From: a virus
Virus record (IMG/VR): IMGVR_UViG_3300044697_000029
Location: 20,250 to 84,249 of that record
Direction: 5' to 3' (one strand)
DNA length: 64,000 nt
Shown here: one piece after another, positions 1 to 64,000 of the stretch
How positions within the stretch are numbered: the stretch's first letter is position 1
Layout of the letters: every line of letters starts with the position of its first letter
Program-made: the position numbers and the translations under genes
Notes under the pieces: generated by a model
The model's database searches: none
The model's input: only the letters and a program-made list of their open reading frames with translations
Told to the model about the DNA's origin: nothing

Positions 1-74
1 TCGCTGTGGCCTGAGTGGCTGCGGCGGTTCGCTGTGGAAGTGCCTTACGACGACAACCAACAGGAACAGACAAC

Positions 75-653
75 ATGACCGATACTCCGAAGCCCGACCG
101 GGCACCCGTCATCCGCGCCTACATCACCGACCGCACGCTGGGGATCGTGGAGTTCCGCCGGGAAGGCGCTGTGTTGGAGACCATGAAGGTCACTGACGTT
201 GGCGATGATATTCTGGACTGTCTCGCTATCGAAGGTGCCATTCGGCTACGTCTGGCCGGCGCGTCTATCAAGGACATTCTGTCCGGCGATGCTGTGCCGC
301 TTCGCGAGCCTCCGGCCGTCAAAGTCTCCGCCCCCAAGGAGCGCAAGCCCACCCAATTGATGGTCGCCATCGCCGCAGTGAAGGAGGCTGAACTGCTGCG
401 CGCAGCGCGGCAGAACGGTGCCAAGCCGACCAAGACCGAGATTGAGGACATCAAGGCCCGGGCGCTGACCTGGGCGCGTGGCCTGTCGGCAGAACAGCAT
501 GCAACCCTTGGGAAGAATGTGCATGTCAAAGCCGAGCTTGCCAAACTGACCGGTGTAGCGAAGTCGCTGGACGAAATGCTGGCGCCGCCCGTCGAGAAAG
601 AAGCGCCCAGCGACACGGTGGACGATACCGACCTGCCAGTCGCAGCGGAGTGA
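75..653 (+). CDS. Hypothetical phage protein
   Basis: ATG at 75 after AGGA; protein-like composition; collinear with the next genes. Confidence 0.7.
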   Translation: MTDTPKPDRAPVIRAYITDRTLGIVEFRREGAVLETMKVTDVGDDILDCLAIEGAIRLRLAGASIKDILSGDAVPLREPPAVKVSAPKERKPTQLMVAIAAVKEAELLRAARQNGAKPTKTEIEDIKARALTWARGLSAEQHATLGKNVHVKAELAKLTGVAKSLDEMLAPPVEKEAPSDTVDDTDLPVAAE

Positions 654-691
654 CCACCCGCTGCATCACTCCCAGAAAAAGGAAATCACAC

Positions 692-1159
692 ATGGCCAAA
701 GATACGCCAGCCGTCTCCACGCAAGAGCGGCCCGATATCGTCACGCTGGCATCCGAAACCCTGATGGGAGACATCCGGGATTTCCTGCTTGATCGCCTCA
801 AGCGCGACCACAATCCTCTGCCGTGGCAAATGCGTCCGGAGAAGGATCAACAGGAGACAATCGATCAGGCAACGGCAGCAGCCCGACATTGGGTGAGCCG
901 TGCGGTTAGTATGATCGCTGCGCGGGGCCAGCAGGCCGCACGCGGTTCGATGGTCAAGTTCCAGTCCAAGGACGGCATTCAGATGCAGATCAACATCGCC
1001 GCATCCGACCCGCTGCGGCACAAGCTGATGGATCATGTCGGAGGCACCGTTCTGGTCATCATCGCCGACGCTGAGCAATATCAAGGCGAACGCAGTACGC
1101 CGAAGGTATCGAAGGATCAGCGCGACATTCTCGATGACGAACCGCACGACGAAGACTGA
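692..1159 (+). CDS. Hypothetical phage protein
   Basis: ATG at 692 after AAGGA; stop overlaps the next ATG (TGATG). Confidence 0.75.
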   Translation: MAKDTPAVSTQERPDIVTLASETLMGDIRDFLLDRLKRDHNPLPWQMRPEKDQQETIDQATAAARHWVSRAVSMIAARGQQAARGSMVKFQSKDGIQMQINIAASDPLRHKLMDHVGGTVLVIIADAEQYQGERSTPKVSKDQRDILDDEPHDED

Positions 1160-1356
1160 TGCCGCAGCATATCTGGAAACTCTATGGCGGTCGCAGGCGG
1201 ATTTGTGGCGCCTGCGACGTGGTGCAAACCAAGACTGGCACGGGAACCTGGGTACCAAAGGCCAAGGATATTTGTCCTGGCGACGGACGCGATTCAAGCC
1301 GCCGTGAGCGCCCCAAGCCAAATGCAGACGGCCCCCGCATATTGGAGGACGCATGA
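1159..1356 (+). CDS. Small Cys-containing hypothetical protein
   Basis: Coupled by TGATG and ATGA overlaps on both sides; H..CGAC..C pattern. Confidence 0.55.
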   Translation: MPQHIWKLYGGRRRICGACDVVQTKTGTGTWVPKAKDICPGDGRDSSRRERPKPNADGPRILEDA

Positions 1357-1829
1357 CATCAGCCCCGCCAACGCGCTCCGTCTTGCTTGTCCTCCCCTTC
1401 GCGACCGAAAGCCTAAACGTCCGCGACCGCAAGCACTGGTCGGCGCGCCGTCGCAGCCAAGACCTTATGCGAGGAGAGGTCATCGCCGCCCTCGGTGGCA
1501 CACGGGATATCCCACGACCGCCATTTGGCCGCGCTAGGATTACCGTGGTCCGATCGTCCAGCGGGCAACTCGATGAAGACAACTTGGTGAGTTCATGCAA
1601 AGCGCTTCTCGACGTGCTTTGCGTCCAGTCCGCAACGCATCCGCTCGGTTTGGGGCTGATCGAGGACGATAGCCCCCGGCACATCGAACTGATCGTGCGA
1701 CAAGGATCAGCCCCACGTGGTCGGGGTGTCACCACGGTGCAGATTGACGAATTGCCCGGCATCGTCGCGCCAGCATCGCGGCGGAAGCGCCAGGTTGAGG
1801 CTCAGACCACCCTGCCGGCCGTCGCCTGA
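1353..1829 (+). CDS. rusA: RusA-like Holliday junction resolvase
   Basis: LDEDNLVSSCKALLDVL...IEDDS matches the RusA DxDN..K...D catalytic motif. Confidence 0.75.
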   Translation: MTSAPPTRSVLLVLPFATESLNVRDRKHWSARRRSQDLMRGEVIAALGGTRDIPRPPFGRARITVVRSSSGQLDEDNLVSSCKALLDVLCVQSATHPLGLGLIEDDSPRHIELIVRQGSAPRGRGVTTVQIDELPGIVAPASRRKRQVEAQTTLPAVA

Positions 1830-1833
1830 TCGA

Positions 1834-2193
1834 TCATGACGTAATTTCGGCGCGCCAGCCCTTCGCCGCAAACCGCCCGCGCAAATCGTCTCTGGATTGG
1901 CCGAGTGCCCAGCGCAAGGATGGCGTGGCGTCCGTGCATACATCGCCCACGCAGATAATCGCCCCGACGAAGCCGCGTCCTTCAACACGCACGGTGATGC
2001 GGCGCTTTGTGGAGGGACGCTCGCCGCGCGCGATAATTGTTGGCGTCCGTGCCAACCGCTCAATCATCAGTCTCTCGTGCAGTTCGTCCCGCGAAAGATG
2101 TGGGAAAAGGTCAGCGAACAATTCAATGGCGACTGCCAGCGGCAGAAGCCTCTCAAGGCGCAATCCCATCACGCCGCGATCTGCGGCGGCCAC
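1834..2193 (-). CDS. Hypothetical protein
   Basis: Last ORF of the minus-strand early operon, converging on rusA; start uncertain. Confidence 0.55.
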   Translation of the reverse strand: MAAADRGVMGLRLERLLPLAVAIELFADLFPHLSRDELHERLMIERLARTPTIIARGERPSTKRRITVRVEGRGFVGAIICVGDVCTDATPSLRWALGQSRDDLRGRFAAKGWRAEITS

Positions 2194-3044
2194 TGACGGA
2201 TCATCAGGTCGTCGGGGATCGGCATCACCTTGTCAATCTGTTTCACAAACAGCGGCACGCCAGCCGACGCGCACTGGTCCCGGATGGACCGCATCCATGC
2301 GGGATCGACCGGTCGGCGGCGTGGACCGCTCTCACCTCCAACAATTACGAGGTCGATCTTGGCGTGCCGCGTGTATTTCGGATTGATAGCAATGTACCGA
2401 TCGCCAGCGTCAACCACGTTCGACTCCGACATACCCTCGAGGCAGTCCGTCAGCGTCTCGGCGTGGTATAGATGCGTCAGGTCAACCTCGGACAGCAGCG
2501 GTTCACACGACAGGAACCGCCGTGCCGCTGGCGTCGCCAGCAGGTTCGGAATGCGCTCATCAGCGCGCTGTTGGTCCTCGACGGACACGCCGAGCATGAC
2601 ATTGGGGAGGGGCCAGCGTTGGATAATGTGCGGTTTCTTAAGGTGTCTGGTCGGATCATTGACGAAGCCAAAATACCTCCCCGGCCGGTATTGCATGTCA
2701 TGGATAAGGTCGGCCGTTGTCGCCCCGTCGCGATCTCCCGTCATGTACTCCAGCATCCGATCGCTGCGCTTCGTCAGCACAAGATATTCATGCTGCGGCG
2801 TCAGCGCCATAATGGCAAACACCCGGTCGATCGCCTCATCCGGCAGGTTCTCGCGGAACAAATCGCTCATCGAATGTACGAACACCCGGCGAGGCTTGCG
2901 CCAGCGCATCGGCAGTTCCAGCGTTTCGGGGATCAACGCCAGCTTGCCGGTCCAGGTCGCGCCACCACACCCCGGCGATGTGCGCGAGCAACCGCGCACA
3001 GGGTTCCATACGACCTCAGCCCATTCTATGTTCGTCTTGCCCAT
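2169..3044 (-). CDS. Phage Gp37/Gp68 family (DUF5131) protein
   Basis: TNIEW..WNPVRGC..SPGC, FVHSMSDLF, VLTKR, GVSVEDQ, RFLSCEPLL, VIVGGESG and FVKQ motifs. Confidence 0.9.
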   Translation of the reverse strand: MGKTNIEWAEVVWNPVRGCSRTSPGCGGATWTGKLALIPETLELPMRWRKPRRVFVHSMSDLFRENLPDEAIDRVFAIMALTPQHEYLVLTKRSDRMLEYMTGDRDGATTADLIHDMQYRPGRYFGFVNDPTRHLKKPHIIQRWPLPNVMLGVSVEDQQRADERIPNLLATPAARRFLSCEPLLSEVDLTHLYHAETLTDCLEGMSESNVVDAGDRYIAINPKYTRHAKIDLVIVGGESGPRRRPVDPAWMRSIRDQCASAGVPLFVKQIDKVMPIPDDLMIRQWPPQIAA

Positions 3045-3053
3045 CGGTTTCTC

Positions 3054-4100
3054 CTATGCCTCGGTTCGGATGTCGGCGAACAGCCCGGCGTCGCGCCCAA
3101 GGCGGCGTGTTGCCATACCACAGTGACCCGCTCCCAGCTCTATCCCAATAGCGTGCCGCTGCAACCGATCGGCGACTAAGCATGTGGTGAAAACGCCGGC
3201 GAACGGATCGCATACCACGTCTCCCGGTCTTGACCCGGCCCGGATACAAATCTCGGCCACCTGATCCGGCATGACGGCGAAGTGTTCTTCTGCATATTGG
3301 GCGGGGCTGATCCACCACACTGACCTGAGATTGCCGCCCTCCGCAATTTGCTGGTCACGCTCCATCTTGTCCCACCGCTCGTTGAAGCCGGTGTGTCTGC
3401 GCGAATGGCCGCGTTGCTTATCCACTATACGCCGCTTTATGTCTGAGGCATTCTGAACGCCAGCCAGATCATGGCTTTTGGTTGATTGCCCAATGTAGGG
3501 CGACGCGAGTTGCGTCTGCGTAGATGCTTTTGGCGCCGATCGCACGGCTTCGTGATCGTAGTAGTACCGCTCGCTCTTGCTTAACAGAAACACATATTCA
3601 TGCGCGCGGGTAGTCCGATCAGTGCAGCTTTCTGGCATACCGTTAGGTTTGCCCCATACGTTGTCGGCGCGAAGATACCAGCCATCCGCCCGCAGCGCGA
3701 AAGCGACCATCCAGGGAATTCCAACCAGGTCCTTTGGTTTCAGGCCATTCCCAGCCCGCACGTTCGGCGAGTGTCCCGCTTGCTTCCACCCGGCATTCGA
3801 GTGCATGGAACGCGGCGCGTTGTATGTAGAACTGCTCGCGAAGCAGTCTCCCAAGTTGATCCACAGCGTGCCGTCGTCACGCAGGACGCGCCGACATTCG
3901 TGCATCACGCCGACGATTGTCTCAACGTATGCGTCTGGTGTCTCCTCCTGCCCGATTTCGAACGGCTTCAATGGGTCATCAGGCTTCAGGTACGATCGTT
4001 GCCGGAAGTAGGGCGGGGAGGTCACAATGCACTGCACGCTGCCATCCGCCAGTTCCGGCAGCCGCTCGCGGCAATCGCCCTGCATCACGGTGATTGTCAT
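3054..4100 (-). CDS. N4/N6 DNA methyltransferase (beta class)
   Basis: TSPPY catalytic motif near the N-terminus, DPFAG SAM-binding motif near the C-terminus, KPKDLVGIPW and HEYVFLLSK. Confidence 0.92.
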   Translation of the reverse strand: MTITVMQGDCRERLPELADGSVQCIVTSPPYFRQRSYLKPDDPLKPFEIGQEETPDAYVETIVGVMHECRRVLRDDGTLWINLGDCFASSSTYNAPRSMHSNAGWKQAGHSPNVRAGNGLKPKDLVGIPWMVAFALRADGWYLRADNVWGKPNGMPESCTDRTTRAHEYVFLLSKSERYYYDHEAVRSAPKASTQTQLASPYIGQSTKSHDLAGVQNASDIKRRIVDKQRGHSRRHTGFNERWDKMERDQQIAEGGNLRSVWWISPAQYAEEHFAVMPDQVAEICIRAGSRPGDVVCDPFAGVFTTCLVADRLQRHAIGIELGAGHCGMATRRLGRDAGLFADIRTEA

Positions 4101-4252
4101 CGAGACACTGCGTCCGGACTACTGGCCTCGCGCGCATGCCGGCTTGCCCACGTAAGCGCGCAATCCAGGCATAGTTCCGGCAGCCCGTCGATCTGCCGCA
4201 CCGGGAACACCGCCTGCTCTGACGTGGCGCCACAATCCTCGCAGGTCCGCAT
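4097..4252 (-). CDS. 51-aa zinc-finger-like protein (not in ORF track)
   Basis: MRTCEDC...LCLDC; start and stop overlap both neighbours. Confidence 0.6.
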   Translation of the reverse strand: MRTCEDCGATSEQAVFPVRQIDGLPELCLDCALTWASRHAREASSPDAVSR

Positions 4253-5301
4253 CACTTCGCCTCCTCAAACAGCCGCGCCTGCGTTGCGATGGGCGTCGGT
4301 TCGGGGATGAACAGGTCGCGCTGGCGGTGGGCGGCTTCGATGCGGCGGCAGGCTATGTCGAAGTACGGTTCGTGTTTTTCGATGCCGACGAACCGCCGAC
4401 CGAGTTTCAGGCATGCAACGCCGGTGGTTCCAGAACCAAGGAAACCATCCACCACAAGCTGGTTGAGCTTCGTCGAAGTTCCGACGATGTGTTCCATGAC
4501 GGAAAGGGGCTTTTCGCATGGGTGCTTACCGTCATAGCCTTGGATACAATTGTAATCCCATATGTCGCCTCTCATCCTCTCGTCATAAACAGAGAACGGC
4601 CGCCGCAGGTCTTCGTACTCCCGCCGCAGGTCTTCGTACTCCCGCCGCAGGAGAGACGTGTTCGAGCGTTGGAATAACTCCCGACACTTTTGATAGTCAG
4701 TTTGGTTCGGAAGGGATGATCCTTCCTCCCAACGCAGATAAAGAGCGCTGTCGCGGTCAATGTGATCAGCTATTTGGCGATACGAAAGGCCGGCCTCAAT
4801 ACGTTGTGATTTGAAGTAATCACCCAGCGGTCGAAAAACTCGCTTGTGAAGCGCATCGCAAGCTGCGTCGTAACCTAGTGCGTTCATCGCCGAAGCGTCG
4901 TCGCACTTCTGCGCAAATATGCATGCCTCCCAGTTTTGTTGGAACACTCGCATATCATCGGATGCCTGCTTCATATGCCAACCTTGAGGCTTCCTCCAGC
5001 GTATCGAATTGAGAAATACAAAATTCTGCCGCACGAGACGTTGGACCTCCCATTCCATTCTCGCCGACGCAAAGCAATAAAGACTCGCCCAGTCCTCCAT
5101 GATCCCCGAGCATGAAGCAAGGATCGAGCCGAGCCATTCAAGGAACTTCCCCGCATCATCCCATTGACGGTCCCACCATTCGTCCTTCACTCGGAAGTAC
5201 GGAGGGTCCATCACACACGCATCCACGCCGCTCAGAGTCGGCAGAATATCCCTACAATCACCCAACATCAGCGTAGCCGCCCCGATCCGCTCAACGCGCA
5301 T
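4252..5301 (-). CDS. DNA methyltransferase (beta class, DPPY) with inserted XRE-type HTH
   Basis: DPPY, HPCEKP and DGFLGSGTTG motifs; insert FKSQRIEAGLSYRQIA...RWEEGSSLP resembles an XRE HTH. Confidence 0.9.
   Translation of the reverse strand: MRVERIGAATLMLGDCRDILPTLSGVDACVMDPPYFRVKDEWWDRQWDDAGKFLEWLGSILASCSGIMEDWASLYCFASARMEWEVQRLVRQNFVFLNSIRWRKPQGWHMKQASDDMRVFQQNWEACIFAQKCDDASAMNALGYDAACDALHKRVFRPLGDYFKSQRIEAGLSYRQIADHIDRDSALYLRWEEGSSLPNQTDYQKCRELFQRSNTSLLRREYEDLRREYEDLRRPFSVYDERMRGDIWDYNCIQGYDGKHPCEKPLSVMEHIVGTSTKLNQLVVDGFLGSGTTGVACLKLGRRFVGIEKHEPYFDIACRRIEAAHRQRDLFIPEPTPIATQARLFEEAK
4600..4651. repeat. 21-bp tandem repeat (2.5 copies) encoding LRREYED heptads
   Basis: ccgccgcaggtcttcgtactc at 4600-4620 and 4621-4641, partial copy to 4651. 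Confidence 0.9.
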
Positions 5302-5374
5302 CACGCTGCCTCCATCCCAAACGCCACCCGCCAGCAGTCGGCGCACCAGCCGATGTCAGGCACCGCGCGGCGGA

Positions 5375-6001
5375 TCATGGCAGCCATCCGATCGTCGGCG
5401 CGCCTCGATGGTCGCGCTGGAACACGTACCATGCGAACGCCACCGCACCACCCTGCGCCTTCACGGCAGCGTCGCCGGGCGGCATACTGATACGTGATCG
5501 GAACTGCCACAGCCGCGCCAGCGTGCCGCGCGCGAACAGTTCCTGGTAACGGCGCTCTCCTTCCAACCAAGTCGTACGTTGCAGGACACACACCTTTCCA
5601 GTCGCAAAGGTCAACGCACGGCGCACGAACTGCACAGCGATACCAAAGGGCGGGTTGCTCACCACATTCGGCGGCGCATTCTGCCAGTCGGTTGCGAGGA
5701 AATCGACCCCGCCTTCGCCATAACCGCGGTCAACAAGGTCTGTGGCGAAGGTCTGGTAGCCGCGTGCTTTGCATGCCTCTGGGATATTCCCGCCACCGCA
5801 AGCCGGGTCCCAGATAGCGCCGCTGAAAGTCTCTACATCGAGAAGCGCGCAAATGGCACGGGCCGGTTCAACGTACCAGTCGTCAGTGTGCCTATCGTAT
5901 CCCGAACTGCGAGGATTGCCGCGCGGGATCAGTTCCGGTGGCGCCTCGCTCCCCGGTCGCACGGCAATGGCCGGCGCGCCGCATGCGCAGGGGGTTGTCA
6001 T
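5375..6001 (-). CDS. SAM-dependent (DNA) methyltransferase, NPPF type
   Basis: DWYVEP, WDPACGGG and VSNPPF motifs; ATG at 6001 overlaps the upstream stop. Confidence 0.85.
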   Translation of the reverse strand: MTTPCACGAPAIAVRPGSEAPPELIPRGNPRSSGYDRHTDDWYVEPARAICALLDVETFSGAIWDPACGGGNIPEACKARGYQTFATDLVDRGYGEGGVDFLATDWQNAPPNVVSNPPFGIAVQFVRRALTFATGKVCVLQRTTWLEGERRYQELFARGTLARLWQFRSRISMPPGDAAVKAQGGAVAFAWYVFQRDHRGAPTIGWLP

Positions 6002-6855
6002 GCGGCGTCCTTCCGGCTGCCGTGGCTCATTCCGTGGCCGATGAACACGATCCGTTTGCCAGTGGCGCCCGGCGACCAGCACAGGCCGCACGTCGCACAT
6101 GCCGCCGTCTTGTGGGTCTGCGCCGGGCAGATCAGACCCTCCGGCACATTGCTGCCCTCGGGCTGGCGCCAGATCGTGGTGGCCTGCATCGGCTGCGGGT
6201 TGTCGTCGGCAGCGACAGAGAACCGCATCATCCATCGGTCGGGATGCAGCGCGCCGAGCAGGTTCACCAGCCATCCGATTTGGCTTTCGGCGGGGTGCGC
6301 GGTGTAGCCGAACACGTGCAGTTCCGGCAGATCGCGCATCCATCGCCCCCAGGCGAGTGCGTAGGCCATATCCGGGAAGTCCCCGAGATTATGCAGCCGC
6401 ACCACGAAGCCCGTCTGTGCGTGCTTCACAGCCGCCGCGCGTAGCTCCCTGTCCAGCGTCGGGACCAGAGCCGGCGTGTAGCGATGGCGCCGCGCGAGGG
6501 GCATGCCGTTGCCGAAGCACTCGCGCCATAGCTGGCAGGTGCGCGGACAGGTCTCGCGTTCGACCAGGGTCAGGTGGAAGATCGGCATGCCACGCCACGG
6601 GCCTTTCAGCACGACACGACCGAGCTTCGCGCTGTTGAAGCCGGAGACCAGAAGGCGCGGGGCTTTCTCCGGATCAATGATTGACTTCTGGAACAACGTC
6701 GTGGAGTTGACGATTGCTGGGTGCGTGGCAGGCAGAGCCGCATCCTTGCGGTTTGCGTGAGCGGCGGTCCCCTTAAAGCGAGTCAGGTAGCCACCGGGAT
6801 CGCGGTGACAGCCGCCGTAAAAATCCTGCCATTGATGGGTCTGCGCATATGTCAT
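5998..6855 (-). CDS. GP88-like Cys-rich protein
   Basis: TCPRTC..C, VRLHNLGDF, FGYT and CPAQ...CATCGLC motifs. Confidence 0.7.
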   Translation of the reverse strand: MTYAQTHQWQDFYGGCHRDPGGYLTRFKGTAAHANRKDAALPATHPAIVNSTTLFQKSIIDPEKAPRLLVSGFNSAKLGRVVLKGPWRGMPIFHLTLVERETCPRTCQLWRECFGNGMPLARRHRYTPALVPTLDRELRAAAVKHAQTGFVVRLHNLGDFPDMAYALAWGRWMRDLPELHVFGYTAHPAESQIGWLVNLLGALHPDRWMMRFSVAADDNPQPMQATTIWRQPEGSNVPEGLICPAQTHKTAACATCGLCWSPGATGKRIVFIGHGMSHGSRKDAA

Positions 6856-7061
6856 ACGAACGCCCTCAGCGCCTCGACGATCGCCGCATGCTCGACGGCC
6901 GTCGCCGGAACTTCGTGGAGGATAATGCCGTGCGGCGGTGCATTGGACACCGTTCGGCATTCCAGGATCAACACGCCGCCGCGGTCGATGCGCTCGGCCA
7001 GGTCACGGAACACACTCGGCGGTATGTCGCTCGCCCGCGTGCATGAGGTGAGGTGCAGCAT
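6852..7061 (-). CDS. Small hypothetical protein
   Basis: SD-like AAGGGG upstream; stop overlaps the next ATG. Confidence 0.55.
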   Translation of the reverse strand: MLHLTSCTRASDIPPSVFRDLAERIDRGGVLILECRTVSNAPPHGIILHEVPATAVEHAAIVEALRAFV

Positions 7062-7080
7062 GGTGGTTCCCCCTTGGTTG

Positions 7081-8880
7081 TTACTCGGTCACCCACTCGG
7101 GCATCTGTGGCGTGGCGGGTTCGGCGCCGATAGGTGAACTGTACCGGCCATTGATAGCATCGAAATCCAGCGTCGCCTTCGCGCCGCGCGTTCCGAAGCG
7201 GCGATAGCGAGCTTTCCATAAGTGCAGATCAACGCTGCCGGGTTGTGGCGAATGCACCGTCAATCCCAGGTCCGGTTTGTTAAACCAGTGAGCTGAACCG
7301 CTGATGTCATATGGGCCAGGAAAGGCGCGCGTCTCTCCCGGTTTCAACGGTTGCGGCTTCGCGGGATGGCAGATCATCCATACGTTGCAGCCATGTCGCA
7401 GACCGAACGCTCGAAGCCGTTGTAATGCGCGACCAGTGTAATCAGTCTCGCTCAACGTGCCGCGCTGGTGGTCGATCTCGTTCCACGGGTCGATCACCAG
7501 ATCGGTCGTGCCATCGCGGAGCACCGTGGCAGCCGCACGGTCAAGTATCCAATCCAGCGTCGGCGAATCGTCTTCCGCGTCGCATACCAGCATGGTCACG
7601 CGAGAGGACAACCATTGCTCGGCTTCGACAACTTCCTCGTCCGACATGCTTTCGATAGCGCGGCTCGGCCAGAACGACTTACCCGAATAGACTTCGGCGC
7701 ATTCCGCAACGAATTGCTCCCACGGCTGCATCTCTGGGCTGAAGACGCCCCATTTTCTTCCGCAATCGGATGCCGTGCGCACCATGACAAAGCGCATCCA
7801 GGAAGTTTTCCCAGAGCCAGGATACCCGGTAACGACGACGAGTCGGCCTTCGGTGGGAAGATGGATCACGGCATCAGTTGCCCGAGCGCCAGTCGTCATT
7901 GTTGTCGGCGCAGGCTGCTGGCGCAGCCCCAGAAGCGTGCCGACCTTGATCCGCTGCAGCCCGCTGATCGGATACGGCTGCGCGTCTGCCACAGCCTGGG
8001 TGACGGCCTCGGGACCGTGTACGCGCAGCACGTCGCAGGCATCCTTGCAGCCATCAGGCCATGTCACAAGCCAACAGCGATGCCGTCCGAGCCGACGTGC
8101 CAGTTCCTCCCGCAGCGCCAAGCCTGGTTTGTCAGCATCCCCCGCCAACACGACGCGCTTTGCTTTTCCGAGCAGATCACCATGCGTGCGCAGCGCCTCG
8201 AACCGCTTGTCGTCAGGTCGAAATGTCGCTTCTGACGGCGCGCCGTCTGGCAGTGTGACAGCATGCCGGATGCCGCACTCGAACATTGCCATCACGTCCG
8301 GTTCACCTTCAACCCAAACGATCTCGGCGGGATCGCCGCCAAGCCGATCGACATTGAACAGCGACCGCAGCGCGTCCTTTTCCTGCATCTGCGGGGTTTT
8401 GTCCGGGTGTGGACGGTACTTCCGGTTCACTACCTCTCCGGCCAAAATGTAGGGAAAAACGATCGCCTGTTTTTCCCCAAGCGACTCGAACTGACGGATC
8501 GCTGCATAGCACCCGAATTCGTGGACGGTCCGCGCGCCGATGTGCCGCTCGGCAAAGAATTCGTATAGCCAATCCGGCCGATTGCTGACGATGGCTGGCG
8601 CGTGGGGTTTGGGCTTCTGCACCGCTCGTTCCCGCAGTGGCAGGGCTGCGTAGTCCCTCACGCGCTGTCCCCCAGACCACCCGCAGGAACCGCGGTGACA
8701 GGTCCAAACTGCACCCTGGCCGTCCTGGTCGATCGTGACAGTCAGCGAGATTTCCTTGGTTCGCCCCCCTTCGCATCGCGGACAGATGACTTGGCACGAT
8801 CGGCCCGGCGTGATTGTCTTCGGCCGAATGCGGTGATCGGCGAAGATTGCCATCAGGCTGTCTGGCGCGGACTGGACCAT
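7081..8880 (-). CDS. Twinkle/T7 gp4-like primase-helicase
   Basis: Zn finger (CPRC..CHRGSC), TOPRIM (VEGEPD, AGDAD, CKDACD), Walker A TGYPGSGKT, VIDPWN, YDISGSAHWFNKPD. Confidence 0.93.
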   Translation of the reverse strand: MVQSAPDSLMAIFADHRIRPKTITPGRSCQVICPRCEGGRTKEISLTVTIDQDGQGAVWTCHRGSCGWSGGQRVRDYAALPLRERAVQKPKPHAPAIVSNRPDWLYEFFAERHIGARTVHEFGCYAAIRQFESLGEKQAIVFPYILAGEVVNRKYRPHPDKTPQMQEKDALRSLFNVDRLGGDPAEIVWVEGEPDVMAMFECGIRHAVTLPDGAPSEATFRPDDKRFEALRTHGDLLGKAKRVVLAGDADKPGLALREELARRLGRHRCWLVTWPDGCKDACDVLRVHGPEAVTQAVADAQPYPISGLQRIKVGTLLGLRQQPAPTTMTTGARATDAVIHLPTEGRLVVVTGYPGSGKTSWMRFVMVRTASDCGRKWGVFSPEMQPWEQFVAECAEVYSGKSFWPSRAIESMSDEEVVEAEQWLSSRVTMLVCDAEDDSPTLDWILDRAAATVLRDGTTDLVIDPWNEIDHQRGTLSETDYTGRALQRLRAFGLRHGCNVWMICHPAKPQPLKPGETRAFPGPYDISGSAHWFNKPDLGLTVHSPQPGSVDLHLWKARYRRFGTRGAKATLDFDAINGRYSSPIGAEPATPQMPEWVTE

Positions 8881-9704
8881 CAGAAGTTCCACCCAGGAAG
8901 CTCTGCGCCGCTCGATGGGTCACGCGGAACTGGCGCCTTGGGAGCGATCGAGCCGCCGCCGTTTCCTTTGGTCTGCTCATTGCGACACCAGTTCCGCCAC
9001 GTGGCGAACCAGTCGGTTTTTCGCCCTTTCAGGCCGGGCTGCGCCGCCCAATAATCGCGAAACTTGTCGAAGGTGACGACCGGGTCAAGGCCGAGGCTAC
9101 GGGCAAACTGCGCGCCTTCGTGGCCTGGGTTCCATTCCTCGGGCAGCCGGAAGCCTTTTGCGTTCTCGCGTGCGCGCGCGTCTCGACTCTCGTTATCTCG
9201 TATCTCTGTATCTCGTATCTCGATTCTGTCTTTAGGGGAGGGGTTAACCCCCCCCTTTAAGGGGTTTGCGTCACAAGTCGTTTCTGGTTGGTTATCCCTA
9301 CCTGTAGATTCTACGTTATCCCTTTCTTGGTTGCCTTCCCTCATAAGGGTTGGATTGCCGCCGCGCAGTCCGTTGTTTCTTCCGGTCTCACGCGCCTCGT
9401 TGTCGCGCACCATACGCCTGCACCAGATCACTCCGTCTGCGGTCCGACTGAAAACGCCATTATCTTCCAGTTCATCTATGAGTTCCGTAACCTCTTTCTC
9501 GGTTGTATTTCCCACAAGTGCCGCGATCTGTTTGGGCGTTGGGGATTTGCCGCGCACGGTCAGATGCCCGTACGGCAAGCAACCGTGCATGATGGCGAGT
9601 AGCTCGGCCCAAAGACCACGCGCCGCAAGGCTACACAATCTAAGCCCTTCGTCATTGCGCCATTTATCGAAGCGCCACTTCACCCACGGCTGCGCGGCGG
9701 TCAT
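8880..9704 (-). CDS. Phage replication initiator-like protein
   Basis: N-terminal LRLCSLAARGLW..L winged-helix-like block, low-complexity middle, C-terminal FRDYW...DWFATWRNW; directly upstream of the helicase. Confidence 0.75.
   Translation of the reverse strand: MTAAQPWVKWRFDKWRNDEGLRLCSLAARGLWAELLAIMHGCLPYGHLTVRGKSPTPKQIAALVGNTTEKEVTELIDELEDNGVFSRTADGVIWCRRMVRDNEARETGRNNGLRGGNPTLMREGNQERDNVESTGRDNQPETTCDANPLKGGVNPSPKDRIEIRDTEIRDNESRDARARENAKGFRLPEEWNPGHEGAQFARSLGLDPVVTFDKFRDYWAAQPGLKGRKTDWFATWRNWCRNEQTKGNGGGSIAPKAPVPRDPSSGAELPGWNF
9170..9350. other. Putative replication origin inside the initiator gene
   Basis: Local GC drop, repeated TATCTC, palindrome GGGGTTAACCCC (9240-9251) and repeated GTTATCCC; same placement as lambdoid ori in O. 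Confidence 0.4.
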
Positions 9705-10186
9705 CTTGTGGCGCCCGTATCAGGGTCAAATACCACGCCCCAAGCCCATACATGCGGCCATTCGGCGCGGAGATCGGCCAGCTTCGGATCGTTCGCGTCG
9801 CACACGAGGTGATAGTCCAGGTGCGCGATGAATTTAATCTGATGCCGCAGCAGTTCGGCCGACGATTTGGCTTGGCGCACGATGGCAAACGGGCTGTCGA
9901 TCTCTGGCTTGACTTCGAAGGCCGACACGAACCGCAGCAGGTTCACGTCAAGGACTTCGATGGCATCAACGAAGCTGACGACTTGGCCTCGTTTGGTCAG
10001 CGGGTATTCTGCTTCCACCTCACGGTTGATAACCGCATTAGCCGGCAGGCCAGCGATTGACCTGGCGCGGAGGAATGCCAGCAGTTCGGCTTGCATCTTG
10101 TCGTGGCGCCAGGATGACTTGCCGCGTCCGCGGTCCTCGTGGAACTTGCTTGGAGGCTTTGGAAGGAACGGCTCGTCACCGATCAT
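9701..10186 (-). CDS. Hypothetical protein, possible PD-(D/E)XK nuclease fold
   Basis: EYP...FVD...FEVK...RQ spacing; coupled to both neighbours. Confidence 0.5.
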   Translation of the reverse strand: MIGDEPFLPKPPSKFHEDRGRGKSSWRHDKMQAELLAFLRARSIAGLPANAVINREVEAEYPLTKRGQVVSFVDAIEVLDVNLLRFVSAFEVKPEIDSPFAIVRQAKSSAELLRHQIKFIAHLDYHLVCDANDPKLADLRAEWPHVWAWGVVFDPDTGATR

Positions 10187-10689
10187 CCCACCGCCTCCCC
10201 ACCCGCTGCGGTGCCGCGCGCTTCGGCGATGGCAGCCATCTCGGAAGTTGCTGCCCTGGCGCCAAGGCAAGCCTGGGCGTATCGCTCGGGCGACGGATCA
10301 TCGTCATGGTCGAAAGCGTCCCTGCAATCCGCCGGCGCGATCTGCTCCCCGTCCTCGCCAGTGATTCGGCTGATCTCATCCACGACCCTTGCGCGGAAAT
10401 TCGCGGCCCTGTTGGCGAGGGCGGCTTGGGCCTGGGTGACCAGATGCTCGCTGATCGCCTCCAGTACCACGAATTTCGATCCGGGGCTCTGCGCCGCCAG
10501 CCATCGAGCCTCGCGCACGGCGTCGTTCATGGTGGCGTGCCGGAACATGTGGCCGTGCACTGGCCCGGCGCGACGCATGACGCGGACCGCCCACCACGGC
10601 GGGGATTTCGGTGCTTCGGGCGCGCGTTGGCCCCACGGACGCTCGCGGCGGTTGCCGTTGGTGGTTGATTTGTCGGGGTGGTCGGGCAT
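10183..10689 (-). CDS. Hypothetical phage protein
   Basis: ATG at 10689 preceded by GGAGG; first gene of the replication operon. Confidence 0.65.
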   Translation of the reverse strand: MPDHPDKSTTNGNRRERPWGQRAPEAPKSPPWWAVRVMRRAGPVHGHMFRHATMNDAVREARWLAAQSPGSKFVVLEAISEHLVTQAQAALANRAANFRARVVDEISRITGEDGEQIAPADCRDAFDHDDDPSPERYAQACLGARAATSEMAAIAEARGTAAGGEAVG

Positions 10690-10798
10690 TGCGTCCTCCG
10701 ATCTGTGGCCGGGGGGCTTGCAATGTCCGGGATAGTCCGCTACCTCAGAATGGCAACGGACGATCTGGACCTGCACCGTCCTCCGGGCGGGTTCAACC

Positions 10799-10840
10799 AA
10801 GGGGCGCTTCCTGCAACGGACGGCGCCCTTTGTGTTTTCA
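10799..10840 (+). terminator. Intrinsic terminator-like hairpin, antisense to the replication-operon leader
   Basis: AAGGGGCGC...GCGCCCTT stem followed by TGTGTTTT. Confidence 0.45.
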
Positions 10841-11054
10841 GGTTGCTACCGTGTGACGGGGGCTGTCAAGGGGTTGTGAGGGCGCCCGGCGAGCCGTTGA
10901 TAGGCGGTCGGCTTCCAACCGCCGCTCTCTCGGTCGCCCTTACAGCGCGCGCCTTGACAAGGTGAGCGCGCTGGTTGTCGCTCAAGGAAGGAGCGGTATT
11001 ATCTAGCACCGACCACCACAAGATGCGCGCCGCCGCCCCGGCCATCGCCTACCA

Positions 11055-11499
11055 TATGTCGATGGCGCAACGCGACACGTTCCTCATCCTCGGCCTGCGC
11101 CGCAAGCGCGCCCGGCTGGCCGGGGAGATCGCCGCCGCCGAGCAACGGCTTGCCCCGGTCCGCGAGGCGCTGACCCAGGTCGATGCGCTGATTCGGCTGT
11201 TTGAGGGCAGCAACCCGGAACTGATCCCGCCGATCCGCCCCACCCCACGTTGCCTGTTCTTCCGGCATGGGGAGCAGCAACGGCTATGCGTCGCGGCGCT
11301 GCGGGAGGCTGGTAGGCCGCTGCCGACCCGGAAGGTTACGGATTACGTGATGCTGGCCAAGGGACTGCCTAGCGGCAACGCGGCCGTCCGGGAGAAGGTG
11401 GCGCAGCAGACGCGGACGGCGCTGGTGCGGCTGGAGAAGCGCGGGAAGGTCCGACGGGTGGTGTGCGAGCCGGAGATGTGGTGGGAGTTGGTGGGGTAG
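11055..11499 (+). CDS. Hypothetical coiled-coil / winged-helix-like protein
   Basis: GLRRKRARLAGEI coiled coil, then a helix-rich C-terminus; start approximate. Confidence 0.65.
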
Positions 11500-11745
11500 C
11501 AATGCGGCCTTTGAGGCCCGCTTCCGCGCGCCGCTTGACTCATCCAGTTAAACGTGATAACAAACGGACTTCTAACTACCACTAAACACTCGCTAGGCTA
11601 AGTTATTGGATTTTAACTCTTTTGTAATCATTTGACCTATAGGAGTTCTGGCTTGTGGCACAAACTCGTTGTGGGATGGGGTATTGACAATGACGACGCG
11701 GCAACGAAAGAGTTTCCACAGGAAACGTCTTGGCAGCTCCGCCCA

Positions 11746-12138
11746 ATGCCACGTGCCGCAGAAGTCACCCTGACCGGCCGACAGGTTGTCCTACTCAAGG
11801 TCATCGACCGTGGGGTGCAATTGTCGCTCGCAATCGTGAAGGCGCTCACCGTGCTAGGGCTTGGATACCTCGCTAAAGAGGCGGTCTTGGGCTTGGCTGG
11901 ACATAACACGAGCATCTTGATGAGTTTCTTGACGAGCACCGGAAGCGGGGGGACCGCGGTAGCCGGAGTTGGAGTAGGGGGTCTTGGCGCTGGCTACGGG
12001 GTGTGGCAGCGGCGGCTGCACCGTCGCTCCATAAGGCACTTTGGCCCGCGCTTGGCCAAGTACGAAAGTATGCTCGATCCGAACCGAACTTCGAGTGGCC
12101 TGACCGAATTCGGCCAAACGAATCCGGACCAAGAGTAG
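11746..12138 (+). CDS. Hypothetical membrane protein
   Basis: Two hydrophobic segments; lower GC; follows an AT-rich spacer; start uncertain. Confidence 0.55.
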   Translation: MPRAAEVTLTGRQVVLLKVIDRGVQLSLAIVKALTVLGLGYLAKEAVLGLAGHNTSILMSFLTSTGSGGTAVAGVGVGGLGAGYGVWQRRLHRRSIRHFGPRLAKYESMLDPNRTSSGLTEFGQTNPDQE

Positions 12139-12145
12139 GAGTATT

Positions 12146-12724
12146 GTGATGGAACAGGCAGGCGGCGCCGTGTTTATGGTCCTGGTGATCGTATTCGTGG
12201 TCTGGTTTTATGGTCCTTGGCAATCGCTGTGCGTTGATTGGGGTCGCGAACGCATGTTCGAGGCTCGTAATGCCATCTTTGATATGGCTGCGGACGGTCG
12301 CCTTAGTTTTGGTTCGCCAGAGTACCGCGAAATCCGACGAAAGATCGAAAGCAGCATCGCATTTGCCCACCGTATCTCGTGGCCATCGTTAGTGCTTCTG
12401 TATCTCGGCGTTCGTAGGTTTGAGATCAAGAAGCCACGCTCTATAGTTGATCTCCTGGCAGCGATTCCTGATGACGGAGTTCGCCGAGAGGTGCAGCAGC
12501 ACACTGATGCAGTCACCTGGACGATCGTGCGCATGATCGTATTCCGGTCCACGATATTCCTCGCAATTTATATGATGACGTGGGTGCTTTGGAAGTGTGG
12601 TGCGCCGGTCTATTGGTGGTGCAAGGGGCGCGCACAGGAGATAGCTGAGGCAATCCAGGACGATGCACTGGCAGTGGATGACGGCGCCGCCGTCCTACGA
12701 AGGCGTTATCATCTGTCGGTCTAG
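12146..12724 (+). CDS. Hypothetical membrane protein
   Basis: AGGAG SD; about three hydrophobic segments. Confidence 0.7.
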   Translation: MMEQAGGAVFMVLVIVFVVWFYGPWQSLCVDWGRERMFEARNAIFDMAADGRLSFGSPEYREIRRKIESSIAFAHRISWPSLVLLYLGVRRFEIKKPRSIVDLLAAIPDDGVRREVQQHTDAVTWTIVRMIVFRSTIFLAIYMMTWVLWKCGAPVYWWCKGRAQEIAEAIQDDALAVDDGAAVLRRRYHLSV

Positions 12725-13704
12725 CCGCACTGCGCCCGCTGCCAGTACCCGCACCAGTCCACCGAGGTAGGCGCCCGCATGGCCAGCCCGGACACGGCGA
12801 TGACCTGGTGCCCGTTGTCCACCCGCCGATGATCCTCGCGCCAAGCCGACTCCTGCGCATACCGAACCAAGTAGGGGCCGGCGACGTGGTGATGATGGCC
12901 GATTTCGCCCCGGCGCGTGCGGGAGAAGAAGGACTCTGCGCCGTTGGTGTACACGCCGGCGCCCGTGCTGTACAACTGCTCATGGTTGATCCGGTGCACG
13001 TCGTAGCGGGCGTGTAGATCGTTCCATGACCCGGCTTCGTCGGCCATCAGCCGGGTGCCCTTGGCGACGCTGCGGCTGATCCAGCCCAGCGCAGCCGACT
13101 CGGACTTGAACACGGCCGGCAGCGTGGAACCGCCGCGCTCGCGGACCACCACAACCACCTTGCGCTTGCCGTTCTGGTTCTTGCCGAGCCGGCGGTCCCG
13201 GCGGTTCTCCTTGTGGTTCGCTGGCTTGATGTAGCCGCCGAAGTACGCGCCGTCAGTCTCGACCGTCTCGCCCTCGCCCCCCAGCTTCATCCCCTTCAAC
13301 TCGGACGCCATCGCCTCGCGGATTTTGTGCGCCAGAACGAAGCTGGTCATGTAGGCCACGCCGAGATCGCGGGACAGCGCCAGTGCGGACTTGCCCTTGA
13401 CCTCGTTGATGAAGATGGCGATCGCCGCGAGGTAGGCGCGCAGCGGCAGCTTGTGGAACGCGAACAACGTGCCGGACGTGATGGAGAAATCCTTGCGGCA
13501 CGCCTTGCATCGCCACCGGGCCGAAGCGCCCTTGCGGCAGTCATAGATGGTCTCGCAGCCGCAGTGCGGGCAGACCGGCTTTCCCTTCGTGGCAGCCCAG
13601 CGAACCGACATGAAGGCCGACTCGGCTTCCTCATCCGTCATCCGCATGACAGCCGCCAGAGAAAGGGTCTTGGCGCGGGAGGAAAGGAGGAAGTGCTGGG
13701 GCAT
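12721..13704 (-). CDS. IS1595-family (ISXO2-like) transposase
   Basis: Zn ribbon CPHCG...CKAC, SITSGTLF, VETDGAYFGG, LMADE, RINH, TNGAESFFSR and YLVRYAQESAWR; frame intact. Confidence 0.93.
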   Translation of the reverse strand: MPQHFLLSSRAKTLSLAAVMRMTDEEAESAFMSVRWAATKGKPVCPHCGCETIYDCRKGASARWRCKACRKDFSITSGTLFAFHKLPLRAYLAAIAIFINEVKGKSALALSRDLGVAYMTSFVLAHKIREAMASELKGMKLGGEGETVETDGAYFGGYIKPANHKENRRDRRLGKNQNGKRKVVVVVRERGGSTLPAVFKSESAALGWISRSVAKGTRLMADEAGSWNDLHARYDVHRINHEQLYSTGAGVYTNGAESFFSRTRRGEIGHHHHVAGPYLVRYAQESAWREDHRRVDNGHQVIAVSGLAMRAPTSVDWCGYWQRAQCG

Positions 13705-13814
13705 TGGGATCGTATCCGCTTTGAACAAAGCGAATATGATCTGATCCGAGCGACTTGTCAATCAGAAAAGATCGTATATGATCGGTTCCAGTCGATTTTG
13801 CTCGGGAGAAAGCG

Positions 13815-14057
13815 ATGCCCCTATCAGCCAAGGAACAGGAATGGGCGGACAAGGCTCGGCGCTTCCTCAAGGCGGAGTTGAAGCGGGCGGATGTGACCTA
13901 TGCCGAGCTTGCCCGGCGGTTGAATGAGCATGGGCTGGAAGGGGAGACCGAGGCGTCGGTCAACAGCAAACTGGTCCGTGGCACGTTCTCTCTGACATGG
14001 TTCCTGGTCGTGCTGACCGTGCTAGGGATCGCGGCAGTGACACTCGCGGACCTCTAG
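13815..14057 (+). CDS. DUF6471-like HTH protein divergent from the transposase
   Basis: LKAELKRADVTYAELARRL..G..ET..SVNSKL.RGTFS. Confidence 0.8.
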   Translation: MPLSAKEQEWADKARRFLKAELKRADVTYAELARRLNEHGLEGETEASVNSKLVRGTFSLTWFLVVLTVLGIAAVTLADL

Positions 14058-14659
14058 TCCAGCCTATTGAGGCCCGGCGGCAGGGTGTCCTTGATCCAAA
14101 ATGTCCAACTGCGCCCAGCCTTGTCATCCAAATGAAGCCGCACGGGGTTTGAGTTCCCCAGGACTTCGACCACGCGCATGAGCGAGGGATCATCCCTGCC
14201 GCTGACGACAATACCATCACCAATCAAGTTGGCTTCATCAATGGGTTGAACGTCTGCCCAGCCAGCATTTCGAAATGCAGCCTCAAGGTCATTCGCATAT
14301 TTGCAGGATTCTGCTCTACCGATCTGCACAGTAATACGAATAGGTCGCGGCGGCCGATCGGCGGTTTCTCGGACCCCCTCAAGGAAGGTCTTCACGGAGT
14401 CAAAATCCATTTTCATGGAGCATGCGCCCGCCACCGCAGATTCGTTTGGCGAGGATTGAAGTGCGTAACAGCAGTAAGCCGCAGCAAGCACCGCGACGCC
14501 AGTCGGCAACCACCGGAAGGCCGGTTTGCGGAATCCGGGCTGCGGCTCATGCATGCCGGCGCGCTCCGACCGCTCCTTGAACCACTTGTCCAAGTCTGTG
14601 AGCGCGCTGATGATGGTCGCCGTGGCCGCGATATAGGTGGCGATCTCGGGTCCACTCAT
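14054..14659 (-). CDS. Hypothetical membrane-anchored protein
   Basis: Two hydrophobic segments followed by a soluble domain. Confidence 0.6.
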   Translation of the reverse strand: MSGPEIATYIAATATIISALTDLDKWFKERSERAGMHEPQPGFRKPAFRWLPTGVAVLAAAYCCYALQSSPNESAVAGACSMKMDFDSVKTFLEGVRETADRPPRPIRITVQIGRAESCKYANDLEAAFRNAGWADVQPIDEANLIGDGIVVSGRDDPSLMRVVEVLGNSNPVRLHLDDKAGRSWTFWIKDTLPPGLNRLD

Positions 14660-14735
14660 TCGCCCACCCTACCCGGACTCCGAAACGCCCGGATAGTGTC
14701 TGCACCGCCCGTCTCTCTGTTTGCTGGGCCACCTT

Positions 14736-15113
14736 TCACCTACCGGCCGAGGTAGGTGGGGTTTGTTCGCTCCCCGTTCTTGTGGTGGTTGCTTGATAAT
14801 ACCGGGAAGGAGATAAAAGGCTCAGCGCGCGGATTTTTTTGACGACTTGGACCCGCGTAACGGGCGCCCCGGCGAGTTCGTTGATAGGCGCCACCATCGC
14901 TTTTGGCTTCACGCCACCCTGGCGGAGTTCCCGTAGAAGCCGCTTCCGCTCGGGCGTCCATCGCGCGCCTTCCGCCAGCGCCGATGGGGGGTCATTCTTT
15001 GGCGCCCCCCTCACGAAATCGAGTGCCTCCGCCGCCTTTGAGACATCCCAACCGACGCCCGAGAGCACCAGAAGCCGCAGCCGTTCATCGTTGGTCAACT
15101 CAATACCGTCCAT
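14736..15113 (-). CDS. Protein with GcrA-like N-terminal HTH motif
   Basis: RWTPERKRLLREL..G...VTRVQVVKKIRALSL resembles the GcrA WT.ER..LL..L...G...TR..V..K..RL.L pattern. Confidence 0.55.
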   Translation of the reverse strand: MDGIELTNDERLRLLVLSGVGWDVSKAAEALDFVRGAPKNDPPSALAEGARWTPERKRLLRELRQGGVKPKAMVAPINELAGAPVTRVQVVKKIRALSLLSPSRYYQATTTRTGSEQTPPTSAGR

Positions 15114-15149
15114 TTGCGTGTTTTCCTTTCCGGGGGTTGTCACTTCGCC

Positions 15150-15566
15150 TCACTGTCCGCCCTGAGCTAACCCCAAATACTCCGCCGCCGCATGCAGCCG
15201 CCTGTCCAGTTCCAGCATCGCCGCGTCGATCTCGCCAGCGTGTCGTTGGGCCTCGGGGTCGTCCCGCATGGAGTGCAGCCGCTTCTGCGCTGCGAGGGCG
15301 TCGCGCATGACCGCGTGCCAAGAATCGTCCGCGCCTGGCGCTACGGGGACGGGCATCGGGCGCGCCTTTGGTGCTGCGTTCCTGGACATCTGCGACACAC
15401 AAGCGGGGCACGGTCGGATGTAGGGATCGTATCCGGCGTCGCGACAAATGTGGTCCATCGATCCACCCTCCGCCCGCGCAGCGCGCGCCTTCGCTTCGTC
15501 GCCGGGGGCTTCGGACCTGACCTCCCATCCGTTGCCGCGGTCCATTTCGATGCGAATGTGTGCCAT
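15150..15566 (-). CDS. Hypothetical phage protein
   Basis: GGAG SD; part of the minus-strand small-gene cluster. Confidence 0.55.
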   Translation of the reverse strand: MAHIRIEMDRGNGWEVRSEAPGDEAKARAARAEGGSMDHICRDAGYDPYIRPCPACVSQMSRNAAPKARPMPVPVAPGADDSWHAVMRDALAAQKRLHSMRDDPEAQRHAGEIDAAMLELDRRLHAAAEYLGLAQGGQ

Positions 15567-15596
15567 CTGTCGGTCTCCGTATAGGCGGCGCGGCTT

Positions 15597-15782
15597 CTAA
15601 CGCTGCCACCCTGAATATGATGAAAGCTGGTGCCACTTCAGTTGGCCCGCGTCGTCCAGGCTAGAAAAAAGCCGCAGATTTTCCGAAACCGGATTAGTCC
15701 TGAGCGCGGCGATAATCGCATCTACCGTCTGCGCTCGAATATCATCCGGACCGCCAACAACGAAAATGCAAACCTTGTCCAT
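15597..15782 (-). CDS. Small hypothetical protein
   Basis: GAGGA SD; collinear with neighbours. Confidence 0.5.
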   Translation of the reverse strand: MDKVCIFVVGGPDDIRAQTVDAIIAALRTNPVSENLRLFSSLDDAGQLKWHQLSSYSGWQR

Positions 15783-15791
15783 GTCGGGTCC

Positions 15792-16067
15792 TCACGCCGC
15801 CACGCATGAAAGAGCACCCTTGCCGTGGTTCTTGCCCCCGCACGAGCATTCGCACTGCATCGTGCGGCCAGTGGCATACATGCAGCGAGCATCGCACTTG
15901 TGGAGGCTGGGGTTGCTCTTGCGCTCGATGATTCGCGTCACACGGACCCATCCTCCTTCGATATAAATGCGCGGCATTTTCTGATGACCCTGATCCCAGT
16001 CGCAGCGATCAATGCTCGTTGCTACGTCGCCGTTCGGTAGGTCTGCCAAGTAGAGCATTTTCGCCAC
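15792..16067 (-). CDS. Cys-rich hypothetical protein
   Basis: AAGGAGAGG SD before GTG; HKCDARCMYATG..CECSCGGKNHG cluster. Confidence 0.7.
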   Translation of the reverse strand: MAKMLYLADLPNGDVATSIDRCDWDQGHQKMPRIYIEGGWVRVTRIIERKSNPSLHKCDARCMYATGRTMQCECSCGGKNHGKGALSCVAA

Positions 16068-16110
16068 TCGCCCTCTCCTTCTCCGGCCGTCCATCGGCCG
16101 TGTGGTGTGC

Positions 16111-16431
16111 TTATCGGCCGGTCTCGGCCTCGACTTCGATCGACAAATCGTCGCCGCCCCATCCTGTGTAGCCGTACGGGAGATCATCGGCGGCGGAGGC
16201 GGCGGCGATCCCGATCGCGTCGCGAGTGATGGCGTCAAAGCGGCGCTGCGTCGCTGGGTTGAGATCGCCATTGGCGTCGGTCGAGAGGTCCAAGTCGAAG
16301 GGCAGTTCGCCCATCAACGCGGCGGCGGTGTCCATCGCGAGGTCGGCTACTGCCGGCCATTTCTCGCGCCACTCCTGGCACTGATTCAGGCGCAGTTGCC
16401 CGATGACTCGCGTGCCGTAGGACTGATCCAT
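16111..16431 (-). CDS. Acidic hypothetical protein
   Basis: GGGAGG SD; collinear. Confidence 0.6.
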   Translation of the reverse strand: MDQSYGTRVIGQLRLNQCQEWREKWPAVADLAMDTAAALMGELPFDLDLSTDANGDLNPATQRRFDAITRDAIGIAAASAADDLPYGYTGWGGDDLSIEVEAETGR

Positions 16432-16434
16432 CGG

Positions 16435-16671
16435 TCAGCCCTCCCCGCGTGCATGGCGATCCCGCGCGGTCTCGCCCGCCGCATGACGGCCGGCGAAGCG
16501 GAAAATGCGGTCAATCTCCTCGCGCTGACCCGGGCGATCCGCGATCAACTTGTCTGCGGCGGCGAGCCGCTCAGCCATCGTTGATCCAGGAACCGTGCCC
16601 CGAACCGTCGCCATCAGGAATTCGTACCGTCTGTATTCCATCATCCGTCTCCTTTGGTGTGCGTGGCTCAT
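16435..16671 (-). CDS. Hypothetical protein
   Basis: Collinear small ORF; alternative start near 16644 with AAGGAG. Confidence 0.5.
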   Translation of the reverse strand: MSHAHQRRRMMEYRRYEFLMATVRGTVPGSTMAERLAAADKLIADRPGQREEIDRIFRFAGRHAAGETARDRHARGEG

Positions 16672-17084
16672 TCCGCCTCAATCAGCGCTACCTGACCATA
16701 CCGGCGGAAGAAATCCTCCGCGAACGCCTCGGCGTCTTCGAGGCAGTCGAAGCGTCCGAGCGACGCGCTGCCCCAACACACCCAATATCCGCTACGAGCG
16801 CGACCGGCGCGCCGGAAAAGCCACGGGGCTGCTGCATTTGTTTCATTTGCGGGAGCCATTTGAATCAAGAAGTGCGTTATTTTTCCATCCACCGAATACG
16901 CCCAAGAGTCGGGACCGTACTTGAAGAAAGCGGCATCTTCTCCCGCCGATCTGTGGGCCACGTCAAATGCCTCAACCCCATAGTATTGGCCGACAAAGCG
17001 GCACAGAATTTCTTCATCGGCGCGCGAAAACAGCCGATAAAGAGTGTCGTGCCGCTGCTTAGTGCGTCCTGGATGATTGACCAT
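16668..17084 (-). CDS. Hypothetical protein
   Basis: GGGAG SD before ATG 17084; first gene of the leftward cluster. Confidence 0.5.
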   Translation of the reverse strand: MVNHPGRTKQRHDTLYRLFSRADEEILCRFVGQYYGVEAFDVAHRSAGEDAAFFKYGPDSWAYSVDGKITHFLIQMAPANETNAAAPWLFRRAGRARSGYWVCWGSASLGRFDCLEDAEAFAEDFFRRYGQVALIEAE

Positions 17085-17225
17085 CGGTGGTCTCCCTGCC
17101 CTGAGTTTCCGTGGGCCTCGGTCTGGCCGTCCATCGGCCATAGGGGGATCATACCCATTTCCGGACCCTTTGCAAGAACTATTTCGGTATTGCCGTCCGA
17201 TTTCCGTTCGTTGTAGGGTGCGTCC

Positions 17226-17585
17226 ATGATTCGGGACCCGGAAGAGCATCGCCGCCGCAGCATCGCCGGGAGTGAGCGCGCCCGCGCGGCTGGCCGGCCA
17301 CCTGGCAGGCCGATGAAGCCGATCAACCCCGAGGCGGTGGCGATGCTTGCCGCCGGCGTGGGCGTGGTGCGGGTCGCCAAGGCCCTGCACATTTCCAAGG
17401 ATGCCATACGGCGCGCGCGCGATGCTCAGCCACCCGGTCAGATCGTGGACGCGAGCGATCTGGCAGACAGCATCGTCTCGTCGCCTGCACGAGCGCCCAA
17501 GCCCGCGCGCTGGACCGAGGGACCGCGCTGTCCGAAGTGCAGCAGCCTCCTGCGGCTCGGCAAATGTGGCCTGGGGTGCAGATAA
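17226..17585 (+). CDS. HTH protein with C-terminal Cys cluster
   Basis: GRP...AMLAAGVGVVRVAKALHISKDAIRR (resolvase-type HTH); CPKC...C. Confidence 0.6.
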   Translation: MIRDPEEHRRRSIAGSERARAAGRPPGRPMKPINPEAVAMLAAGVGVVRVAKALHISKDAIRRARDAQPPGQIVDASDLADSIVSSPARAPKPARWTEGPRCPKCSSLLRLGKCGLGCR

Positions 17586-18185
17586 TCGCCATGCGCGATG
17601 GGCAAGCGCAGCCGAGGGGAGTGCGGATGATGGACGCGGCGAAGCGCGAGCGCGCGGACGAACGGAAGATCGGCATACCGTTGTGCATGGCGTTCAGTTT
17701 TTGCGGGGGCCTTCACTGGCGCGGCAGGAATGCTCACGCTCGCGTGGCTTCATCCCGACCTGCTCAATTACCCGTGGCCAGTCCCGTGCTTTATCCTTGG
17801 ATGCGCGTCCATGTGGTGGCGGCTGTCCTGGATGCTTTGATCAAGGCCGCGATCCGCGGCGTGCCCGGCGTCACCCCGAAGCGGCCATGCCGCCGAAAGC
17901 GAGACAGGCCACCACGCTTCCGATTCCCTCTTGCCTGTCATGACAACGCTGTGGCATTTTCGCCACACCAATCCACGTCGCGCGCGCGGGGGGTATCCGG
18001 CGGGAGTTGTAGCCATCACCTGGGCGCTTGACGGCGCCCCTTGACGGGTGGCAGTCTCCCGGTACGGTACGGTCCGGACGGTTGGTCAGTGCGCGCGCGG
18101 GCGCGGATATCTGCATAACGCGCGCGCGGGGGAAGAGTTTCGACCCCAATGATGCTCTAGGAAACTTTGGGCTATGTGCCAAGGA

Positions 18186-18921
18186 TCACGTGTCATCGAA
18201 GTTGCTGACGACGAACCACGCCAACTTGGCGAGATCGCGGAGCGCGGGCAGCACTGGCCCGCGGAGCGCGGTATCACTCTCGCTGAACGCTATGTTGTGG
18301 GTGATCTGAAAATCGCACTCCGTCGCGTTGATGTTGGTCCACGCTACTACGGCGCCATCCTTGAAGCCGGGCCATTGAGCGGGAAATTCCAGCCCCTGAG
18401 CGCGGGCGGCTGCGGAAACAGAGACCATTGCCAACGCCGAATCCACCTTAATCAGACGCATGTGTTTTCGTGTAATGTCGAGGTGGTGCAGGGCGAACAG
18501 TTGGTCATCCCCTCCACGATAAGGCCGCAGTCTTTCCAGGCCGATCCTCTCACTCTCTCGGAGCCACTTTTTGCGTTTCGCCGCGTTCAGCGGGTCGATG
18601 AAATCCTGGAGGGAGGCATAAAGGGGAAAGTGACAGTCGGCGTTTGGTTGTACGCCGTTCCTTGTCGCCAGTGCCGACGCAAGCAAATCGAGGCTGCTGC
18701 GGAGGCTGCCGATGATAGCGCCAACGCCGGCATTGATGAGATTGGGAATTTTCCAGTCCACCCGGAGCTTGATGAGTTTCTTCCCCATCTCCGGGTGGTC
18801 CTCAGCGATGAAGGAATAAGGGTGACGGTCGGTCCAGCCTTCGATCTGCTTTTGCAACACTGGGAGATAGGATGCGGCCCAGTCGATGGCCGCATTGGCG
18901 TCTAGCTAGGTCATCTCGCAT
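18186..18921 (-). pseudogene. HEPN-like hypothetical protein with apparent 1-nt frameshift near the start
   Basis: LRSSLD...FP...LHHLDITRKH pattern; ATG 18921 (MRDDL) is one base out of frame with the long ORF (LDANAAIDWA...). Confidence 0.45.
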
Positions 18922-18935
18922 GGGAGCAAAGCGCC

Positions 18936-19193
18936 TTACGTTTCAGACTCAGGACGGAAAGAAACACTGGGTTGCCCTGCGGCGCTACTATGTGCCTGAA
19001 GGCGTTGTATTTGTTCCGGCTGAAAATCCGTGTGAGTCCCGCACCGATCACATTCCGCTTCCGCTGGCCAAGAGCGGACAATCGGATGCTGCCCCGGCGC
19101 TGGCGCGGGACCAAGTGGCAACATCCGCTGGCAATTCGGGCACGTGCCAACGAAATACCATTCCCCCGGCACGATGACGGGAATTACTGGCAT
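18936..19193 (-). CDS. Small zinc-ribbon protein
   Basis: CPNC...CDRC; GAGG SD. Confidence 0.6.
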   Translation of the reverse strand: MPVIPVIVPGEWYFVGTCPNCQRMLPLGPAPAPGQHPIVRSWPAEAECDRCGTHTDFQPEQIQRLQAHSSAAGQPSVSFRPESET

Positions 19194-19379
19194 CCTCTTC
19201 GCTCCCTGGTAGGTCTCGACAACCCCACGGTAGCGGAATGGCGGTCGGGAGTCTCAGGATTCCCGGCCGTCCGGCTTTCGTGCTACGGTGGCGCCCAGAC
19301 GCAGATTCAGCGTGTGGTCGGCGGATCGGTCGCGCCTGTCGCCCCGAAGGGGAGGACTGAAACTGAGGGGCCTGACTCA

Positions 19380-19613
19380 ATGGCGAGCGGCCAACTGATC
19401 TGGGATATGAGCGCCGAAGCCCTCGGCTGGACGCTCGCGGAGCCGGGTGAGCCGGGCGCCGTGTCAGCCACCAACGGAAAGGGAGAGGTGATCTGGCGCA
19501 AGCGGTTGCCGTCCCCACCTTTGGACGGCCTGGCGCGGGATTCGCTGGATGCATCCTCGCCAGGGCTGCCGGATATCGACTACGCCGCGATCACAAGGGA
19601 GCTTAGCCTGTGA
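19380..19613 (+). CDS. Small hypothetical protein
   Basis: GAGGGG SD before ATG; GTGA overlap with the next ORF. Confidence 0.5.
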   Translation: MASGQLIWDMSAEALGWTLAEPGEPGAVSATNGKGEVIWRKRLPSPPLDGLARDSLDASSPGLPDIDYAAITRELSL

Positions 19614-19843
19614 CGGAAGGAACGCTCCGGCCGCCGGCGCAGCATACTGACAAGGCGCTGCACTGGTTAGGCCACCCCACGATGCTCGCCCGCGGGATCG
19701 TCGCTGACCAGGAAGTGGCGGCGTGGACGGGAGGCGTATGGAAGCTGCTCGGAGACGATAGGCTGTTTTCGCCTGATGAACTGGCCAGGGCTGGCTGGCG
19801 CTACCTCGGCCCTGCAGAGCGCAAAGGCCGCGGCTCGGTCTAA
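19610..19843 (+). CDS. Small hypothetical protein
   Basis: Coupled to the previous ORF; Trp-rich, ending GWRYLGPA. Confidence 0.55.
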   Translation: MTEGTLRPPAQHTDKALHWLGHPTMLARGIVADQEVAAWTGGVWKLLGDDRLFSPDELARAGWRYLGPAERKGRGSV

Positions 19844-20144
19844 CCCCATGCTCCCTGTTCCCACCACCCGCACCGATTCCTGGCAGTTCTACGCCGACAT
19901 GCGTTCCTAGTGGCTGGGCAGGCCGCCCACATGGGTTCGTCGGAAGCCATTGAAGCACTCGGGCTGGTCGAGCCAGACTGGACGCCGGACCCTGCCGCAT
20001 GAGGTAGCCCAACAGAAAAAGCCGCCCGCTGGCAACGGACGGCTCTTCCCCTCGCGTCTCGGTTGGTTCGTCGCCCAACCCCATATCCGGCATGCAACGG
20101 AGACGCAAGGATGTCTTTGGCCATTGAGGCAGCGAAAATACCGC

Positions 20145-20174
20145 TTGACAGGCGCGTGAGGGCGTCGGTAGCGT
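20145..20174 (+). promoter_or_regulatory. Putative sigma70-type late promoter
   Basis: TTGACA (20145-20150), 18-nt spacer, TAGCGT (20169-20174), at the head of the structural operon. Confidence 0.55.
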
Positions 20175-20218
20175 CCGCCCCGCTTCGGGAGCCCGCGCAA
20201 GGATCGTGCGGCGCGCCC

Positions 20219-20230
20219 GGCGGTAGCCGT
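20219..20230 (+). promoter_or_regulatory. ops-like element GGCGGTAGCCGT
   Basis: Exact RfaH ops core GGCGGTAG in the leader, between the promoter and the NusG paralogue ATG. Confidence 0.5.
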
Positions 20231-20236
20231 AGCGGG

Positions 20237-20761
20237 ATGCGATTCCAGCCCGCCGGCTTTCGACCCGGTATCCCCTGGCATTGCATCTACGCCAAGCCGA
20301 ACGAGGAATCCCGCGCCGAGCGGGAAATCATCAAGCAGGGATTCGCGGCGTGGGCGCCGATGGAGATAGTCCGGCTGCCCGATCGCCATATCAGGGTTCG
20401 GCCGATGCTGCCGCGGTATCTGTTCGCTCAGTTTGATGCCGACGCCGAGCCGTGGGGGTCACTACGCGATACCCGCGGCGTTTCGCACGTCCTGACCGAT
20501 TCGGCCCTCCGACCGTTGGTTGTGCCGGACGCTGCCCTCTCCATCATCCTGGACCAATGCGCGCCCAATGGTGTGGTGCCATTGCCTGAAGAGCGGGAAG
20601 TGCGGCGGCGCGATGTCGTCCGCGTCCTTGATGGACCTTGGCGCGATTTTTCGGGCATCGTAGGCTTGACGGCCAAGACACGGGTAGAGGTGATGCTCAT
20701 GATTTTCGGGCGCCTTAGCCCCATCCCGTTCAGGCGCGATCAGGTCGAACTGGTGGCCTAG
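20237..20761 (+). CDS. NusG/RfaH-family transcription antiterminator
   Basis: NGN domain (WHCIYAKPNEE, PMLPRYLF, LRDTRGVSHVL) plus KOW (DVVRVLDGPWRDFSGIV...VMLMIFGR). Confidence 0.9.
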   Translation: MRFQPAGFRPGIPWHCIYAKPNEESRAEREIIKQGFAAWAPMEIVRLPDRHIRVRPMLPRYLFAQFDADAEPWGSLRDTRGVSHVLTDSALRPLVVPDAALSIILDQCAPNGVVPLPEEREVRRRDVVRVLDGPWRDFSGIVGLTAKTRVEVMLMIFGRLSPIPFRRDQVELVA

Positions 20762-20764
20762 AAA

Positions 20765-21202
20765 ATGGCGCGCAACCGCACGACATTTCCACCCGGCAAA
20801 GGAACAGGATGGGGCGGTCCGGCCAGAGGGCCGGGCGCCGGTCCAAAGTTCGAGAAGTTCATGGAAGGCAACCAGACCGAGCATCCCGCGGGCGACGATT
20901 ATCGCGAGCGTCGGCAGAAACGCCGCGAGTTGCGCGCCGCTGGCGCCGAAAGGCTTCAGCAGTTGAAGGACCATCTAGCCGATCTAGCCCTCAATGCCGA
21001 GCATGAAGCCACGCAGGTTAGCGCGACCGTCGCGTGGCTAAATCGGGAAGAGGGGATGCCGGCACAGACGAACAAGAATCTGAATGTCGATGTCATCAGC
21101 GGTCTCCCGCTCGACCAACAGCGAGCTATTGCGGCGGCTCTCGACGCTCTCCCCGACGACGCGGGCGACGATGCGGGAGGCGCTGCGCCGCAGCATCACT
21201 GA
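20765..21202 (+). CDS. Probable terminase small subunit
   Basis: Position before TerL, size, helical profile with LNREEGMPAQ. Confidence 0.55.
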   Translation: MARNRTTFPPGKGTGWGGPARGPGAGPKFEKFMEGNQTEHPAGDDYRERRQKRRELRAAGAERLQQLKDHLADLALNAEHEATQVSATVAWLNREEGMPAQTNKNLNVDVISGLPLDQQRAIAAALDALPDDAGDDAGGAAPQHH

Positions 21203-21890
21203 GGCCGAGCGCGGCCGGTTCATCGACACACTCTATCCCCACACGGGGCCTCTACGCCGCGAACTCTACATCAAGCACCTGGAGTTCTGGCGCGCGGGCG
21301 CGGTGCATGACGAACGGGCGTTCGTTGCAGGGAATCGGACCGGTAAGACCACGTGCGTATCATACGAGGATGTACTGCACCTGACCGGTGATTATCCGGA
21401 GTGGTGGGAAGGCAGGCGCTTCGATCGCCCGATCACATGCTGGGCCTGCGGCACAGATGCCAAGGCAGTGCGCGAAAAGCTGCAGCCTGCATTGATTGGG
21501 CCGGCCGAAGCGCGAGGGACTGGGATCATCCCCCGCGACCGGCTTCTGCGGACCTTCGCACGAAGCGGCACGGCGGACGCAATCGACTTTGCACTCGTTC
21601 GCAACCAGTTCGGCGGATTGTCGCGCCTGGTGTTCAAGGCATACGAACAAGGGCGTGAATCGTTCCAGGCCGCCGAGGTCGATGTCGTCCACCTGGACGA
21701 AGAGCCGCCGATGGCGATCTACACCGAGGCGCTGACCCGCACGCTCTCGACGGTGCCCGGGCGGCGTAACGGTATTCTGGTCTTCAGTTTCACGCCACTC
21801 CAAGGACTGAGCGACGTGGTTCTGCAGTTCCTGCCTGGCGGTGCATACCCCGCAACGGAAGAGGTCCGCAAACAGGCGTGGGGATGGTAA
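21084..21890 (+). CDS. terL: Terminase large subunit, N-terminal ATPase part
   Basis: Walker A AGNRTGKT, Walker B VHLDEEPP, motif III FTPLQG; stops at TAA 21890. Confidence 0.92.
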   Translation: MSMSSAVSRSTNSELLRRLSTLSPTTRATMREALRRSITEAERGRFIDTLYPHTGPLRRELYIKHLEFWRAGAVHDERAFVAGNRTGKTTCVSYEDVLHLTGDYPEWWEGRRFDRPITCWACGTDAKAVREKLQPALIGPAEARGTGIIPRDRLLRTFARSGTADAIDFALVRNQFGGLSRLVFKAYEQGRESFQAAEVDVVHLDEEPPMAIYTEALTRTLSTVPGRRNGILVFSFTPLQGLSDVVLQFLPGGAYPATEEVRKQAWGW

Positions 21891-22021
21891 ATGCGGGTTG
21901 TTCTACCCTAGGTAGGTGCGGTATATCTCCCCGATGTGCCCCACCCAGCCTTCTGCCGTAGAACGGCTAGCCAAGCGAATAAGAGAGAGTGTGCGCGCCG
22001 ATATAGCAGCCGCGCTTCTGC

Positions 22022-22290
22022 CTAATGTTCCGTCTGCCTCGGACGGAGAGCATTTCCGTCCCATGCAATTTGATCCAATGAGTCAATCGCGGCCCGCATT
22101 GCAGCCGCCGCAAAAAGATCAAGGAGAACCGTCGTCAAAGCGCCATTCCGGTGCGCGAACTTAATTGCTAGGTACTCGACGGTCCCCGTCTGCCCCACGC
22201 AGGGGAGCGCCTTGAGGCTCAACGCCACATCGCCACGAGCGTACGCGCTGCGCGCTTCTTGTTCGGTAAACGAAGGTTCGTGCCATCCTC
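22022..22290 (-). pseudogene. Antisense ORF inside the terminase gap, probably 5'-truncated
   Basis: Protein-like frame (WHEPSFTEQEAR...RQTEH) extends upstream of the GTG at 22228 with no good start. Confidence 0.35.
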
Positions 22291-22395
22291 TGTCGCCGCT
22301 GCAACACAGTTTTAGGGCAGGTCAGCGACTCAAAAGAACTGCTTCACGCAATGGCTGACTACCTCGCGGGAGGTGGAACATCACGAGATACGTAG
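22276..22395 (+). pseudogene. Endonuclease VII-type homing endonuclease remnant
   Basis: Translates VRAILCRRCNTVLGQVSDSKELLHAMADYL, the same pattern as the C-terminus of 38110-38877; in-frame TAA at 22267 and no start. Confidence 0.8.
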
Positions 22396-23141
22396 TACAA
22401 GCCGGATGGGCCGACTCACCGCACCTTTCGCCAGACGCCACGGAGGAGCTTGCGCGCTCGTATCCACCGAATGAACGGGACGCCCGCATGCGCGGCATCC
22501 CTTCGCTCGGGGCGGGCGCGATTTACCCCGTGCCGGAAAGCGAAGTCGTCGTGCAGCCGTTCAAAGTGCCGCACTATTGGCCTATCTGCTACGCCCTGGA
22601 TGTCGGCTGGAACCGCACTGCTGCGCTATGGGCCGCTCACGACACAGAGACCGACACAGCCTATCTCGTGAGCGAGCACTATCGAGCGCACGCCGAGCCG
22701 CCGATCCACGCTGAGGCGATCAAGGCGCGTGGCGCGTGGATACCTGGAGTAATCGACCCAGCGGCGCGCGGACGCAGCCAGAAGGACGGCGCCGCCCTGA
22801 TGACGACCTATCAGGAGCTTGGGCTAAGGCTAACCGCCGCGAACAATGCCGTCGAAGCGGGCATTTACGAGGTGTGGACGCGGTTTTCAACGGGACGCCT
22901 GAAGGTCTTCGCGACGCTGCAGAACTTCCTCGCGGAGTATCGTATCTACAGGCGCGATGAAAAAGGCCACATCGTGAAGGACAGCGACCACCTCATGGAC
23001 GATTGTCGCTACATCTGCATGAGCGGCCTTGATATCGCGGCATTCCGACCGCCAGAACTGGTGCGCGGTCTGGTCGGGAAGCCGAAACAGGAATGGTCCC
23101 CCCGCGCCGCACTCGATTCCGATGGATACGGATTGCGATGA
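22380..23141 (+). CDS. terL: Terminase large subunit, C-terminal nuclease part
   Basis: Frame open from 22359: ITRYVVQAGWADSPHL...ERDARMRGIPSLGAGAIYP, ALDVGW, IDPAARGR, DHLMD; GGGAGGT SD 5 nt before ATC 22380. Confidence 0.88.
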   Translation: MTRYVVQAGWADSPHLSPDATEELARSYPPNERDARMRGIPSLGAGAIYPVPESEVVVQPFKVPHYWPICYALDVGWNRTAALWAAHDTETDTAYLVSEHYRAHAEPPIHAEAIKARGAWIPGVIDPAARGRSQKDGAALMTTYQELGLRLTAANNAVEAGIYEVWTRFSTGRLKVFATLQNFLAEYRIYRRDEKGHIVKDSDHLMDDCRYICMSGLDIAAFRPPELVRGLVGKPKQEWSPRAALDSDGYGLR

Positions 23142-23353
23142 GCGTTCTCGGCCTCGGCGCATCGCCGCCTCCCGTGCCACCGCCGCCTCCGCCGCCTCCC
23201 ACGCCAGCGTCGCCTGCGATCAGCCAAGTGGCGTCCAGCACGGCGCAGCAGGCAGCAGCGGCGGCAGGGGCCGGATTCGGGGGCACGTTGCTGACCGGCG
23301 CACAGGGGGCCGCACAGCCGAGCACGTCGCTGAAGACCCTTCTTGGCCAATAG
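23138..23353 (+). CDS. Small Pro-rich virion protein preceding the portal
   Basis: Poly-Pro, TLLTG..G and KTLLGQ ending typical of the small pre-portal gene in this phage type. Confidence 0.75.
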   Translation: MSVLGLGASPPPVPPPPPPPPTPASPAISQVASSTAQQAAAAAGAGFGGTLLTGAQGAAQPSTSLKTLLGQ

Positions 23354-23523
23354 CGTGACCGAATCCGTCTGTCTTTTCGACTCCCTTCGCGACCTGTTTC
23401 ATGCGGTGCAGTACGAGCGGTGGTTGGGTCGGGTGTACGGAAAGATCGAGGAGCATGAGATGACCGTGAAGGCCATGCTGACGGCCTACGCGATCGACCG
23501 CGGTCTATCATGGCGCCCGACGA

Positions 23524-25365
23524 ATGCCTGAATCTGCTGCCCAACGCCGCTACGCCCGCGGCAACGGTCTCGATCCGGCACAACCGTTCTATTTCCAGTC
23601 ATCCCCAACGATGCTGGGGATGCAGCCGGCAAACGACAGCGCGCCGGCGCCCGTTGCTCCGTCGTGGCTGGGTTGGCCCGACCTCTACCGCCATCTGGAA
23701 GCGCGGCTCGCGGCCGAAAAGACGTGGCGGCTGTCATGGTGGCGGCTGTGGGGAGATATCGCCCGGTTCGAGCTTCCGAGGCGGTACCACGCGTTTTTGA
23801 CGGAGAACGACTACAACAGGGGCACGCGCCGCGACGGTGCCATCCTCGACAACACCGCGACGCAGGATGGTGAGACCTGTGCCGGCGGCATCATGACGGT
23901 CTGCACGGACCCCGATCGGGAGTGGATCAAGCTGGGCGCGCCGGCCGGCGTCGAGGTCGATCGCGACGGGCAGATGTTCTTCGATGACCTGACCGAACGG
24001 CTCCGCTTCGTGCAGGATGAGACCAACTTTTACGAGAGCCTGAACCAGTTCTATGAGGACCTGACGTTCTTCGGAACCGGCGTGGCGATCGACTATGACG
24101 ATGCCGACAACATCTTCGTCTGCCGGAATCCGTGTGCCGGCGAGTTCTGCCTCGCGAGCGGTGCCGGCAACGAGGACCAGTCGCTTTTCGTCGAGGAACG
24201 CCGGACGGTTGCGCAGATCGTTGAGATGTTCGGGCTGGACAACTGCCCGCTCGATATTCGCCAGCAGTTCGTCCAGAAAGGTGGCGCGCTGGAACAGGAG
24301 CGCATCGTCGGACATGCCATCGAGCCGAATTTCGCGCTGTCGGACGGTAACGGTGGGTCCGTTGGCAGGTTGCCGGGCCATTTCACGTGGCGCGAGGTGT
24401 ACTGGATCGTCGGCAAATCCGACACCGCGCCGCTGAGCATCGCGGGCTTTCAGGAGAAGCCCTTTGCTGCCTCGCAGTGGCATCGTGTGTCCAACGACCC
24501 CTACGGCCACGGGCCGGGATCGACGGTGCTTGGCGACACGATCGAACTGCAAATCCTCACGGCGCGGCAGGCCGAACTGGTGGAGAAGATCGGTCGGCCC
24601 CCGATGACGGCGCCGGTCTCGCTCAAGAACGAACCGCACTCGATCAAGCCCGACCAGATCACGTATTACGATGCGACCACTTCCGCGCCGCAGTTCAAGC
24701 CGATATTCGAGGTCGATGCGCGCGCCTTGGTTGGCATCAACGCCTCGATCGCCGCCGTGCAGGAGCGCATCCATCGCGGCATGCACGCCGACCTGTTTCG
24801 GATGATCCAGGAACTGTCACAACGCCCAGGCCAGAAGACGGCAACCGAGATCGACGCGCTTCGGGAAGAACGTCTGATGCAACTCGGGCCGGTGATCGGC
24901 CGCGTCTATCGCTACGGCATCCGCCCACGGATCAACCGGCAACTGGCCATCTTGCGGCGCCGCGGGCTGTGGCCGAAGATTCCGCAATCGATGCGCCGGC
25001 TGCCGTTGCAGATCGAGTTCATCTCGATGCTGACCCTGGCGCAGCGGGCCGGGGCGGTCGGCTCGATCGAACGGACGTTTGCCTTCGCCCAATCGCTGGC
25101 GCCCGATCCGCGGTTCGCTGAGAGCGGCGACGTGCTGGATGCCGACGAAGCCGTGCGAGAAGCGGCATCCTTGCGCGGCGCACCGTCCCGGATTATCAGG
25201 GCGGCGGCGGACGTGCGGAGGATCAGGGCGGCACGCCAGCAGGCCGTGTCGGCGCAGCAGCAGGCACAGACCGCGCAAGCAGCCGTGGCGGGAGCGCAGC
25301 AGTTGTCGCAGACCAGTCTCAATCCGGGGAACGCCCTGGGGGCCATGTTGCAGGGGGCACGGTGA
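23524..25365 (+). CDS. Portal (head-tail connector) protein
   Basis: 613 aa; ETNFY, FFGTG, PYGHGPG, KTATEI..LREERLMQLGPV and IEFISML motifs of T7/BPP-1-type portals. Confidence 0.93.
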   Translation: MPESAAQRRYARGNGLDPAQPFYFQSSPTMLGMQPANDSAPAPVAPSWLGWPDLYRHLEARLAAEKTWRLSWWRLWGDIARFELPRRYHAFLTENDYNRGTRRDGAILDNTATQDGETCAGGIMTVCTDPDREWIKLGAPAGVEVDRDGQMFFDDLTERLRFVQDETNFYESLNQFYEDLTFFGTGVAIDYDDADNIFVCRNPCAGEFCLASGAGNEDQSLFVEERRTVAQIVEMFGLDNCPLDIRQQFVQKGGALEQERIVGHAIEPNFALSDGNGGSVGRLPGHFTWREVYWIVGKSDTAPLSIAGFQEKPFAASQWHRVSNDPYGHGPGSTVLGDTIELQILTARQAELVEKIGRPPMTAPVSLKNEPHSIKPDQITYYDATTSAPQFKPIFEVDARALVGINASIAAVQERIHRGMHADLFRMIQELSQRPGQKTATEIDALREERLMQLGPVIGRVYRYGIRPRINRQLAILRRRGLWPKIPQSMRRLPLQIEFISMLTLAQRAGAVGSIERTFAFAQSLAPDPRFAESGDVLDADEAVREAASLRGAPSRIIRAAADVRRIRAARQQAVSAQQQAQTAQAAVAGAQQLSQTSLNPGNALGAMLQGAR

Positions 25366-25610
25366 TCAAATCCTATCCCGCCCATCCCCAGGTTCTGCAA
25401 CGCGACGCCGGGTCTGAGGCGATGCTGATGTGGCCCAGGAACGCCGAGATTGATCTCGCGCACGTGACGGGCGCCTATCCGGTGCCATACGTGCCGCCGA
25501 TGGTTGATCCGGTGTCTAACGTGGTCGCGGTGCAGCATGGCGGCCAGACGACGGTGATCCACGCCGATTTCGACCAGTTCCAGCGGGATTGGGAGGCAAG
25601 CCGGCGATGA
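25362..25610 (+). CDS. Hypothetical protein
   Basis: GTGA and ATGA coupling on both sides. Confidence 0.65.
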   Translation: MIKSYPAHPQVLQRDAGSEAMLMWPRNAEIDLAHVTGAYPVPYVPPMVDPVSNVVAVQHGGQTTVIHADFDQFQRDWEASRR

Positions 25611-26467
25611 GCCGCGAAAGCAAACAGGACGATCCGTGGGAGCGCCGTGCACTCTACGGGTGCGCCGCCGCTCTTGGTGGCAACGTGCCGCAAGCAATCC
25701 GGGATTTCGCAGGCCATCTTGACCAGGCCGCTGATGTGTTGGCCGATGCGCCCTGGATTGAGGGCAATGCTATGAGCGGCCACATCTTCGAACGATATGG
25801 GGGAGGCGGCGCCCGCAGTAGGCTCGGGGTGGGAAGGAGGCTCGCGCTCTCCGAAATACCGGAATGGATCGTTCGCATGAGCGATGACGCTGCGCAATGC
25901 AGGATGGCCGAGCTCGGGGCCGACCATGAAGCTCTGGGGCAAACTGTTGCCACGGACATTTTCTATGGTAGCCCGCAGGCGGACCCATGCAGTTGCATCG
26001 GGCTATCGGCCTTTTGCGAGTCACCCCAAGGAAACGTGGTTGACGGCGGTGGTGACGGCGGCTCGTCGATCTGGCTGCTCTCATGGCACCAGGAGGAACT
26101 TTATATCGCCTATCCAAAAGGCAGTATGGCTGGCCTCATGCGCCACGATCTCGGTCTTCAAGTGGGAGAGCGGGATGCAACGGGCGCCCGAGAGGTTGTT
26201 TACACAGAAGCGTCGGAAGTTTCGTTGGCGATAATTCCTCAGAGGGCACAAAGCGTAGTGCGTATCGCAAACCTAGCTGGTGTCGTGGGAGCGCGGCTGG
26301 ATCAGTTGATGAGAGCGGCTCTGGGCATGCTCGGCGATACAAAAGGAAGGCCGACATTTTACATGAACCGCACGGTAGCGGCGGCCCGTGGCAGTACAGA
26401 GCCGCTGGATGACTATCCGGTGCGTATCGCCGACGAACTGCGTTTTGATGAGGCGAGGGTTGCCTGA
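25607..26467 (+). CDS. Major-capsid-protein homologue 1 (internally deleted)
   Basis: Aligns by eye to 29654-30709: PWIEGN..GH, QTVATDIFYG, GL, NVVDGGG, SSIWLLSW, YPKGSMAG, VRIANL, FYMNRTV. Confidence 0.85.
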   Translation: MSRESKQDDPWERRALYGCAAALGGNVPQAIRDFAGHLDQAADVLADAPWIEGNAMSGHIFERYGGGGARSRLGVGRRLALSEIPEWIVRMSDDAAQCRMAELGADHEALGQTVATDIFYGSPQADPCSCIGLSAFCESPQGNVVDGGGDGGSSIWLLSWHQEELYIAYPKGSMAGLMRHDLGLQVGERDATGAREVVYTEASEVSLAIIPQRAQSVVRIANLAGVVGARLDQLMRAALGMLGDTKGRPTFYMNRTVAAARGSTEPLDDYPVRIADELRFDEARVA

Positions 26468-26898
26468 TGTCTCGCGAAACCGAGTTCCTCACGCGCCACA
26501 AGGAAGACCTGACGCAAGCCGCCGAGATGTGCCGCACACTTCAGCGCCAGGCCGTCGAGGTCTCGCCGCGGCATCGCACCTACCTGCGGCTTCTGCAGAC
26601 CTGCAAGCGGCTGGAAGGCACCTGCCGTCAGATGGCACATGAGCGCGGCGACGACTTCACGTGGTTGCAGCTTGGGCACCACTATCACGCGGTATCGCGG
26701 AAGGTGACGGCGCTGCGGCACGAGGGGAAATGGCTGCTGTTCGGGAAGTTGGCTGAGGTATTCGAGGCTGGGATGCCGCAGGTCGGGCGGCTGGCCACGA
26801 CTGCGACGGGGCTGACCAGCATGAGCACTTCGCCGCTGCTGATCCTGCCGCCCTACCTGCGTGGCGGCAAAATGGATGGACGGATTATCGTGCCATGA
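26467..26898 (+). CDS. Hypothetical protein
   Basis: Coupled on both sides; lies between the two MCP homologues. Confidence 0.7.
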   Translation: MSRETEFLTRHKEDLTQAAEMCRTLQRQAVEVSPRHRTYLRLLQTCKRLEGTCRQMAHERGDDFTWLQLGHHYHAVSRKVTALRHEGKWLLFGKLAEVFEAGMPQVGRLATTATGLTSMSTSPLLILPPYLRGGKMDGRIIVP

Positions 26899-27584
26899 CC
26901 GCACGATGGCTGAGTGACCCGGGTCGGCCCACTGAACTGGCGTGGTTCTTTGACGCGCCGTGGGAAGCGGCCAACCAGCGGCGCTGGCACAAGTACAATG
27001 TCCTTGCCACATCGTCGCCTATACGGATGATGTCAGGTGTGCTTGCGCTCAGCGCACCAGCAAAAGACGTGCTGCGGCAGGTAATCTACGGCAACCCCGT
27101 CGCTCAGAGCGTCGCGGGTCAGCCGCTGACCGAGATGATGGGCCTCGCGCCTATGTTTGCTAGCCGCGATCCGGGCGACGCCGCCAATGCGGTGAATGTC
27201 CTGGATGCTGGTGGCACGAGCAACCTATGTTCCGCGTGGTTGATCGGGTGGGGACCGCGCACGGTATTCATGGTCTCGCCAGATGGGGATCCACCTTCCC
27301 TCGAAGGCGAATGCGGCATTGCGGTTGCGGACTGGCGCTATGTGGTGCGAATCGCGAACATCGACGCTGTTTCGCCGAACTTCAATGCGCTGGCAATGAT
27401 GGCGATGGCGAGTATCCGTCTGCCGCGCCTGACCTGCGATGAGAACCTGCGGCCAATGTTCTATGTCACAAAGGACGTGGAAAATCGGCTGAAGGACGAT
27501 GTGTCGAAGCACGTTGAGCGGTTCAGTGGCGTCCCTATCCGTGTGATTGATGAACTGCGGAGCGACGAGGCGCGCATCGCTTGA
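26895..27584 (+). CDS. Major-capsid-protein homologue 2 (truncated)
   Basis: IYGN, MGL, AANAVNVLDAGG, SAWLIGWGPR, DWRYVVRIANID, RLP, RPMFY and FSGVPIR..D align to the MCP. Confidence 0.85.
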   Translation: MTARWLSDPGRPTELAWFFDAPWEAANQRRWHKYNVLATSSPIRMMSGVLALSAPAKDVLRQVIYGNPVAQSVAGQPLTEMMGLAPMFASRDPGDAANAVNVLDAGGTSNLCSAWLIGWGPRTVFMVSPDGDPPSLEGECGIAVADWRYVVRIANIDAVSPNFNALAMMAMASIRLPRLTCDENLRPMFYVTKDVENRLKDDVSKHVERFSGVPIRVIDELRSDEARIA

Positions 27585-27940
27585 GTGACTATCCCTACGC
27601 CTCCCGCGTCGCGGCTGCTGATGCCGCTATCGAAGACGTCCTCGATCCAGGTGCGGCTGCCGCTCGCGAGGAACAGAACCGCGAACACGAACGCGCCAGA
27701 CAGCAACGCCGAGCGTTCCTGATGCAGACCATGCAGCATCCCGAAGGCCGGAAGTGGCTCAAGGAGATGCTGGACCGGTTCCACACGTTCGAGGCCCGCA
27801 TGGCATCGGTGAACGGCATGGCGCCCGATCCGATGGGCACAATGCTTCTGGCCGGCGAGCAACGCTGCGGCTGGTGGATTTGGGAGCAGTTGGACGACGC
27901 CGATCCAGTCGTGGCTTCGAGACTGCGGAGGAATGCGTGA
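27581..27940 (+). CDS. Bbp19-like phage protein
   Basis: MQHPEGRKWLKEML...AGEQRCG motif; sits between portal and scaffold. Confidence 0.7.
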   Translation: MSDYPYASRVAAADAAIEDVLDPGAAAAREEQNREHERARQQRRAFLMQTMQHPEGRKWLKEMLDRFHTFEARMASVNGMAPDPMGTMLLAGEQRCGWWIWEQLDDADPVVASRLRRNA

Positions 27941-28173
27941 GAACGATCATCAAGGTGGACGAAGGCTGCCTCAACGGGCTGCTGACGACGCGGTTCATCG
28001 TGTTGGATCACGACTGCTGGTCGTTCGGCGAGCGTGTCAGTCAGGTCGATGCGGCGCTCGCCTCCATTCGGGACAGCGAAGACGCGGAGTGCCTGCGGGT
28101 GTTCGGCCAGGAGTTCTGCCCTGCTGTCGTGCCAGATGAATGTGAGACTCTGGTCGCGGCGAAGATCAGATAG
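27937..28173 (+). CDS. Small hypothetical protein
   Basis: GTGA overlap and GGAGG SD. Confidence 0.45.
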   Translation: MRTIIKVDEGCLNGLLTTRFIVLDHDCWSFGERVSQVDAALASIRDSEDAECLRVFGQEFCPAVVPDECETLVAAKIR

Positions 28174-28360
28174 GGCGCGCGGTCCCCGGCAACTCCATCG
28201 TAGGGAACGGCACTCCGGCTGGAGTGCAGAAATACCATCCTGCCGCTTCAACCGAGTAGCGGAACGCCGCATCCTCGGATTCCCGTTCGCGCCGATCCGC
28301 TTCGACCATCGCTTGACCGGTGTAGGTGCGCTCGCTCATGATTTGCTCTCCCTGCGGCAC
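28166..28360 (-). CDS. Small antisense hypothetical protein
   Basis: GGGAG SD before ATG near 28339. Confidence 0.4.
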   Translation of the reverse strand: MPQGEQIMSERTYTGQAMVEADRRERESEDAAFRYSVEAAGWYFCTPAGVPFPTMELPGTARPI

Positions 28361-28376
28361 TAGGGAAGTTCAAGCG

Positions 28377-28787
28377 TCATGCCACGCTCCGCGTTTGACG
28401 CGATGCGGGTCGGTAGGTCGTCATCTGTAACCGGCGTCGCTCATGATCGCCCCCTTCCCTCAGCGGCAACGCGGACCGTTCAGCGGGCGCTACGCCATCC
28501 ATGATGTTGCGCGGCAGCACAGTCCGCACCGACACGACCGCTCCGTTGCTGTTTCGGTCGTCTAACGAGATGTGCGGTGCGTAAACCGCCAGCGGGGCGG
28601 TCTGACGTTCTGTCGCGACTGCGTTCCGCGGCACGAATTGCATCTCATGGAATGCCCCATCGTCACCACGCTCGAAGACGCCTTCGCTTGTGGCGACGAA
28701 CAGCCGGTCCTTGAACACGACCATTGAGATGATCGGCACTTTGCTCGTCGCGACCAGTTCCATGTTGCGGGGCGGCTCTGCGTCCAT
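28377..28787 (-). CDS. Antisense hypothetical protein
   Basis: AAGGTG SD; IISMVVFKDRLFVATSEGVF looks like one beta-propeller blade. Confidence 0.45.
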   Translation of the reverse strand: MDAEPPRNMELVATSKVPIISMVVFKDRLFVATSEGVFERGDDGAFHEMQFVPRNAVATERQTAPLAVYAPHISLDDRNSNGAVVSVRTVLPRNIMDGVAPAERSALPLREGGDHERRRLQMTTYRPASRQTRSVA

Positions 28788-28806
28788 GTCCACACCTTGA
28801 GGTTTC

Positions 28807-29637
28807 ATGTCCGACAGTTCTACCGCAGCAGAAACGCCCGCGCCAGCGTCGGAACCGGCTCCCGCAGCCGCTGCACCGGCGCCCGAGCCTGTCGCTGCGC
28901 CGGCCACCGAGGTAACGCCCGCAGCCACCCCAGAGCCGGTCGCCGAACCGGCAGCCCCATCCCCCGAGCCGGAGCCGGCCGCAGCCGCAGGAGAGCCTGC
29001 GCCCGCCACGGTCCAGGATCCGGCCGCAGCCGAACTGGAGAAGGCGCCGGAGGCTGCCGAACCGGTCGCAGAGCCGCCGAAGCCGGAACCGCCGACCTAC
29101 ACCGATTTCAAGTTCCCGGACGGTGTGAAGGTCGCCCCCGAAGCTATGACCGCCGCAACCAAGGTGTTCGGCGAGTTCGGCCTAACCCAGGAGCAGGCGC
29201 AAAGGCTGATCGACATTCATGCCGAACAGCAGCAAGCGGCGGTTAAGCAGTTCACCACTGCGGCCACGGACTACTGGAACGCCGAGTCCAGGAAATGGGT
29301 TGCCGAGGTCGAGAAGACATTCGGCAACCAGCTCAACACCAACATAGAGCGTGCCCGCGCGGTTTGGTCCGACGTGCTGCCCAAGCAAGCCGATCGTGAC
29401 CGTCTGTTCGGCGCGCTGAACGACACCAAGATCGGCGACCACCCCATGCTGGCCCGCGCGCTGGCGGAGGTCGGCCGCCGCTTCGAGCAAATCTACCAGT
29501 TGACCGGAACCAATAGCTGGGATGCCGCGATGAGACGGCTGCGTGAACCGGCCGCGCCGCCACCTGCCCAACCTGCCCGTGCGCCTGGTGCCGCCGGGCG
29601 ACCTGCCGACCGCCGTTACAGCGGCACCCGAGCATAG
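28807..29637 (+). CDS. Capsid scaffolding protein
   Basis: Pro/Ala/Glu-rich N-terminus, YTDFKFPDG, GLTQEQAQRL, GDHP; directly before the MCP. Confidence 0.85.
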   Translation: MSDSSTAAETPAPASEPAPAAAAPAPEPVAAPATEVTPAATPEPVAEPAAPSPEPEPAAAAGEPAPATVQDPAAAELEKAPEAAEPVAEPPKPEPPTYTDFKFPDGVKVAPEAMTAATKVFGEFGLTQEQAQRLIDIHAEQQQAAVKQFTTAATDYWNAESRKWVAEVEKTFGNQLNTNIERARAVWSDVLPKQADRDRLFGALNDTKIGDHPMLARALAEVGRRFEQIYQLTGTNSWDAAMRRLREPAAPPPAQPARAPGAAGRPADRRYSGTRA

Positions 29638-29653
29638 AGAAGGAGCTTGAACG

Positions 29654-30709
29654 ATGGCCACCGGCCAATACCTGACGCTTGTCGATCTCGCGCGGCGCAC
29701 CGACCCTGACGGTGAGGCGGCGGACATTGCCGAACTGCTTTCCCAGGCCAACGAGATTTACGATGATCTCGTCTGGAAAGAAGGCAACACCAACACCGGG
29801 CACGTCTATACGATGCGGACCTCCATCCCGAAGGGCTGGTGGCGCTTCATCGGCCAGGGTGTGCCGGGCAGCAAGTCCACCACGGCGCAGGGTCGCACCA
29901 ACTGCGGCGACCTGGAAATGAACTCGACCATTGATCTCAAGCTGGTCGAAATGGCGCCGGATCAAAACCAGTTCCGCTACGATGAAGACAACGCCATCCT
30001 GGAAGGCGCCAGCCAGACTGTGGCTGGCCAGTTCTTCTATGGTAACGGCCAGACCAACCCAGCATCGTTCACCGGCCTCTCGAACTACTACAACACGCTG
30101 GAAACCTCGACGGCCGCGAACGCAGTCAACGTGTTCGACGGCGGCGGACGGTCCACTAACAATTCGTCGATCTGGCTGATTGGTTGGTCGCCGCGCTCGA
30201 TCTATGGCGTCTTCCCGCGCGGCATGAAAGCCGGCGTTGAGCTGCAGCCGCTCGATGAAGTTGTGCTGGCCTACGACAGCCTGGGCAATCCGTACCGCGC
30301 CAAGATCACATGGTTCCGGCAGATGGCTGGGCTGTGCGTCGAAGACTGGCGCTGGGGCGTCCGCATCGCCAACCTGGACGTGACCAACGCAGCGGCTGGC
30401 GGTCTGGCTGGCCCGAATGCGTATGACATCTTCGTCGGGCTGTCCAAGGCGGTGAAGCGCTTGCCGAAGATGGCGCGCGGGCAAAGCGGCATCACCGAGA
30501 CCGACGCTCGCAATGAGCGCGGGATGACGGTACGGCCGGCCATCTACTTCAACCGCACTGTCGGCGGCTTTGCTGATGTGCAAGCGATACGTGACCGCAA
30601 CGTGTTGCTCGGCCCGAGGGACTACGCTGGCGAGCCGGTCACGTCGTTCCGCGGCATTCCGATGCGCACGCAAGACCAGATTCTGTCCACCGAAACGCAG
30701 GTCACCTGA
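29654..30709 (+). CDS. Major capsid protein (BPP-1 Bbp17-like, HK97 fold)
   Basis: LTLVDLARR, IAELLSQANEI, FYGN, SIWLIGW, DWRWGVRIANLD, FRGIP; strong AAGGAG SD and biased codons. Confidence 0.95.
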   Translation: MATGQYLTLVDLARRTDPDGEAADIAELLSQANEIYDDLVWKEGNTNTGHVYTMRTSIPKGWWRFIGQGVPGSKSTTAQGRTNCGDLEMNSTIDLKLVEMAPDQNQFRYDEDNAILEGASQTVAGQFFYGNGQTNPASFTGLSNYYNTLETSTAANAVNVFDGGGRSTNNSSIWLIGWSPRSIYGVFPRGMKAGVELQPLDEVVLAYDSLGNPYRAKITWFRQMAGLCVEDWRWGVRIANLDVTNAAAGGLAGPNAYDIFVGLSKAVKRLPKMARGQSGITETDARNERGMTVRPAIYFNRTVGGFADVQAIRDRNVLLGPRDYAGEPVTSFRGIPMRTQDQILSTETQVT

Positions 30710-30848
30710 TTCCGACAACGACTGCTCGGCTCATCCCGTCCACGAAAAGAAGGTGTGGCCGAAGTCCCGTTGGATCGAGCCCCTAACCCCTGCGCCCATA
30801 ACAACCGGGTGCATATCGCTTTTCTTCCCGACCTGAAAGGGTAATGCC

Positions 30849-31382
30849 GTGGCGATCAATGACGCACAGCTCATCTTTGACAGCAACGTCTCCCTCGCCA
30901 TCGCGGCGCCGGGGCAGCCGTCCTCGGAGACCATCGACCTGATGGGAGTCGGGGTCGGGCAGGCGCCCCCGAACTACTTTGGCGTGCAGGATGCGGTGTT
31001 CGGGGAAGACCCCGGCATCGGCGACGGGGCAAGCCCGCCGGTTCTGCAAGTCATCGTCGGCACGGCGTTCGTTGCCGTGGCAGGCGCCACGCTCCGGGTG
31101 CAGTTCCAGGAATCGGTGGACAGCGGCGCCCCTGGGTACACGCCTGCCGCCTGGAAGACCGTGCTGCAGACCGATGATCTGCCGGCGTCGGTTCTGACGG
31201 CGGGCGCCAAGATCGCCGAGATGGCCATCCCGCCGCGGTATCCCGGCGCTGCGTTCCCCCGCTATCTGCGGCTGAACTACCTTTTGAATGTCGGTGGTTC
31301 GAGCTTCAGCGCGGGCACGATCGCGATCGCGAACATCGTCACGGGCCGCGACGACACCCCTGCGTATCCCGCCGGTTACTGA
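30849..31382 (+). CDS. Bbp16-like capsid cement protein
   Basis: IND.QLIF, SETIDL and RYLRLNY motifs; follows the MCP. Confidence 0.85.
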   Translation: MAINDAQLIFDSNVSLAIAAPGQPSSETIDLMGVGVGQAPPNYFGVQDAVFGEDPGIGDGASPPVLQVIVGTAFVAVAGATLRVQFQESVDSGAPGYTPAAWKTVLQTDDLPASVLTAGAKIAEMAIPPRYPGAAFPRYLRLNYLLNVGGSSFSAGTIAIANIVTGRDDTPAYPAGY

Positions 31383-31528
31383 TCCCGCTTACGGGTGGGA
31401 GACACCTGAGAGCCGCACGCAGGCGGCTTCGAGTCCGGGCCTCGCTATCCGTCGCTGCCCGTAGGGCTTGGAGGCGGCGGTGTGCGGAAACCCAGTCTCC
31501 CGGCAACCGTACGCGGGAAAGGCCCGGA
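31383..31528 (+). ncRNA. Candidate structured RNA element with possible pseudoknot
   Basis: Nested complementary segments fill the intergenic region; no known family recognised. Confidence 0.4.
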
Positions 31529-31555
31529 ACTGCGCAATATCACAAGGATAACGTA

Positions 31556-32527
31556 ATGGCACGTAACCCACGCCTCACGCTGAGCGGTCCGGCCGGCAGC
31601 GAGCAGGACAATGATGGTTGGACTCCGAGCGACGAAGAGCTTGGCGTCGGCGAAGAGACCGAAGCAGAGCGTAAGGCGGAAGAGGCTGCGCGCATCACAG
31701 CGGCTATGGCTGATCCAGTCATCGCCACGGCCATTGATCAGTTGGTGCAACAACGCGTCACCGAACTCGCAGCCTCACCCCAGACGGCGCCGACCGGCGT
31801 TGATTTCATCGCTGCCATACGCGTGCTGGCGCAGGAAATGGCCACTGCCATCAATCGCAGTACCGCGGCGACGGTGGAGCAAATCCCCGGCCACGTGAAG
31901 CCGATCCCGGCCGAAGAGGTCGAGAAGCGCGCGGCGGCGTGGGTCGAATTGCAGAGCCAGTTGATCGAGGTGTCACGACGCTACGCGGCGGCGATCGAGC
32001 GGAAAAACCAATACGAGGCCGAGCGGGAAACCCCGATCTACTGGCTGGGCGAGGATTTCTATGGTCCGGGTGAAGTCGGCAACGAGGTGTATGTGCGGGG
32101 CGAAACCATTCGCTGGTTTGGCGTTCCTGGCATCTACATGGAGCCGCGCAACGATATCGCCAACCGGCTTTGCGAGTTGGCCTGGACCTATCTCGGCAAC
32201 GAAGGCGCCCCGACGCCAGAGCAACTGGCGGACAAGGCACAACAGATGATGAAGCCGAGCGCACCAGGCTCGCCGCTGCCGGAACTGGCGTCGCTCTTGT
32301 CTGCGCGCGGCCAGCGGCGCCCGATGGCGTCCCGTGTTTCGGAGATGGGCATCGCCGAACGCCAACCGGATGGGATTGTGGGTACGGTGGTGAAGGTGAC
32401 CCGTGGCGGCTTCGGCCACGGCATCGTCACGGACGGTCCAGGGCTGGCGCAGCACAGCATCGGGCCACGTACAGGACCGCATCCGGTTCGCGGGGCGGCG
32501 CTTGCTGACGCTGGCGCGGCGCTCTGA
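31556..32527 (+). CDS. Hypothetical phage protein
   Basis: AAGGA SD; 323-aa ORF in the structural operon. Confidence 0.8.
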   Translation: MARNPRLTLSGPAGSEQDNDGWTPSDEELGVGEETEAERKAEEAARITAAMADPVIATAIDQLVQQRVTELAASPQTAPTGVDFIAAIRVLAQEMATAINRSTAATVEQIPGHVKPIPAEEVEKRAAAWVELQSQLIEVSRRYAAAIERKNQYEAERETPIYWLGEDFYGPGEVGNEVYVRGETIRWFGVPGIYMEPRNDIANRLCELAWTYLGNEGAPTPEQLADKAQQMMKPSAPGSPLPELASLLSARGQRRPMASRVSEMGIAERQPDGIVGTVVKVTRGGFGHGIVTDGPGLAQHSIGPRTGPHPVRGAALADAGAAL

Positions 32528-32530
32528 CGC

Positions 32531-32965
32531 ATGGGCGTTCCAGTCGCCAACATCCAGACGCCGGCCGCGAACGATCTCGCAAACGCCGTTGTCCAATCAG
32601 GGCTGAATGGCGCCAATCCAGCGTTTGCTGGAACAGGTGTATCCTCAGTCTTCTCCGCGTGGGGATCATTCAACGCCCTGCTGTGGGCGAGCGGCGGCCC
32701 GAACGGCAACTGGAACGCGACGATCCAGCTTGAACGGTCGTTTGACGGCGGCACGACGTGGCTGGTGTGTGGCGTCGGAGGAGCTGGCCAGCAGGCGATC
32801 TACCAAAGTTCCGGCACCGGCCAGGACATCTCGTTCGTCGTGAGTGAGCCGGAATCCGGCGTTTTGTATCGCTGGCATTGCACCGCCTACTCGTCCGGCA
32901 CGATCAACTATCGCTTCTCAACCACTAGCCCGGCGCCGTTGGCGTGGGGCATCGCTCCCCGATGA
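32531..32965 (+). CDS. Probable beta-sandwich structural protein
   Basis: ATIQLERSFDGGTTW and EPESGVLYR..CTAYSSGT motifs. Confidence 0.75.
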   Translation: MGVPVANIQTPAANDLANAVVQSGLNGANPAFAGTGVSSVFSAWGSFNALLWASGGPNGNWNATIQLERSFDGGTTWLVCGVGGAGQQAIYQSSGTGQDISFVVSEPESGVLYRWHCTAYSSGTINYRFSTTSPAPLAWGIAPR

Positions 32966-32975
32966 GGCACAGCAC

Positions 32976-34403
32976 ATGAAGTTCCGCACCAAACTGCTCG
33001 GCGCTATTGGGCTGCTCGCTGTCATTGGCGTTGCCGGCGCGCACAGCCAAGGACTCCAGTACTACACCACTCTAAGCGGCAGCGAAGGCATCGCCGATCA
33101 GCTCAATCCGACCGGCGCCAGCTTCACCTCGGGTCTGGTGCATGCAACGTCGCAGGGCGTCAACGCTCAGACGGGGACCAGCTACACGGTCCTCGGCACG
33201 ACTGGCATTCCCCAATCTGGGGCCGCGCCGACCGGCGACATGGGCAAACTGGTCACGTTCAGCAACACAGGCGCAGTGGCGGTCTCGCTGCCACAGGCTG
33301 GTACGGCTGGATTTGAGGCGGGGAAATGGCTTGACGCTGAGAATCTGAACAGCGGCGCCGTCACGATCACGCCGACGACTTCGACCATCAACGGCGCTTC
33401 CACGCTGGTTCTCGATCAGAACAGGGGCGTCCGCATCTATTCGGACGGCACGAACTGGCAGATCATGGCTGGTGGTGGCGGGCTGCTCGGCACGCCGCTC
33501 ACGGTGCCTGAAGGAGGTACCGGCGCGGCGACGTTCACCGCACATGGTGTCCTGATCGGAGAAGGCGCTACCCCGATTGTGGCAGCGAGCGTTGGCGCAA
33601 CTGGCACCATACTGGCCGGCACGTCGGGCGCCGATCCGGCATTCACGGCGACCCCATCCGGCCTGACCTCGATCGAAGCGACCACGCTCAATGCCGGCCT
33701 CGCCACCGGCACTGCCGGCACAGTCGCGGTGTTTCCCGGCACGACGACGACCGGTAAGACGACTTTCACTGCGACGGCCAACAGCGGCAACACAACCACC
33801 AACATCAACACCGCCGCCCAGGCTGGCGCGCGCACCTACACCGTGCCGGATCAGGGCGGCAACGCCACCTTCCAGATGACGGGCGGCACCGTCAGTTCAA
33901 CGACCGGCATGACGGTGACTCCGCTGCCGCTGGTCAACATGAAGACCGTCGCCGGCCTTCAGATGACCGGCTCGGCGTCAAGCACGAACTGGGGCCTCGT
34001 CTATACTCCCGCCACCGGGAACTACCTGACCGGCACAGCGACCTCATCCGGCTCGACCTCCAACGTTGCTTCCTACGACATCGTGTTGCCGGCGAACTAT
34101 ATCGCCGGAACCAACATAACGCTGAAGGTTGCCTGCTATTACACGAACTCGTCCTCGACGGCCTCGGTCCATACAATGGCTGCGGCGGCCTATCTCAACG
34201 ATCCGGTTCTCGGCACGCAGGGATCGACGCTCATCGCTACATCGGCACAGACCTGTCCGATCACGACCGCAACCGCGCAGACCTTCACGATCACTGGCAC
34301 GTCGCTGGTCCCGGGATCCTACCTGACGCTCACCTTCTCGGCCGCGGTGACGAACGGCGGCGGCGCATCAACCGAGTTCCTGACTGCGGCGAACATCAAC
34401 TGA
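32976..34403 (+). CDS. Fibre/decoration-like protein with N-terminal signal peptide
   Basis: MKFRTKLLGAIGLLAVIGVAGAHS-Q; Thr/Gly-rich; fibre-like motifs SDGTNW and VPEGGTGA. Confidence 0.8.
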   Translation: MKFRTKLLGAIGLLAVIGVAGAHSQGLQYYTTLSGSEGIADQLNPTGASFTSGLVHATSQGVNAQTGTSYTVLGTTGIPQSGAAPTGDMGKLVTFSNTGAVAVSLPQAGTAGFEAGKWLDAENLNSGAVTITPTTSTINGASTLVLDQNRGVRIYSDGTNWQIMAGGGGLLGTPLTVPEGGTGAATFTAHGVLIGEGATPIVAASVGATGTILAGTSGADPAFTATPSGLTSIEATTLNAGLATGTAGTVAVFPGTTTTGKTTFTATANSGNTTTNINTAAQAGARTYTVPDQGGNATFQMTGGTVSSTTGMTVTPLPLVNMKTVAGLQMTGSASSTNWGLVYTPATGNYLTGTATSSGSTSNVASYDIVLPANYIAGTNITLKVACYYTNSSSTASVHTMAAAAYLNDPVLGTQGSTLIATSAQTCPITTATAQTFTITGTSLVPGSYLTLTFSAAVTNGGGASTEFLTAANIN

Positions 34404-34426
34404 GCCATCACGGAGAACCCCATCCC

Positions 34427-35704
34427 ATGAAGAACCTCTCGCTCGGCGCGGCTTGGCTGATCCTGGCCGGGGGCGTTGCCTTCGGGCAACTCCCGACGCC
34501 TTCTCAGGTGCAGAATATCGGGCCGGCTGACCTGTTCCAGGACATTCCGAACGGCGTCCCGCAGCCGGCCAGCCAGTACGCCAACGCGCTTCTGCTCGGC
34601 AACTACGCCGCGACGCAGCCGGGCAACAATGATGAGAACGACGTGGTCGGTGGCGACTTCGGACAGAACTTGTTCCAGGACGGAACGTCAGTCGGCACGA
34701 TCACGACGACGGCCACCTATGTGGCTGATCAGTTTTTCGCATTCTCCGGCACCAGCACGACGATCGGCGGCGCGCAGGAAACCGGCGCAGCCGATATCCC
34801 ACCCGGCTATACAGCATCCCTGCGGATCACTCGTACCGGCTCCGGTGTCATTCAGGCCTGTGTCGGCACGATCATTCCGTCGGCCAACGTTACCCGCTAC
34901 CAAGGTCAGACGCTGGAGGTGGACGCCCACGCCCTCGCTGGCGCCGGGTTTTCCGCGGCATCGTCCAATCTGACGTTTGTCCAGGTGCAGGGCACTGGCA
35001 CAAACGACAGCGCGGCGAACTTCGCCAAGACGGTCAACGGCGCGCTCAGCGGCACAGCGTGGGCCGGCGCGGTGGTCAATTCTGTCAACGTGCCGATCAG
35101 CACAAGCTTTGGCCGCTACAGCGTTGCCTTCCCGGTGGCGTCAACCACAACCGAGATGGGCGCGGCCTGGTGTTGGACGCCGGTCGGCGCTTCCCCGAGC
35201 AACGATTATTTCGAGTTCACTGGCGCGCAGATGACGCCGAACTCGGCCTTGGCCACGGTCGCAGGCACAACGGGTGGTGCACTCTCACCCAATGACCGCC
35301 GCGCAAAATCCTTTTTGCGGCGTCCGATCGCGGTAGAAACCGCGCTGGAGTTGTCATTTTACTGGCGTCAGAACGAGCCTGCATCCGGCGCTGGTGTTGC
35401 AGGCGTTTACGGCACCTGCCAAGGCACCTCGACCAACACGGTGGCGAATTGCTTCATGCAGTTCCCTGTGGCCATGTTCAAAGTGCCGACGCTTTCCTAC
35501 ACCGCCGGCACAATCGCGATGACCGCGACCTCGACTGCGGCAGCGGAAGCAGTGAGCGGCCTTGTCATCCCGACCAACGGCGCGACGCTTTATGGTGCAA
35601 GCCTCACTGCCACATCGTCATCGGTCGCAGAAGGCGGGTTTGGATACCTGGAGTCGGGCAACTCGACCGGCGGCGGCAAGATCGCGTTCTCGGCGCGGTT
35701 CTGA
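34427..35704 (+). CDS. Fibre/carbohydrate-binding-like protein with N-terminal signal peptide
   Basis: MKNLSLGAAWLILAGGVAFG-Q; N.VVGGDF...Q, RRP..VE....FYW and FPVAMFKVPT motifs typical of phage fibre tips. Confidence 0.8.
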   Translation: MKNLSLGAAWLILAGGVAFGQLPTPSQVQNIGPADLFQDIPNGVPQPASQYANALLLGNYAATQPGNNDENDVVGGDFGQNLFQDGTSVGTITTTATYVADQFFAFSGTSTTIGGAQETGAADIPPGYTASLRITRTGSGVIQACVGTIIPSANVTRYQGQTLEVDAHALAGAGFSAASSNLTFVQVQGTGTNDSAANFAKTVNGALSGTAWAGAVVNSVNVPISTSFGRYSVAFPVASTTTEMGAAWCWTPVGASPSNDYFEFTGAQMTPNSALATVAGTTGGALSPNDRRAKSFLRRPIAVETALELSFYWRQNEPASGAGVAGVYGTCQGTSTNTVANCFMQFPVAMFKVPTLSYTAGTIAMTATSTAAAEAVSGLVIPTNGATLYGASLTATSSSVAEGGFGYLESGNSTGGGKIAFSARF

Positions 35705-35853
35705 TGGACCACGTTCCGGTCGGCGCTCTCCCCGAGGCAAGGAGCGCCGACACACCACCCGTCATGGCGGCCGACGACGTGAAGACGATCAAGCGCCGGA
35801 TGGACGAAATCCGCGCTGAGGAAGAGGCGTGGCGCGCAAAGCCCGCAAGCTGA
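35704..35853 (+). CDS. Small hypothetical protein
   Basis: TGATG coupling. Confidence 0.45.
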   Translation: MDHVPVGALPEARSADTPPVMAADDVKTIKRRMDEIRAEEEAWRAKPAS

Positions 35854-36053
35854 CGGCCGCACGGCGCCCGACGTTCTGCGGAACGTGGGAGTGCGAGTGC
35901 GCGGTATGCGTCGAACACCAGCAGTTGCGCGTGACCGCGCAATTCAATCCGGCGATGCCTCTGCGCCTGAGCGCGATGACGTTTCTCGGCGCGATGGACC
36001 GCATCCACGAAGGAGCCTACGGCGGCGTTGCGATCGAGCAGTTGTTCGACTGA
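35829..36053 (+). CDS. Small Cys-rich hypothetical protein
   Basis: CGTWECECAVC; stop overlaps the next ATG. Confidence 0.45.
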   Translation: MARKARKLTAARRPTFCGTWECECAVCVEHQQLRVTAQFNPAMPLRLSAMTFLGAMDRIHEGAYGGVAIEQLFD

Positions 36054-36400
36054 TGCGCCCCATTCCCACTTCGGTGCGCGTTGGCTACCGGACGTACACG
36101 ATCGAGGATTGGCCGACCAAGCACGCCACTTCGGCCAACCGCTACGGCGAGGTTGCACACGGACCACGGGTCATTCGTGTCGATACAACACACGGCGCCT
36201 TGCAGGCCGCAGAAACTCTTCTGCATGAAATCATGCACTGCATCTGCGTTATGTGGTGTCGTGACGATGATGCGGCCGAGGAGAAAACGGTAAGCATCAT
36301 GTCAACTGGGCTGGCCACTGTGTGGCATGATAACCCAGACGTGATGGCATGGATCACTGAGGGCATTGCGGAGGGTCGCGCAAATGCCTGCATTTCTTGA
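36053..36400 (+). CDS. HExxH zinc-metallopeptidase-like protein
   Basis: ETLLHEIMH...EE motif. Confidence 0.7.
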   Translation: MRPIPTSVRVGYRTYTIEDWPTKHATSANRYGEVAHGPRVIRVDTTHGALQAAETLLHEIMHCICVMWCRDDDAAEEKTVSIMSTGLATVWHDNPDVMAWITEGIAEGRANACIS

Positions 36401-36596
36401 AAATAAACTGGAGCGTGAGGCTGCGGCGAAGGGTCTCAAGGGCAAAGCGGCGGCGCGGTACACGTTCGGCACGCTCAATAACATTGGCGCAATGAAGGGG
36501 TCTGCCGAGACCGCCAAGGGCGCCGAGATGCAGCGCAAGCACGATGAGAAAGTCGAGAGTGCCGCAGACCGCCGGTATCGTCGGCGGAAGACATGA
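36384..36596 (+). CDS. Small basic protein with C-terminal SAADRRY
   Basis: GGAGG SD; Lys/Arg-rich. Confidence 0.75.
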   Translation: MPAFLENKLEREAAAKGLKGKAAARYTFGTLNNIGAMKGSAETAKGAEMQRKHDEKVESAADRRYRRRKT

Positions 36597-36672
36597 TGGC
36601 GCTCCGGGTCTGCCCTTAATGTGGAGTTCCCACTTGGGATAACCGGCCCGCCGCCGCAGCAGAGAGAATACG

Positions 36673-36960
36673 ATGCCATCCCTGACAATTCAAGACGCAG
36701 CACGGAGGCCAACGATGGCGCGGGCGCACAGGTATGTTCCCAAGAAGGATTTCCATCCAGGGGGGCAGAAGGGAAAGCTCCACCGCGAGCTTGGTGTTCC
36801 AGTCGATCAGCCGATTGGCGCCGCACGCATTGAGGCGGCGACGCATTCCAAGAACCCCGAAATTCGCCGTGACGCGATCCGCGCCCAGACGATGGCAGGA
36901 TGGCATCACGGCAGCAGCAAGCCCCGAGCCGCCGATCGTCGCTACGCCGGCCACAAGTGA
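36673..36960 (+). CDS. Small basic protein with C-terminal RAADRRY
   Basis: KGKLHRELGVP...I motif; alternative start 36715 with GGAGG SD. Confidence 0.75.
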   Translation: MPSLTIQDAARRPTMARAHRYVPKKDFHPGGQKGKLHRELGVPVDQPIGAARIEAATHSKNPEIRRDAIRAQTMAGWHHGSSKPRAADRRYAGHK

Positions 36961-36972
36961 AGGATAGAACCG

Positions 36973-37566
36973 ATGCCCGATGGAATGATGAGCGCGGCCC
37001 AGCGGCGTTATGCCAAGGAAAGGCCCGGCGAGAAGCGTGAGGAAAAGCCGGGCCAGGAAGGCGGTCGCGAGAAGCCGACCGAACCGCGCCGGGAAGAGCG
37101 CCGCGAGGAACGCCGGGGCGAGGATCGCCATGAGCGTCGCGAGGCCCGCGGTCGCGGTCGCGAGTCCGAAGGCATGAAGGCGATGCTGGAACGGCACAAC
37201 GACGAGCACGCCGAACGCGAGAAGAGGCAGGAAGGCGAGCGCCGCGACATGCACATGCGGCATCGCGAAGCCCACCGCGACATGGCGAAGCGCCACACCG
37301 AAGAACGGATGGGCATCAGGTCGCACGCCGAGATGATGGCTGTTCATCGCCGGCACGAACACGAGAAACGCGCCCTCCATCATACCCATCACGAAGAAAT
37401 GGGGCTGCTCCATCATCGGCATGAAAACGAGACCGCAATGATGCACGCCAGACACGAAGCGGAGATGGCTGGCGCCCCGGATGCTGCGGCTGCGGTCGAA
37501 GGCGCGACGCCGGCCGGTCCTGGTGGCGCAGCGGCTCCCGAGGGTCCGCAGGGCGCCGGGGTATAG
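36973..37566 (+). CDS. His/Glu/Arg-rich protein with 11-residue repeats and N-terminal SAAQRRY
   Basis: AAGGA SD; RHxxE recurring every 11 aa. Confidence 0.8.
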   Translation: MPDGMMSAAQRRYAKERPGEKREEKPGQEGGREKPTEPRREERREERRGEDRHERREARGRGRESEGMKAMLERHNDEHAEREKRQEGERRDMHMRHREAHRDMAKRHTEERMGIRSHAEMMAVHRRHEHEKRALHHTHHEEMGLLHHRHENETAMMHARHEAEMAGAPDAAAAVEGATPAGPGGAAAPEGPQGAGV

Positions 37567-37570
37567 GGCC

Positions 37571-38098
37571 GTGGCGCAATTCCGGGAGTTCCGCAGTCTC
37601 GCCCTCTCGGACGATGAACTGCATGACATGGCGCAGGCCCGCGCCGGCATCACGACTGACGAAGACTTGCCGGAATACCCGCCCGGTCTTCGTTTTACGA
37701 TCCGCGAGCAGTCGTTCGAGGATTTCGGGATCGACGGCGCTCGGCCTGGCGCAACCGTGGAGTTCGCCGCCTTCGCCCGTGTAAGTAGTGTCAGCCTCCG
37801 CACGGACGGCTGCCGCGTCGAGCTTGAGCTGATGATGGTTTCGCTCGATGACGGAGAGTTCGTGGAGTTGCCGGACCAGGATCGGCCGACAATCTGCCTT
37901 GATGAGAATGACCACGAGCGGTTGGACCTGGAGGAAGGATCTGCCGAGCGCGGGCACATCCTGCACCTGATGGGCGCAGCGGAAGTGGTCTCGGTGGACG
38001 ACACCTCTTATGGCGGCAAGTCGCTGGTGCTTCAGATCACAGACGGGATGGTGGTTGAAGACGAAGACGAGGAGGCGCATGACCAGTCCTCGCAGTAG
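37571..38098 (+). CDS. Capsid staple-like protein, tandem duplicated domain
   Basis: YPPGLRFTI...G..V...A.V.SVS...VELEL repeated as PTICLD...G...HL...AEV.SV...LVLQITD. Confidence 0.6.
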   Translation: MAQFREFRSLALSDDELHDMAQARAGITTDEDLPEYPPGLRFTIREQSFEDFGIDGARPGATVEFAAFARVSSVSLRTDGCRVELELMMVSLDDGEFVELPDQDRPTICLDENDHERLDLEEGSAERGHILHLMGAAEVVSVDDTSYGGKSLVLQITDGMVVEDEDEEAHDQSSQ

Positions 38099-38109
38099 AG
38101 GACGAAACG

Positions 38110-38877
38110 ATGAAGACTTGCAAGAGTTGCGGTCAGACGAAAGCGCCAGATGAGTTCCTTCCAGAGCCTCGTGTGCGCGACGGCTTGACGGCGAGATGTC
38201 GCACTTGCCTGTTGGAGTATGGCCGACAGTGGGCAGTGGCGAATGCCGGAAGCGTCAAACGGTCCAGGGAGGCGTACAAGGAACGGAATGCTGACCGGCA
38301 TCGAGCAAACCGCGCTGCCGCGAAAGAGCGCAACACGGAGGCTAGACGCCTCCGAGCCGCCGAGGCTCGCGTTGCCAGAGGGCGGGCGCTTCTTGACCGA
38401 GACGCAGAGTTGCGTAAGCAGATCGACGGGGTCAATGTGCGTCTCTGCTCAAAGTGCCGGCGCTACCAACCATACTCCGCCTTCTCGCCAGCCATCGGGA
38501 GGGGTGACGGCCTACAGCCCTCCTGCAAAGCATGCGGCGCTATGGCTGCCAGAAAAAGCCGCGCAGCGGCGACGTACGAGCAGCGCGAAGCGAAGCGCCG
38601 CTATATGTTGCCATACGGGCTAAAGCGCCTCTATGGAATTTTGCTTGAGGACTACCAGCGAATGAGGGCCGTGCAGGAAGAACGTTGTGGGGTTTGCCAT
38701 GATCCACTACCGACCGGCCGAAGGTGCCATGTTGACCATGACCATCGAACTGGCATCGTTCGTGGGCTGCTCTGTGGGCGATGCAATAATGGGTTGGGCC
38801 AATTTCGTGATGACCCAGCGACGCTTCGCGCGGCTGCTGCATACTTAGAAAACTCGCGAGTGAGGGAAGCTGCATAG
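38110..38877 (+). CDS. Endonuclease VII-type (HNH) homing endonuclease
   Basis: Q..RCGVC, HVDHDH.TG.VRGLLC.RCN.GLG...D; two N-terminal CxxC modules. Confidence 0.92.
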   Translation: MKTCKSCGQTKAPDEFLPEPRVRDGLTARCRTCLLEYGRQWAVANAGSVKRSREAYKERNADRHRANRAAAKERNTEARRLRAAEARVARGRALLDRDAELRKQIDGVNVRLCSKCRRYQPYSAFSPAIGRGDGLQPSCKACGAMAARKSRAAATYEQREAKRRYMLPYGLKRLYGILLEDYQRMRAVQEERCGVCHDPLPTGRRCHVDHDHRTGIVRGLLCGRCNNGLGQFRDDPATLRAAAAYLENSRVREAA

Positions 38878-39365
38878 TGAGCGATGCCCCCTACGGCGCT
38901 GGGGCCGACCCGGACCCGGCTTGGCAATCACACATTGACCGCTTGAACCCTGGCGTCAATCCGGCACATATCCCCGGGCAGGGACCGCCAGCGCAGGAGA
39001 CCGATGAGATGACCCCCGACCAATTCACAGAGTTCAAGGCGCTGGTGACCGATTTCCTGACGCCGGTACGCGAGGTTGCGCTGCGGCATCTTGCATGGAT
39101 GGAGGAACAGCAGCCGATACCGCAGATGCCAAATGTTGCGCCCCCACCAGACCTGTCGCCCGACGTGCAGGATTGGGAGCCGACTGACCTGACGGGTAAT
39201 GACGGGCTACCGATGGTATTCAGTCCATCGCTGAACGTGTACCGCTCTGCGTCGCGACTGGAAGCGGCGAGTAGCTATGATGGCGACGCCCCTCCGGAAC
39301 CCGGTAACCGAGGCGACGAGCGTTCCGCTGATACGGCCCCCACGGGCGACGCTGCCGCCGTCTGA
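38877..39365 (+). CDS. Acidic hypothetical protein
   Basis: Coupled ORF in the late operon. Confidence 0.6.
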   Translation: MSDAPYGAGADPDPAWQSHIDRLNPGVNPAHIPGQGPPAQETDEMTPDQFTEFKALVTDFLTPVREVALRHLAWMEEQQPIPQMPNVAPPPDLSPDVQDWEPTDLTGNDGLPMVFSPSLNVYRSASRLEAASSYDGDAPPEPGNRGDERSADTAPTGDAAAV

Positions 39366-39376
39366 ATGACGCCGCC

Positions 39377-41404
39377 ATGATCCTGCGCCGTCTCGTCGCG
39401 TTGGCTTGTACGCTTGTCCTGGCGCCCGCGTTGGCATGGGCACAAGGTTCCGTGCTGCAAGCTGGCCCTCCGGTTGGCGGCCATGTGCCGATGTATTCGC
39501 CAGGGGGCAGCTTTCAGGCCGTCATTCAGGACAGCGGACCGGCCAGCGGAGGGCAGCCTGGCCTTGGCCTGTCGGAACTTCTCGGCGTGTCACGTTCCCC
39601 CAATGCCAACAGTGGAACCGGCCCACTGGGAACCCATGCGTGCTGGTATGACGCCCCCATCACAACCGGCGGCTATCATTACATCTGCTTTGACCCGAAC
39701 GCCCAAGGTGGCGGCCTCATCGCGTATGGCAATGCCGGCACCGCGCCGCAGGAGTCGCTACAGATCGCCGTCAACGGAACGGCCTACCCATTTCCCTTCG
39801 TGCTGAGCGGCATCGCTGGCCCATCCGTCAGCACGCCCAACGATCTCATGTGCTGGAACAATTCCAACGGCACGCTGGCAAAAGACTGTGGCGAGGGTTC
39901 CAGCACAATCAATTTCGGCAACCAGCTCGGAACGGGCATCTGCCTAGGATGCAACACTGCTCTCGGCCTGAACGGTCTTGACCTTGCGGTGTATGGCAAC
40001 GGTAGCTGGGGCTACGTACAGCCCTCCACGCCGCTTCGGGGAGGCCAATGGCAGGTTTACAGCACATTCGCCACAGCCCGCGCGGCGGCGAGCGGCTCTG
40101 CCACGCTGGTCCTGAGCAGTGGCGCGACCGTCAACCCGGCGTGGATCGGGCTACCGTTCGGCTACTACGTTCCAGACGGCGGCGGCTTTGGGCTGCGGTA
40201 CTACGTGCAAAGCGTCAATGTCGGCGCCAACTCCGTCACGCTCACCAATCTCGATGCTTCCACACCGACGTTCTCCAGCGGCAATGGCGATTTTTTCTTC
40301 GGTGCGGACGTAAACGTCTCGGTGGTCAACTGCTCCGGTTCGACGTGCACATGGGTAAGCGGTGAGCAGTTCTCTCCTTTCGCCGCGGGCGGAACAACGG
40401 CTGTTGCAGTGATCGGTGGCACGGATTACGTCATCAACTCATCGACGGCGACCACGCTTTCGCTGGCTACAAGCGCGGGTACACAAACCGGCGTCTCCAT
40501 GACGCAATATACCTGGGACTTCGACACCGCCACGAACTACCGAGCCCAACTTGTTGCGGGATCGTGGGAAGAGAACTTGTTTATTGGCGCCCGCGCGATC
40601 GGCGATTTTGAAATCCGCGGGCTGCAATCCGGCGTTGGGCAGTTCCACCCGCTAGTGATCGGCAACGGATTCTCCGGATCGCCAACCAACTTCCTTTACG
40701 ACCAGATCGTTGAGAACCCAGACGGGATGCTTTCTCTGGGCGGCTCCGAGGGTGGCGACACTCTTAGAGTGCAGCCAACCAATGACTCGGCCGCCACCAA
40801 CTATCTCTACATGCCCACCCCATACACGGGAGACAACATCGCCCTGTCGGCTCGCACGAACGGGAGTGATAGCGCGGTCAATATCAACTTCGATACGCTC
40901 GGGACCGGCGCCACAATCTTTACGAGCCACACTTTCGGCTACACCGAGTTCGCGATTTATGGAGCCGGCCACGCGGACTATCCCACAGCAGCCAGCGGGT
41001 CCGGATCAGCGGTCTTTGGGGCGGCCTCTGGCACCGACACGAATGTCAATGTCCAGATGCTGCCGAAGGGAACCGGGATCGTATTGCTCGGCAATCTATG
41101 CACCGCGTCCGGATCAACGCCGCAGACATGCAATGATCCCCGCGGCATTGTCACCACCTCATCCCTTTCGACCGCCGCCTCGACGCTCGCCGCCGACTAT
41201 GTGATCGACGACAGTTCGGTGACTGGCAGTTCGATGGTGCAGTGCACGATCGATGCGTATTCCGGGACATGGCATACAAACGGCGTCCCCGTCATCGCCG
41301 CGTGCATCCCTGGGAGTGGCACGATTACGGTCAAGATTCAGAATGTTGATACTGCGAATGCGCTCAGTGGCACGGTTGGGATCGGCTTTGCCGTATTGAA
41401 CTGA
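39377..41404 (+). CDS. Tail fibre/spike-like protein with N-terminal signal peptide
   Basis: MILRRLVALACTLVLAPALAWA-Q; Gly/Ser/Thr-rich; DTNVNVQMLPKGTG fibre motif; 12 Cys after the signal. Confidence 0.8.
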   Translation: MILRRLVALACTLVLAPALAWAQGSVLQAGPPVGGHVPMYSPGGSFQAVIQDSGPASGGQPGLGLSELLGVSRSPNANSGTGPLGTHACWYDAPITTGGYHYICFDPNAQGGGLIAYGNAGTAPQESLQIAVNGTAYPFPFVLSGIAGPSVSTPNDLMCWNNSNGTLAKDCGEGSSTINFGNQLGTGICLGCNTALGLNGLDLAVYGNGSWGYVQPSTPLRGGQWQVYSTFATARAAASGSATLVLSSGATVNPAWIGLPFGYYVPDGGGFGLRYYVQSVNVGANSVTLTNLDASTPTFSSGNGDFFFGADVNVSVVNCSGSTCTWVSGEQFSPFAAGGTTAVAVIGGTDYVINSSTATTLSLATSAGTQTGVSMTQYTWDFDTATNYRAQLVAGSWEENLFIGARAIGDFEIRGLQSGVGQFHPLVIGNGFSGSPTNFLYDQIVENPDGMLSLGGSEGGDTLRVQPTNDSAATNYLYMPTPYTGDNIALSARTNGSDSAVNINFDTLGTGATIFTSHTFGYTEFAIYGAGHADYPTAASGSGSAVFGAASGTDTNVNVQMLPKGTGIVLLGNLCTASGSTPQTCNDPRGIVTTSSLSTAASTLAADYVIDDSSVTGSSMVQCTIDAYSGTWHTNGVPVIAACIPGSGTITVKIQNVDTANALSGTVGIGFAVLN

Positions 41405-41976
41405 TGATGACGGCACTCGATATCGTAAATGCCGCCATCCAGTACATCGGCGACGACCAGCCTCCGGTCACAGGTTCGTACCCGACCTTCGATGACAGTG
41501 CGGCCGGGATCGCGGCTGCTGCACTCTACGGCTCCTGCGTCTCGACGGTGGCCCGGCAGTTCGGATGGGATTTCGGGCGCAACCAGGTCGCGCTGGCGAC
41601 ATCTGGGAATGCGGCGCCGCTAGGATGGGCCTACGAGTATCTCTACCCATCCCTCGCCGTTGAGGTGCAGCAGATCGTTCCGCCTGCCATCGCTGATCCG
41701 AACAATCCGCTGCCGCAGAACTGGTCTGTTGGCAGCGCTCTTGTTTCTGGGGTGCCCACCAAGGTGATCTGGTCGAATGAGCAGGCGGCTTTGGCGGTGT
41801 TCACCAATCCGCAGTTGAGCAACCCGACCGTGTGGGACCCGTTGTTTCGCGAGGCGGTGGTGCGGCTGCTGGGGTCCGAGATGGCGATTGCGGTTGCCGG
41901 CAAGCCGGATACGAGCCGCGACCTGCTTGAAAGCGCCAGCGGCTTCGGGAATGCCGGGATGACGAGGCCGAACTAG
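41404..41976 (+). CDS. Head-tail adaptor (tail tubular protein A-like), paralogue 1
   Basis: DIVNAAI..IG, WDF, WAYEYLYP, WDPLFREAV. Confidence 0.75.
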   Translation: MMTALDIVNAAIQYIGDDQPPVTGSYPTFDDSAAGIAAAALYGSCVSTVARQFGWDFGRNQVALATSGNAAPLGWAYEYLYPSLAVEVQQIVPPAIADPNNPLPQNWSVGSALVSGVPTKVIWSNEQAALAVFTNPQLSNPTVWDPLFREAVVRLLGSEMAIAVAGKPDTSRDLLESASGFGNAGMTRPN

Positions 41977-41991
41977 AGGAGCGCCAACTTC

Positions 41992-42501
41992 TCAGCCCCA
42001 CGTTTGGTTTGGTGGCGGGGGGCCTTGATAGTCCTGTGTATTGATAAGAAAAGCGCAACGCGGCTCATGAAAACTGAACTTTGTCGGGGCACGCGATGCC
42101 TGTAGCGGCTCGCCGCAACGCGCGGCGTTGATGGCGCACCCAGCAATCGCACGTAACCGCTCCCGATTGTCAGGGTCCATGTTCCATTTTCCGCCATGAA
42201 AGTGTGGGTCACTCGCCTTTCCCACCGCGATGGCCGCAGCGTCCAACAGAGTCGCGCTATCTACTGGTTGTGGTGCTGCAAGATTCGGAATTATGAGGTG
42301 CGGACCGCCAGAATGGCGCAGTTCCGCATCTATCATGGCCTGATAGTGCGCCTTACAATCGGGGGCGGCTACCGCCATCGCCGCAGTTGGCTCGCGCATT
42401 TCCACCAACACGTCGTGCGCAATGAGCCGCCAGTCCGAAACGCCGCTCAGGACACCATCCTGGATAACCTTCGCAACGCGGTCTATCAGGTCGCCGTCCA
42501 T
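41992..42501 (-). CDS. Antisense hypothetical protein (moron-like)
   Basis: AGGAG SD; IDRVAK...MREPT.AM...YQAMIDA. Confidence 0.6.
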   Translation of the reverse strand: MDGDLIDRVAKVIQDGVLSGVSDWRLIAHDVLVEMREPTAAMAVAAPDCKAHYQAMIDAELRHSGGPHLIIPNLAAPQPVDSATLLDAAAIAVGKASDPHFHGGKWNMDPDNRERLRAIAGCAINAARCGEPLQASRAPTKFSFHEPRCAFLINTQDYQGPPPPNQTWG

Positions 42502-42523
42502 CGGGCTGCTCCTAGGGGAATGA

Positions 42524-43156
42524 ATGGTCGCATCTGTCCAGTCTCCGGCCGATATTGTCAACCTCGCGCTATCCCGTGCCGGCCGCACGGAGCGCGTCGG
42601 CAATCTCTACGACGGCAGCGAGTTCGCCAAACGCGCGCTCGACACGTACGGCCAGACCCGCGACGCGCTGCTCCGCAACGCAGACTGGGGCTTTCCGCGC
42701 CGCGATACTGCGCTGACGCTGCTGAAGTCCGCGCCGGCAGGCGGCTACGTGCCAGGCATTTCGACGTGGAATCCAGCGCTCAACCCGCCGCGGCCGTACT
42801 CGTACGAATACGCCTACCCGACTGACTGCATGCTGCTGCGCGCGATCCGGCCACCGTCGATCTGGCAGCCTGAGTTCACGCCGCTGCCGCAGGTGTTCGA
42901 GATCGCCAACGACGCGGTACCGGTGAACAACCAAGGGGGCGCCCCGGGGCGTGTGATCCTGTGCTACCTCGGCGACGCAGTGGCTACCTACTGCGGGCAA
43001 GTCACAGACATGACGCAGTGGGATATCGGGTTCGTTGAGGCGATGGCAAACGAAATGGCGCGGGCATTGAGCATGGGGAAAGTGGCGCCGCAACAGCAGG
43101 CCAACCCGTTCCCGGGTGCGATACAGCCGGTGCATACGCCGGTTTTGCAGGGATAA
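42524..43156 (+). CDS. Head-tail adaptor paralogue 2
   Basis: DIVNLAL..AG, RDALLR..DWGF, YEYAYPTDC, WD.GFVEAM. Confidence 0.8.
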   Translation: MVASVQSPADIVNLALSRAGRTERVGNLYDGSEFAKRALDTYGQTRDALLRNADWGFPRRDTALTLLKSAPAGGYVPGISTWNPALNPPRPYSYEYAYPTDCMLLRAIRPPSIWQPEFTPLPQVFEIANDAVPVNNQGGAPGRVILCYLGDAVATYCGQVTDMTQWDIGFVEAMANEMARALSMGKVAPQQQANPFPGAIQPVHTPVLQG

Positions 43157-43159
43157 CCG

Positions 43160-44080
43160 ATGCAGGTCGAGGACATTTGTAACAGAGCACTCGATATCTG
43201 CGGGTGTCCTGAGCAGGCAATCGGTGACATCCAGCAGGGCACCAACGCTGCCCGTATTCTGCTGCGGCACTACATCCCGTGCCTTGAGCAATTGTCGCGC
43301 GCCGCATACTGGAATACGCATCGTAAACAAGCGCCGATGCAGTTGCTCGGCGCCAAGCCGGGTTTCGGTCCTGCGGTTCCGAGCGGCCAACAGCCGACAT
43401 ATGGTTCACAGGTTATCTTCCCTTGGACCTATGAATATGCGTGGCCGATCGACTGCGTCGCCGCAAGATTTGTACCGTGGAACAATAGCCTTCCACAGAG
43501 CGCGACTCCCTCCAACAATACCTCCGTTCCGCCGGTCCCTCCCACCACATTCGACGCGCCGTTCCAGACACCGGCTACCATCATGCCGGCAAGAATGTTG
43601 GTTGCCAGCGACAACAACTATCCTCTGCCGATCAGTCCGGAGACACCGCCGCAACAATGGTGGAACACACGCGGTGCCGCACCCGACATCAGAACGGTCG
43701 TGCTGACCAATGTTCCGAATGCCGAGTTGGTCTATACGGCATTCATCCCCTACCCAAATCTGTGGGACCCGCTGTTCCAGGAAGCGATGGCGGCGCTGTT
43801 GGCGACGTATCTTGCACTGCCATGCAATGCGGACAAGAAGGAGGGACGCGCCCTGCGGGCCGAAGCGATTGCGATTGCGAAAGCCGCTATAGGACAGGCG
43901 CGGGTGCGCGATGGGAATGAGGGAACGAATGTCCTCACCCACACACCGGATTGGATACGAGCGCGCAACAGAGGCGCCAGCTATGCGGGATGGGGTGGCC
44001 TTGGCGGCTTTGAAGATGGTCCTGGCGTTCTAGGCTACGGCTGGTCGAGTTGCGTGTTCGGCGATGGCACCGCATTTTAG
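43160..44080 (+). CDS. Head-tail adaptor paralogue 3
   Basis: DICNRAL..CG, WN, WTYEYAWPIDC, WDPLFQEAM. Confidence 0.8.
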   Translation: MQVEDICNRALDICGCPEQAIGDIQQGTNAARILLRHYIPCLEQLSRAAYWNTHRKQAPMQLLGAKPGFGPAVPSGQQPTYGSQVIFPWTYEYAWPIDCVAARFVPWNNSLPQSATPSNNTSVPPVPPTTFDAPFQTPATIMPARMLVASDNNYPLPISPETPPQQWWNTRGAAPDIRTVVLTNVPNAELVYTAFIPYPNLWDPLFQEAMAALLATYLALPCNADKKEGRALRAEAIAIAKAAIGQARVRDGNEGTNVLTHTPDWIRARNRGASYAGWGGLGGFEDGPGVLGYGWSSCVFGDGTAF

Positions 44081-44095
44081 TCCGAAGTCGTAATA

Positions 44096-47000
44096 ATGTC
44101 CGTCCCCTTCGGCCAATTCGCTTTCAGTCGCGGCGAGATCGCGCCCGCGCTTTTCGGGCACGTCGATCTTGCCGGTTTCCACGTCGCCGCGTCCACGATG
44201 CGGAATATGTTCGTGGGGTTCACCGGAGGTGCCTACAGCCGGCCCGGAACGTCCTTCGTCGGCTTTTCCAAGCAGACCGGGCGCGGCTATCCGCCGCGCC
44301 TTGTGCCGTTTCAGTTCTCGATCCTTCAGGGCCTCGCGCTTGAGTTCGGCAACGAATACATGCGCGTCATCAGCAACGGCGCGTTTGTCACTGAGGCGCC
44401 AATCGCGATCACCGGTGCGACGAAAGCGAATCCGTGCGTCCTGAGCATCACAGCGGACGGCGCGACTGCGGCGACGCCGGTCGCCAACTCGACCACTTCC
44501 CCCTATGCTCCTGGCGATACGATTACGCTGGCGGGTGGCACATATGGCACGCCAGCAGTGCTCGCCGTTACCAACACGCTGTTGCAGAGCGTGGACGTGA
44601 ACGCGGCTGGCATCACCTACGTCCCTGGTGATACCATCGTCCCGGCCGGGGGGACGCAATCGACTCCGGCGCAGTTGACCGTTGCCACGACACAAGTCGT
44701 TTCTGCGACCATCAATGCGGGCGGATCAAGCGGCACGGATGGCACGCAGACAGTGACGGGAACCACCGGGACCGGGACAAAGTTCCAGGCGTCCGTCACC
44801 GTTTCCGGAGGCGCAATCACGGCAATCCTCGCCATCACGGTGCCGGGCGCCTATACTGCAAACCCGAGCAACCTCGGGGCGGAGCCGGTCAGCGGCGGCA
44901 CATTGACCGGCGCATCCCTCGCCGTCGTCATGGGCTGCCGCACGGTCAGCGTATCCGCCGCCGGCGTGTTCACAGCGAATCCGTCCGACCGGGCTTTCAC
45001 GCAAGCATCCACATCCGGGTTAGGGACCGATGCCACCTTCGATTTCGCGGTCATGGCGCCGCACGCCGTTACGGTTTCGGCGGCCGGCAATTATAGCGTC
45101 GAACCCAGCAATCCGGTGGGGCAGTCCGCGACCAGTGGCGAGGGCGATGGCGCGACCTTCAATGTGACCTGGGGTGCGGCTGCTGCATTCGGCGCCGGCG
45201 ACTGGATCGCGGTTGCCGGGGTTGGCGGAATGACCGAGCTAAACGGCAACACCTATGTCGTGGGTTCCGCGTCGTCGTCTGGCGTGTCGCTGACGGATGT
45301 CTATGGCAACAACATAAACTCAACAGCTTTCGGCGCCTACACCTCTGGGGGCACTGCCGCGCGCATCTATACGCTGACCACACCATATTCCGAGATCGAT
45401 CTCCCTTATCTGAAATGGACCCAATCGGCCGATGTCATGTCGATCTGCTGTCGGAATCAGCAAACCGGCACGGAATACGAGCCGATGGAACTGTCCCGGT
45501 ATGCTGACGACAATTTCGTGCTGGCACCCTTGGCGATCGGCGCATCCGCAGCGGCGCCCACCGGCGCATCGGCTGTATCTTCTGGCGGCAGCGGCACCAC
45601 CCACTATCAGTATGTCATCACGTCGATTGATCCGGCCAACGGAACGGAAAGCGTGGCAAGCAACATTGCCGAACTGGACAATGTGATTGATATCGCGGCC
45701 ACAGCCGGCTCAAATCAGGTCTCATGGAATCAGGTCGTCGGCGCCAACAACTATAATGTCTATAAGGCGGCGGAATCACAGCTTCCCATTCCGATCGGAT
45801 CAGCATTCGGCTATGCCGCGACGGTCGCTGGAACATCTTGGAACGATACGAACATCGTTCCTGACTTCCAGCAGGTGCCTCCCCTTGATACGAATCCGTT
45901 CGCGCGCGGTGCGATTCTCGGCGTGCCTGTAATCGCTGGCGGCGGCGGCTATACCAGTTCGTGCACGGCGACCATCACGACCAGTACAGGGAGCGGCGCG
46001 CTTCTTGCCACGGTCACGAGCAATGGTGTCCTGGTGGATGTCATCGTGCTGGCGGCGGGCAAGAACTACGCGCCGACGGATTATGTCACGATCACCGGCA
46101 ATGGCGCGGGTGCGGAAGCCGCCCTTACGGTAGGCCCGAGCAGCGGAACCTATCCAAGCGTGGTCGCCTACTACCAGCAGCGCCGGGTCTATGCCTCCAG
46201 CGGCAACAATCCGGATACCTACTGGATGTCGCAGCCCGGCAATTTCCTTGATTTCGACGTGCGCGTGCCGACCATTGCTTCCGATGCGATAACCGGCAAT
46301 CCTTGGTCGGTCCAGGTGAACGGGATACAGTGGATGCTGCCGATGCCGGGCGGCCTCCTGGTGTTCACTGGTGAGCAACTTTGGCAATTGACCGGCGCGG
46401 GCGGCTCTGGGCTGTCTCCCGTCGCGATCACGCCGAGCGACCAGCAGGCGCAGCCGCAGGCGTTCAATGGCATTTCCGCTACTGTTCCCCCCACCCAGAT
46501 CGGCTATGACGTGCTGTTCACGGATGCCGTGGGCAGCAACGTCTATGACGTCACCTACCAGTACTGGCTGAATATCTACACCGGCACCGACATAACGATT
46601 TTCTCGACGCATCTGTTCAAGGGATTTTCGGTCGAGCAATGGGCGTGGTGCCGCCAGCCCTACAAGATCGTCTGGGCTGTGCGCAGCGACGGCGCCGCCC
46701 TGTCCCTCACCTTCCTCAAAGAGCAAGAAGTCATCGGCTGGGCACGGCATGATACGCAGGGACTTTTCGAGAGTGTGTGCTCAGTCATCGAGCCGCCGGT
46801 GAACGCTCCGTATTTCGCCGCGCAGCGATTTCTAGCGGCGGGAACGGCCTACACGATCGAGCGCATGGACAACCGGCAGTGGGCTGCGATTGAGGACTCT
46901 TGGTGCGTCGATGCAGCGGTATCGCTGCCGCACACCTATCCGCAGGCCACACTCTATGCAAGTTCGGCCACGGGTCTCGGCGCGATCTCAGGCGTTACCG

Positions 47001-48076
47001 ATCTCGTGGGCGGAAGCAACTATTCGGCTGCGACAACCGCTCAGGTGATCGACCAGAATGGTGAGGGACCGGGAGGCGGCGCAACCCCCGAGCTGACGAT
47101 CGTTGATGGCGTCGTGACAGCGGTCGCTTTCGGTGCGCAGGGCGCTGGATATATCTACCCGGCGCTGGTGTTCAACGATCCCAGTGGCATGGGCAACGGC
47201 GCGTCAGGGACGTGCGTGCTCGACAACAGCGCGACATTCTCCGCGACTGCTGGGGTATTCTCGGTCGGGAATGTGGGGAATGTGATCCGAACCGGCGGCG
47301 GCGTGGCGACGATCACGGCCTACACGGATGCCGAACACGTTACAGCGAACATCACGCAGCCGATCGTGCAGACCATCCCGAATACGGGGGGGGCACCGAT
47401 CCCGCAGACCGCTGGCAACTGGACGATGGATGCGCCGGTGACAATGGTCAGCGGCCTTGGTCATCTTGCCGGGATGTCGGTAACAGGACTGGCAGACGGT
47501 GCGGTGATCCCCCCGACAACCGTAAGTACCACAGGGTCGATCTCGCTCGGGACAGCGGCAACCCAGGTCATTGTGGGGCTTGGTTTCGAGGCGCAGTTGC
47601 AGCAACCGTACATGCCGGAGCAGACCGTGCAGGGTCAGCGTAAGCGCATCGCGCGGGTGACAGCGCGCGTCGAGGCATCGGGGCAATTCCTGATCGGGGC
47701 CAATCAGCCCGATGCCTCGACGCTTTCCCCGCCGCGTCTTGTCGCGGCCTGGAACAACATGGCTGTCGCCAATCCAGGCCAGATGACACCCCCCTTGCTG
47801 CCGCCGTATGGTGGCACGACATTGCCGCTCTACACGGGCGATATCCGCATCCCAGTCAAGGGAGGGTTTGCCAAGCCCGGACAGGCGGCCGTCCAGCAAA
47901 GCCTTCCATTGCCGCTGAACGTGCTTGCATTTGTTCCGGAATACGATCTCGGAGATCTTGTCGAGGGAGGCAAGCCAGCGGCACGTTCTCCCCAGGAACA
48001 GCGGCGCAGCGGCCAGCAAGGGCCGGCGGGCCCCCTAATGCCACCGTTTGCCTCGGGTCAGTATGGCGTGCGTTGA
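44096..48076 (+). CDS. Tail nozzle (tail tubular protein B-like) with large inserted domains
   Basis: FSRGEIAP, N.FV...GG...RPG, RLVPFQFS, TQSADV, YPS.V.YYQQR, EQEVIGWARHDT. Confidence 0.88.
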   Translation: MSVPFGQFAFSRGEIAPALFGHVDLAGFHVAASTMRNMFVGFTGGAYSRPGTSFVGFSKQTGRGYPPRLVPFQFSILQGLALEFGNEYMRVISNGAFVTEAPIAITGATKANPCVLSITADGATAATPVANSTTSPYAPGDTITLAGGTYGTPAVLAVTNTLLQSVDVNAAGITYVPGDTIVPAGGTQSTPAQLTVATTQVVSATINAGGSSGTDGTQTVTGTTGTGTKFQASVTVSGGAITAILAITVPGAYTANPSNLGAEPVSGGTLTGASLAVVMGCRTVSVSAAGVFTANPSDRAFTQASTSGLGTDATFDFAVMAPHAVTVSAAGNYSVEPSNPVGQSATSGEGDGATFNVTWGAAAAFGAGDWIAVAGVGGMTELNGNTYVVGSASSSGVSLTDVYGNNINSTAFGAYTSGGTAARIYTLTTPYSEIDLPYLKWTQSADVMSICCRNQQTGTEYEPMELSRYADDNFVLAPLAIGASAAAPTGASAVSSGGSGTTHYQYVITSIDPANGTESVASNIAELDNVIDIAATAGSNQVSWNQVVGANNYNVYKAAESQLPIPIGSAFGYAATVAGTSWNDTNIVPDFQQVPPLDTNPFARGAILGVPVIAGGGGYTSSCTATITTSTGSGALLATVTSNGVLVDVIVLAAGKNYAPTDYVTITGNGAGAEAALTVGPSSGTYPSVVAYYQQRRVYASSGNNPDTYWMSQPGNFLDFDVRVPTIASDAITGNPWSVQVNGIQWMLPMPGGLLVFTGEQLWQLTGAGGSGLSPVAITPSDQQAQPQAFNGISATVPPTQIGYDVLFTDAVGSNVYDVTYQYWLNIYTGTDITIFSTHLFKGFSVEQWAWCRQPYKIVWAVRSDGAALSLTFLKEQEVIGWARHDTQGLFESVCSVIEPPVNAPYFAAQRFLAAGTAYTIERMDNRQWAAIEDSWCVDAAVSLPHTYPQATLYASSATGLGAISGVTDLVGGSNYSAATTAQVIDQNGEGPGGGATPELTIVDGVVTAVAFGAQGAGYIYPALVFNDPSGMGNGASGTCVLDNSATFSATAGVFSVGNVGNVIRTGGGVATITAYTDAEHVTANITQPIVQTIPNTGGAPIPQTAGNWTMDAPVTMVSGLGHLAGMSVTGLADGAVIPPTTVSTTGSISLGTAATQVIVGLGFEAQLQQPYMPEQTVQGQRKRIARVTARVEASGQFLIGANQPDASTLSPPRLVAAWNNMAVANPGQMTPPLLPPYGGTTLPLYTGDIRIPVKGGFAKPGQAAVQQSLPLPLNVLAFVPEYDLGDLVEGGKPAARSPQEQRRSGQQGPAGPLMPPFASGQYGVR

Positions 48077-48509
48077 GCTGATCCCCGCCCGTGCGGGCCA
48101 TGCGATCGAGGTTGCGAGGCGGTCCAGAGCCGCAGTGACCACCTCGGCCGAACGCTGCGGCATCGACGTGCGCCGCGCCGTGAGGGCAGCCGTTGCCGGT
48201 TCAAGGCGTTCCCTGGCGCTTCGGGTCGATGGCCGCGTCGTAGCGATCTATGGCATCGTGGGGGCGTTGGTATCAGGCGAGACGACGATATGGCTGCATG
48301 CCGCCCGAGGGGTTGCGCGGCATTTGGTCGCAGCTTGCCAGCACGAACTGGCCGAATTGATTGCATCTGAAAACCGACTTGTGGCCTACATCGCGCCGGA
48401 TGATGATGTCGCTCTGCGCTTTGTGCGCCACTGGGGGTTTCGAGCCGATGGCGAACTGCCGAACGGAATGCGCCGCGTGATCCTGGATACGAAGGAGATG
48501 CGGCGGTGA
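48063..48509 (+). CDS. GNAT-like phage protein (position of T7 gp13)
   Basis: VVAIYGI..., ALRFVRHWGF; follows the nozzle. Confidence 0.6.
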   Translation: MACVELIPARAGHAIEVARRSRAAVTTSAERCGIDVRRAVRAAVAGSRRSLALRVDGRVVAIYGIVGALVSGETTIWLHAARGVARHLVAACQHELAELIASENRLVAYIAPDDDVALRFVRHWGFRADGELPNGMRRVILDTKEMRR

Positions 48510-49039
48510 GCCTTCCGGCACTAGCTCTCGGCGGTTTGGCGCTGTCTGCGGTTGGGCAGGTTGGAAGCGGCATCGCGCAGTCACAGGCTGCGTCCTATCA
48601 GGCCGCCGTCAGTCGCAACAACGCCATCGAAGCCGGCCAGAACGCGACCTACGCAGAAGAGGCGGGCGCGCAGCAGGAAGAGATTGCCGGGCGCAAGGCT
48701 GCGGCCCAGAGTGGCGCCGTGAAGGCCGGGTTGGCGGCGAACAACATTGATGTCAATTCCGGGTCTGCGGTTGGCGTTGAGACCGGCGAGCGGGAAAGCG
48801 GCGAGTTGAGCGAAGAGAACGTCATCAACAATGCCATGCTGCAAGCCTACGGCTACCAGACGCAAGTGACGGGCTATCAGGCACAAGCCGGATTGCAAAG
48901 CCAAGAGGCGGCGACGGCGATCCCTGGCAGTCTGCTGGCGGCTGGTGGGTCGTTCGCATCCAATGCGTCCCTTCTGCCCGGAAAGTTCTCTGGCTTCGGG
49001 AGTTATGAGCCGTTTATCGACAGCGGCACGTGGGGTTAG
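48506..49039 (+). CDS. Small internal virion (ejection) protein, gp14-like
   Basis: Hydrophobic Gly/Ala N-terminus, Ala/Gln-rich, AANNIDVNSGS. Confidence 0.75.
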   Translation: MSLPALALGGLALSAVGQVGSGIAQSQAASYQAAVSRNNAIEAGQNATYAEEAGAQQEEIAGRKAAAQSGAVKAGLAANNIDVNSGSAVGVETGERESGELSEENVINNAMLQAYGYQTQVTGYQAQAGLQSQEAATAIPGSLLAAGGSFASNASLLPGKFSGFGSYEPFIDSGTWG

Positions 49040-49042
49040 ACC

Positions 49043-51871
49043 GTGGCACGCCCCCCGTACAGCGAAGGCATCCCGTTTGCCGAGGCCGCGCCGCGGCCAC
49101 CGGAAGACTATGAGCACATCGAGGCCAACCCGGCCGAGTTCGGGGGCTTGGCGGCCGAGGGCACTGAAAGGGCTGGCGCTGGGGCACTCGCTCTCGACAA
49201 ATTCTATAGCCAGACCGCGGCTACACAGGCCGTAAGCAATTGGCAGGACAAGGCCAGCGACTTGTTAGCCAAGTTCCGGCAGTTGCGTGGTCAAGACGCG
49301 ATGAGCGCCCAACCGGAGGTGCTCCAAAGCCTTAAGGAAGCTGAGGATGAGGGGCGATCGAGTCTCCCGAATGGTGTTGCGCAGCTTCAGTTTAATGAGA
49401 ATATTCGCTACCTTCGGTCCCGGTACGAAGGCATGGTCGGCGAGCATTACGACCAGCAAGCTCAGACATGGGCGATTGCTGTCAACGAAAGCGCCGGAAA
49501 CAATGCGCTGCGGGATATCGATCAGGCGAGCGTGAAAGGAGACCTGCCGACCATCGCGGCCGGCGTGCAACGGCTGACAGATGCCCGCATGAAGGCCGCA
49601 CAGGTGCAGTTCGGGACTTTGACGCCGGACATGCGCCAGAACGTGGCGGCGAAGGCCGCGTCTGATGCCGTCACGACGCAGGTCCGCGCGATCATGCCGG
49701 CTGACCCGATGCGGGCGCAGCGCGTTCTCGCCGCCAATGCGACGCGGTTACCCGCTGCGGCGTACGACTCGCTCTCGCGCGAATTGAAGGGTCTGACGGC
49801 AAATGCTCAAGGGGACGCTGATCTCGGCGCGGTGTTACCGGGGGGCGGCGCACCAACCCAACCTGCGCCGCAAAGCGGCCCAGCGCTGGCACGCCCCATT
49901 TCCGCATCTCCTGGCGACATTGCTGCGGCGCTCCGTAGCACGGAAGCAAGCGGCCCGGCGGCGATAAGCGCAGCCGGTGCGCGCGGGGAGTACCAGGTTG
50001 CTCCGGCATTCTTCCGAGATTATGCACGTCCTGGCGAGAATTTCGACAGCGAGACTGATCGACAGGCCGTCGCGCAGCGTGGGATTGCCAATCTCTGGCA
50101 GCGGTACCAAGGCGACCCATCGCGTGTAGCGGTGGCCTACTTCTCTGGAACGGGAAACGTAACGCCTGCTGGTAGTCCTACGCCGTGGAAGGCCAATCTG
50201 AGCGACGCGACGGGCACGACAACATCCGCTTACGTGGGTCGGTTCCTGACAAAACTTGGAGGCGCCAGCGCTCAGTCCCCAAACATGCCTGACTGGTCCG
50301 CCGTGGAACAGCGCGCCATTACCATGACGGCAGGCGATGACGAGCGGCAGAGGGTTCTTCTGTCGAAGATTGGCCAACTCCGCAGTCGCATGGAACTCGC
50401 GACCGCGAGCGAACGCGCCCAACTGACGCATGCCCAGGGCGATCTTGAAAAAGCCGCCCTGGCGGGACTGCCGATTAGCATTCCCGAATCGCGCTATCGC
50501 GCTGTGTTCACGCCAGAAGAAGCTGACGAAAGGCTTACAGACCTCTCCGTCGCGCAGACGGCGGGGCAAATCCTTGCCGGCATCAAGTTCGGTAGTCCTG
50601 CGCAGGTGCAGAGCGTTCTAACCGATCTTACTGCTGGAATGGGGCGCGTTTCGGATCAACTGAGGTCCAGACTGGCTGGCGAGAGAGGGGCTCCTACCGT
50701 CACGACGGCAGCCGGTCCAGGGCAGAGCGCGCCCGTTATCGAATCGCCCGAGGCATTTGGACTGCGCACTGGCGTCGCCGCCCTAGCGTTGCAGCAAATT
50801 CAGGAGCGCGCGAAGGCGCTCTCCACAGACCCTGCGGCCTATGTCTTGACGGAGCCGACCGTTGCCGCCGCAGCGCATGGAATGACGGCTGGCGCGCCGG
50901 ACGATCCGACCGATCCGACCGCTGGCGACAAGGGATACGCGGCGTTCGCGAGGACAGCACTGGCCGTCGAAGGTCACCTGGGGGTAACTCCCGGCGCGCA
51001 GCATGTCCTGAGTGTCGGGCAGGCGCAGTCCATCGCGTCATCTCTCACCGCGCCAGACGTTGACGTGAAGCAACAGCTTGACGCGCTGAAAAAGCAATGG
51101 GGCGACGAGGTATGGCCACACGTGTTCGGCGACCTCGTGACGCTGGGAAAACTGCCGCCCGCGTACCAGTCGGTGGCCGTGCTGGATGATCCCCGCGACG
51201 CTGCGTTGCTGGCGCGGTCGATCAATGAGACATCGAAAAGCGGCAAGGATTGGGCGCATATCCTGGGGAATGCCGGCGGCAAGCCGGTGGCGCAGGGAAT
51301 CAAGGATTCCGTCCGCAATGATCCGACGGTACTTCAACTTGAGCGCTCCCTGTCGGGCAGCGGCGCGACGGCGCAGCAGATCGACGGCATTGTGAGTTCG
51401 ATCGAGACGCTTGCGTACGGGAAACGGTTCTACAATCAGGATGCCAATGCGGCGCAGGATGCGGTGACGGCGTTCACCAGCAAATATGCCTTTTTGCCGA
51501 ACGGGGATGCGCGGGTGCCTGTCGGTCGCTTTTCGGACGTGACGGCGAATGCGCGCGCCACGCTGGTGAGCCTCACGCCAGCGCAGATCGAGGTGCCGTC
51601 CATGTTTCGCGTGTCCGACACCCAGGAGGCGCTTCGGCAAAACTCGACCGCACCATCCGCCGCTGATTACGTGCGGTCCATCCAGGCAAATCCGAGCTGG
51701 ATCACCGCACCCCGTGGCGACGCGCTGTGGTTGATGGACAACGAAGGTCGCATCGTCCGGGGACTGAATGGCAGCCCTATCGCGGTTCCGTTTGCCGCCG
51801 GTCCTCCGGCTCCGCCGACCGTTCCGACGCAAGCCGGCGTACCGCAGCCGGGAGTGGCGATCTCCCCATGA
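49043..51871 (+). CDS. Internal virion protein with lytic transglycosylase-like domain
   Basis: STEASG...SAAGARGEYQ...AVAYFSG...YV motif set at about 49925-50260. Confidence 0.75.
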   Translation: MARPPYSEGIPFAEAAPRPPEDYEHIEANPAEFGGLAAEGTERAGAGALALDKFYSQTAATQAVSNWQDKASDLLAKFRQLRGQDAMSAQPEVLQSLKEAEDEGRSSLPNGVAQLQFNENIRYLRSRYEGMVGEHYDQQAQTWAIAVNESAGNNALRDIDQASVKGDLPTIAAGVQRLTDARMKAAQVQFGTLTPDMRQNVAAKAASDAVTTQVRAIMPADPMRAQRVLAANATRLPAAAYDSLSRELKGLTANAQGDADLGAVLPGGGAPTQPAPQSGPALARPISASPGDIAAALRSTEASGPAAISAAGARGEYQVAPAFFRDYARPGENFDSETDRQAVAQRGIANLWQRYQGDPSRVAVAYFSGTGNVTPAGSPTPWKANLSDATGTTTSAYVGRFLTKLGGASAQSPNMPDWSAVEQRAITMTAGDDERQRVLLSKIGQLRSRMELATASERAQLTHAQGDLEKAALAGLPISIPESRYRAVFTPEEADERLTDLSVAQTAGQILAGIKFGSPAQVQSVLTDLTAGMGRVSDQLRSRLAGERGAPTVTTAAGPGQSAPVIESPEAFGLRTGVAALALQQIQERAKALSTDPAAYVLTEPTVAAAAHGMTAGAPDDPTDPTAGDKGYAAFARTALAVEGHLGVTPGAQHVLSVGQAQSIASSLTAPDVDVKQQLDALKKQWGDEVWPHVFGDLVTLGKLPPAYQSVAVLDDPRDAALLARSINETSKSGKDWAHILGNAGGKPVAQGIKDSVRNDPTVLQLERSLSGSGATAQQIDGIVSSIETLAYGKRFYNQDANAAQDAVTAFTSKYAFLPNGDARVPVGRFSDVTANARATLVSLTPAQIEVPSMFRVSDTQEALRQNSTAPSAADYVRSIQANPSWITAPRGDALWLMDNEGRIVRGLNGSPIAVPFAAGPPAPPTVPTQAGVPQPGVAISP

Positions 51872-54800
51872 CCGATTTTGTCATAGCGGGGCAGCCCTAT
51901 GAGCCGCCGGAAAGCGCGGCCGATCTCGGCTATGCGCAGACGCCGGCTCCGTTTCTCTCTCGTGTGGGCGCGGAGATCGAGGGCAACATAACCCCGATGC
52001 TCGAGCGCGCGATCGAGCGCGGCAGCCAGTCGGATGCAACCGGACTGGACCGCGCGTTGTTCGAGTCGGCCCCCTACGTGGCCTACGGGGCAATGCCATA
52101 TTCGCCGTGGCAACCTGGCACCGCAACGGCACCTGCGGGTTACGAACCGCAGCAGTCCGACAAACTTCCCGCCGCCGCGATTAATGAACGGTACGCGCCG
52201 GTCGGACCGGACGGGAAGGCGGTTCCAATCACCGACAAGCCTATGTCGGAAGGACTAGGCCAAATCATTGGGCGCCAGAAAACCGAGGAAATGCAGCGCG
52301 AGAGCGTGATCGCGCGCAACGCCGCGCAAAACTCGTGGCCGGTGAACTTCGCGACTGGCATGGCGACGTTCATGTTGGACCCCATCAATGCGGCGACTTC
52401 GTTCATTCCGGGGATCGGCGAGGAAACCGCGCTGGCGGCACTCGGCCGAGCCGGAATCGGGGAGGGCCTTGTTGCTCGGATGGTCGCGCGTGGTGTGGCG
52501 GGGGCAACGGCGATGGGTGCCCAGCAGGTTCCGCTGTCGCTCGCGCAGTACGGGCTGGGCACCGAGGAAGCGTCGGACTTCAGCTTCCGCGACGCGATGA
52601 AGCAAATCCTCTACGGGGCAGCTTGGGGTGCGGCCATACATGGGGCATTCGGGACGGCTCGTGAGTTGGGGATCATGCGGCCCGATGCAGTTATGGGAAG
52701 GCCGTTGGGAGCGCCACCGGCTGCAGAGCCGGAGACCGCACCGGAGACCGCACCCCCGCACTCGGAAGCCGCAGAGCCGCCTGTGGCGCCGGCCGTGCGG
52801 CAGGAAGCGGCTGCGGTATCGGAGCAACCTGCGCCTGTTCGCGCCGACGCCATGCGTGCCGCCGTGGCCGAGACGCTGGACGGTCGGCCGGTGGACGTGC
52901 AGCCCGTAGTGGATGCGGCGCAGAGTGCGAAGCCTGCCAACCCCGGGACCATCGAACAGATCATGGCGCGGGAGAACGTCGGGCGCGCCCAGGCCGTGCG
53001 GATACAGAACGAATGGCTGGCGGCCGTTGGAACACCGATCACGTCGGAAGAAATTGCCGCGCGTCGTGCAGGAGTGGCGTCGCTCACGCCTGCTCCCTTG
53101 CGCATTCTCCCTCCCGCCGTCCCGTCGTCGGTTGCTGAACAGCAGGGCCAGCTCGCGCGCGACGGCTACGCCACTGGGCTGCCGAGCGAGGACGTCCGTG
53201 AGACAGCGGAGCGCGTGTATGAGCCGCGGCCGACCGAGGAGCCGGCAGCGGAAACGTTGGCGCCGGCTGTCGTACGCCCCGCTGAGCCTTCGGCTGGCCG
53301 CCGTGCGGCGCCAACGCCGTACGTCACGGTCCCGCAGGAACCGCGCAGATTGGCCACGTTTCTGATTCAACAGGGAGGGCTGCGCGATACGGGCGGCGAT
53401 GTCCGCGCAACGCTCGGCGGCGCGCGATTCCGACCTGGTCTGGTAAACGCCAGCGGAATGGGCCTGGACGACGCAACGCTGCTGGCGTGGCAGCATGGGT
53501 ATTTCCCGGACTGGGGGGAACGGCGCCCAGAGATCAACGATCTGCTGGAAAAGCTGGACGAGGACCTGAACCGTGGCAATCCCCAATATTCGCATGAGGA
53601 CGAGGTTGCGGCCGAGAATTATCGCGCGGCGCTCGCGCACAACTCGGAAGTGGATCGGCTAGCGACCCGACTGGGCATCGACCACACCGGCATGACGCAT
53701 GAGCAGTTCTTCGACGCTGCGGCTGAACGTATGTCGGCTGACGAAGCCGCCCAGGAAGCGGCGGACCAACTCGCATCGCAGAACTCGGCATTTGAGGAAG
53801 CCGAGCAGGAAGCAAAGGCATGGGTTGCCTACCACGGCACCCCGCACGATTTTGATGAGTTCGACGCATCCAAGATCGGAACCGGCGAAGGCGCCCAGGC
53901 ATACGGCCACGGTCTCTACTTCGCCGAGAACCCGGAGGTGGCGGGGCAATATCAGCGTGCCGTCACGATGCAGCACGCCGCGACACCGGAGCGGCTGGCG
54001 GCAGAGGAGCGGCTGAACGCGGCGATCCGCGCCAGCAATGCGAAGATTGCAGAGCTGCGCGAGCGCGGCATTCGTCCGGGCACTGAGGAATACGACCGTG
54101 AGATGGCGCCGCTTGAAGAAGCGACGGAACGCGCACGAACGGAAGTCGGCGAACGGCCATCTGGCCATCTATTGACGGTCGAGGTTCACGCCAAGCCGGA
54201 AGAAATGCTGGATTGGGATAAGACGCTGAGCGAGCAGCCTGAGATTGTCAGAAACTACCTCAAGTCGCATCCGCAAATGGCGGCATCACTTGAGCGCCAA
54301 GGAGCATTCCTAAAAAGGGAGCCGACGGGAGGCGCCCTCTACAGGCAGCATTTCCAGAACTATGTCCTTGCGACCAAGGAACAGGAGGCTGCGGCAAGCG
54401 CGCAACTTCGCGCCGCCGGGATCAAAGGCATCCGTTATCTCGATCAGGGCAGCAGGGCCGGTGGAGAGGGCACCCGCAACGTCGTCATCTTCGACCCGCG
54501 CGATGTAGAAATCACACACCGCAACGGCGAGCCGGTCGCTCAGCCTCACCCGTTGACGGCTGAAGAAGCCGCCGAAATGCAGCAGCATGGCGAGCCGCCA
54601 TCGGAAAGGTGGAACGCCGATGAGTTCTATGGTAGCGACCAGTCCCGCTCCCTGGAGGACCTGGAAAATGAACGCCGACGAGAGGAAGCGGTCACTGCTT
54701 CAGCGGTCGAACGCGCTGGCGGCGGTGGGGAGTCAGCGGTTGCCGCCGAGCATCCGGGAACTCTACAAGAAGAGCCTGGACCACGGGGAGGCGGCATTGG

Positions 54801-55242
54801 GGCTGGCGGACGCGCTGGACCGGAAACAGTCGGCCCTCCAAGAGCAGCCCGCGCCACCGATCTCCTTGGAACCTTGATCGCAGAGAAGCGCGCCGCGCGC
54901 GCAGCGGCAGAACCGACGATCCGCAACGATGTGCGGCAGGACGTTATGCCGGGCATGGAGCCTTCCGCTGTCCAGGCCCAGGCGGCGCGCGACCAGGCCG
55001 GCCCGCGTAGTGGCCAACTCCCGGCAAACGAGGGGCTGTTTGCCCCGCAGGAGACGCCGCAGGCGCCGCTTCCACTAGACGCCGAGACCGCAGACGCCAT
55101 CCGGCGGCTCGGCGCGTACGGCGATCTCATCGGCCCAGAGGACAAGGCCGAAATCGCTGCGGCAGACACTGAGGCGCAGAACGCCGAGCAACAAGCGTCA
55201 GCTATCACCGAGGCTGCGGCTTGTCTGAATGGGGGCGCGTAG
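51868..55242 (+). CDS. Large internal virion protein with ADP-ribosyltransferase-like (ART-PolyVal-type) domain
   Basis: AYHGT..DFDEFD...IGTGEG..AYG.GLYFAE...GIKGI.Y.D...NVVIFD. Confidence 0.75.
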   Translation: MTDFVIAGQPYEPPESAADLGYAQTPAPFLSRVGAEIEGNITPMLERAIERGSQSDATGLDRALFESAPYVAYGAMPYSPWQPGTATAPAGYEPQQSDKLPAAAINERYAPVGPDGKAVPITDKPMSEGLGQIIGRQKTEEMQRESVIARNAAQNSWPVNFATGMATFMLDPINAATSFIPGIGEETALAALGRAGIGEGLVARMVARGVAGATAMGAQQVPLSLAQYGLGTEEASDFSFRDAMKQILYGAAWGAAIHGAFGTARELGIMRPDAVMGRPLGAPPAAEPETAPETAPPHSEAAEPPVAPAVRQEAAAVSEQPAPVRADAMRAAVAETLDGRPVDVQPVVDAAQSAKPANPGTIEQIMARENVGRAQAVRIQNEWLAAVGTPITSEEIAARRAGVASLTPAPLRILPPAVPSSVAEQQGQLARDGYATGLPSEDVRETAERVYEPRPTEEPAAETLAPAVVRPAEPSAGRRAAPTPYVTVPQEPRRLATFLIQQGGLRDTGGDVRATLGGARFRPGLVNASGMGLDDATLLAWQHGYFPDWGERRPEINDLLEKLDEDLNRGNPQYSHEDEVAAENYRAALAHNSEVDRLATRLGIDHTGMTHEQFFDAAAERMSADEAAQEAADQLASQNSAFEEAEQEAKAWVAYHGTPHDFDEFDASKIGTGEGAQAYGHGLYFAENPEVAGQYQRAVTMQHAATPERLAAEERLNAAIRASNAKIAELRERGIRPGTEEYDREMAPLEEATERARTEVGERPSGHLLTVEVHAKPEEMLDWDKTLSEQPEIVRNYLKSHPQMAASLERQGAFLKREPTGGALYRQHFQNYVLATKEQEAAASAQLRAAGIKGIRYLDQGSRAGGEGTRNVVIFDPRDVEITHRNGEPVAQPHPLTAEEAAEMQQHGEPPSERWNADEFYGSDQSRSLEDLENERRREEAVTASAVERAGGGGESAVAAEHPGTLQEEPGPRGGGIGAGGRAGPETVGPPRAARATDLLGTLIAEKRAARAAAEPTIRNDVRQDVMPGMEPSAVQAQAARDQAGPRSGQLPANEGLFAPQETPQAPLPLDAETADAIRRLGAYGDLIGPEDKAEIAAADTEAQNAEQQASAITEAAACLNGGA

Positions 55243-55243
55243 C

Positions 55244-57844
55244 ATGCCACAACCAGCCGCTCCACGTTCCTTTGAGGAGTGCGTGACTCGTGTCGCAGCA
55301 GCCGGACAGGTGAGCCGCGCGTCCGCGTTGGAACTTCTTCAGCAGGTTCATGACCGGGCCGAGCGCATGCGTGAAACCGGCGCGCCGGACCCGTTCCTGA
55401 AGGCTGCGTCGGAACTCGCCGCGGAGACCAAGGAAACCGCTCGCCTCGATCGCCTCGACGCGATCCGAAACGCGACCAAGCGCACCGCTATCCTCGCTAG
55501 GATTACAGGGTTTGGAGACGCTGAGCAGGTCCTGCGGGACATCCTGCATGGGTCAAACGTCGGCTCTCGCGAGAATATCCAGTCCGAATGGCTGGGCCGC
55601 GCGGCGCCGACGAATGCCGCGATGGACTTCCGGCTGAAAAAGGCCGGCCTCTCGCAAGCGGCGATCAGTGGCCAACTCGACCGCGAGGTCGTGCGTGCCA
55701 TGTGGACGCGGCGCACAGGCGAAGCGGCGGACGTCAGCGCGCCAGCGAAAGAGATGGCTGAGACCTACGGGCCAGTCCTAGACCAGATGCGCGATTTGCA
55801 GAATCAGCACGGCGCGCGGATCGGCGAGGATGTGAACCATGTCACACACCTGTGGAACGATCGCCTTCTGATGCTGCGCGGCGGCCGAGGCGCGACGGGA
55901 CCAATCGAAACGGACGAAGCATTCCGTCGGTGGTATTCGATCTGGGAGCCGGCGCAGTCCGAGCGAACCTTTGAGGGGATGGAACTGCGCGAAGGGGAGA
56001 CGCCAGAACAGGCGCGGCTTCGCTTCGGGCGGTCATTCTTCGATGCCTCGGTTTCCAATGTGCATATGACACCCCCGGGGGTTGCTGGGTTCTGGACGGA
56101 TGAGGAAGGGATGCCGTCCTTCGTGCCGCCAGCGTTCGAGGGCACGCATAACTTGGCGCGCCGCGTCTCGCAGCAGCGGGTGGCGTTCTTCAAGGATGCC
56201 GACTCGTGGTTCGAGTACAACCAGAAATACGGGCGCTACCGGACGATCTATGAGGCCGTCCAGCGGACCGTGGATCAGTCCTCGCGCAACATCGCGCTGA
56301 TGGACAAGCTGGGAACGAATCCGGCGGCGAACCTCAACCAGATCATCCGGCGCGTCCAGGAAATCTACCGGGACGATCTCGATGGCGGCGCGAAGTTCGC
56401 CAAGGCAATCCCTGGCATTCAGAACGTCATGGCGCGACTGGATGGCTCGGCAAACATTCCGATTCAATCCATGTGGCTGTCGCTCGGCGAAGGTGCGCGG
56501 GAGTACTACGACATGGTTAGCCTTGGCGGGGTGGGCGTCACGCACTTTGCTTCCGTGTGGGCAACGGTCCCGACGGAACTCAGGCACCACGGCGCCGGCG
56601 TGGGTACGGATGCCCTTGGACTGGGCAACCTGGGCGGCGCGCTGGCCAATACTGGCCGCGTGCTCTCAATGCTTCTGCATGGCAAGGGGCCGATGGAACG
56701 GCAGGAGATCATGGCTGACCTCGGGGCGTACGCGGGCGGCTTGACGTACAGCCTTTCCCGGAACTGGGACATTCTCCTGAACAAGGATGGTGGTACGCCG
56801 CCGATGGGGCGCATCGCCGCGCTCCACACGCTATTTATGAAAGCCACGGGCATCCACTATCTGTTCGATAGCGTCAGGGCCGGGGTGCGCGAGTGGGCGG
56901 CAGCGAATCTTGGGCGCCAGTTGGACCGCGGTCTTACCGAACTCGATCCGCACCTACAGCAGATGCTCGCGAAATATGGCATCCGCGATGCGGAGTGGCA
57001 GCAGTTGCGCGGCCTCACTGACCTTCCGACATGGCAGGGAAGAACCTACCTGACGCCGAAAGATGCCCTTCGGACGCCAGCCGGTCAGGCACTAGCGGAC
57101 AAACTGATGATGTACTACCACGACGCGGGGGACCATGCCGTTGTGGTGCCGGGAGTTCGTGAGCGCGCGATGCTGTACGGAGCGCTGCGCCCCGGTGATC
57201 CGCGCTATGAGATGTATCGGCTGCTCTATCAGTTCAAAATTTGGCCAGTGGCGGCGGCGAACCAAATTCTAGGCCGCGAGATACACCTTGCACTGAACGC
57301 CAAAGATGCCGCGTGGGGTCTCGGCCTGACGATCGCGCTGTCAACGCTCGGCGGCTACACGCGGATGGCGCTGAACGACCTGGCGACGGGCAACGTCCCT
57401 CGTGACCCGCGCAGCCCGGAGACGCTGATGGCCGGCTTGGCGCAAGGGGGCGGTCTCGGAATTTTCGGTGACCTGCTGTTCGGAGAGGTGAACCGGCTCG
57501 GCGCCGGCGGTCTTACCGCGCTGGGAGGACCGTTGATGACGGACGGCGATCACCTCGTGCGGCTTTACGGGCGATGGCTGACAAGCCTGCGCACCGGAGG
57601 GCGGTACGATCCGTGGCCGGACGTGGCGCGGTTTGCCGTCAACCACGTGCCGTTCGCAAATCTGGTCTATCTCAAGGGCGCGCTGGATTACATGCTTTGG
57701 TACCACCTGTTCGAGACGGCTTCGCCCGGATGGTGGGAGCGGACCAATCGCCGGATGCAGATCGAACAGGGGCGCACCATGGCCGGCTACGTGCCGGGCG
57801 GCAAAATCCCCTGGACGCCTTGGGGGTTGGGCGCCCGGCAGTGA
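55244..57844 (+). CDS. Large internal virion (ejection) protein
   Basis: FKDADSW.EY..KYG, QFK.WP, QGGGLGIFGDLL and PFANL.Y motifs; position. Confidence 0.78.
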   Translation: MPQPAAPRSFEECVTRVAAAGQVSRASALELLQQVHDRAERMRETGAPDPFLKAASELAAETKETARLDRLDAIRNATKRTAILARITGFGDAEQVLRDILHGSNVGSRENIQSEWLGRAAPTNAAMDFRLKKAGLSQAAISGQLDREVVRAMWTRRTGEAADVSAPAKEMAETYGPVLDQMRDLQNQHGARIGEDVNHVTHLWNDRLLMLRGGRGATGPIETDEAFRRWYSIWEPAQSERTFEGMELREGETPEQARLRFGRSFFDASVSNVHMTPPGVAGFWTDEEGMPSFVPPAFEGTHNLARRVSQQRVAFFKDADSWFEYNQKYGRYRTIYEAVQRTVDQSSRNIALMDKLGTNPAANLNQIIRRVQEIYRDDLDGGAKFAKAIPGIQNVMARLDGSANIPIQSMWLSLGEGAREYYDMVSLGGVGVTHFASVWATVPTELRHHGAGVGTDALGLGNLGGALANTGRVLSMLLHGKGPMERQEIMADLGAYAGGLTYSLSRNWDILLNKDGGTPPMGRIAALHTLFMKATGIHYLFDSVRAGVREWAAANLGRQLDRGLTELDPHLQQMLAKYGIRDAEWQQLRGLTDLPTWQGRTYLTPKDALRTPAGQALADKLMMYYHDAGDHAVVVPGVRERAMLYGALRPGDPRYEMYRLLYQFKIWPVAAANQILGREIHLALNAKDAAWGLGLTIALSTLGGYTRMALNDLATGNVPRDPRSPETLMAGLAQGGGLGIFGDLLFGEVNRLGAGGLTALGGPLMTDGDHLVRLYGRWLTSLRTGGRYDPWPDVARFAVNHVPFANLVYLKGALDYMLWYHLFETASPGWWERTNRRMQIEQGRTMAGYVPGGKIPWTPWGLGARQ

Positions 57845-57972
57845 GATTCCTCGCCGATCCGCGCGTGCCGCTCCCGATCAAACTGCTCGCTGGCGTCCAT
57901 TTTGCCTGGGGCATCGTCGCCGCGCTCGCTGTGGTGATTTCGGGCGTGACCGGCGCGCTGGCGCACCTGTAA
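57841..57972 (+). CDS. Small single-TM protein
   Basis: GTGA coupling; 43 aa with one hydrophobic helix. Confidence 0.5.
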   Translation: MRFLADPRVPLPIKLLAGVHFAWGIVAALAVVISGVTGALAHL

Positions 57973-57996
57973 GTTTCCTCCGTTGAGGGCCATCAC

Positions 57997-64000: not shown

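Follow-up and report, generated by a model that had tools for sequence, protein, structure and literature searches.

Encapsulins load cargo such as EncFtn and ferritin-like proteins through a short peptide at a protein terminus, which lies on a flexible linker and marks otherwise unrelated proteins for enclosure in an HK97-fold shell. Comparable elements occur in phage assembly. The scaffolding protein of 80alpha and SaPI1 CpmB share a C-terminal capsid-binding element (PMC5644958), so that CpmB seems to occupy the same site in the procapsid and the satellite hijacks one helper-phage site to change capsid size. The internal proteins IPI-III of T4 carry a capsid targeting sequence (PMC3012670, PMC9026906), a short peptide that directs small, basic proteins into the prohead, and this sequence appears to be N-terminal only, to act through the scaffold core and to be removed by the prohead protease. 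In P22, the extreme C-terminus of the scaffolding protein is likely a helix-turn-helix that pairs electrostatically with the capsid N-arm, and in the nested scaffold/protease genes of herpesviruses and lambda-type phages, a shared C-terminus probably loads the protease into the procapsid. In epsilon15, gp10 (PF21628, PDB 3j40 chains H-N) was found in virions by proteomics, but its assignment to the outer staple density is now judged probably wrong (PMC9207676), leaving a virion protein of unresolved location.

Here we analysed a 64-kb stretch of viral DNA (64,000 nucleotides of IMG/VR record IMGVR_UViG_3300044697_000029; hereafter the window), in which the initial annotation had noted a shared A-[D/Q]-R-R-Y peptide on the scaffold, the portal and three small proteins and proposed it as a candidate capsid-targeting signal. 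The observation was confirmed. A[DQ]RRY occurs exactly five times in the six-frame translation of the window and nowhere else, whereas 200 first-order Markov shuffles gave a mean of 0.25 and a maximum of 2. All five instances are on the plus strand and lie within 13 residues of a terminus of a gene (Table 1). Since the 15-nt cores share only 10-12 of 15 bases and differ mainly at synonymous positions, the motif is not a DNA repeat.

Table 1. Coordinates of the tagged genes and of neighbouring features in the window.
Feature	Coordinates	Strand	Size	Tag or site	Tag or site coordinates	Position in protein
Portal protein	23524-25365	+	613 aa	SAAQRRY	23533-23553	residues 4-10
epsilon15 gp5-like small protein (g119)	27581-27940	+
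Scaffold-like protein	28807-29637	+	276 aa	PADRRY	29602-29619	Tyr at residue 271
Major capsid protein (inferred receptor)	29654-30709	+		Asp24 (candidate contact)	29723-29725	start of N-arm helix
Bbp16-like cement protein, not tagged	30849-31382	+
HExxH ORF	35885-36400
Small basic ORF	36366-36596	+	76 aa	SAADRRY	36558-36578	C-terminal
Small basic protein (Family A)	36673-36960	+	95 aa	RAADRRY	36925-36945	C-terminal
His/Arg/Glu-rich protein (Family B)	36973-37566	+	197 aa	SAAQRRY	36991-37011	residues 7-13
epsilon15 gp10/BPP-1 Bbp20-like acidic protein, not tagged in the window	37481-38098	+

The genes belong to an epsilon15/BPP-1-like podovirus. The portal matches PF12236 (E=7e-87), the capsid protein matches PF20911 GP7 (E=1e-94) and the PDB entries 3j4u, 8cjz and 3j40, and the cement protein matches PF21190 Bbp16 (E=2.5e-6). 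The scaffold-like protein matches phrog_458 (E=1e-22) and lies directly upstream of the capsid gene. The synteny of this head module holds across the related loci L001-L027 (loci are numbered with the prefix L) and the reference phages. Unlike an encapsulin, whose shell works without such genes, this shell belongs to a true tailed phage, with the portal, a split TerL (PF03237/PF17289), nozzle and fibre genes in the same operon. The three small tagged proteins have no recognisable fold family. The nearest Atlas clusters of the Family A protein, which probably starts at residue 15, are viral hypothetical proteins. The 76-aa ORF, which probably starts at the internal Met, has no Pfam or PHROG hit and no homologue in about 90 related loci, and its status as a gene therefore rests on its position, GC3 and the tag itself. 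It sits in the same "cargo cassette" slot as tagged small genes of relatives. The gp10-like protein hits PF21628 only below the cut-off (E=1.6e-4, 22.3 bits against 27 bits) and 3j40_N at E=0.04, and is linked to the family through a tblastn chain and homologues that pass, such as L064:12929-13327 (E=2.5e-15, 57 bits).

The initial annotation had suggested asking whether the motif co-varies between scaffold, portal and cargo in relatives, and this test came out positive. In about 90 related loci and nine isolated phages, the C-terminal tail of the scaffold keeps one invariant Tyr, which is one of only five invariant columns in an alignment of 25 scaffold sequences. The flanking residues change between lineages (RRY, KRY, LRDIYDHPRS, RMYDHPSS, RLY, AFYP), and the client proteins of each genome carry their own scaffold's version. 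The scaffold of L084 has RMYDHPSS and its cargo RMYDHPSS and RMYDHASS, while L025 has MYTHPTS and L094 has EKRYG in both. Likewise, BPP-1 has RLY, epsilon15 AFYP, phiV10 AAE[VT]LYG and BcepC6B RAAK[LF]Y in both. All 34 loci with Family A homologues show a Tyr tag at the end of this protein that matches the scaffold tail, and in an 18-sequence alignment of Family B the only invariant residues are M1, the tag Tyr13, E89 and H97.

Permutation of the pairings supports this covariation. The mean BLOSUM score between the scaffold and Family A was 20.7 against 8.2 (p of 1e-4 or lower), and the relation also holds within each tag class (p=1e-4 and 2e-4). The scaffold and the gp10-like proteins gave 15.0 against 8.5 (p=1.5e-4). 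The class of the -1 residue in C-terminal tags follows the scaffold (odds ratio 8.8, p=2e-4), while the control with internal Tyr gave an odds ratio of 1.0. However, the permutations are not corrected for shared ancestry, and on the capsid tree the -1 class changes only about twice. The portal tag was not shown to be a general feature. An N-terminal AAx[RK]RY extension is present in the window and in L001, L003, L004, L006, L012 and L019, but is absent from the clade with a hydrophobic residue-Tyr tag (the hydrophobic-Tyr clade) and from epsilon15, phiV10 and BPP-1, and is confined to the window's own clade.

Intriguingly, the tag is modular. It sits within 20 residues of either terminus, flanked by disordered linkers. 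Ordinary Dps homologues end near residue 143, whereas the phage copies (PF00210; L026, E=1e-19; L070, E=6e-17) add about 16 residues carrying the tag, RMRSLY in L026 and DRRY in L070, each matching the phage's type. EncFtn-like proteins (PF22277) carry it at the N-terminus in L017 (E=1e-8) and at the C-terminus in L116 (E=2e-10). These relatives strengthen the cargo idea of the initial annotation. The gp10-like protein ends with the same peptide as that phage's scaffold in epsilon15, phiV10, BPP-1, BcepC6B, CP2 and Jess A, and carries the scaffold's tag in many relatives, but it has lost the tag in most of the window's clade, so the tag is dispensable for that protein there.

In the AF2 model of the scaffold-like protein, residues 1-95 are disordered, residues 111-246 form an all-helical body (pLDDT above 90), and a Pro-rich linker is followed by a short helix of residues 266-272 (pLDDT 63-68), which is the tag. 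This predicted seven-residue element is not a helix-turn-helix, and the resemblance to the P22 scaffold is functional only. The AF2 model of the Family B protein has the tag as a short low-confidence helix, followed by a disordered Lys/Glu-rich linker, one long helix of residues 62-165 (pLDDT above 95) and a disordered Ala/Gly/Pro tail.

We consider, with moderate confidence, that A[DQ]RRY is this phage's version of a terminal short linear motif found across the epsilon15/BPP-1-like lineage, and that the scaffold tail has been copied onto clients, which bind the same partner and are drawn into the assembling procapsid. In the window, these clients would be the portal, with 12 flexible N-terminal tethers, and three small proteins that are probably internal head proteins, although none of the three has been shown to be in a virion. 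In relatives, they include gp10/Bbp20-like proteins, Dps and EncFtn-like ferritins, and Cys-rich proteins. The most likely partner is the lumenal face of the major capsid protein, probably its N-arm helix, where tag arginines would pair with Asp24, but no physical or modelled binding was obtained. Position 24 is D/E in 29 of 29 [RK]RY-type loci and V/L/I in the hydrophobic-Tyr clade, and is acidic again in the R-M-Y tag lineages. This lead is weak, and the receptor is not identified; 38 capsid columns separate the two main tag clades, and the independent-contrast test, with only two changes, is not significant (p=0.5). Moreover, the N-terminal peptide of the capsid protein points outward to the cement protein in mature BPP-1 (PMC3863775), and an N-arm site would therefore have to be specific to the procapsid. 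Since epsilon15 and phiV10 infect closely related enterobacteria yet have different, internally consistent tags, a phage-encoded partner fits better than a conserved host factor.

It is less likely, though possible, that the receptor is the helical body of the scaffold or the gp5-like protein g119, and that clients co-assemble with a scaffold core, as T4 internal proteins probably do, rather than bind the shell. The function of g119 is unknown (phrog_528, weak), but it is conserved and encoded directly upstream of the scaffold gene in every relative. Its column 83 follows the Arg content of the tag as well as capsid position 24 does, including in the L083/84/88 and L104 lineages. Columns comparable to capsid position 24, acidic only in RRY-type loci, exist in the portal (5), g119 (2), g143 (1) and g323 (1). 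On the other hand, the scaffold body shows no such column, its tail does not dock confidently on the body in the AF2 monomer, and the scaffold C-termini of P22, 80alpha and herpesviruses seem to bind the capsid protein.

A protease site, degron or chaperone recognition site seems very unlikely, as does a generic basic nucleic-acid-binding or condensate-forming patch of Arg/Tyr "stickers" without a specific receptor. Scaffolds, portals and internal proteins are the usual substrates of prohead proteases, and phrog_458 and several database records label the scaffold homologue "protease". However, no protease domain, protease fold or PDB match was found for the scaffold-like protein, no protease family was found in the module, and the only HExxH ORF nearby has no homologue in any related locus. 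The BPP-1 capsid proteins are not cleaved (PMC3863775), and cutting 3-5 residues from a C-terminus would do little. The differing tags of epsilon15 and phiV10 also argue against a conserved host protease. The window's version of the tag is Arg-rich and sits on basic or highly charged, largely disordered proteins, as expected for a generic patch, but many lineages have non-basic versions (AFYP, AAE[VT]LYG, SALYP, LWYG) while the Tyr stays invariant, and the tag also occurs on strongly acidic gp10-like proteins. The covariation extends to residues after the Tyr (YDHP[RS]S, MYTHPTS), which implies a shaped binding site.

Terminal peptides that load proteins into a shell are thus already known, and we found no description of the present tag in the searchable literature. 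Here, the phage itself tags several of its own proteins, including the portal, in separate, non-nested genes and at either terminus, with a peptide shared with its own scaffold tail. The Tyr-centred, often basic core appears unlike the hydrophobic Gly/Ser/Leu-rich consensus of encapsulin peptides. Tentatively, tailed phages of this lineage may run an encapsulin-style cargo-loading system, in which any protein that carries the scaffold's Tyr-tail at either end is packaged into the head, the portal is anchored by the same peptide, and the cargo set is a fast-evolving cassette that includes Dps and EncFtn-type ferritins. This would be a sequence-level link between phage scaffolds and encapsulin cargo-loading peptides, and would also place epsilon15 gp10 inside the capsid.

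The stretch lies in the late operon of a podovirus-like element on an 84-kb contig of 63% G+C. The operon begins with a NusG-like gene, followed by a split large terminase, a T7-type portal gene (PF12236), two truncated capsid paralogues, a gp5-like small gene (hereafter g119), a scaffold-like gene, a GP7-type major capsid gene (PF20911), a Bbp16-type cement gene, fibre-like genes, a cluster of small genes, and genes for adaptor, nozzle and large internal proteins. The nearest isolated phages are the epsilon15/phiV10 and BPP-1 groups, at 33-40% capsid identity. The two halves of the terminase are separated by about 600 bp, while they are only about 120 bp apart in the related locus L001 (related loci are hereafter given L numbers). 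The truncated capsid paralogues are located between the portal and the scaffold, and tblastn with them hit only the capsid gene in the related loci L001-L027. An endonuclease VII-type gene sits inside the structural operon just after the gp10-like gene and looks like a homing-type insertion, and similar genes appear at other positions in L009 and L022.

A[DQ]RRY occurs five times in the six-frame translation of the 64 kb, only at the five places noted in the initial annotation, whereas shuffled sequence gives a mean of 0.25 and a maximum of 2. All five are on the coding strand and within 13 residues of a terminus, namely the portal N-terminus, the scaffold C-terminus, the C-termini of a 76-aa and a 95-aa protein, and the N-terminus of a 197-aa His/Arg/Glu-rich protein. 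Since the 15-nt cores share only 10-12 bases and differ at synonymous sites, a DNA repeat is rejected as the origin of the motif, and selection acts on the peptide. A scan of the remaining 20 kb of the contig revealed no further convincing tags, and the large internal or ejected proteins of the window carry none. Among them, a 1171-aa protein with an ADP-ribosyltransferase domain of the "polyvalent protein" type, which matches just above the cut-off, is probably an ejected internal protein.

To examine conservation, we collected 27 and then about 90 related loci from viral and genome collections, together with the head modules of nine isolated phages. In nearly every locus, the ORF ending just upstream of the capsid gene has the same build, in which a helical body is followed by a Pro-rich linker of about 20 residues and a Tyr-centred peptide 3-12 residues from the stop. 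In a 25-sequence alignment of whole scaffolds, only five columns are invariant, and one of them is this Tyr. The 95-aa protein (Family A) has homologues in 34 loci, and all 34 end with a Tyr tag. In the family of the 197-aa protein, the invariant residues are the initiator Met, the tag Tyr, one Glu and one His. The AF2 model of the 197-aa protein consists of the tag, a disordered linker, one long helix, which is not a ferritin fold, and a disordered tail. The scaffold is modelled as a disordered N-terminus, a confident all-helical body, a linker and a short helix over the tag. No protease fold was found in the scaffold, and neither a Foldseek search of its model against the PDB (E of 0.001 or lower) nor phmmer against PDB sequences gave a match. 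Pfam and PHROGs likewise gave no family for the three small proteins of the window, even at E=5.

The residues around the Tyr are not constant across the lineage, but within a genome they agree between the scaffold and the other tagged proteins, hereafter clients.

Scaffold tails and the matching termini of client proteins in the window, related loci and isolated phages
Genome	Scaffold tail	Clients
Window	DRRY	DRRY or QRRY, four times
L084	GSRMYDHPSS	KSRMYDHPSS and ESRMYDHASS
L025	REAMYTHPTS	RETMYTHPTS
L094	AEKRYG	EEKRYG and AEKRYP
L114	GLRGLYK	GLRGMYK
BPP-1	RRLYAAS (Bbp18)	QRLYGAS (Bbp20)
epsilon15	SAFYP (gp6)	DAFYP (gp10)
phiV10	SAAEVLYG	SAAETLYG
BcepC6B	RAAKLY	RAAKFY

Shuffling which cargo goes with which scaffold lowers the mean similarity from 20.7 to 8.2 for Family A (p of 1e-4 or lower, n=22), and the effect remains inside each of the two main tag classes (p=1e-4 and 2e-4). 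For the gp10-like proteins, the corresponding values are 15.0 against 8.5 (p=1.5e-4, n=11). A contingency test that included N-terminal windows defined by any internal start codon was too noisy (odds ratio 1.5, p=0.03). When the test was confined to C-terminal windows, the -1 residue class of the tags followed the scaffold (odds ratio 8.8, p=2e-4), while internal tyrosines showed no association. These tests do not correct for shared ancestry, and on a quick capsid tree the coarse switch between basic and hydrophobic -1 residues happened only about twice. It is the finer agreements, namely the residues after the Tyr and the pairs in the isolated phages, that suggest repeated co-change.

The tag works as an add-on. 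Ordinary Dps proteins end at about residue 143, whereas the Dps genes in two of these phages carry about 16 extra residues that end in the tag, each in the version of its own phage (RMRSLY in L026 and DRRY in L070). Two phages encode EncFtn-like proteins above the gathering score, with the tag at the N-terminus in L017 and at the C-terminus in L116. Other tagged proteins are Cys-rich or belong to small basic families with no Pfam match. In L105, a 192-aa Cys-rich protein of unknown fold ends with the tail LRKKLYDNPRS, matching its scaffold's RVLYDNPRS, and in L108 two N-terminally tagged proteins of unknown fold are encoded upstream of the portal. Otherwise, these tagged proteins sit together in a variable cassette between the fibre genes and the gp10-like gene, and the three small genes of the window lie in the same slot. 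We found no description of the shared tag, or of phage-packaged EncFtn or Dps, among the open-access papers and preprints searched.

Coordinates of features in the window and in related loci
Locus	Position	Feature	Match
Window	20063-20761	NusG-like protein at the head of the late operon	PF02357, E=1e-12
Window	21084-21890 and 22488-23141	Large terminase split into an ATPase ORF and a nuclease ORF	PF03237 and PF17289
Window	25589-26467 and 26895-27584	Two truncated paralogues of the major capsid protein, 292 and 229 aa (capsid protein, 351 aa)	PF20911, E=3e-32 and E=4e-26
Window	35885-36400	ORF with an HExxH motif, immediately upstream of the tagged small genes	phrog_1233, no Pfam match
Window	37481-38098	gp10-like protein	
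Window	38110-38877	Endonuclease VII-type gene	PF02945, E=5e-23
Window	51727-55242	1171-aa protein with an ADP-ribosyltransferase domain, no Tyr tag	PF18760, E=2e-7
L026	14987-15466	Tagged Dps	PF00210
L070	4254-4730	Tagged Dps	PF00210
L017	14434-14664	Tagged EncFtn-like protein	PF22277
L116	9385-9585	Tagged EncFtn-like protein	PF22277
L108	2733-3131 and 3128-3415	Two N-terminally tagged proteins	
L105	15782-16360	Tagged Cys-rich protein	
L030 (epsilon15)	7705-8040 and 5224-5940	gp10 and the scaffold gp6, both ending with AFYP	

The gp10-like protein of the window appears to be a homologue of epsilon15 gp10. A 2022 re-analysis states that gp10 was identified by proteomics of infectious particles, that its assignment to the external staple density is probably wrong, and that a 130-aa protein fits that density instead (PMC9207676). 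We infer that this protein is gp8, since gp8 is the 130-aa epsilon15 protein and its record cites the BPP-1 cement protein Bbp16, which is indeed the cement protein in BPP-1 (PMC3863775). Thus, gp10 is in the virion at an unknown place and ends with its scaffold's tail peptide, which suggests that gp10 is an internal protein. This is the only experimental hint that tagged proteins are packaged, and it is indirect.

The initial annotation had proposed that the phage reuses its scaffold's coat-binding motif to recruit the portal and load internal cargo. This interpretation is supported by the comparative test suggested there, covariation of the motif between scaffold, portal and cargo in relatives, and it extends to a whole phage lineage and to ferritin-like cargo, although capsid binding and encapsidation themselves are inferred. 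We propose that the scaffold tail is a short linear motif that binds a site exposed in the procapsid, and that proteins carrying the same peptide bind the same site and are enclosed. Twelve tagged portal N-termini on flexible linkers could tie the portal to the surrounding capsid subunits despite the symmetry mismatch, but the portal tag exists only in the window's clade.

As the inferred receptor, we favour the capsid protein, in part because scaffold C-termini seem to bind it in the systems studied (P22, 80alpha and herpesviruses). Capsid position 24, at the start of the N-arm helix, also gives a lead, because it is Asp/Glu in all 29 RRY-type loci, Val/Leu/Ile in the hydrophobic-Tyr clade, and acidic again in two lineages whose tag is R-M-Y. 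However, the controls for this lead are mixed. Thirty-eight capsid columns separate the clades, and columns that are acidic only in RRY-type loci do not single out the capsid protein, since the portal, g119 and two other proteins, designated g143 and g323, also have them. Column 83 of g119 behaves in the same way as capsid position 24, and a phylogenetically independent test of position 24 against tag class found only 2 changes, both in the expected direction (p=0.5), and is underpowered. In mature BPP-1, the capsid N-terminal peptide points outward to the cement protein. If the N-arm is the site, its movement at expansion could be the release step, although this is speculation.

A receptor other than the capsid protein, either the scaffold body or g119, is the serious alternative, which would change the geometry but not the function. 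On the other hand, a protease site or degron is unlikely, because no conserved protease was found, the BPP-1 capsid proteins are uncleaved, and tags differ between phages of near-identical hosts. The HExxH ORF was considered as a possible maturation protease and rejected, because it has no homologue in any related locus and is thus an accessory gene. A generic basic patch is also unlikely, since many lineages have non-basic tags, the tag occurs on acidic proteins, and the flanks covary position by position.

The proposed system works like encapsulin cargo loading and like the T4 capsid targeting sequence, and it resembles the 80alpha SP/CpmB case and the nested scaffold/protease genes in sharing the scaffold's C-terminus. 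However, portal and terminase are present, so it is not an encapsulin. Tags occur at both ends and no protease was found, so it is not T4-type, and the predicted structure contains no helix-turn-helix, so it is not P22-type. A 2026 paper argues from structures that scaffolds and encapsulin cargo are interchangeable "internal proteins" of HK97 shells (PMC13669383), and the loci found here would be sequence-level examples of that idea and would make it directly testable.

If this reading is true, a tag of 7-10 residues that works at either terminus, with natural orthogonal variants (RRY type against hydrophobic-Tyr type), would be a useful tool for loading proteins into phage-derived capsids. 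It would also offer an explanation for epsilon15 gp10, and it would show tailed phages packaging ferritin-like proteins by a terminal tag, which is the defining behaviour of encapsulins. For the epsilon15, phiV10 and BPP-1 relatives, a widespread group of podoviruses, it would give a simple, portable rule for how they choose what goes inside the head, including how the portal is tied to a symmetry-mismatched vertex.

Follow-up and report, generated by a model that had tools for sequence, protein, structure and literature searches.

Why would a phage that already encodes a complete major capsid protein (MCP) carry two shortened versions of it among its head genes? Three genes of Pfam family PF20911, the BPP-1/epsilon15-type MCPs, were found by profile search, on the raw genome as well, in a single uncultured-phage record of 84,249 bp. 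All three lie on the forward strand of the window analyzed here, a 64,000-nucleotide stretch of that record. Two of them, hom1 (25607–26467, 286 aa) and hom2 (26895–27584, 229 aa), encode reduced proteins that we call mini-MCPs, while the third, the resident MCP (29654–30709, 351 aa), is full-length and lies 2 kb downstream.

hom1 and hom2 encode reduced MCPs

An earlier note on this DNA had proposed that two extra MCP homologues lie beside the portal gene, and the open reading frames, BLASTP, Pfam and AF2/Foldseek all agree with it. Against PF20911, for which the Pfam gathering score is 27 bits, hom1 scores 112.3 bits (E 2.7e-32) and hom2 92.3 bits (E 3.5e-26); the resident MCP scores 317 bits (E 1e-94) over profile positions 1–313. 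In BLASTP comparisons with the resident MCP, hom1 is 29% identical (E 2e-22) and hom2 26% identical (E 2e-20), and the two are 27% identical to each other (E 6e-10).

The AF2 models, for which the input alignments included full-length MCPs, have a pLDDT of 92.4 and a pTM of 0.90 for hom1 and a pLDDT of 86.7 and a pTM of 0.87 for hom2. The best Foldseek match of both is the BPP-1 MCP 3j4u (E 7e-20 for hom1 and 5e-14 for hom2; TM by query 0.71–0.74). The top structural matches are 3j4u, 8cjz and 3j40, the entries that the resident MCP matches by sequence in the PDB. Both proteins are colinear with BPP-1 Bbp17 over all three parts of the BPP topology (N-element, beta-element and alpha-element). 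A search of the ESM Atlas gave no usable match, and its own hom2 model was poor. We conclude that both are real genes, each encoding a reduced derivative of the BPP-1/epsilon15-type MCP.

The genes are embedded in the head-gene operon

The portal gene (23524–25365, forward strand, 613 aa; PF12236, E 6.6e-87), whose product is 42–79% identical in related loci, is the conserved anchor upstream of the insertions. It is followed on the same strand by orf82 (25362–25610), a small gene unique to this phage that overlaps both the portal stop and the hom1 start. orf82 has no Pfam, PHROG or PADLOC match and zero tblastn matches in any related locus, and probably came in with hom1 as one insert; TTG at 25589 is an alternative start of hom1. 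Next come orf143 (26467–26898, forward strand), then hom2 and orf119 (27581–27940, forward strand). By synteny with BPP-1, orf143 and orf119 are conserved head-module genes in the positions of bbp20 and bbp19, respectively, with 31–67% identity in ~20 related loci for orf143 and 35–66% identity in related loci, and a weak match to phrog_528, for orf119. In the ~20 related loci orf143 always lies between portal and orf119; here it separates the hom1 and hom2 insertions.

Further downstream, the small, Cys-rich orf78 (27937–28173, forward strand) overlaps the orf119 stop at GTGA. Two ORFs on the reverse strand occupy 28166–28808, between orf119 and the scaffold gene (28166–28339, 57 aa, and 28377–28808, 143 aa). 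orf78 and both reverse-strand ORFs are unique to this phage, having no match in the relatives, in Pfam, in PHROGs or in PADLOC. The scaffolding protein (28807–29637, forward strand, 276 aa; phrog_458, E 1e-22) and, beyond the resident MCP, a Bbp16-like cement protein (30849–31382, forward strand, 177 aa; PF21190, E 2.5e-6) are conserved in the relatives. phrog_458 is labelled 'protease', and bbp18 bears the identical label.

The frames of hom1 and hom2 had been described as intact and translationally coupled, and each junction indeed has an exact start/stop overlap: GTGA for portal/orf82, ATGA for orf82/hom1, TGATG for hom1/orf143, ATGA for orf143/hom2 and TTGA for hom2/orf119. Since the genes overlap head genes in this way, and a promoter and terminator scan for hom1 and hom2 gave no signal above chance, both are predicted to be expressed late, during capsid assembly. 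Contigs in a peat metatranscriptome that are identical over hom1, orf143/hom2, hom2/orf119 and the MCP provide a weak hint of transcription, DNA carry-over being possible.

This placement inside the head-morphogenesis block, interlocked with the start and stop codons of portal, orf143 and orf119, is a point in favor of a function in the head of this phage itself. As minor subunits, hom1 and hom2 could be specialists for pentons or special vertices, or could modify geometry, perhaps giving a larger or prolate capsid for the 84 kb genome. We regard such a role as rather unlikely.

How much weight can the open frames bear? The window is 63% GC and long spurious ORFs are common in it, so that an open frame alone is weak evidence. 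It is conceivable that the two genes, mainly hom1, are non-functional relics of recombination with other phages that have stayed open by chance in GC-rich DNA, but we consider this distinctly unlikely. At this composition, the chance that a random run is free of stops is ~8e-5 for 286 codons and ~5e-4 for 229 codons. The overlap at every junction also argues against relics, as do the confident AF2 models, even if full-length MCPs contributed to them. Over both genes, contigs of this phage from four public runs are identical to the letter, and differences among cluster members are confined to single residues. GC3 is lowest in hom1 (0.62) and is 0.70 in hom2, compared with 0.80–0.81 in portal, orf143 (0.81) and the MCP.

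Lattice contacts are lost and the A-domain core is kept

When the deletions were mapped on BPP-1 Bbp17, hom1 was found to lack 17 of the 20 E-loop positions and to have RYGGGGA in their place. The proposal that its E-loop had been exchanged for a Gly-rich turn is therefore right as to the deletion, but the loss amounts to ~18–20 residues rather than the ~30 suggested. In hom1 the spine helix is still present, as is the P-domain hairpin. For hom2, losses at the N terminus and after WGPRTVFMVSPDGDPPS had been claimed, and both appear in the mapping as described: the protein lacks the N-terminal peptide, the E-loop and the next ~27 residues, which form the first half of the spine-helix region, and additionally ~25–30 residues after WGPRTVFMVSPDGDPPS. 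Its P-domain hairpin is absent, and the A-domain core is essentially all that remains. By position, hom2 retains 11 of 30 in the N-peptide and 48 of 73 in the beta-element, and its modelled spine helix is only 7 residues long.

A further deletion, overlooked in the earlier note, affects the C-proximal loop (Bbp17 293–309), where ~32 residues are missing from hom1 and ~14–20 from hom2. The same two loops are depleted in all mini-MCPs that we collected (see below): 0–3 of the 20 E-loop positions are kept, and the C-proximal loop retains 0–1 of 17 positions in proteins of the hom1 type and 5–11 of 17 in those of the hom2 type.

What is kept is considerable. Across 256 full-length MCPs, 42 columns reach a conservation of 85% or more, and the mini-MCPs retain 17–27 of these, with YG, GGSWW, DRRN, Y and PDE among them. 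hom1 has lost the NAVNV segment and, in the DWRY motif, the residues D231 and R233; these two residues are present in every other mini-MCP. The suggestion that the motifs of the two proteins are nearer to the family consensus is clear for hom2 only, in which DWRYVVRIANID equals the consensus; hom1 is without this D and R.

Although hom1 and hom2 have significant sequence and structural homology to the Bbp17/gp7 MCPs of PF20911 (BPP-1, 3J4U; epsilon15, 3J40; Carin1, 8CJZ), with YG, GGSWW, DWRYVVRIAN and a C-terminal P.R..D..E as core motifs of the family that the mini-MCPs retain, they differ from these proteins in several ways. The mini-MCPs have neither the E-loop nor the C-proximal channel loop, and hom2 is also without the N-peptide, half of the spine helix and the P-domain hairpin. 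Chainmail and cement contacts depend on a whole Johnson fold, which comprises the E-loop, the N-terminal peptide, a long spine helix and the P-domain sheet, and neither hom1 nor hom2 has it. Both genes accompany one for a complete MCP, so that neither can count as the only or chief MCP gene here, and both proteins fall in a separate clade.

Would proteins of this shape suit the phage's own head? By comparison with the lattice interactions in BPP-1, the parts missing from the mini-MCPs are lattice contacts (PMC3863775). The C-proximal loop, the deletion shared by hom1 and hom2, is ordered in BPP-1 hexons and disordered in pentons, possibly as a result of steric hindrance at the channel (PMC3863775), which is consistent with penton subunits. 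The best structural match of hom1 is a penton chain, 3j4u_G, in which this loop is not resolved, a fact that accounts for part of the match, and hom1 retains the P-domain that would receive the E-loops of neighbors. However, a vertex lacking E-loops and, for hom2, also the N-peptide and P-domain would be neither chain-mailed nor cemented, and hom1 and hom2 would have to fit an MCP to which they are just 26–29% identical.

A family of reduced MCPs

hom1 and hom2 belong to a clade of at least 17 reduced MCPs of 213–286 aa, as compared with 320–355 aa for full-length MCPs, that is known from metagenome assemblies only. All 17 mini-MCPs fall on one side of a branch with an SH-aLRT support of 100 (97 in another tree), although these were quick trees with SH-aLRT support only and long-branch attraction could inflate the clade. 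Three indels, at the E-loop, at the C-proximal loop and at a GGT-G gap, are common to its members. Proteins of the hom2 type (P0006–P0013) are 213–242 aa long, colinear with hom2 and 38–63% identical to it, and P0304, P0305 and P0309 are further members. The hom1 type comprises P0135 and P0137, both of 284 aa and alignable with hom1 over its whole length without rearrangement, and P0285; P0158 and P0279 are intermediates. Metagenome, genome and viral contigs scanned with the family alignments yielded only full-length MCPs, at no more than 38% identity. From these comparisons, the mini-MCPs are a rare yet conserved clade, distinct from all sampled full-length MCPs.

The family bears directly on whether the genes are relics. 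Neutral decay, which the earlier note had named as the outcome that would count against its reading, does not describe hom2, for which at least 10 colinear relatives at 38–63% identity have the same deletions. Within the hom2 type, length, deletions and 39 invariant columns are held across 8 sequences at 40–63% identity, which decay would not do. More generally, frameshifts and stops, and a lack of relatives of the same shape, would mark pseudogenes; here the frames are open and the same reduced shape recurs in relatives at 31–63% identity.

For hom1, this test is less clear-cut. Its branch is very long (1.4–2.1), the longest in the tree, and proteins of its type are very rare, comprising 3–4 clusters that are all on contigs of 3.4 kb or less. 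Together with the low GC3 and the loss of D231, R233 and the NAVNV segment, these features favor a relic, against which stands the end-to-end colinearity of P0135 and P0137. There are thus hints that constraint on hom1 has relaxed, and the gene may be decaying.

Two insertions in an accessory-gene hot spot

Mini-MCPs are absent from ~25 related phage loci with the order portal-orf143-orf119-scaffold-MCP, in which the MCP is up to 91% identical to the resident MCP (91% in L005). Nor do they occur in 5 relatives examined over their whole length (two are complete with terminal repeats), in 340 loci that total 4.8 Mb, or in 99 GenBank phages, each of which has one MCP place. In the relatives, the interval between portal and scaffold contains unrelated cargo at the same place. 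hom1 and hom2 are two separate insertions that flank orf143, and the interval from portal to scaffold in which they lie is a hot spot for accessory genes. An outside origin, as had been surmised, is supported by the separate clade, the lack of any meaningful match to the MCP gene at the DNA level, the lower GC3 and the absence from close relatives. The earlier note mentioned neither a wider conserved family of reduced MCPs nor that the insertions are separate and have a conserved gene between them.

Other origins were considered and rejected. A recent tandem duplication of the resident MCP is contradicted by the low protein identity, by blastn matches of only 15–37 nt at conserved motifs and by the placement in another clade of the tree. 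That hom1 and hom2 are duplicates of each other is countered by the 63% identity of hom2 to P0006, as against ~27–31% to hom1; their sisterhood is not formally rejected by an AU test (p = 0.073) because of the long hom1 branch. They are not two halves of a split MCP gene, since their profile ranges overlap (73–268 versus 91–175 plus 206–312) and each has its own family C terminus. Silent gene-conversion cassettes for the MCP were rejected for want of usable DNA identity to the MCP gene.

The distribution also weighs on a role in the phage's own head. The record, at 84,249 bp, is larger than the 63,067 and 63,944 bp of the relatives complete with terminal repeats, whose MCPs are 87% (G001) and 71% (G003) identical, as might be expected if hom1 and hom2 enlarge the head. 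However, the link to genome size comes from one record that has no end repeats, relatives with 79–91% identical MCPs make heads without hom1 and hom2, and the distribution is patchy and non-vertical, with no occurrence in any isolated phage of this MCP type.

Possible functions

If hom1 and hom2 are not simply head subunits or relics, what might they do? Extra MCP homologues are known in few systems (T4 gp24 and Ccm are examples), and there the whole fold is kept. T4 gp24, the vertex protein, is a gp23 paralogue and thus a second MCP paralogue beside the MCP in the head-gene cluster; it is near full-length, essential and vertically conserved in T4-like phages, whereas hom1 and hom2 encode reduced proteins, have a patchy distribution and are missing from close relatives. 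That gp24 and Ccm both occupy pentons is a further point for a role of hom1 and hom2 in the head. Like such penton specialists, hom1 and hom2 are extra homologues beside a full MCP, but their HK97 fold is incomplete, both being without the E-loop and hom2 without most of the P-domain.

Ccm of SaPIbov5, a satellite-encoded homologue of the phi12 capsid protein, fills pentons and redirects capsid shape (PMC8569155). It too is an extra, diverged MCP homologue, makes no capsids alone and acts at the capsomer level on the assembly of another protein (PMC8569155). Ccm has the whole HK97 fold (N-arm, E-loop, P-domain and A-domain) in HK97 topology, whereas hom1 and hom2 are strongly reduced; it is encoded by a satellite and directed against its helper, whereas they lie in the phage's own late operon. 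We favor Ccm as the nearest precedent for what may be interference or modulation at the capsomer level by hom1 and hom2.

Our favored reading, held tentatively, is that hom1 and hom2 are proteins that interfere with or modulate capsid assembly. Judging from the BPP-1 structure, the mini-MCPs would keep the A-domain core that packs subunits around the capsomer axis, along with most core residues invariant in the family, and would have lost the E-loop, which is half of the non-covalent chainmail ring, and the lining loop of the capsomer channel; hom2 would also be without the cement-binding N-peptide and beta-element strands and most of the P-domain. With the core kept and the lattice parts lost, they would be unable to build a shell alone and could still enter or cap capsomers of this MCP family. 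The likeliest targets would be BPP-1-type capsids of co-infecting rivals or parasites.

A more specific form of this proposal, possible but doubtful, is that the mini-MCPs are an undescribed class of phage-borne effectors of capsid assembly, HK97-fold proteins of BPP topology trimmed to the core that forms capsomers, that poison or cap the BPP-1-type capsomers of rivals or parasites, or re-set capsid geometry. Re-setting of geometry could account for the ~84 kb packaged here, compared with ~63 kb in relatives with 71–87% identical MCPs. Several points count against interference. Placement in a late operon without a separate promoter would suit a virion or assembly function in this phage's head equally well; the mini-MCPs would be produced alongside the resident MCP, which would have to be spared; and the long branch, lowest GC3 and two lost DWRY residues of hom1 are compatible with decay.

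It is also conceivable that hom1 and hom2 are soluble, assembly-incompetent MCP mimics that act as decoys or sponges for host defense sensors, or for satellite proteins, that recognize HK97-fold capsid proteins. Several defense systems are reportedly triggered by the MCP or escaped through MCP mutations. The retention of conserved core surfaces with loss of every lattice-forming element would suit a decoy, as would the accessory, horizontally moved and fast-evolving pattern that is typical of conflict genes. We nevertheless think decoys improbable. MCP binding normally activates such sensors, so that a mimic would more likely be a trigger than a blocker, and late expression may come too late to pre-empt a sensor. 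hom1 and hom2 have no similarity to any PADLOC family, and a literature search found no known MCP-derived decoy.

If interference or re-shaping of capsids proves correct, the mini-MCPs would represent a novel type of weapon between viruses or of size determinant, and a natural minimal 'capsomer-binding' HK97-fold module with which capsid assembly could be studied and engineered. As accessory cargo of a phage late operon, this conserved lineage appears to have shed exactly the elements that lock capsomers together while keeping the capsomer core. Even if inert, hom1 and hom2 would record a hot spot of gene gain, between portal and scaffold, in widespread uncultured podophage-like viruses of 60–85 kb.

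Two reduced MCP homologues in the late operon

The IMG/VR record (84,249 bp, linear class, CheckV completeness 100%; the window spans its bases 20250–84249) encodes hom1 (286 aa) and hom2 (229 aa) in a long plus-strand late operon. The portal gene (23524–25365, +; PF12236, E = 7e-87) is followed by orf82, hom1 (25607–26467, +), the conserved gene orf143 (+), hom2 (26895–27584, +), orf119 and orf78, a Cys-rich ORF of 78 aa that begins at 27937 and overlaps the orf119 stop codon. Scaffold (28807–29637, +), the full-length MCP (29654–30709, +; PF20911, 317 bits) and a Bbp16-like cement protein (30849–31382, +) lie downstream. BPP-1 has the same order of portal, two small genes, scaffold, MCP and cement. 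Start and stop codons overlap at every junction from portal to orf78 (GTGA, ATGA, TGATG, ATGA, TTGA and GTGA), and no promoter-like or terminator-like sites in the operon rose above shuffle expectation. RNA-library contigs, which may be DNA carry-over, span the hom1 and hom2 genes.

Two reverse-strand ORFs (57 and 143 aa) extend up to 28808 between orf119 and scaffold, an unusual cassette within a late operon. Across 27937–28808, neither these ORFs nor orf78 has a counterpart in relatives or any family match. The large terminase occupies two ORFs (21084–21890 and 22488–23141) approximately 600 bp apart.

The earlier note had described hom1 and hom2 as MCP homologues, and BLASTP, PF20911 scores and structure matches agree that they are. 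BLASTP aligns hom1 (29% identity, E = 2e-22) and hom2 (26%, E = 2e-20) to the resident MCP and to each other (27%, E = 6e-10), and both exceed the 27-bit PF20911 cut-off (112 and 92 bits, respectively). AlphaFold2 models, built from family alignments that included full-length MCPs, were confident for both hom1 (pLDDT 92.4, pTM 0.90) and hom2 (pLDDT 86.7, pTM 0.87). The top PDB match of each was the BPP-1 MCP (3j4u; E = 7e-20 for hom1 and 5e-14 for hom2), followed by Carin1 (8cjz) and epsilon15 (3j40).

A family of mini-MCPs distinct from the resident gene

Sequence comparisons show that hom1 and hom2 are not copies of the resident MCP gene. At the DNA level, neither has meaningful similarity to that gene or to the other. 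In two maximum-likelihood trees (quick IQ-TREE searches under LG+C20, containing long branches), the resident MCP clusters with its IMG/VR relatives, and a long branch (~0.6–0.9; SH-aLRT 97 and 100) separates hom1 and hom2 from its side.

Short, colinear relatives of hom2 are present in a large protein collection (P0006–P0013; 213–242 aa, 38–63% identity), with 39 invariant columns in an alignment of eight hom2-type sequences. An exhaustive HMMER search with hom1, then a profile search, identified hom1-type relatives (P0135 and P0137, 284 aa each and aligned end to end, plus P0285), intermediates (P0158 and P0279) and additional hom2-type proteins (P0304, P0305 and P0309). All 17 mini-MCPs form a single group in the tree, with hom2 nested among P0006–P0009 and hom1 basal on a long branch. 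Three indels are common to them, a finding that does not depend on the tree: one at the E-loop, one at the C-proximal loop and a 1–3-residue gap in the GGTG turn. Across 256 full-length MCPs, 42 columns reach a conservation of 85% or more, and the mini-MCPs retain 17–27 of these. All derive from metagenome assemblies (Logan, ENA, JGI and one NCBI contig); most of the contigs are 1–7 kb long, one is 53 kb and one is 20 kb.

GC3 is 0.62 in hom1 and 0.70 in hom2, versus 0.80–0.81 in portal, orf143 and MCP. It is conceivable, if rather unlikely, that the homologues, mainly hom1, are relics; the lost DWR residues, missing NAVNV segment, low GC3 and long branch of hom1 would all be compatible with decay.

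Elements lost from the capsid fold

Transferring the Bbp17 element boundaries (PMC3863775) to the mini-MCP alignment revealed that the E-loop (Bbp17 61–80) and the C-proximal loop (293–309) are missing from all mini-MCPs. In BPP-1, E-loop and P-domain make non-covalent chainmail rings, and the E-loop touches the cement protein (PMC3863775). The hom2-type proteins have lost three further parts: the greater part of the N-terminal peptide, by which the sheet of the cement protein is augmented; approximately 27 residues that lead into the spine helix; and approximately 25 residues of the beta-element, which contacts the cement protein through its strands (PMC3863775). In the hom2 model, the spine helix is only 7 residues long. 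Little more than the five-stranded A-domain sheet and its two helices is left. This part corresponds to the wedge that, in capsids of the HK97 fold, packs round the axis of the capsomer, a role described for CP and its satellite homologue Ccm (PMC8569155).

Insertion at an accessory-gene hot spot

In approximately 25 related IMG/VR loci (MCPs 50–91% identical, portals up to 79%), the order is always portal-orf143-orf119-scaffold-MCP-cement; hom1 and hom2 match there only at the MCP gene, and orf82 has no match. This phage thus has two separate insertions, orf82 with hom1 and hom2 alone, with conserved orf143 standing between them. Whole records of five relatives, two of them complete with direct terminal repeats (63.1 and 63.9 kb), each contain one full MCP and no mini-MCP. 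All 99 GenBank phages with a BPP-1-type MCP have a single MCP place. Mini-MCPs are absent from all 340 fetched loci (4.8 Mb) bearing such an MCP, and only two of these loci contain any second MCP-like piece.

Since the portal–scaffold interval of relatives holds varied unrelated ORFs (by eye, KTSC-like and HNH-like proteins and an 851-aa protein among them), it is a hot spot for accessory genes. In six loci (L013, L016, L018, L021, L023 and L025), cargo lies at the portal/orf143, orf143/orf119 and orf119/scaffold junctions; judged by eye only, it includes KTSC-like small proteins, an HNH-like protein, a 297-aa DHH-like protein and the 851-aa protein.

A 64.6-kb relative (IMGVR_UViG_3300022173_000064; locus L030) has a 96-aa ORF between portal and MCP (7058–7348, −). 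Its N terminus resembles a twin-arginine signal (SRRGFITGLISLVAAPA), and the remainder resembles the MCP C terminus (41% identity to residues 271–343; PF20911 profile positions 253–305, E = 1.8e-6). Thus the same hot spot also holds an MCP-derived fragment of a different type. An Alphaproteobacteria MAG (RGPT01000131.1; L152) contains a split MCP gene of the same family (3948–4724 and 8182–8433), with residues 82–325 on one strand and residues 1–83 3.5 kb away on the opposite strand. The split reflects either inversion or an artefact of assembly.

Possible roles

Hom1 and hom2 are very probably real, conserved, horizontally acquired and reduced MCP derivatives that are unable to build a shell. 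A subunit that could still make intra-capsomer contacts, and be neither chain-mailed nor cemented, would be suited to enter or cap capsomers. We tentatively favor interference with, or modulation of, assembly, because the patchy distribution, hot-spot location, lower GC3 and long branches are more like those of conflict genes than those of core structural genes. A decoy role seems improbable.

Another, less likely, possibility is that the phage builds them into its own head as vertex or geometry subunits. Consistent with such a role, the record is 84 kb, ~20 kb longer than the terminal-repeat-complete relatives G001 (63,067 bp) and G003 (63,944 bp), whose MCPs share 87% and 71% identity with that of this phage. 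The shared late module, colinear with that of G001, is 38 kb here versus 29 kb, 9 kb longer; the first 40 kb share little. A terminal repeat was not found in the 84,249-bp record.

DNA near-identical to that of the whole phage, 25362–27940 included (sampled-word share 0.84–1.00), occurs in sequencing runs of freshwater, lake, peat and marine metagenomes, as labelled, that belong to at least 8 of 13 listed studies (2017–2025). Either the phage is cosmopolitan or it accompanies a bacterium that is ubiquitous and possibly a contaminant. The public copies compared, from four runs, are identical over the hom1/hom2 region.
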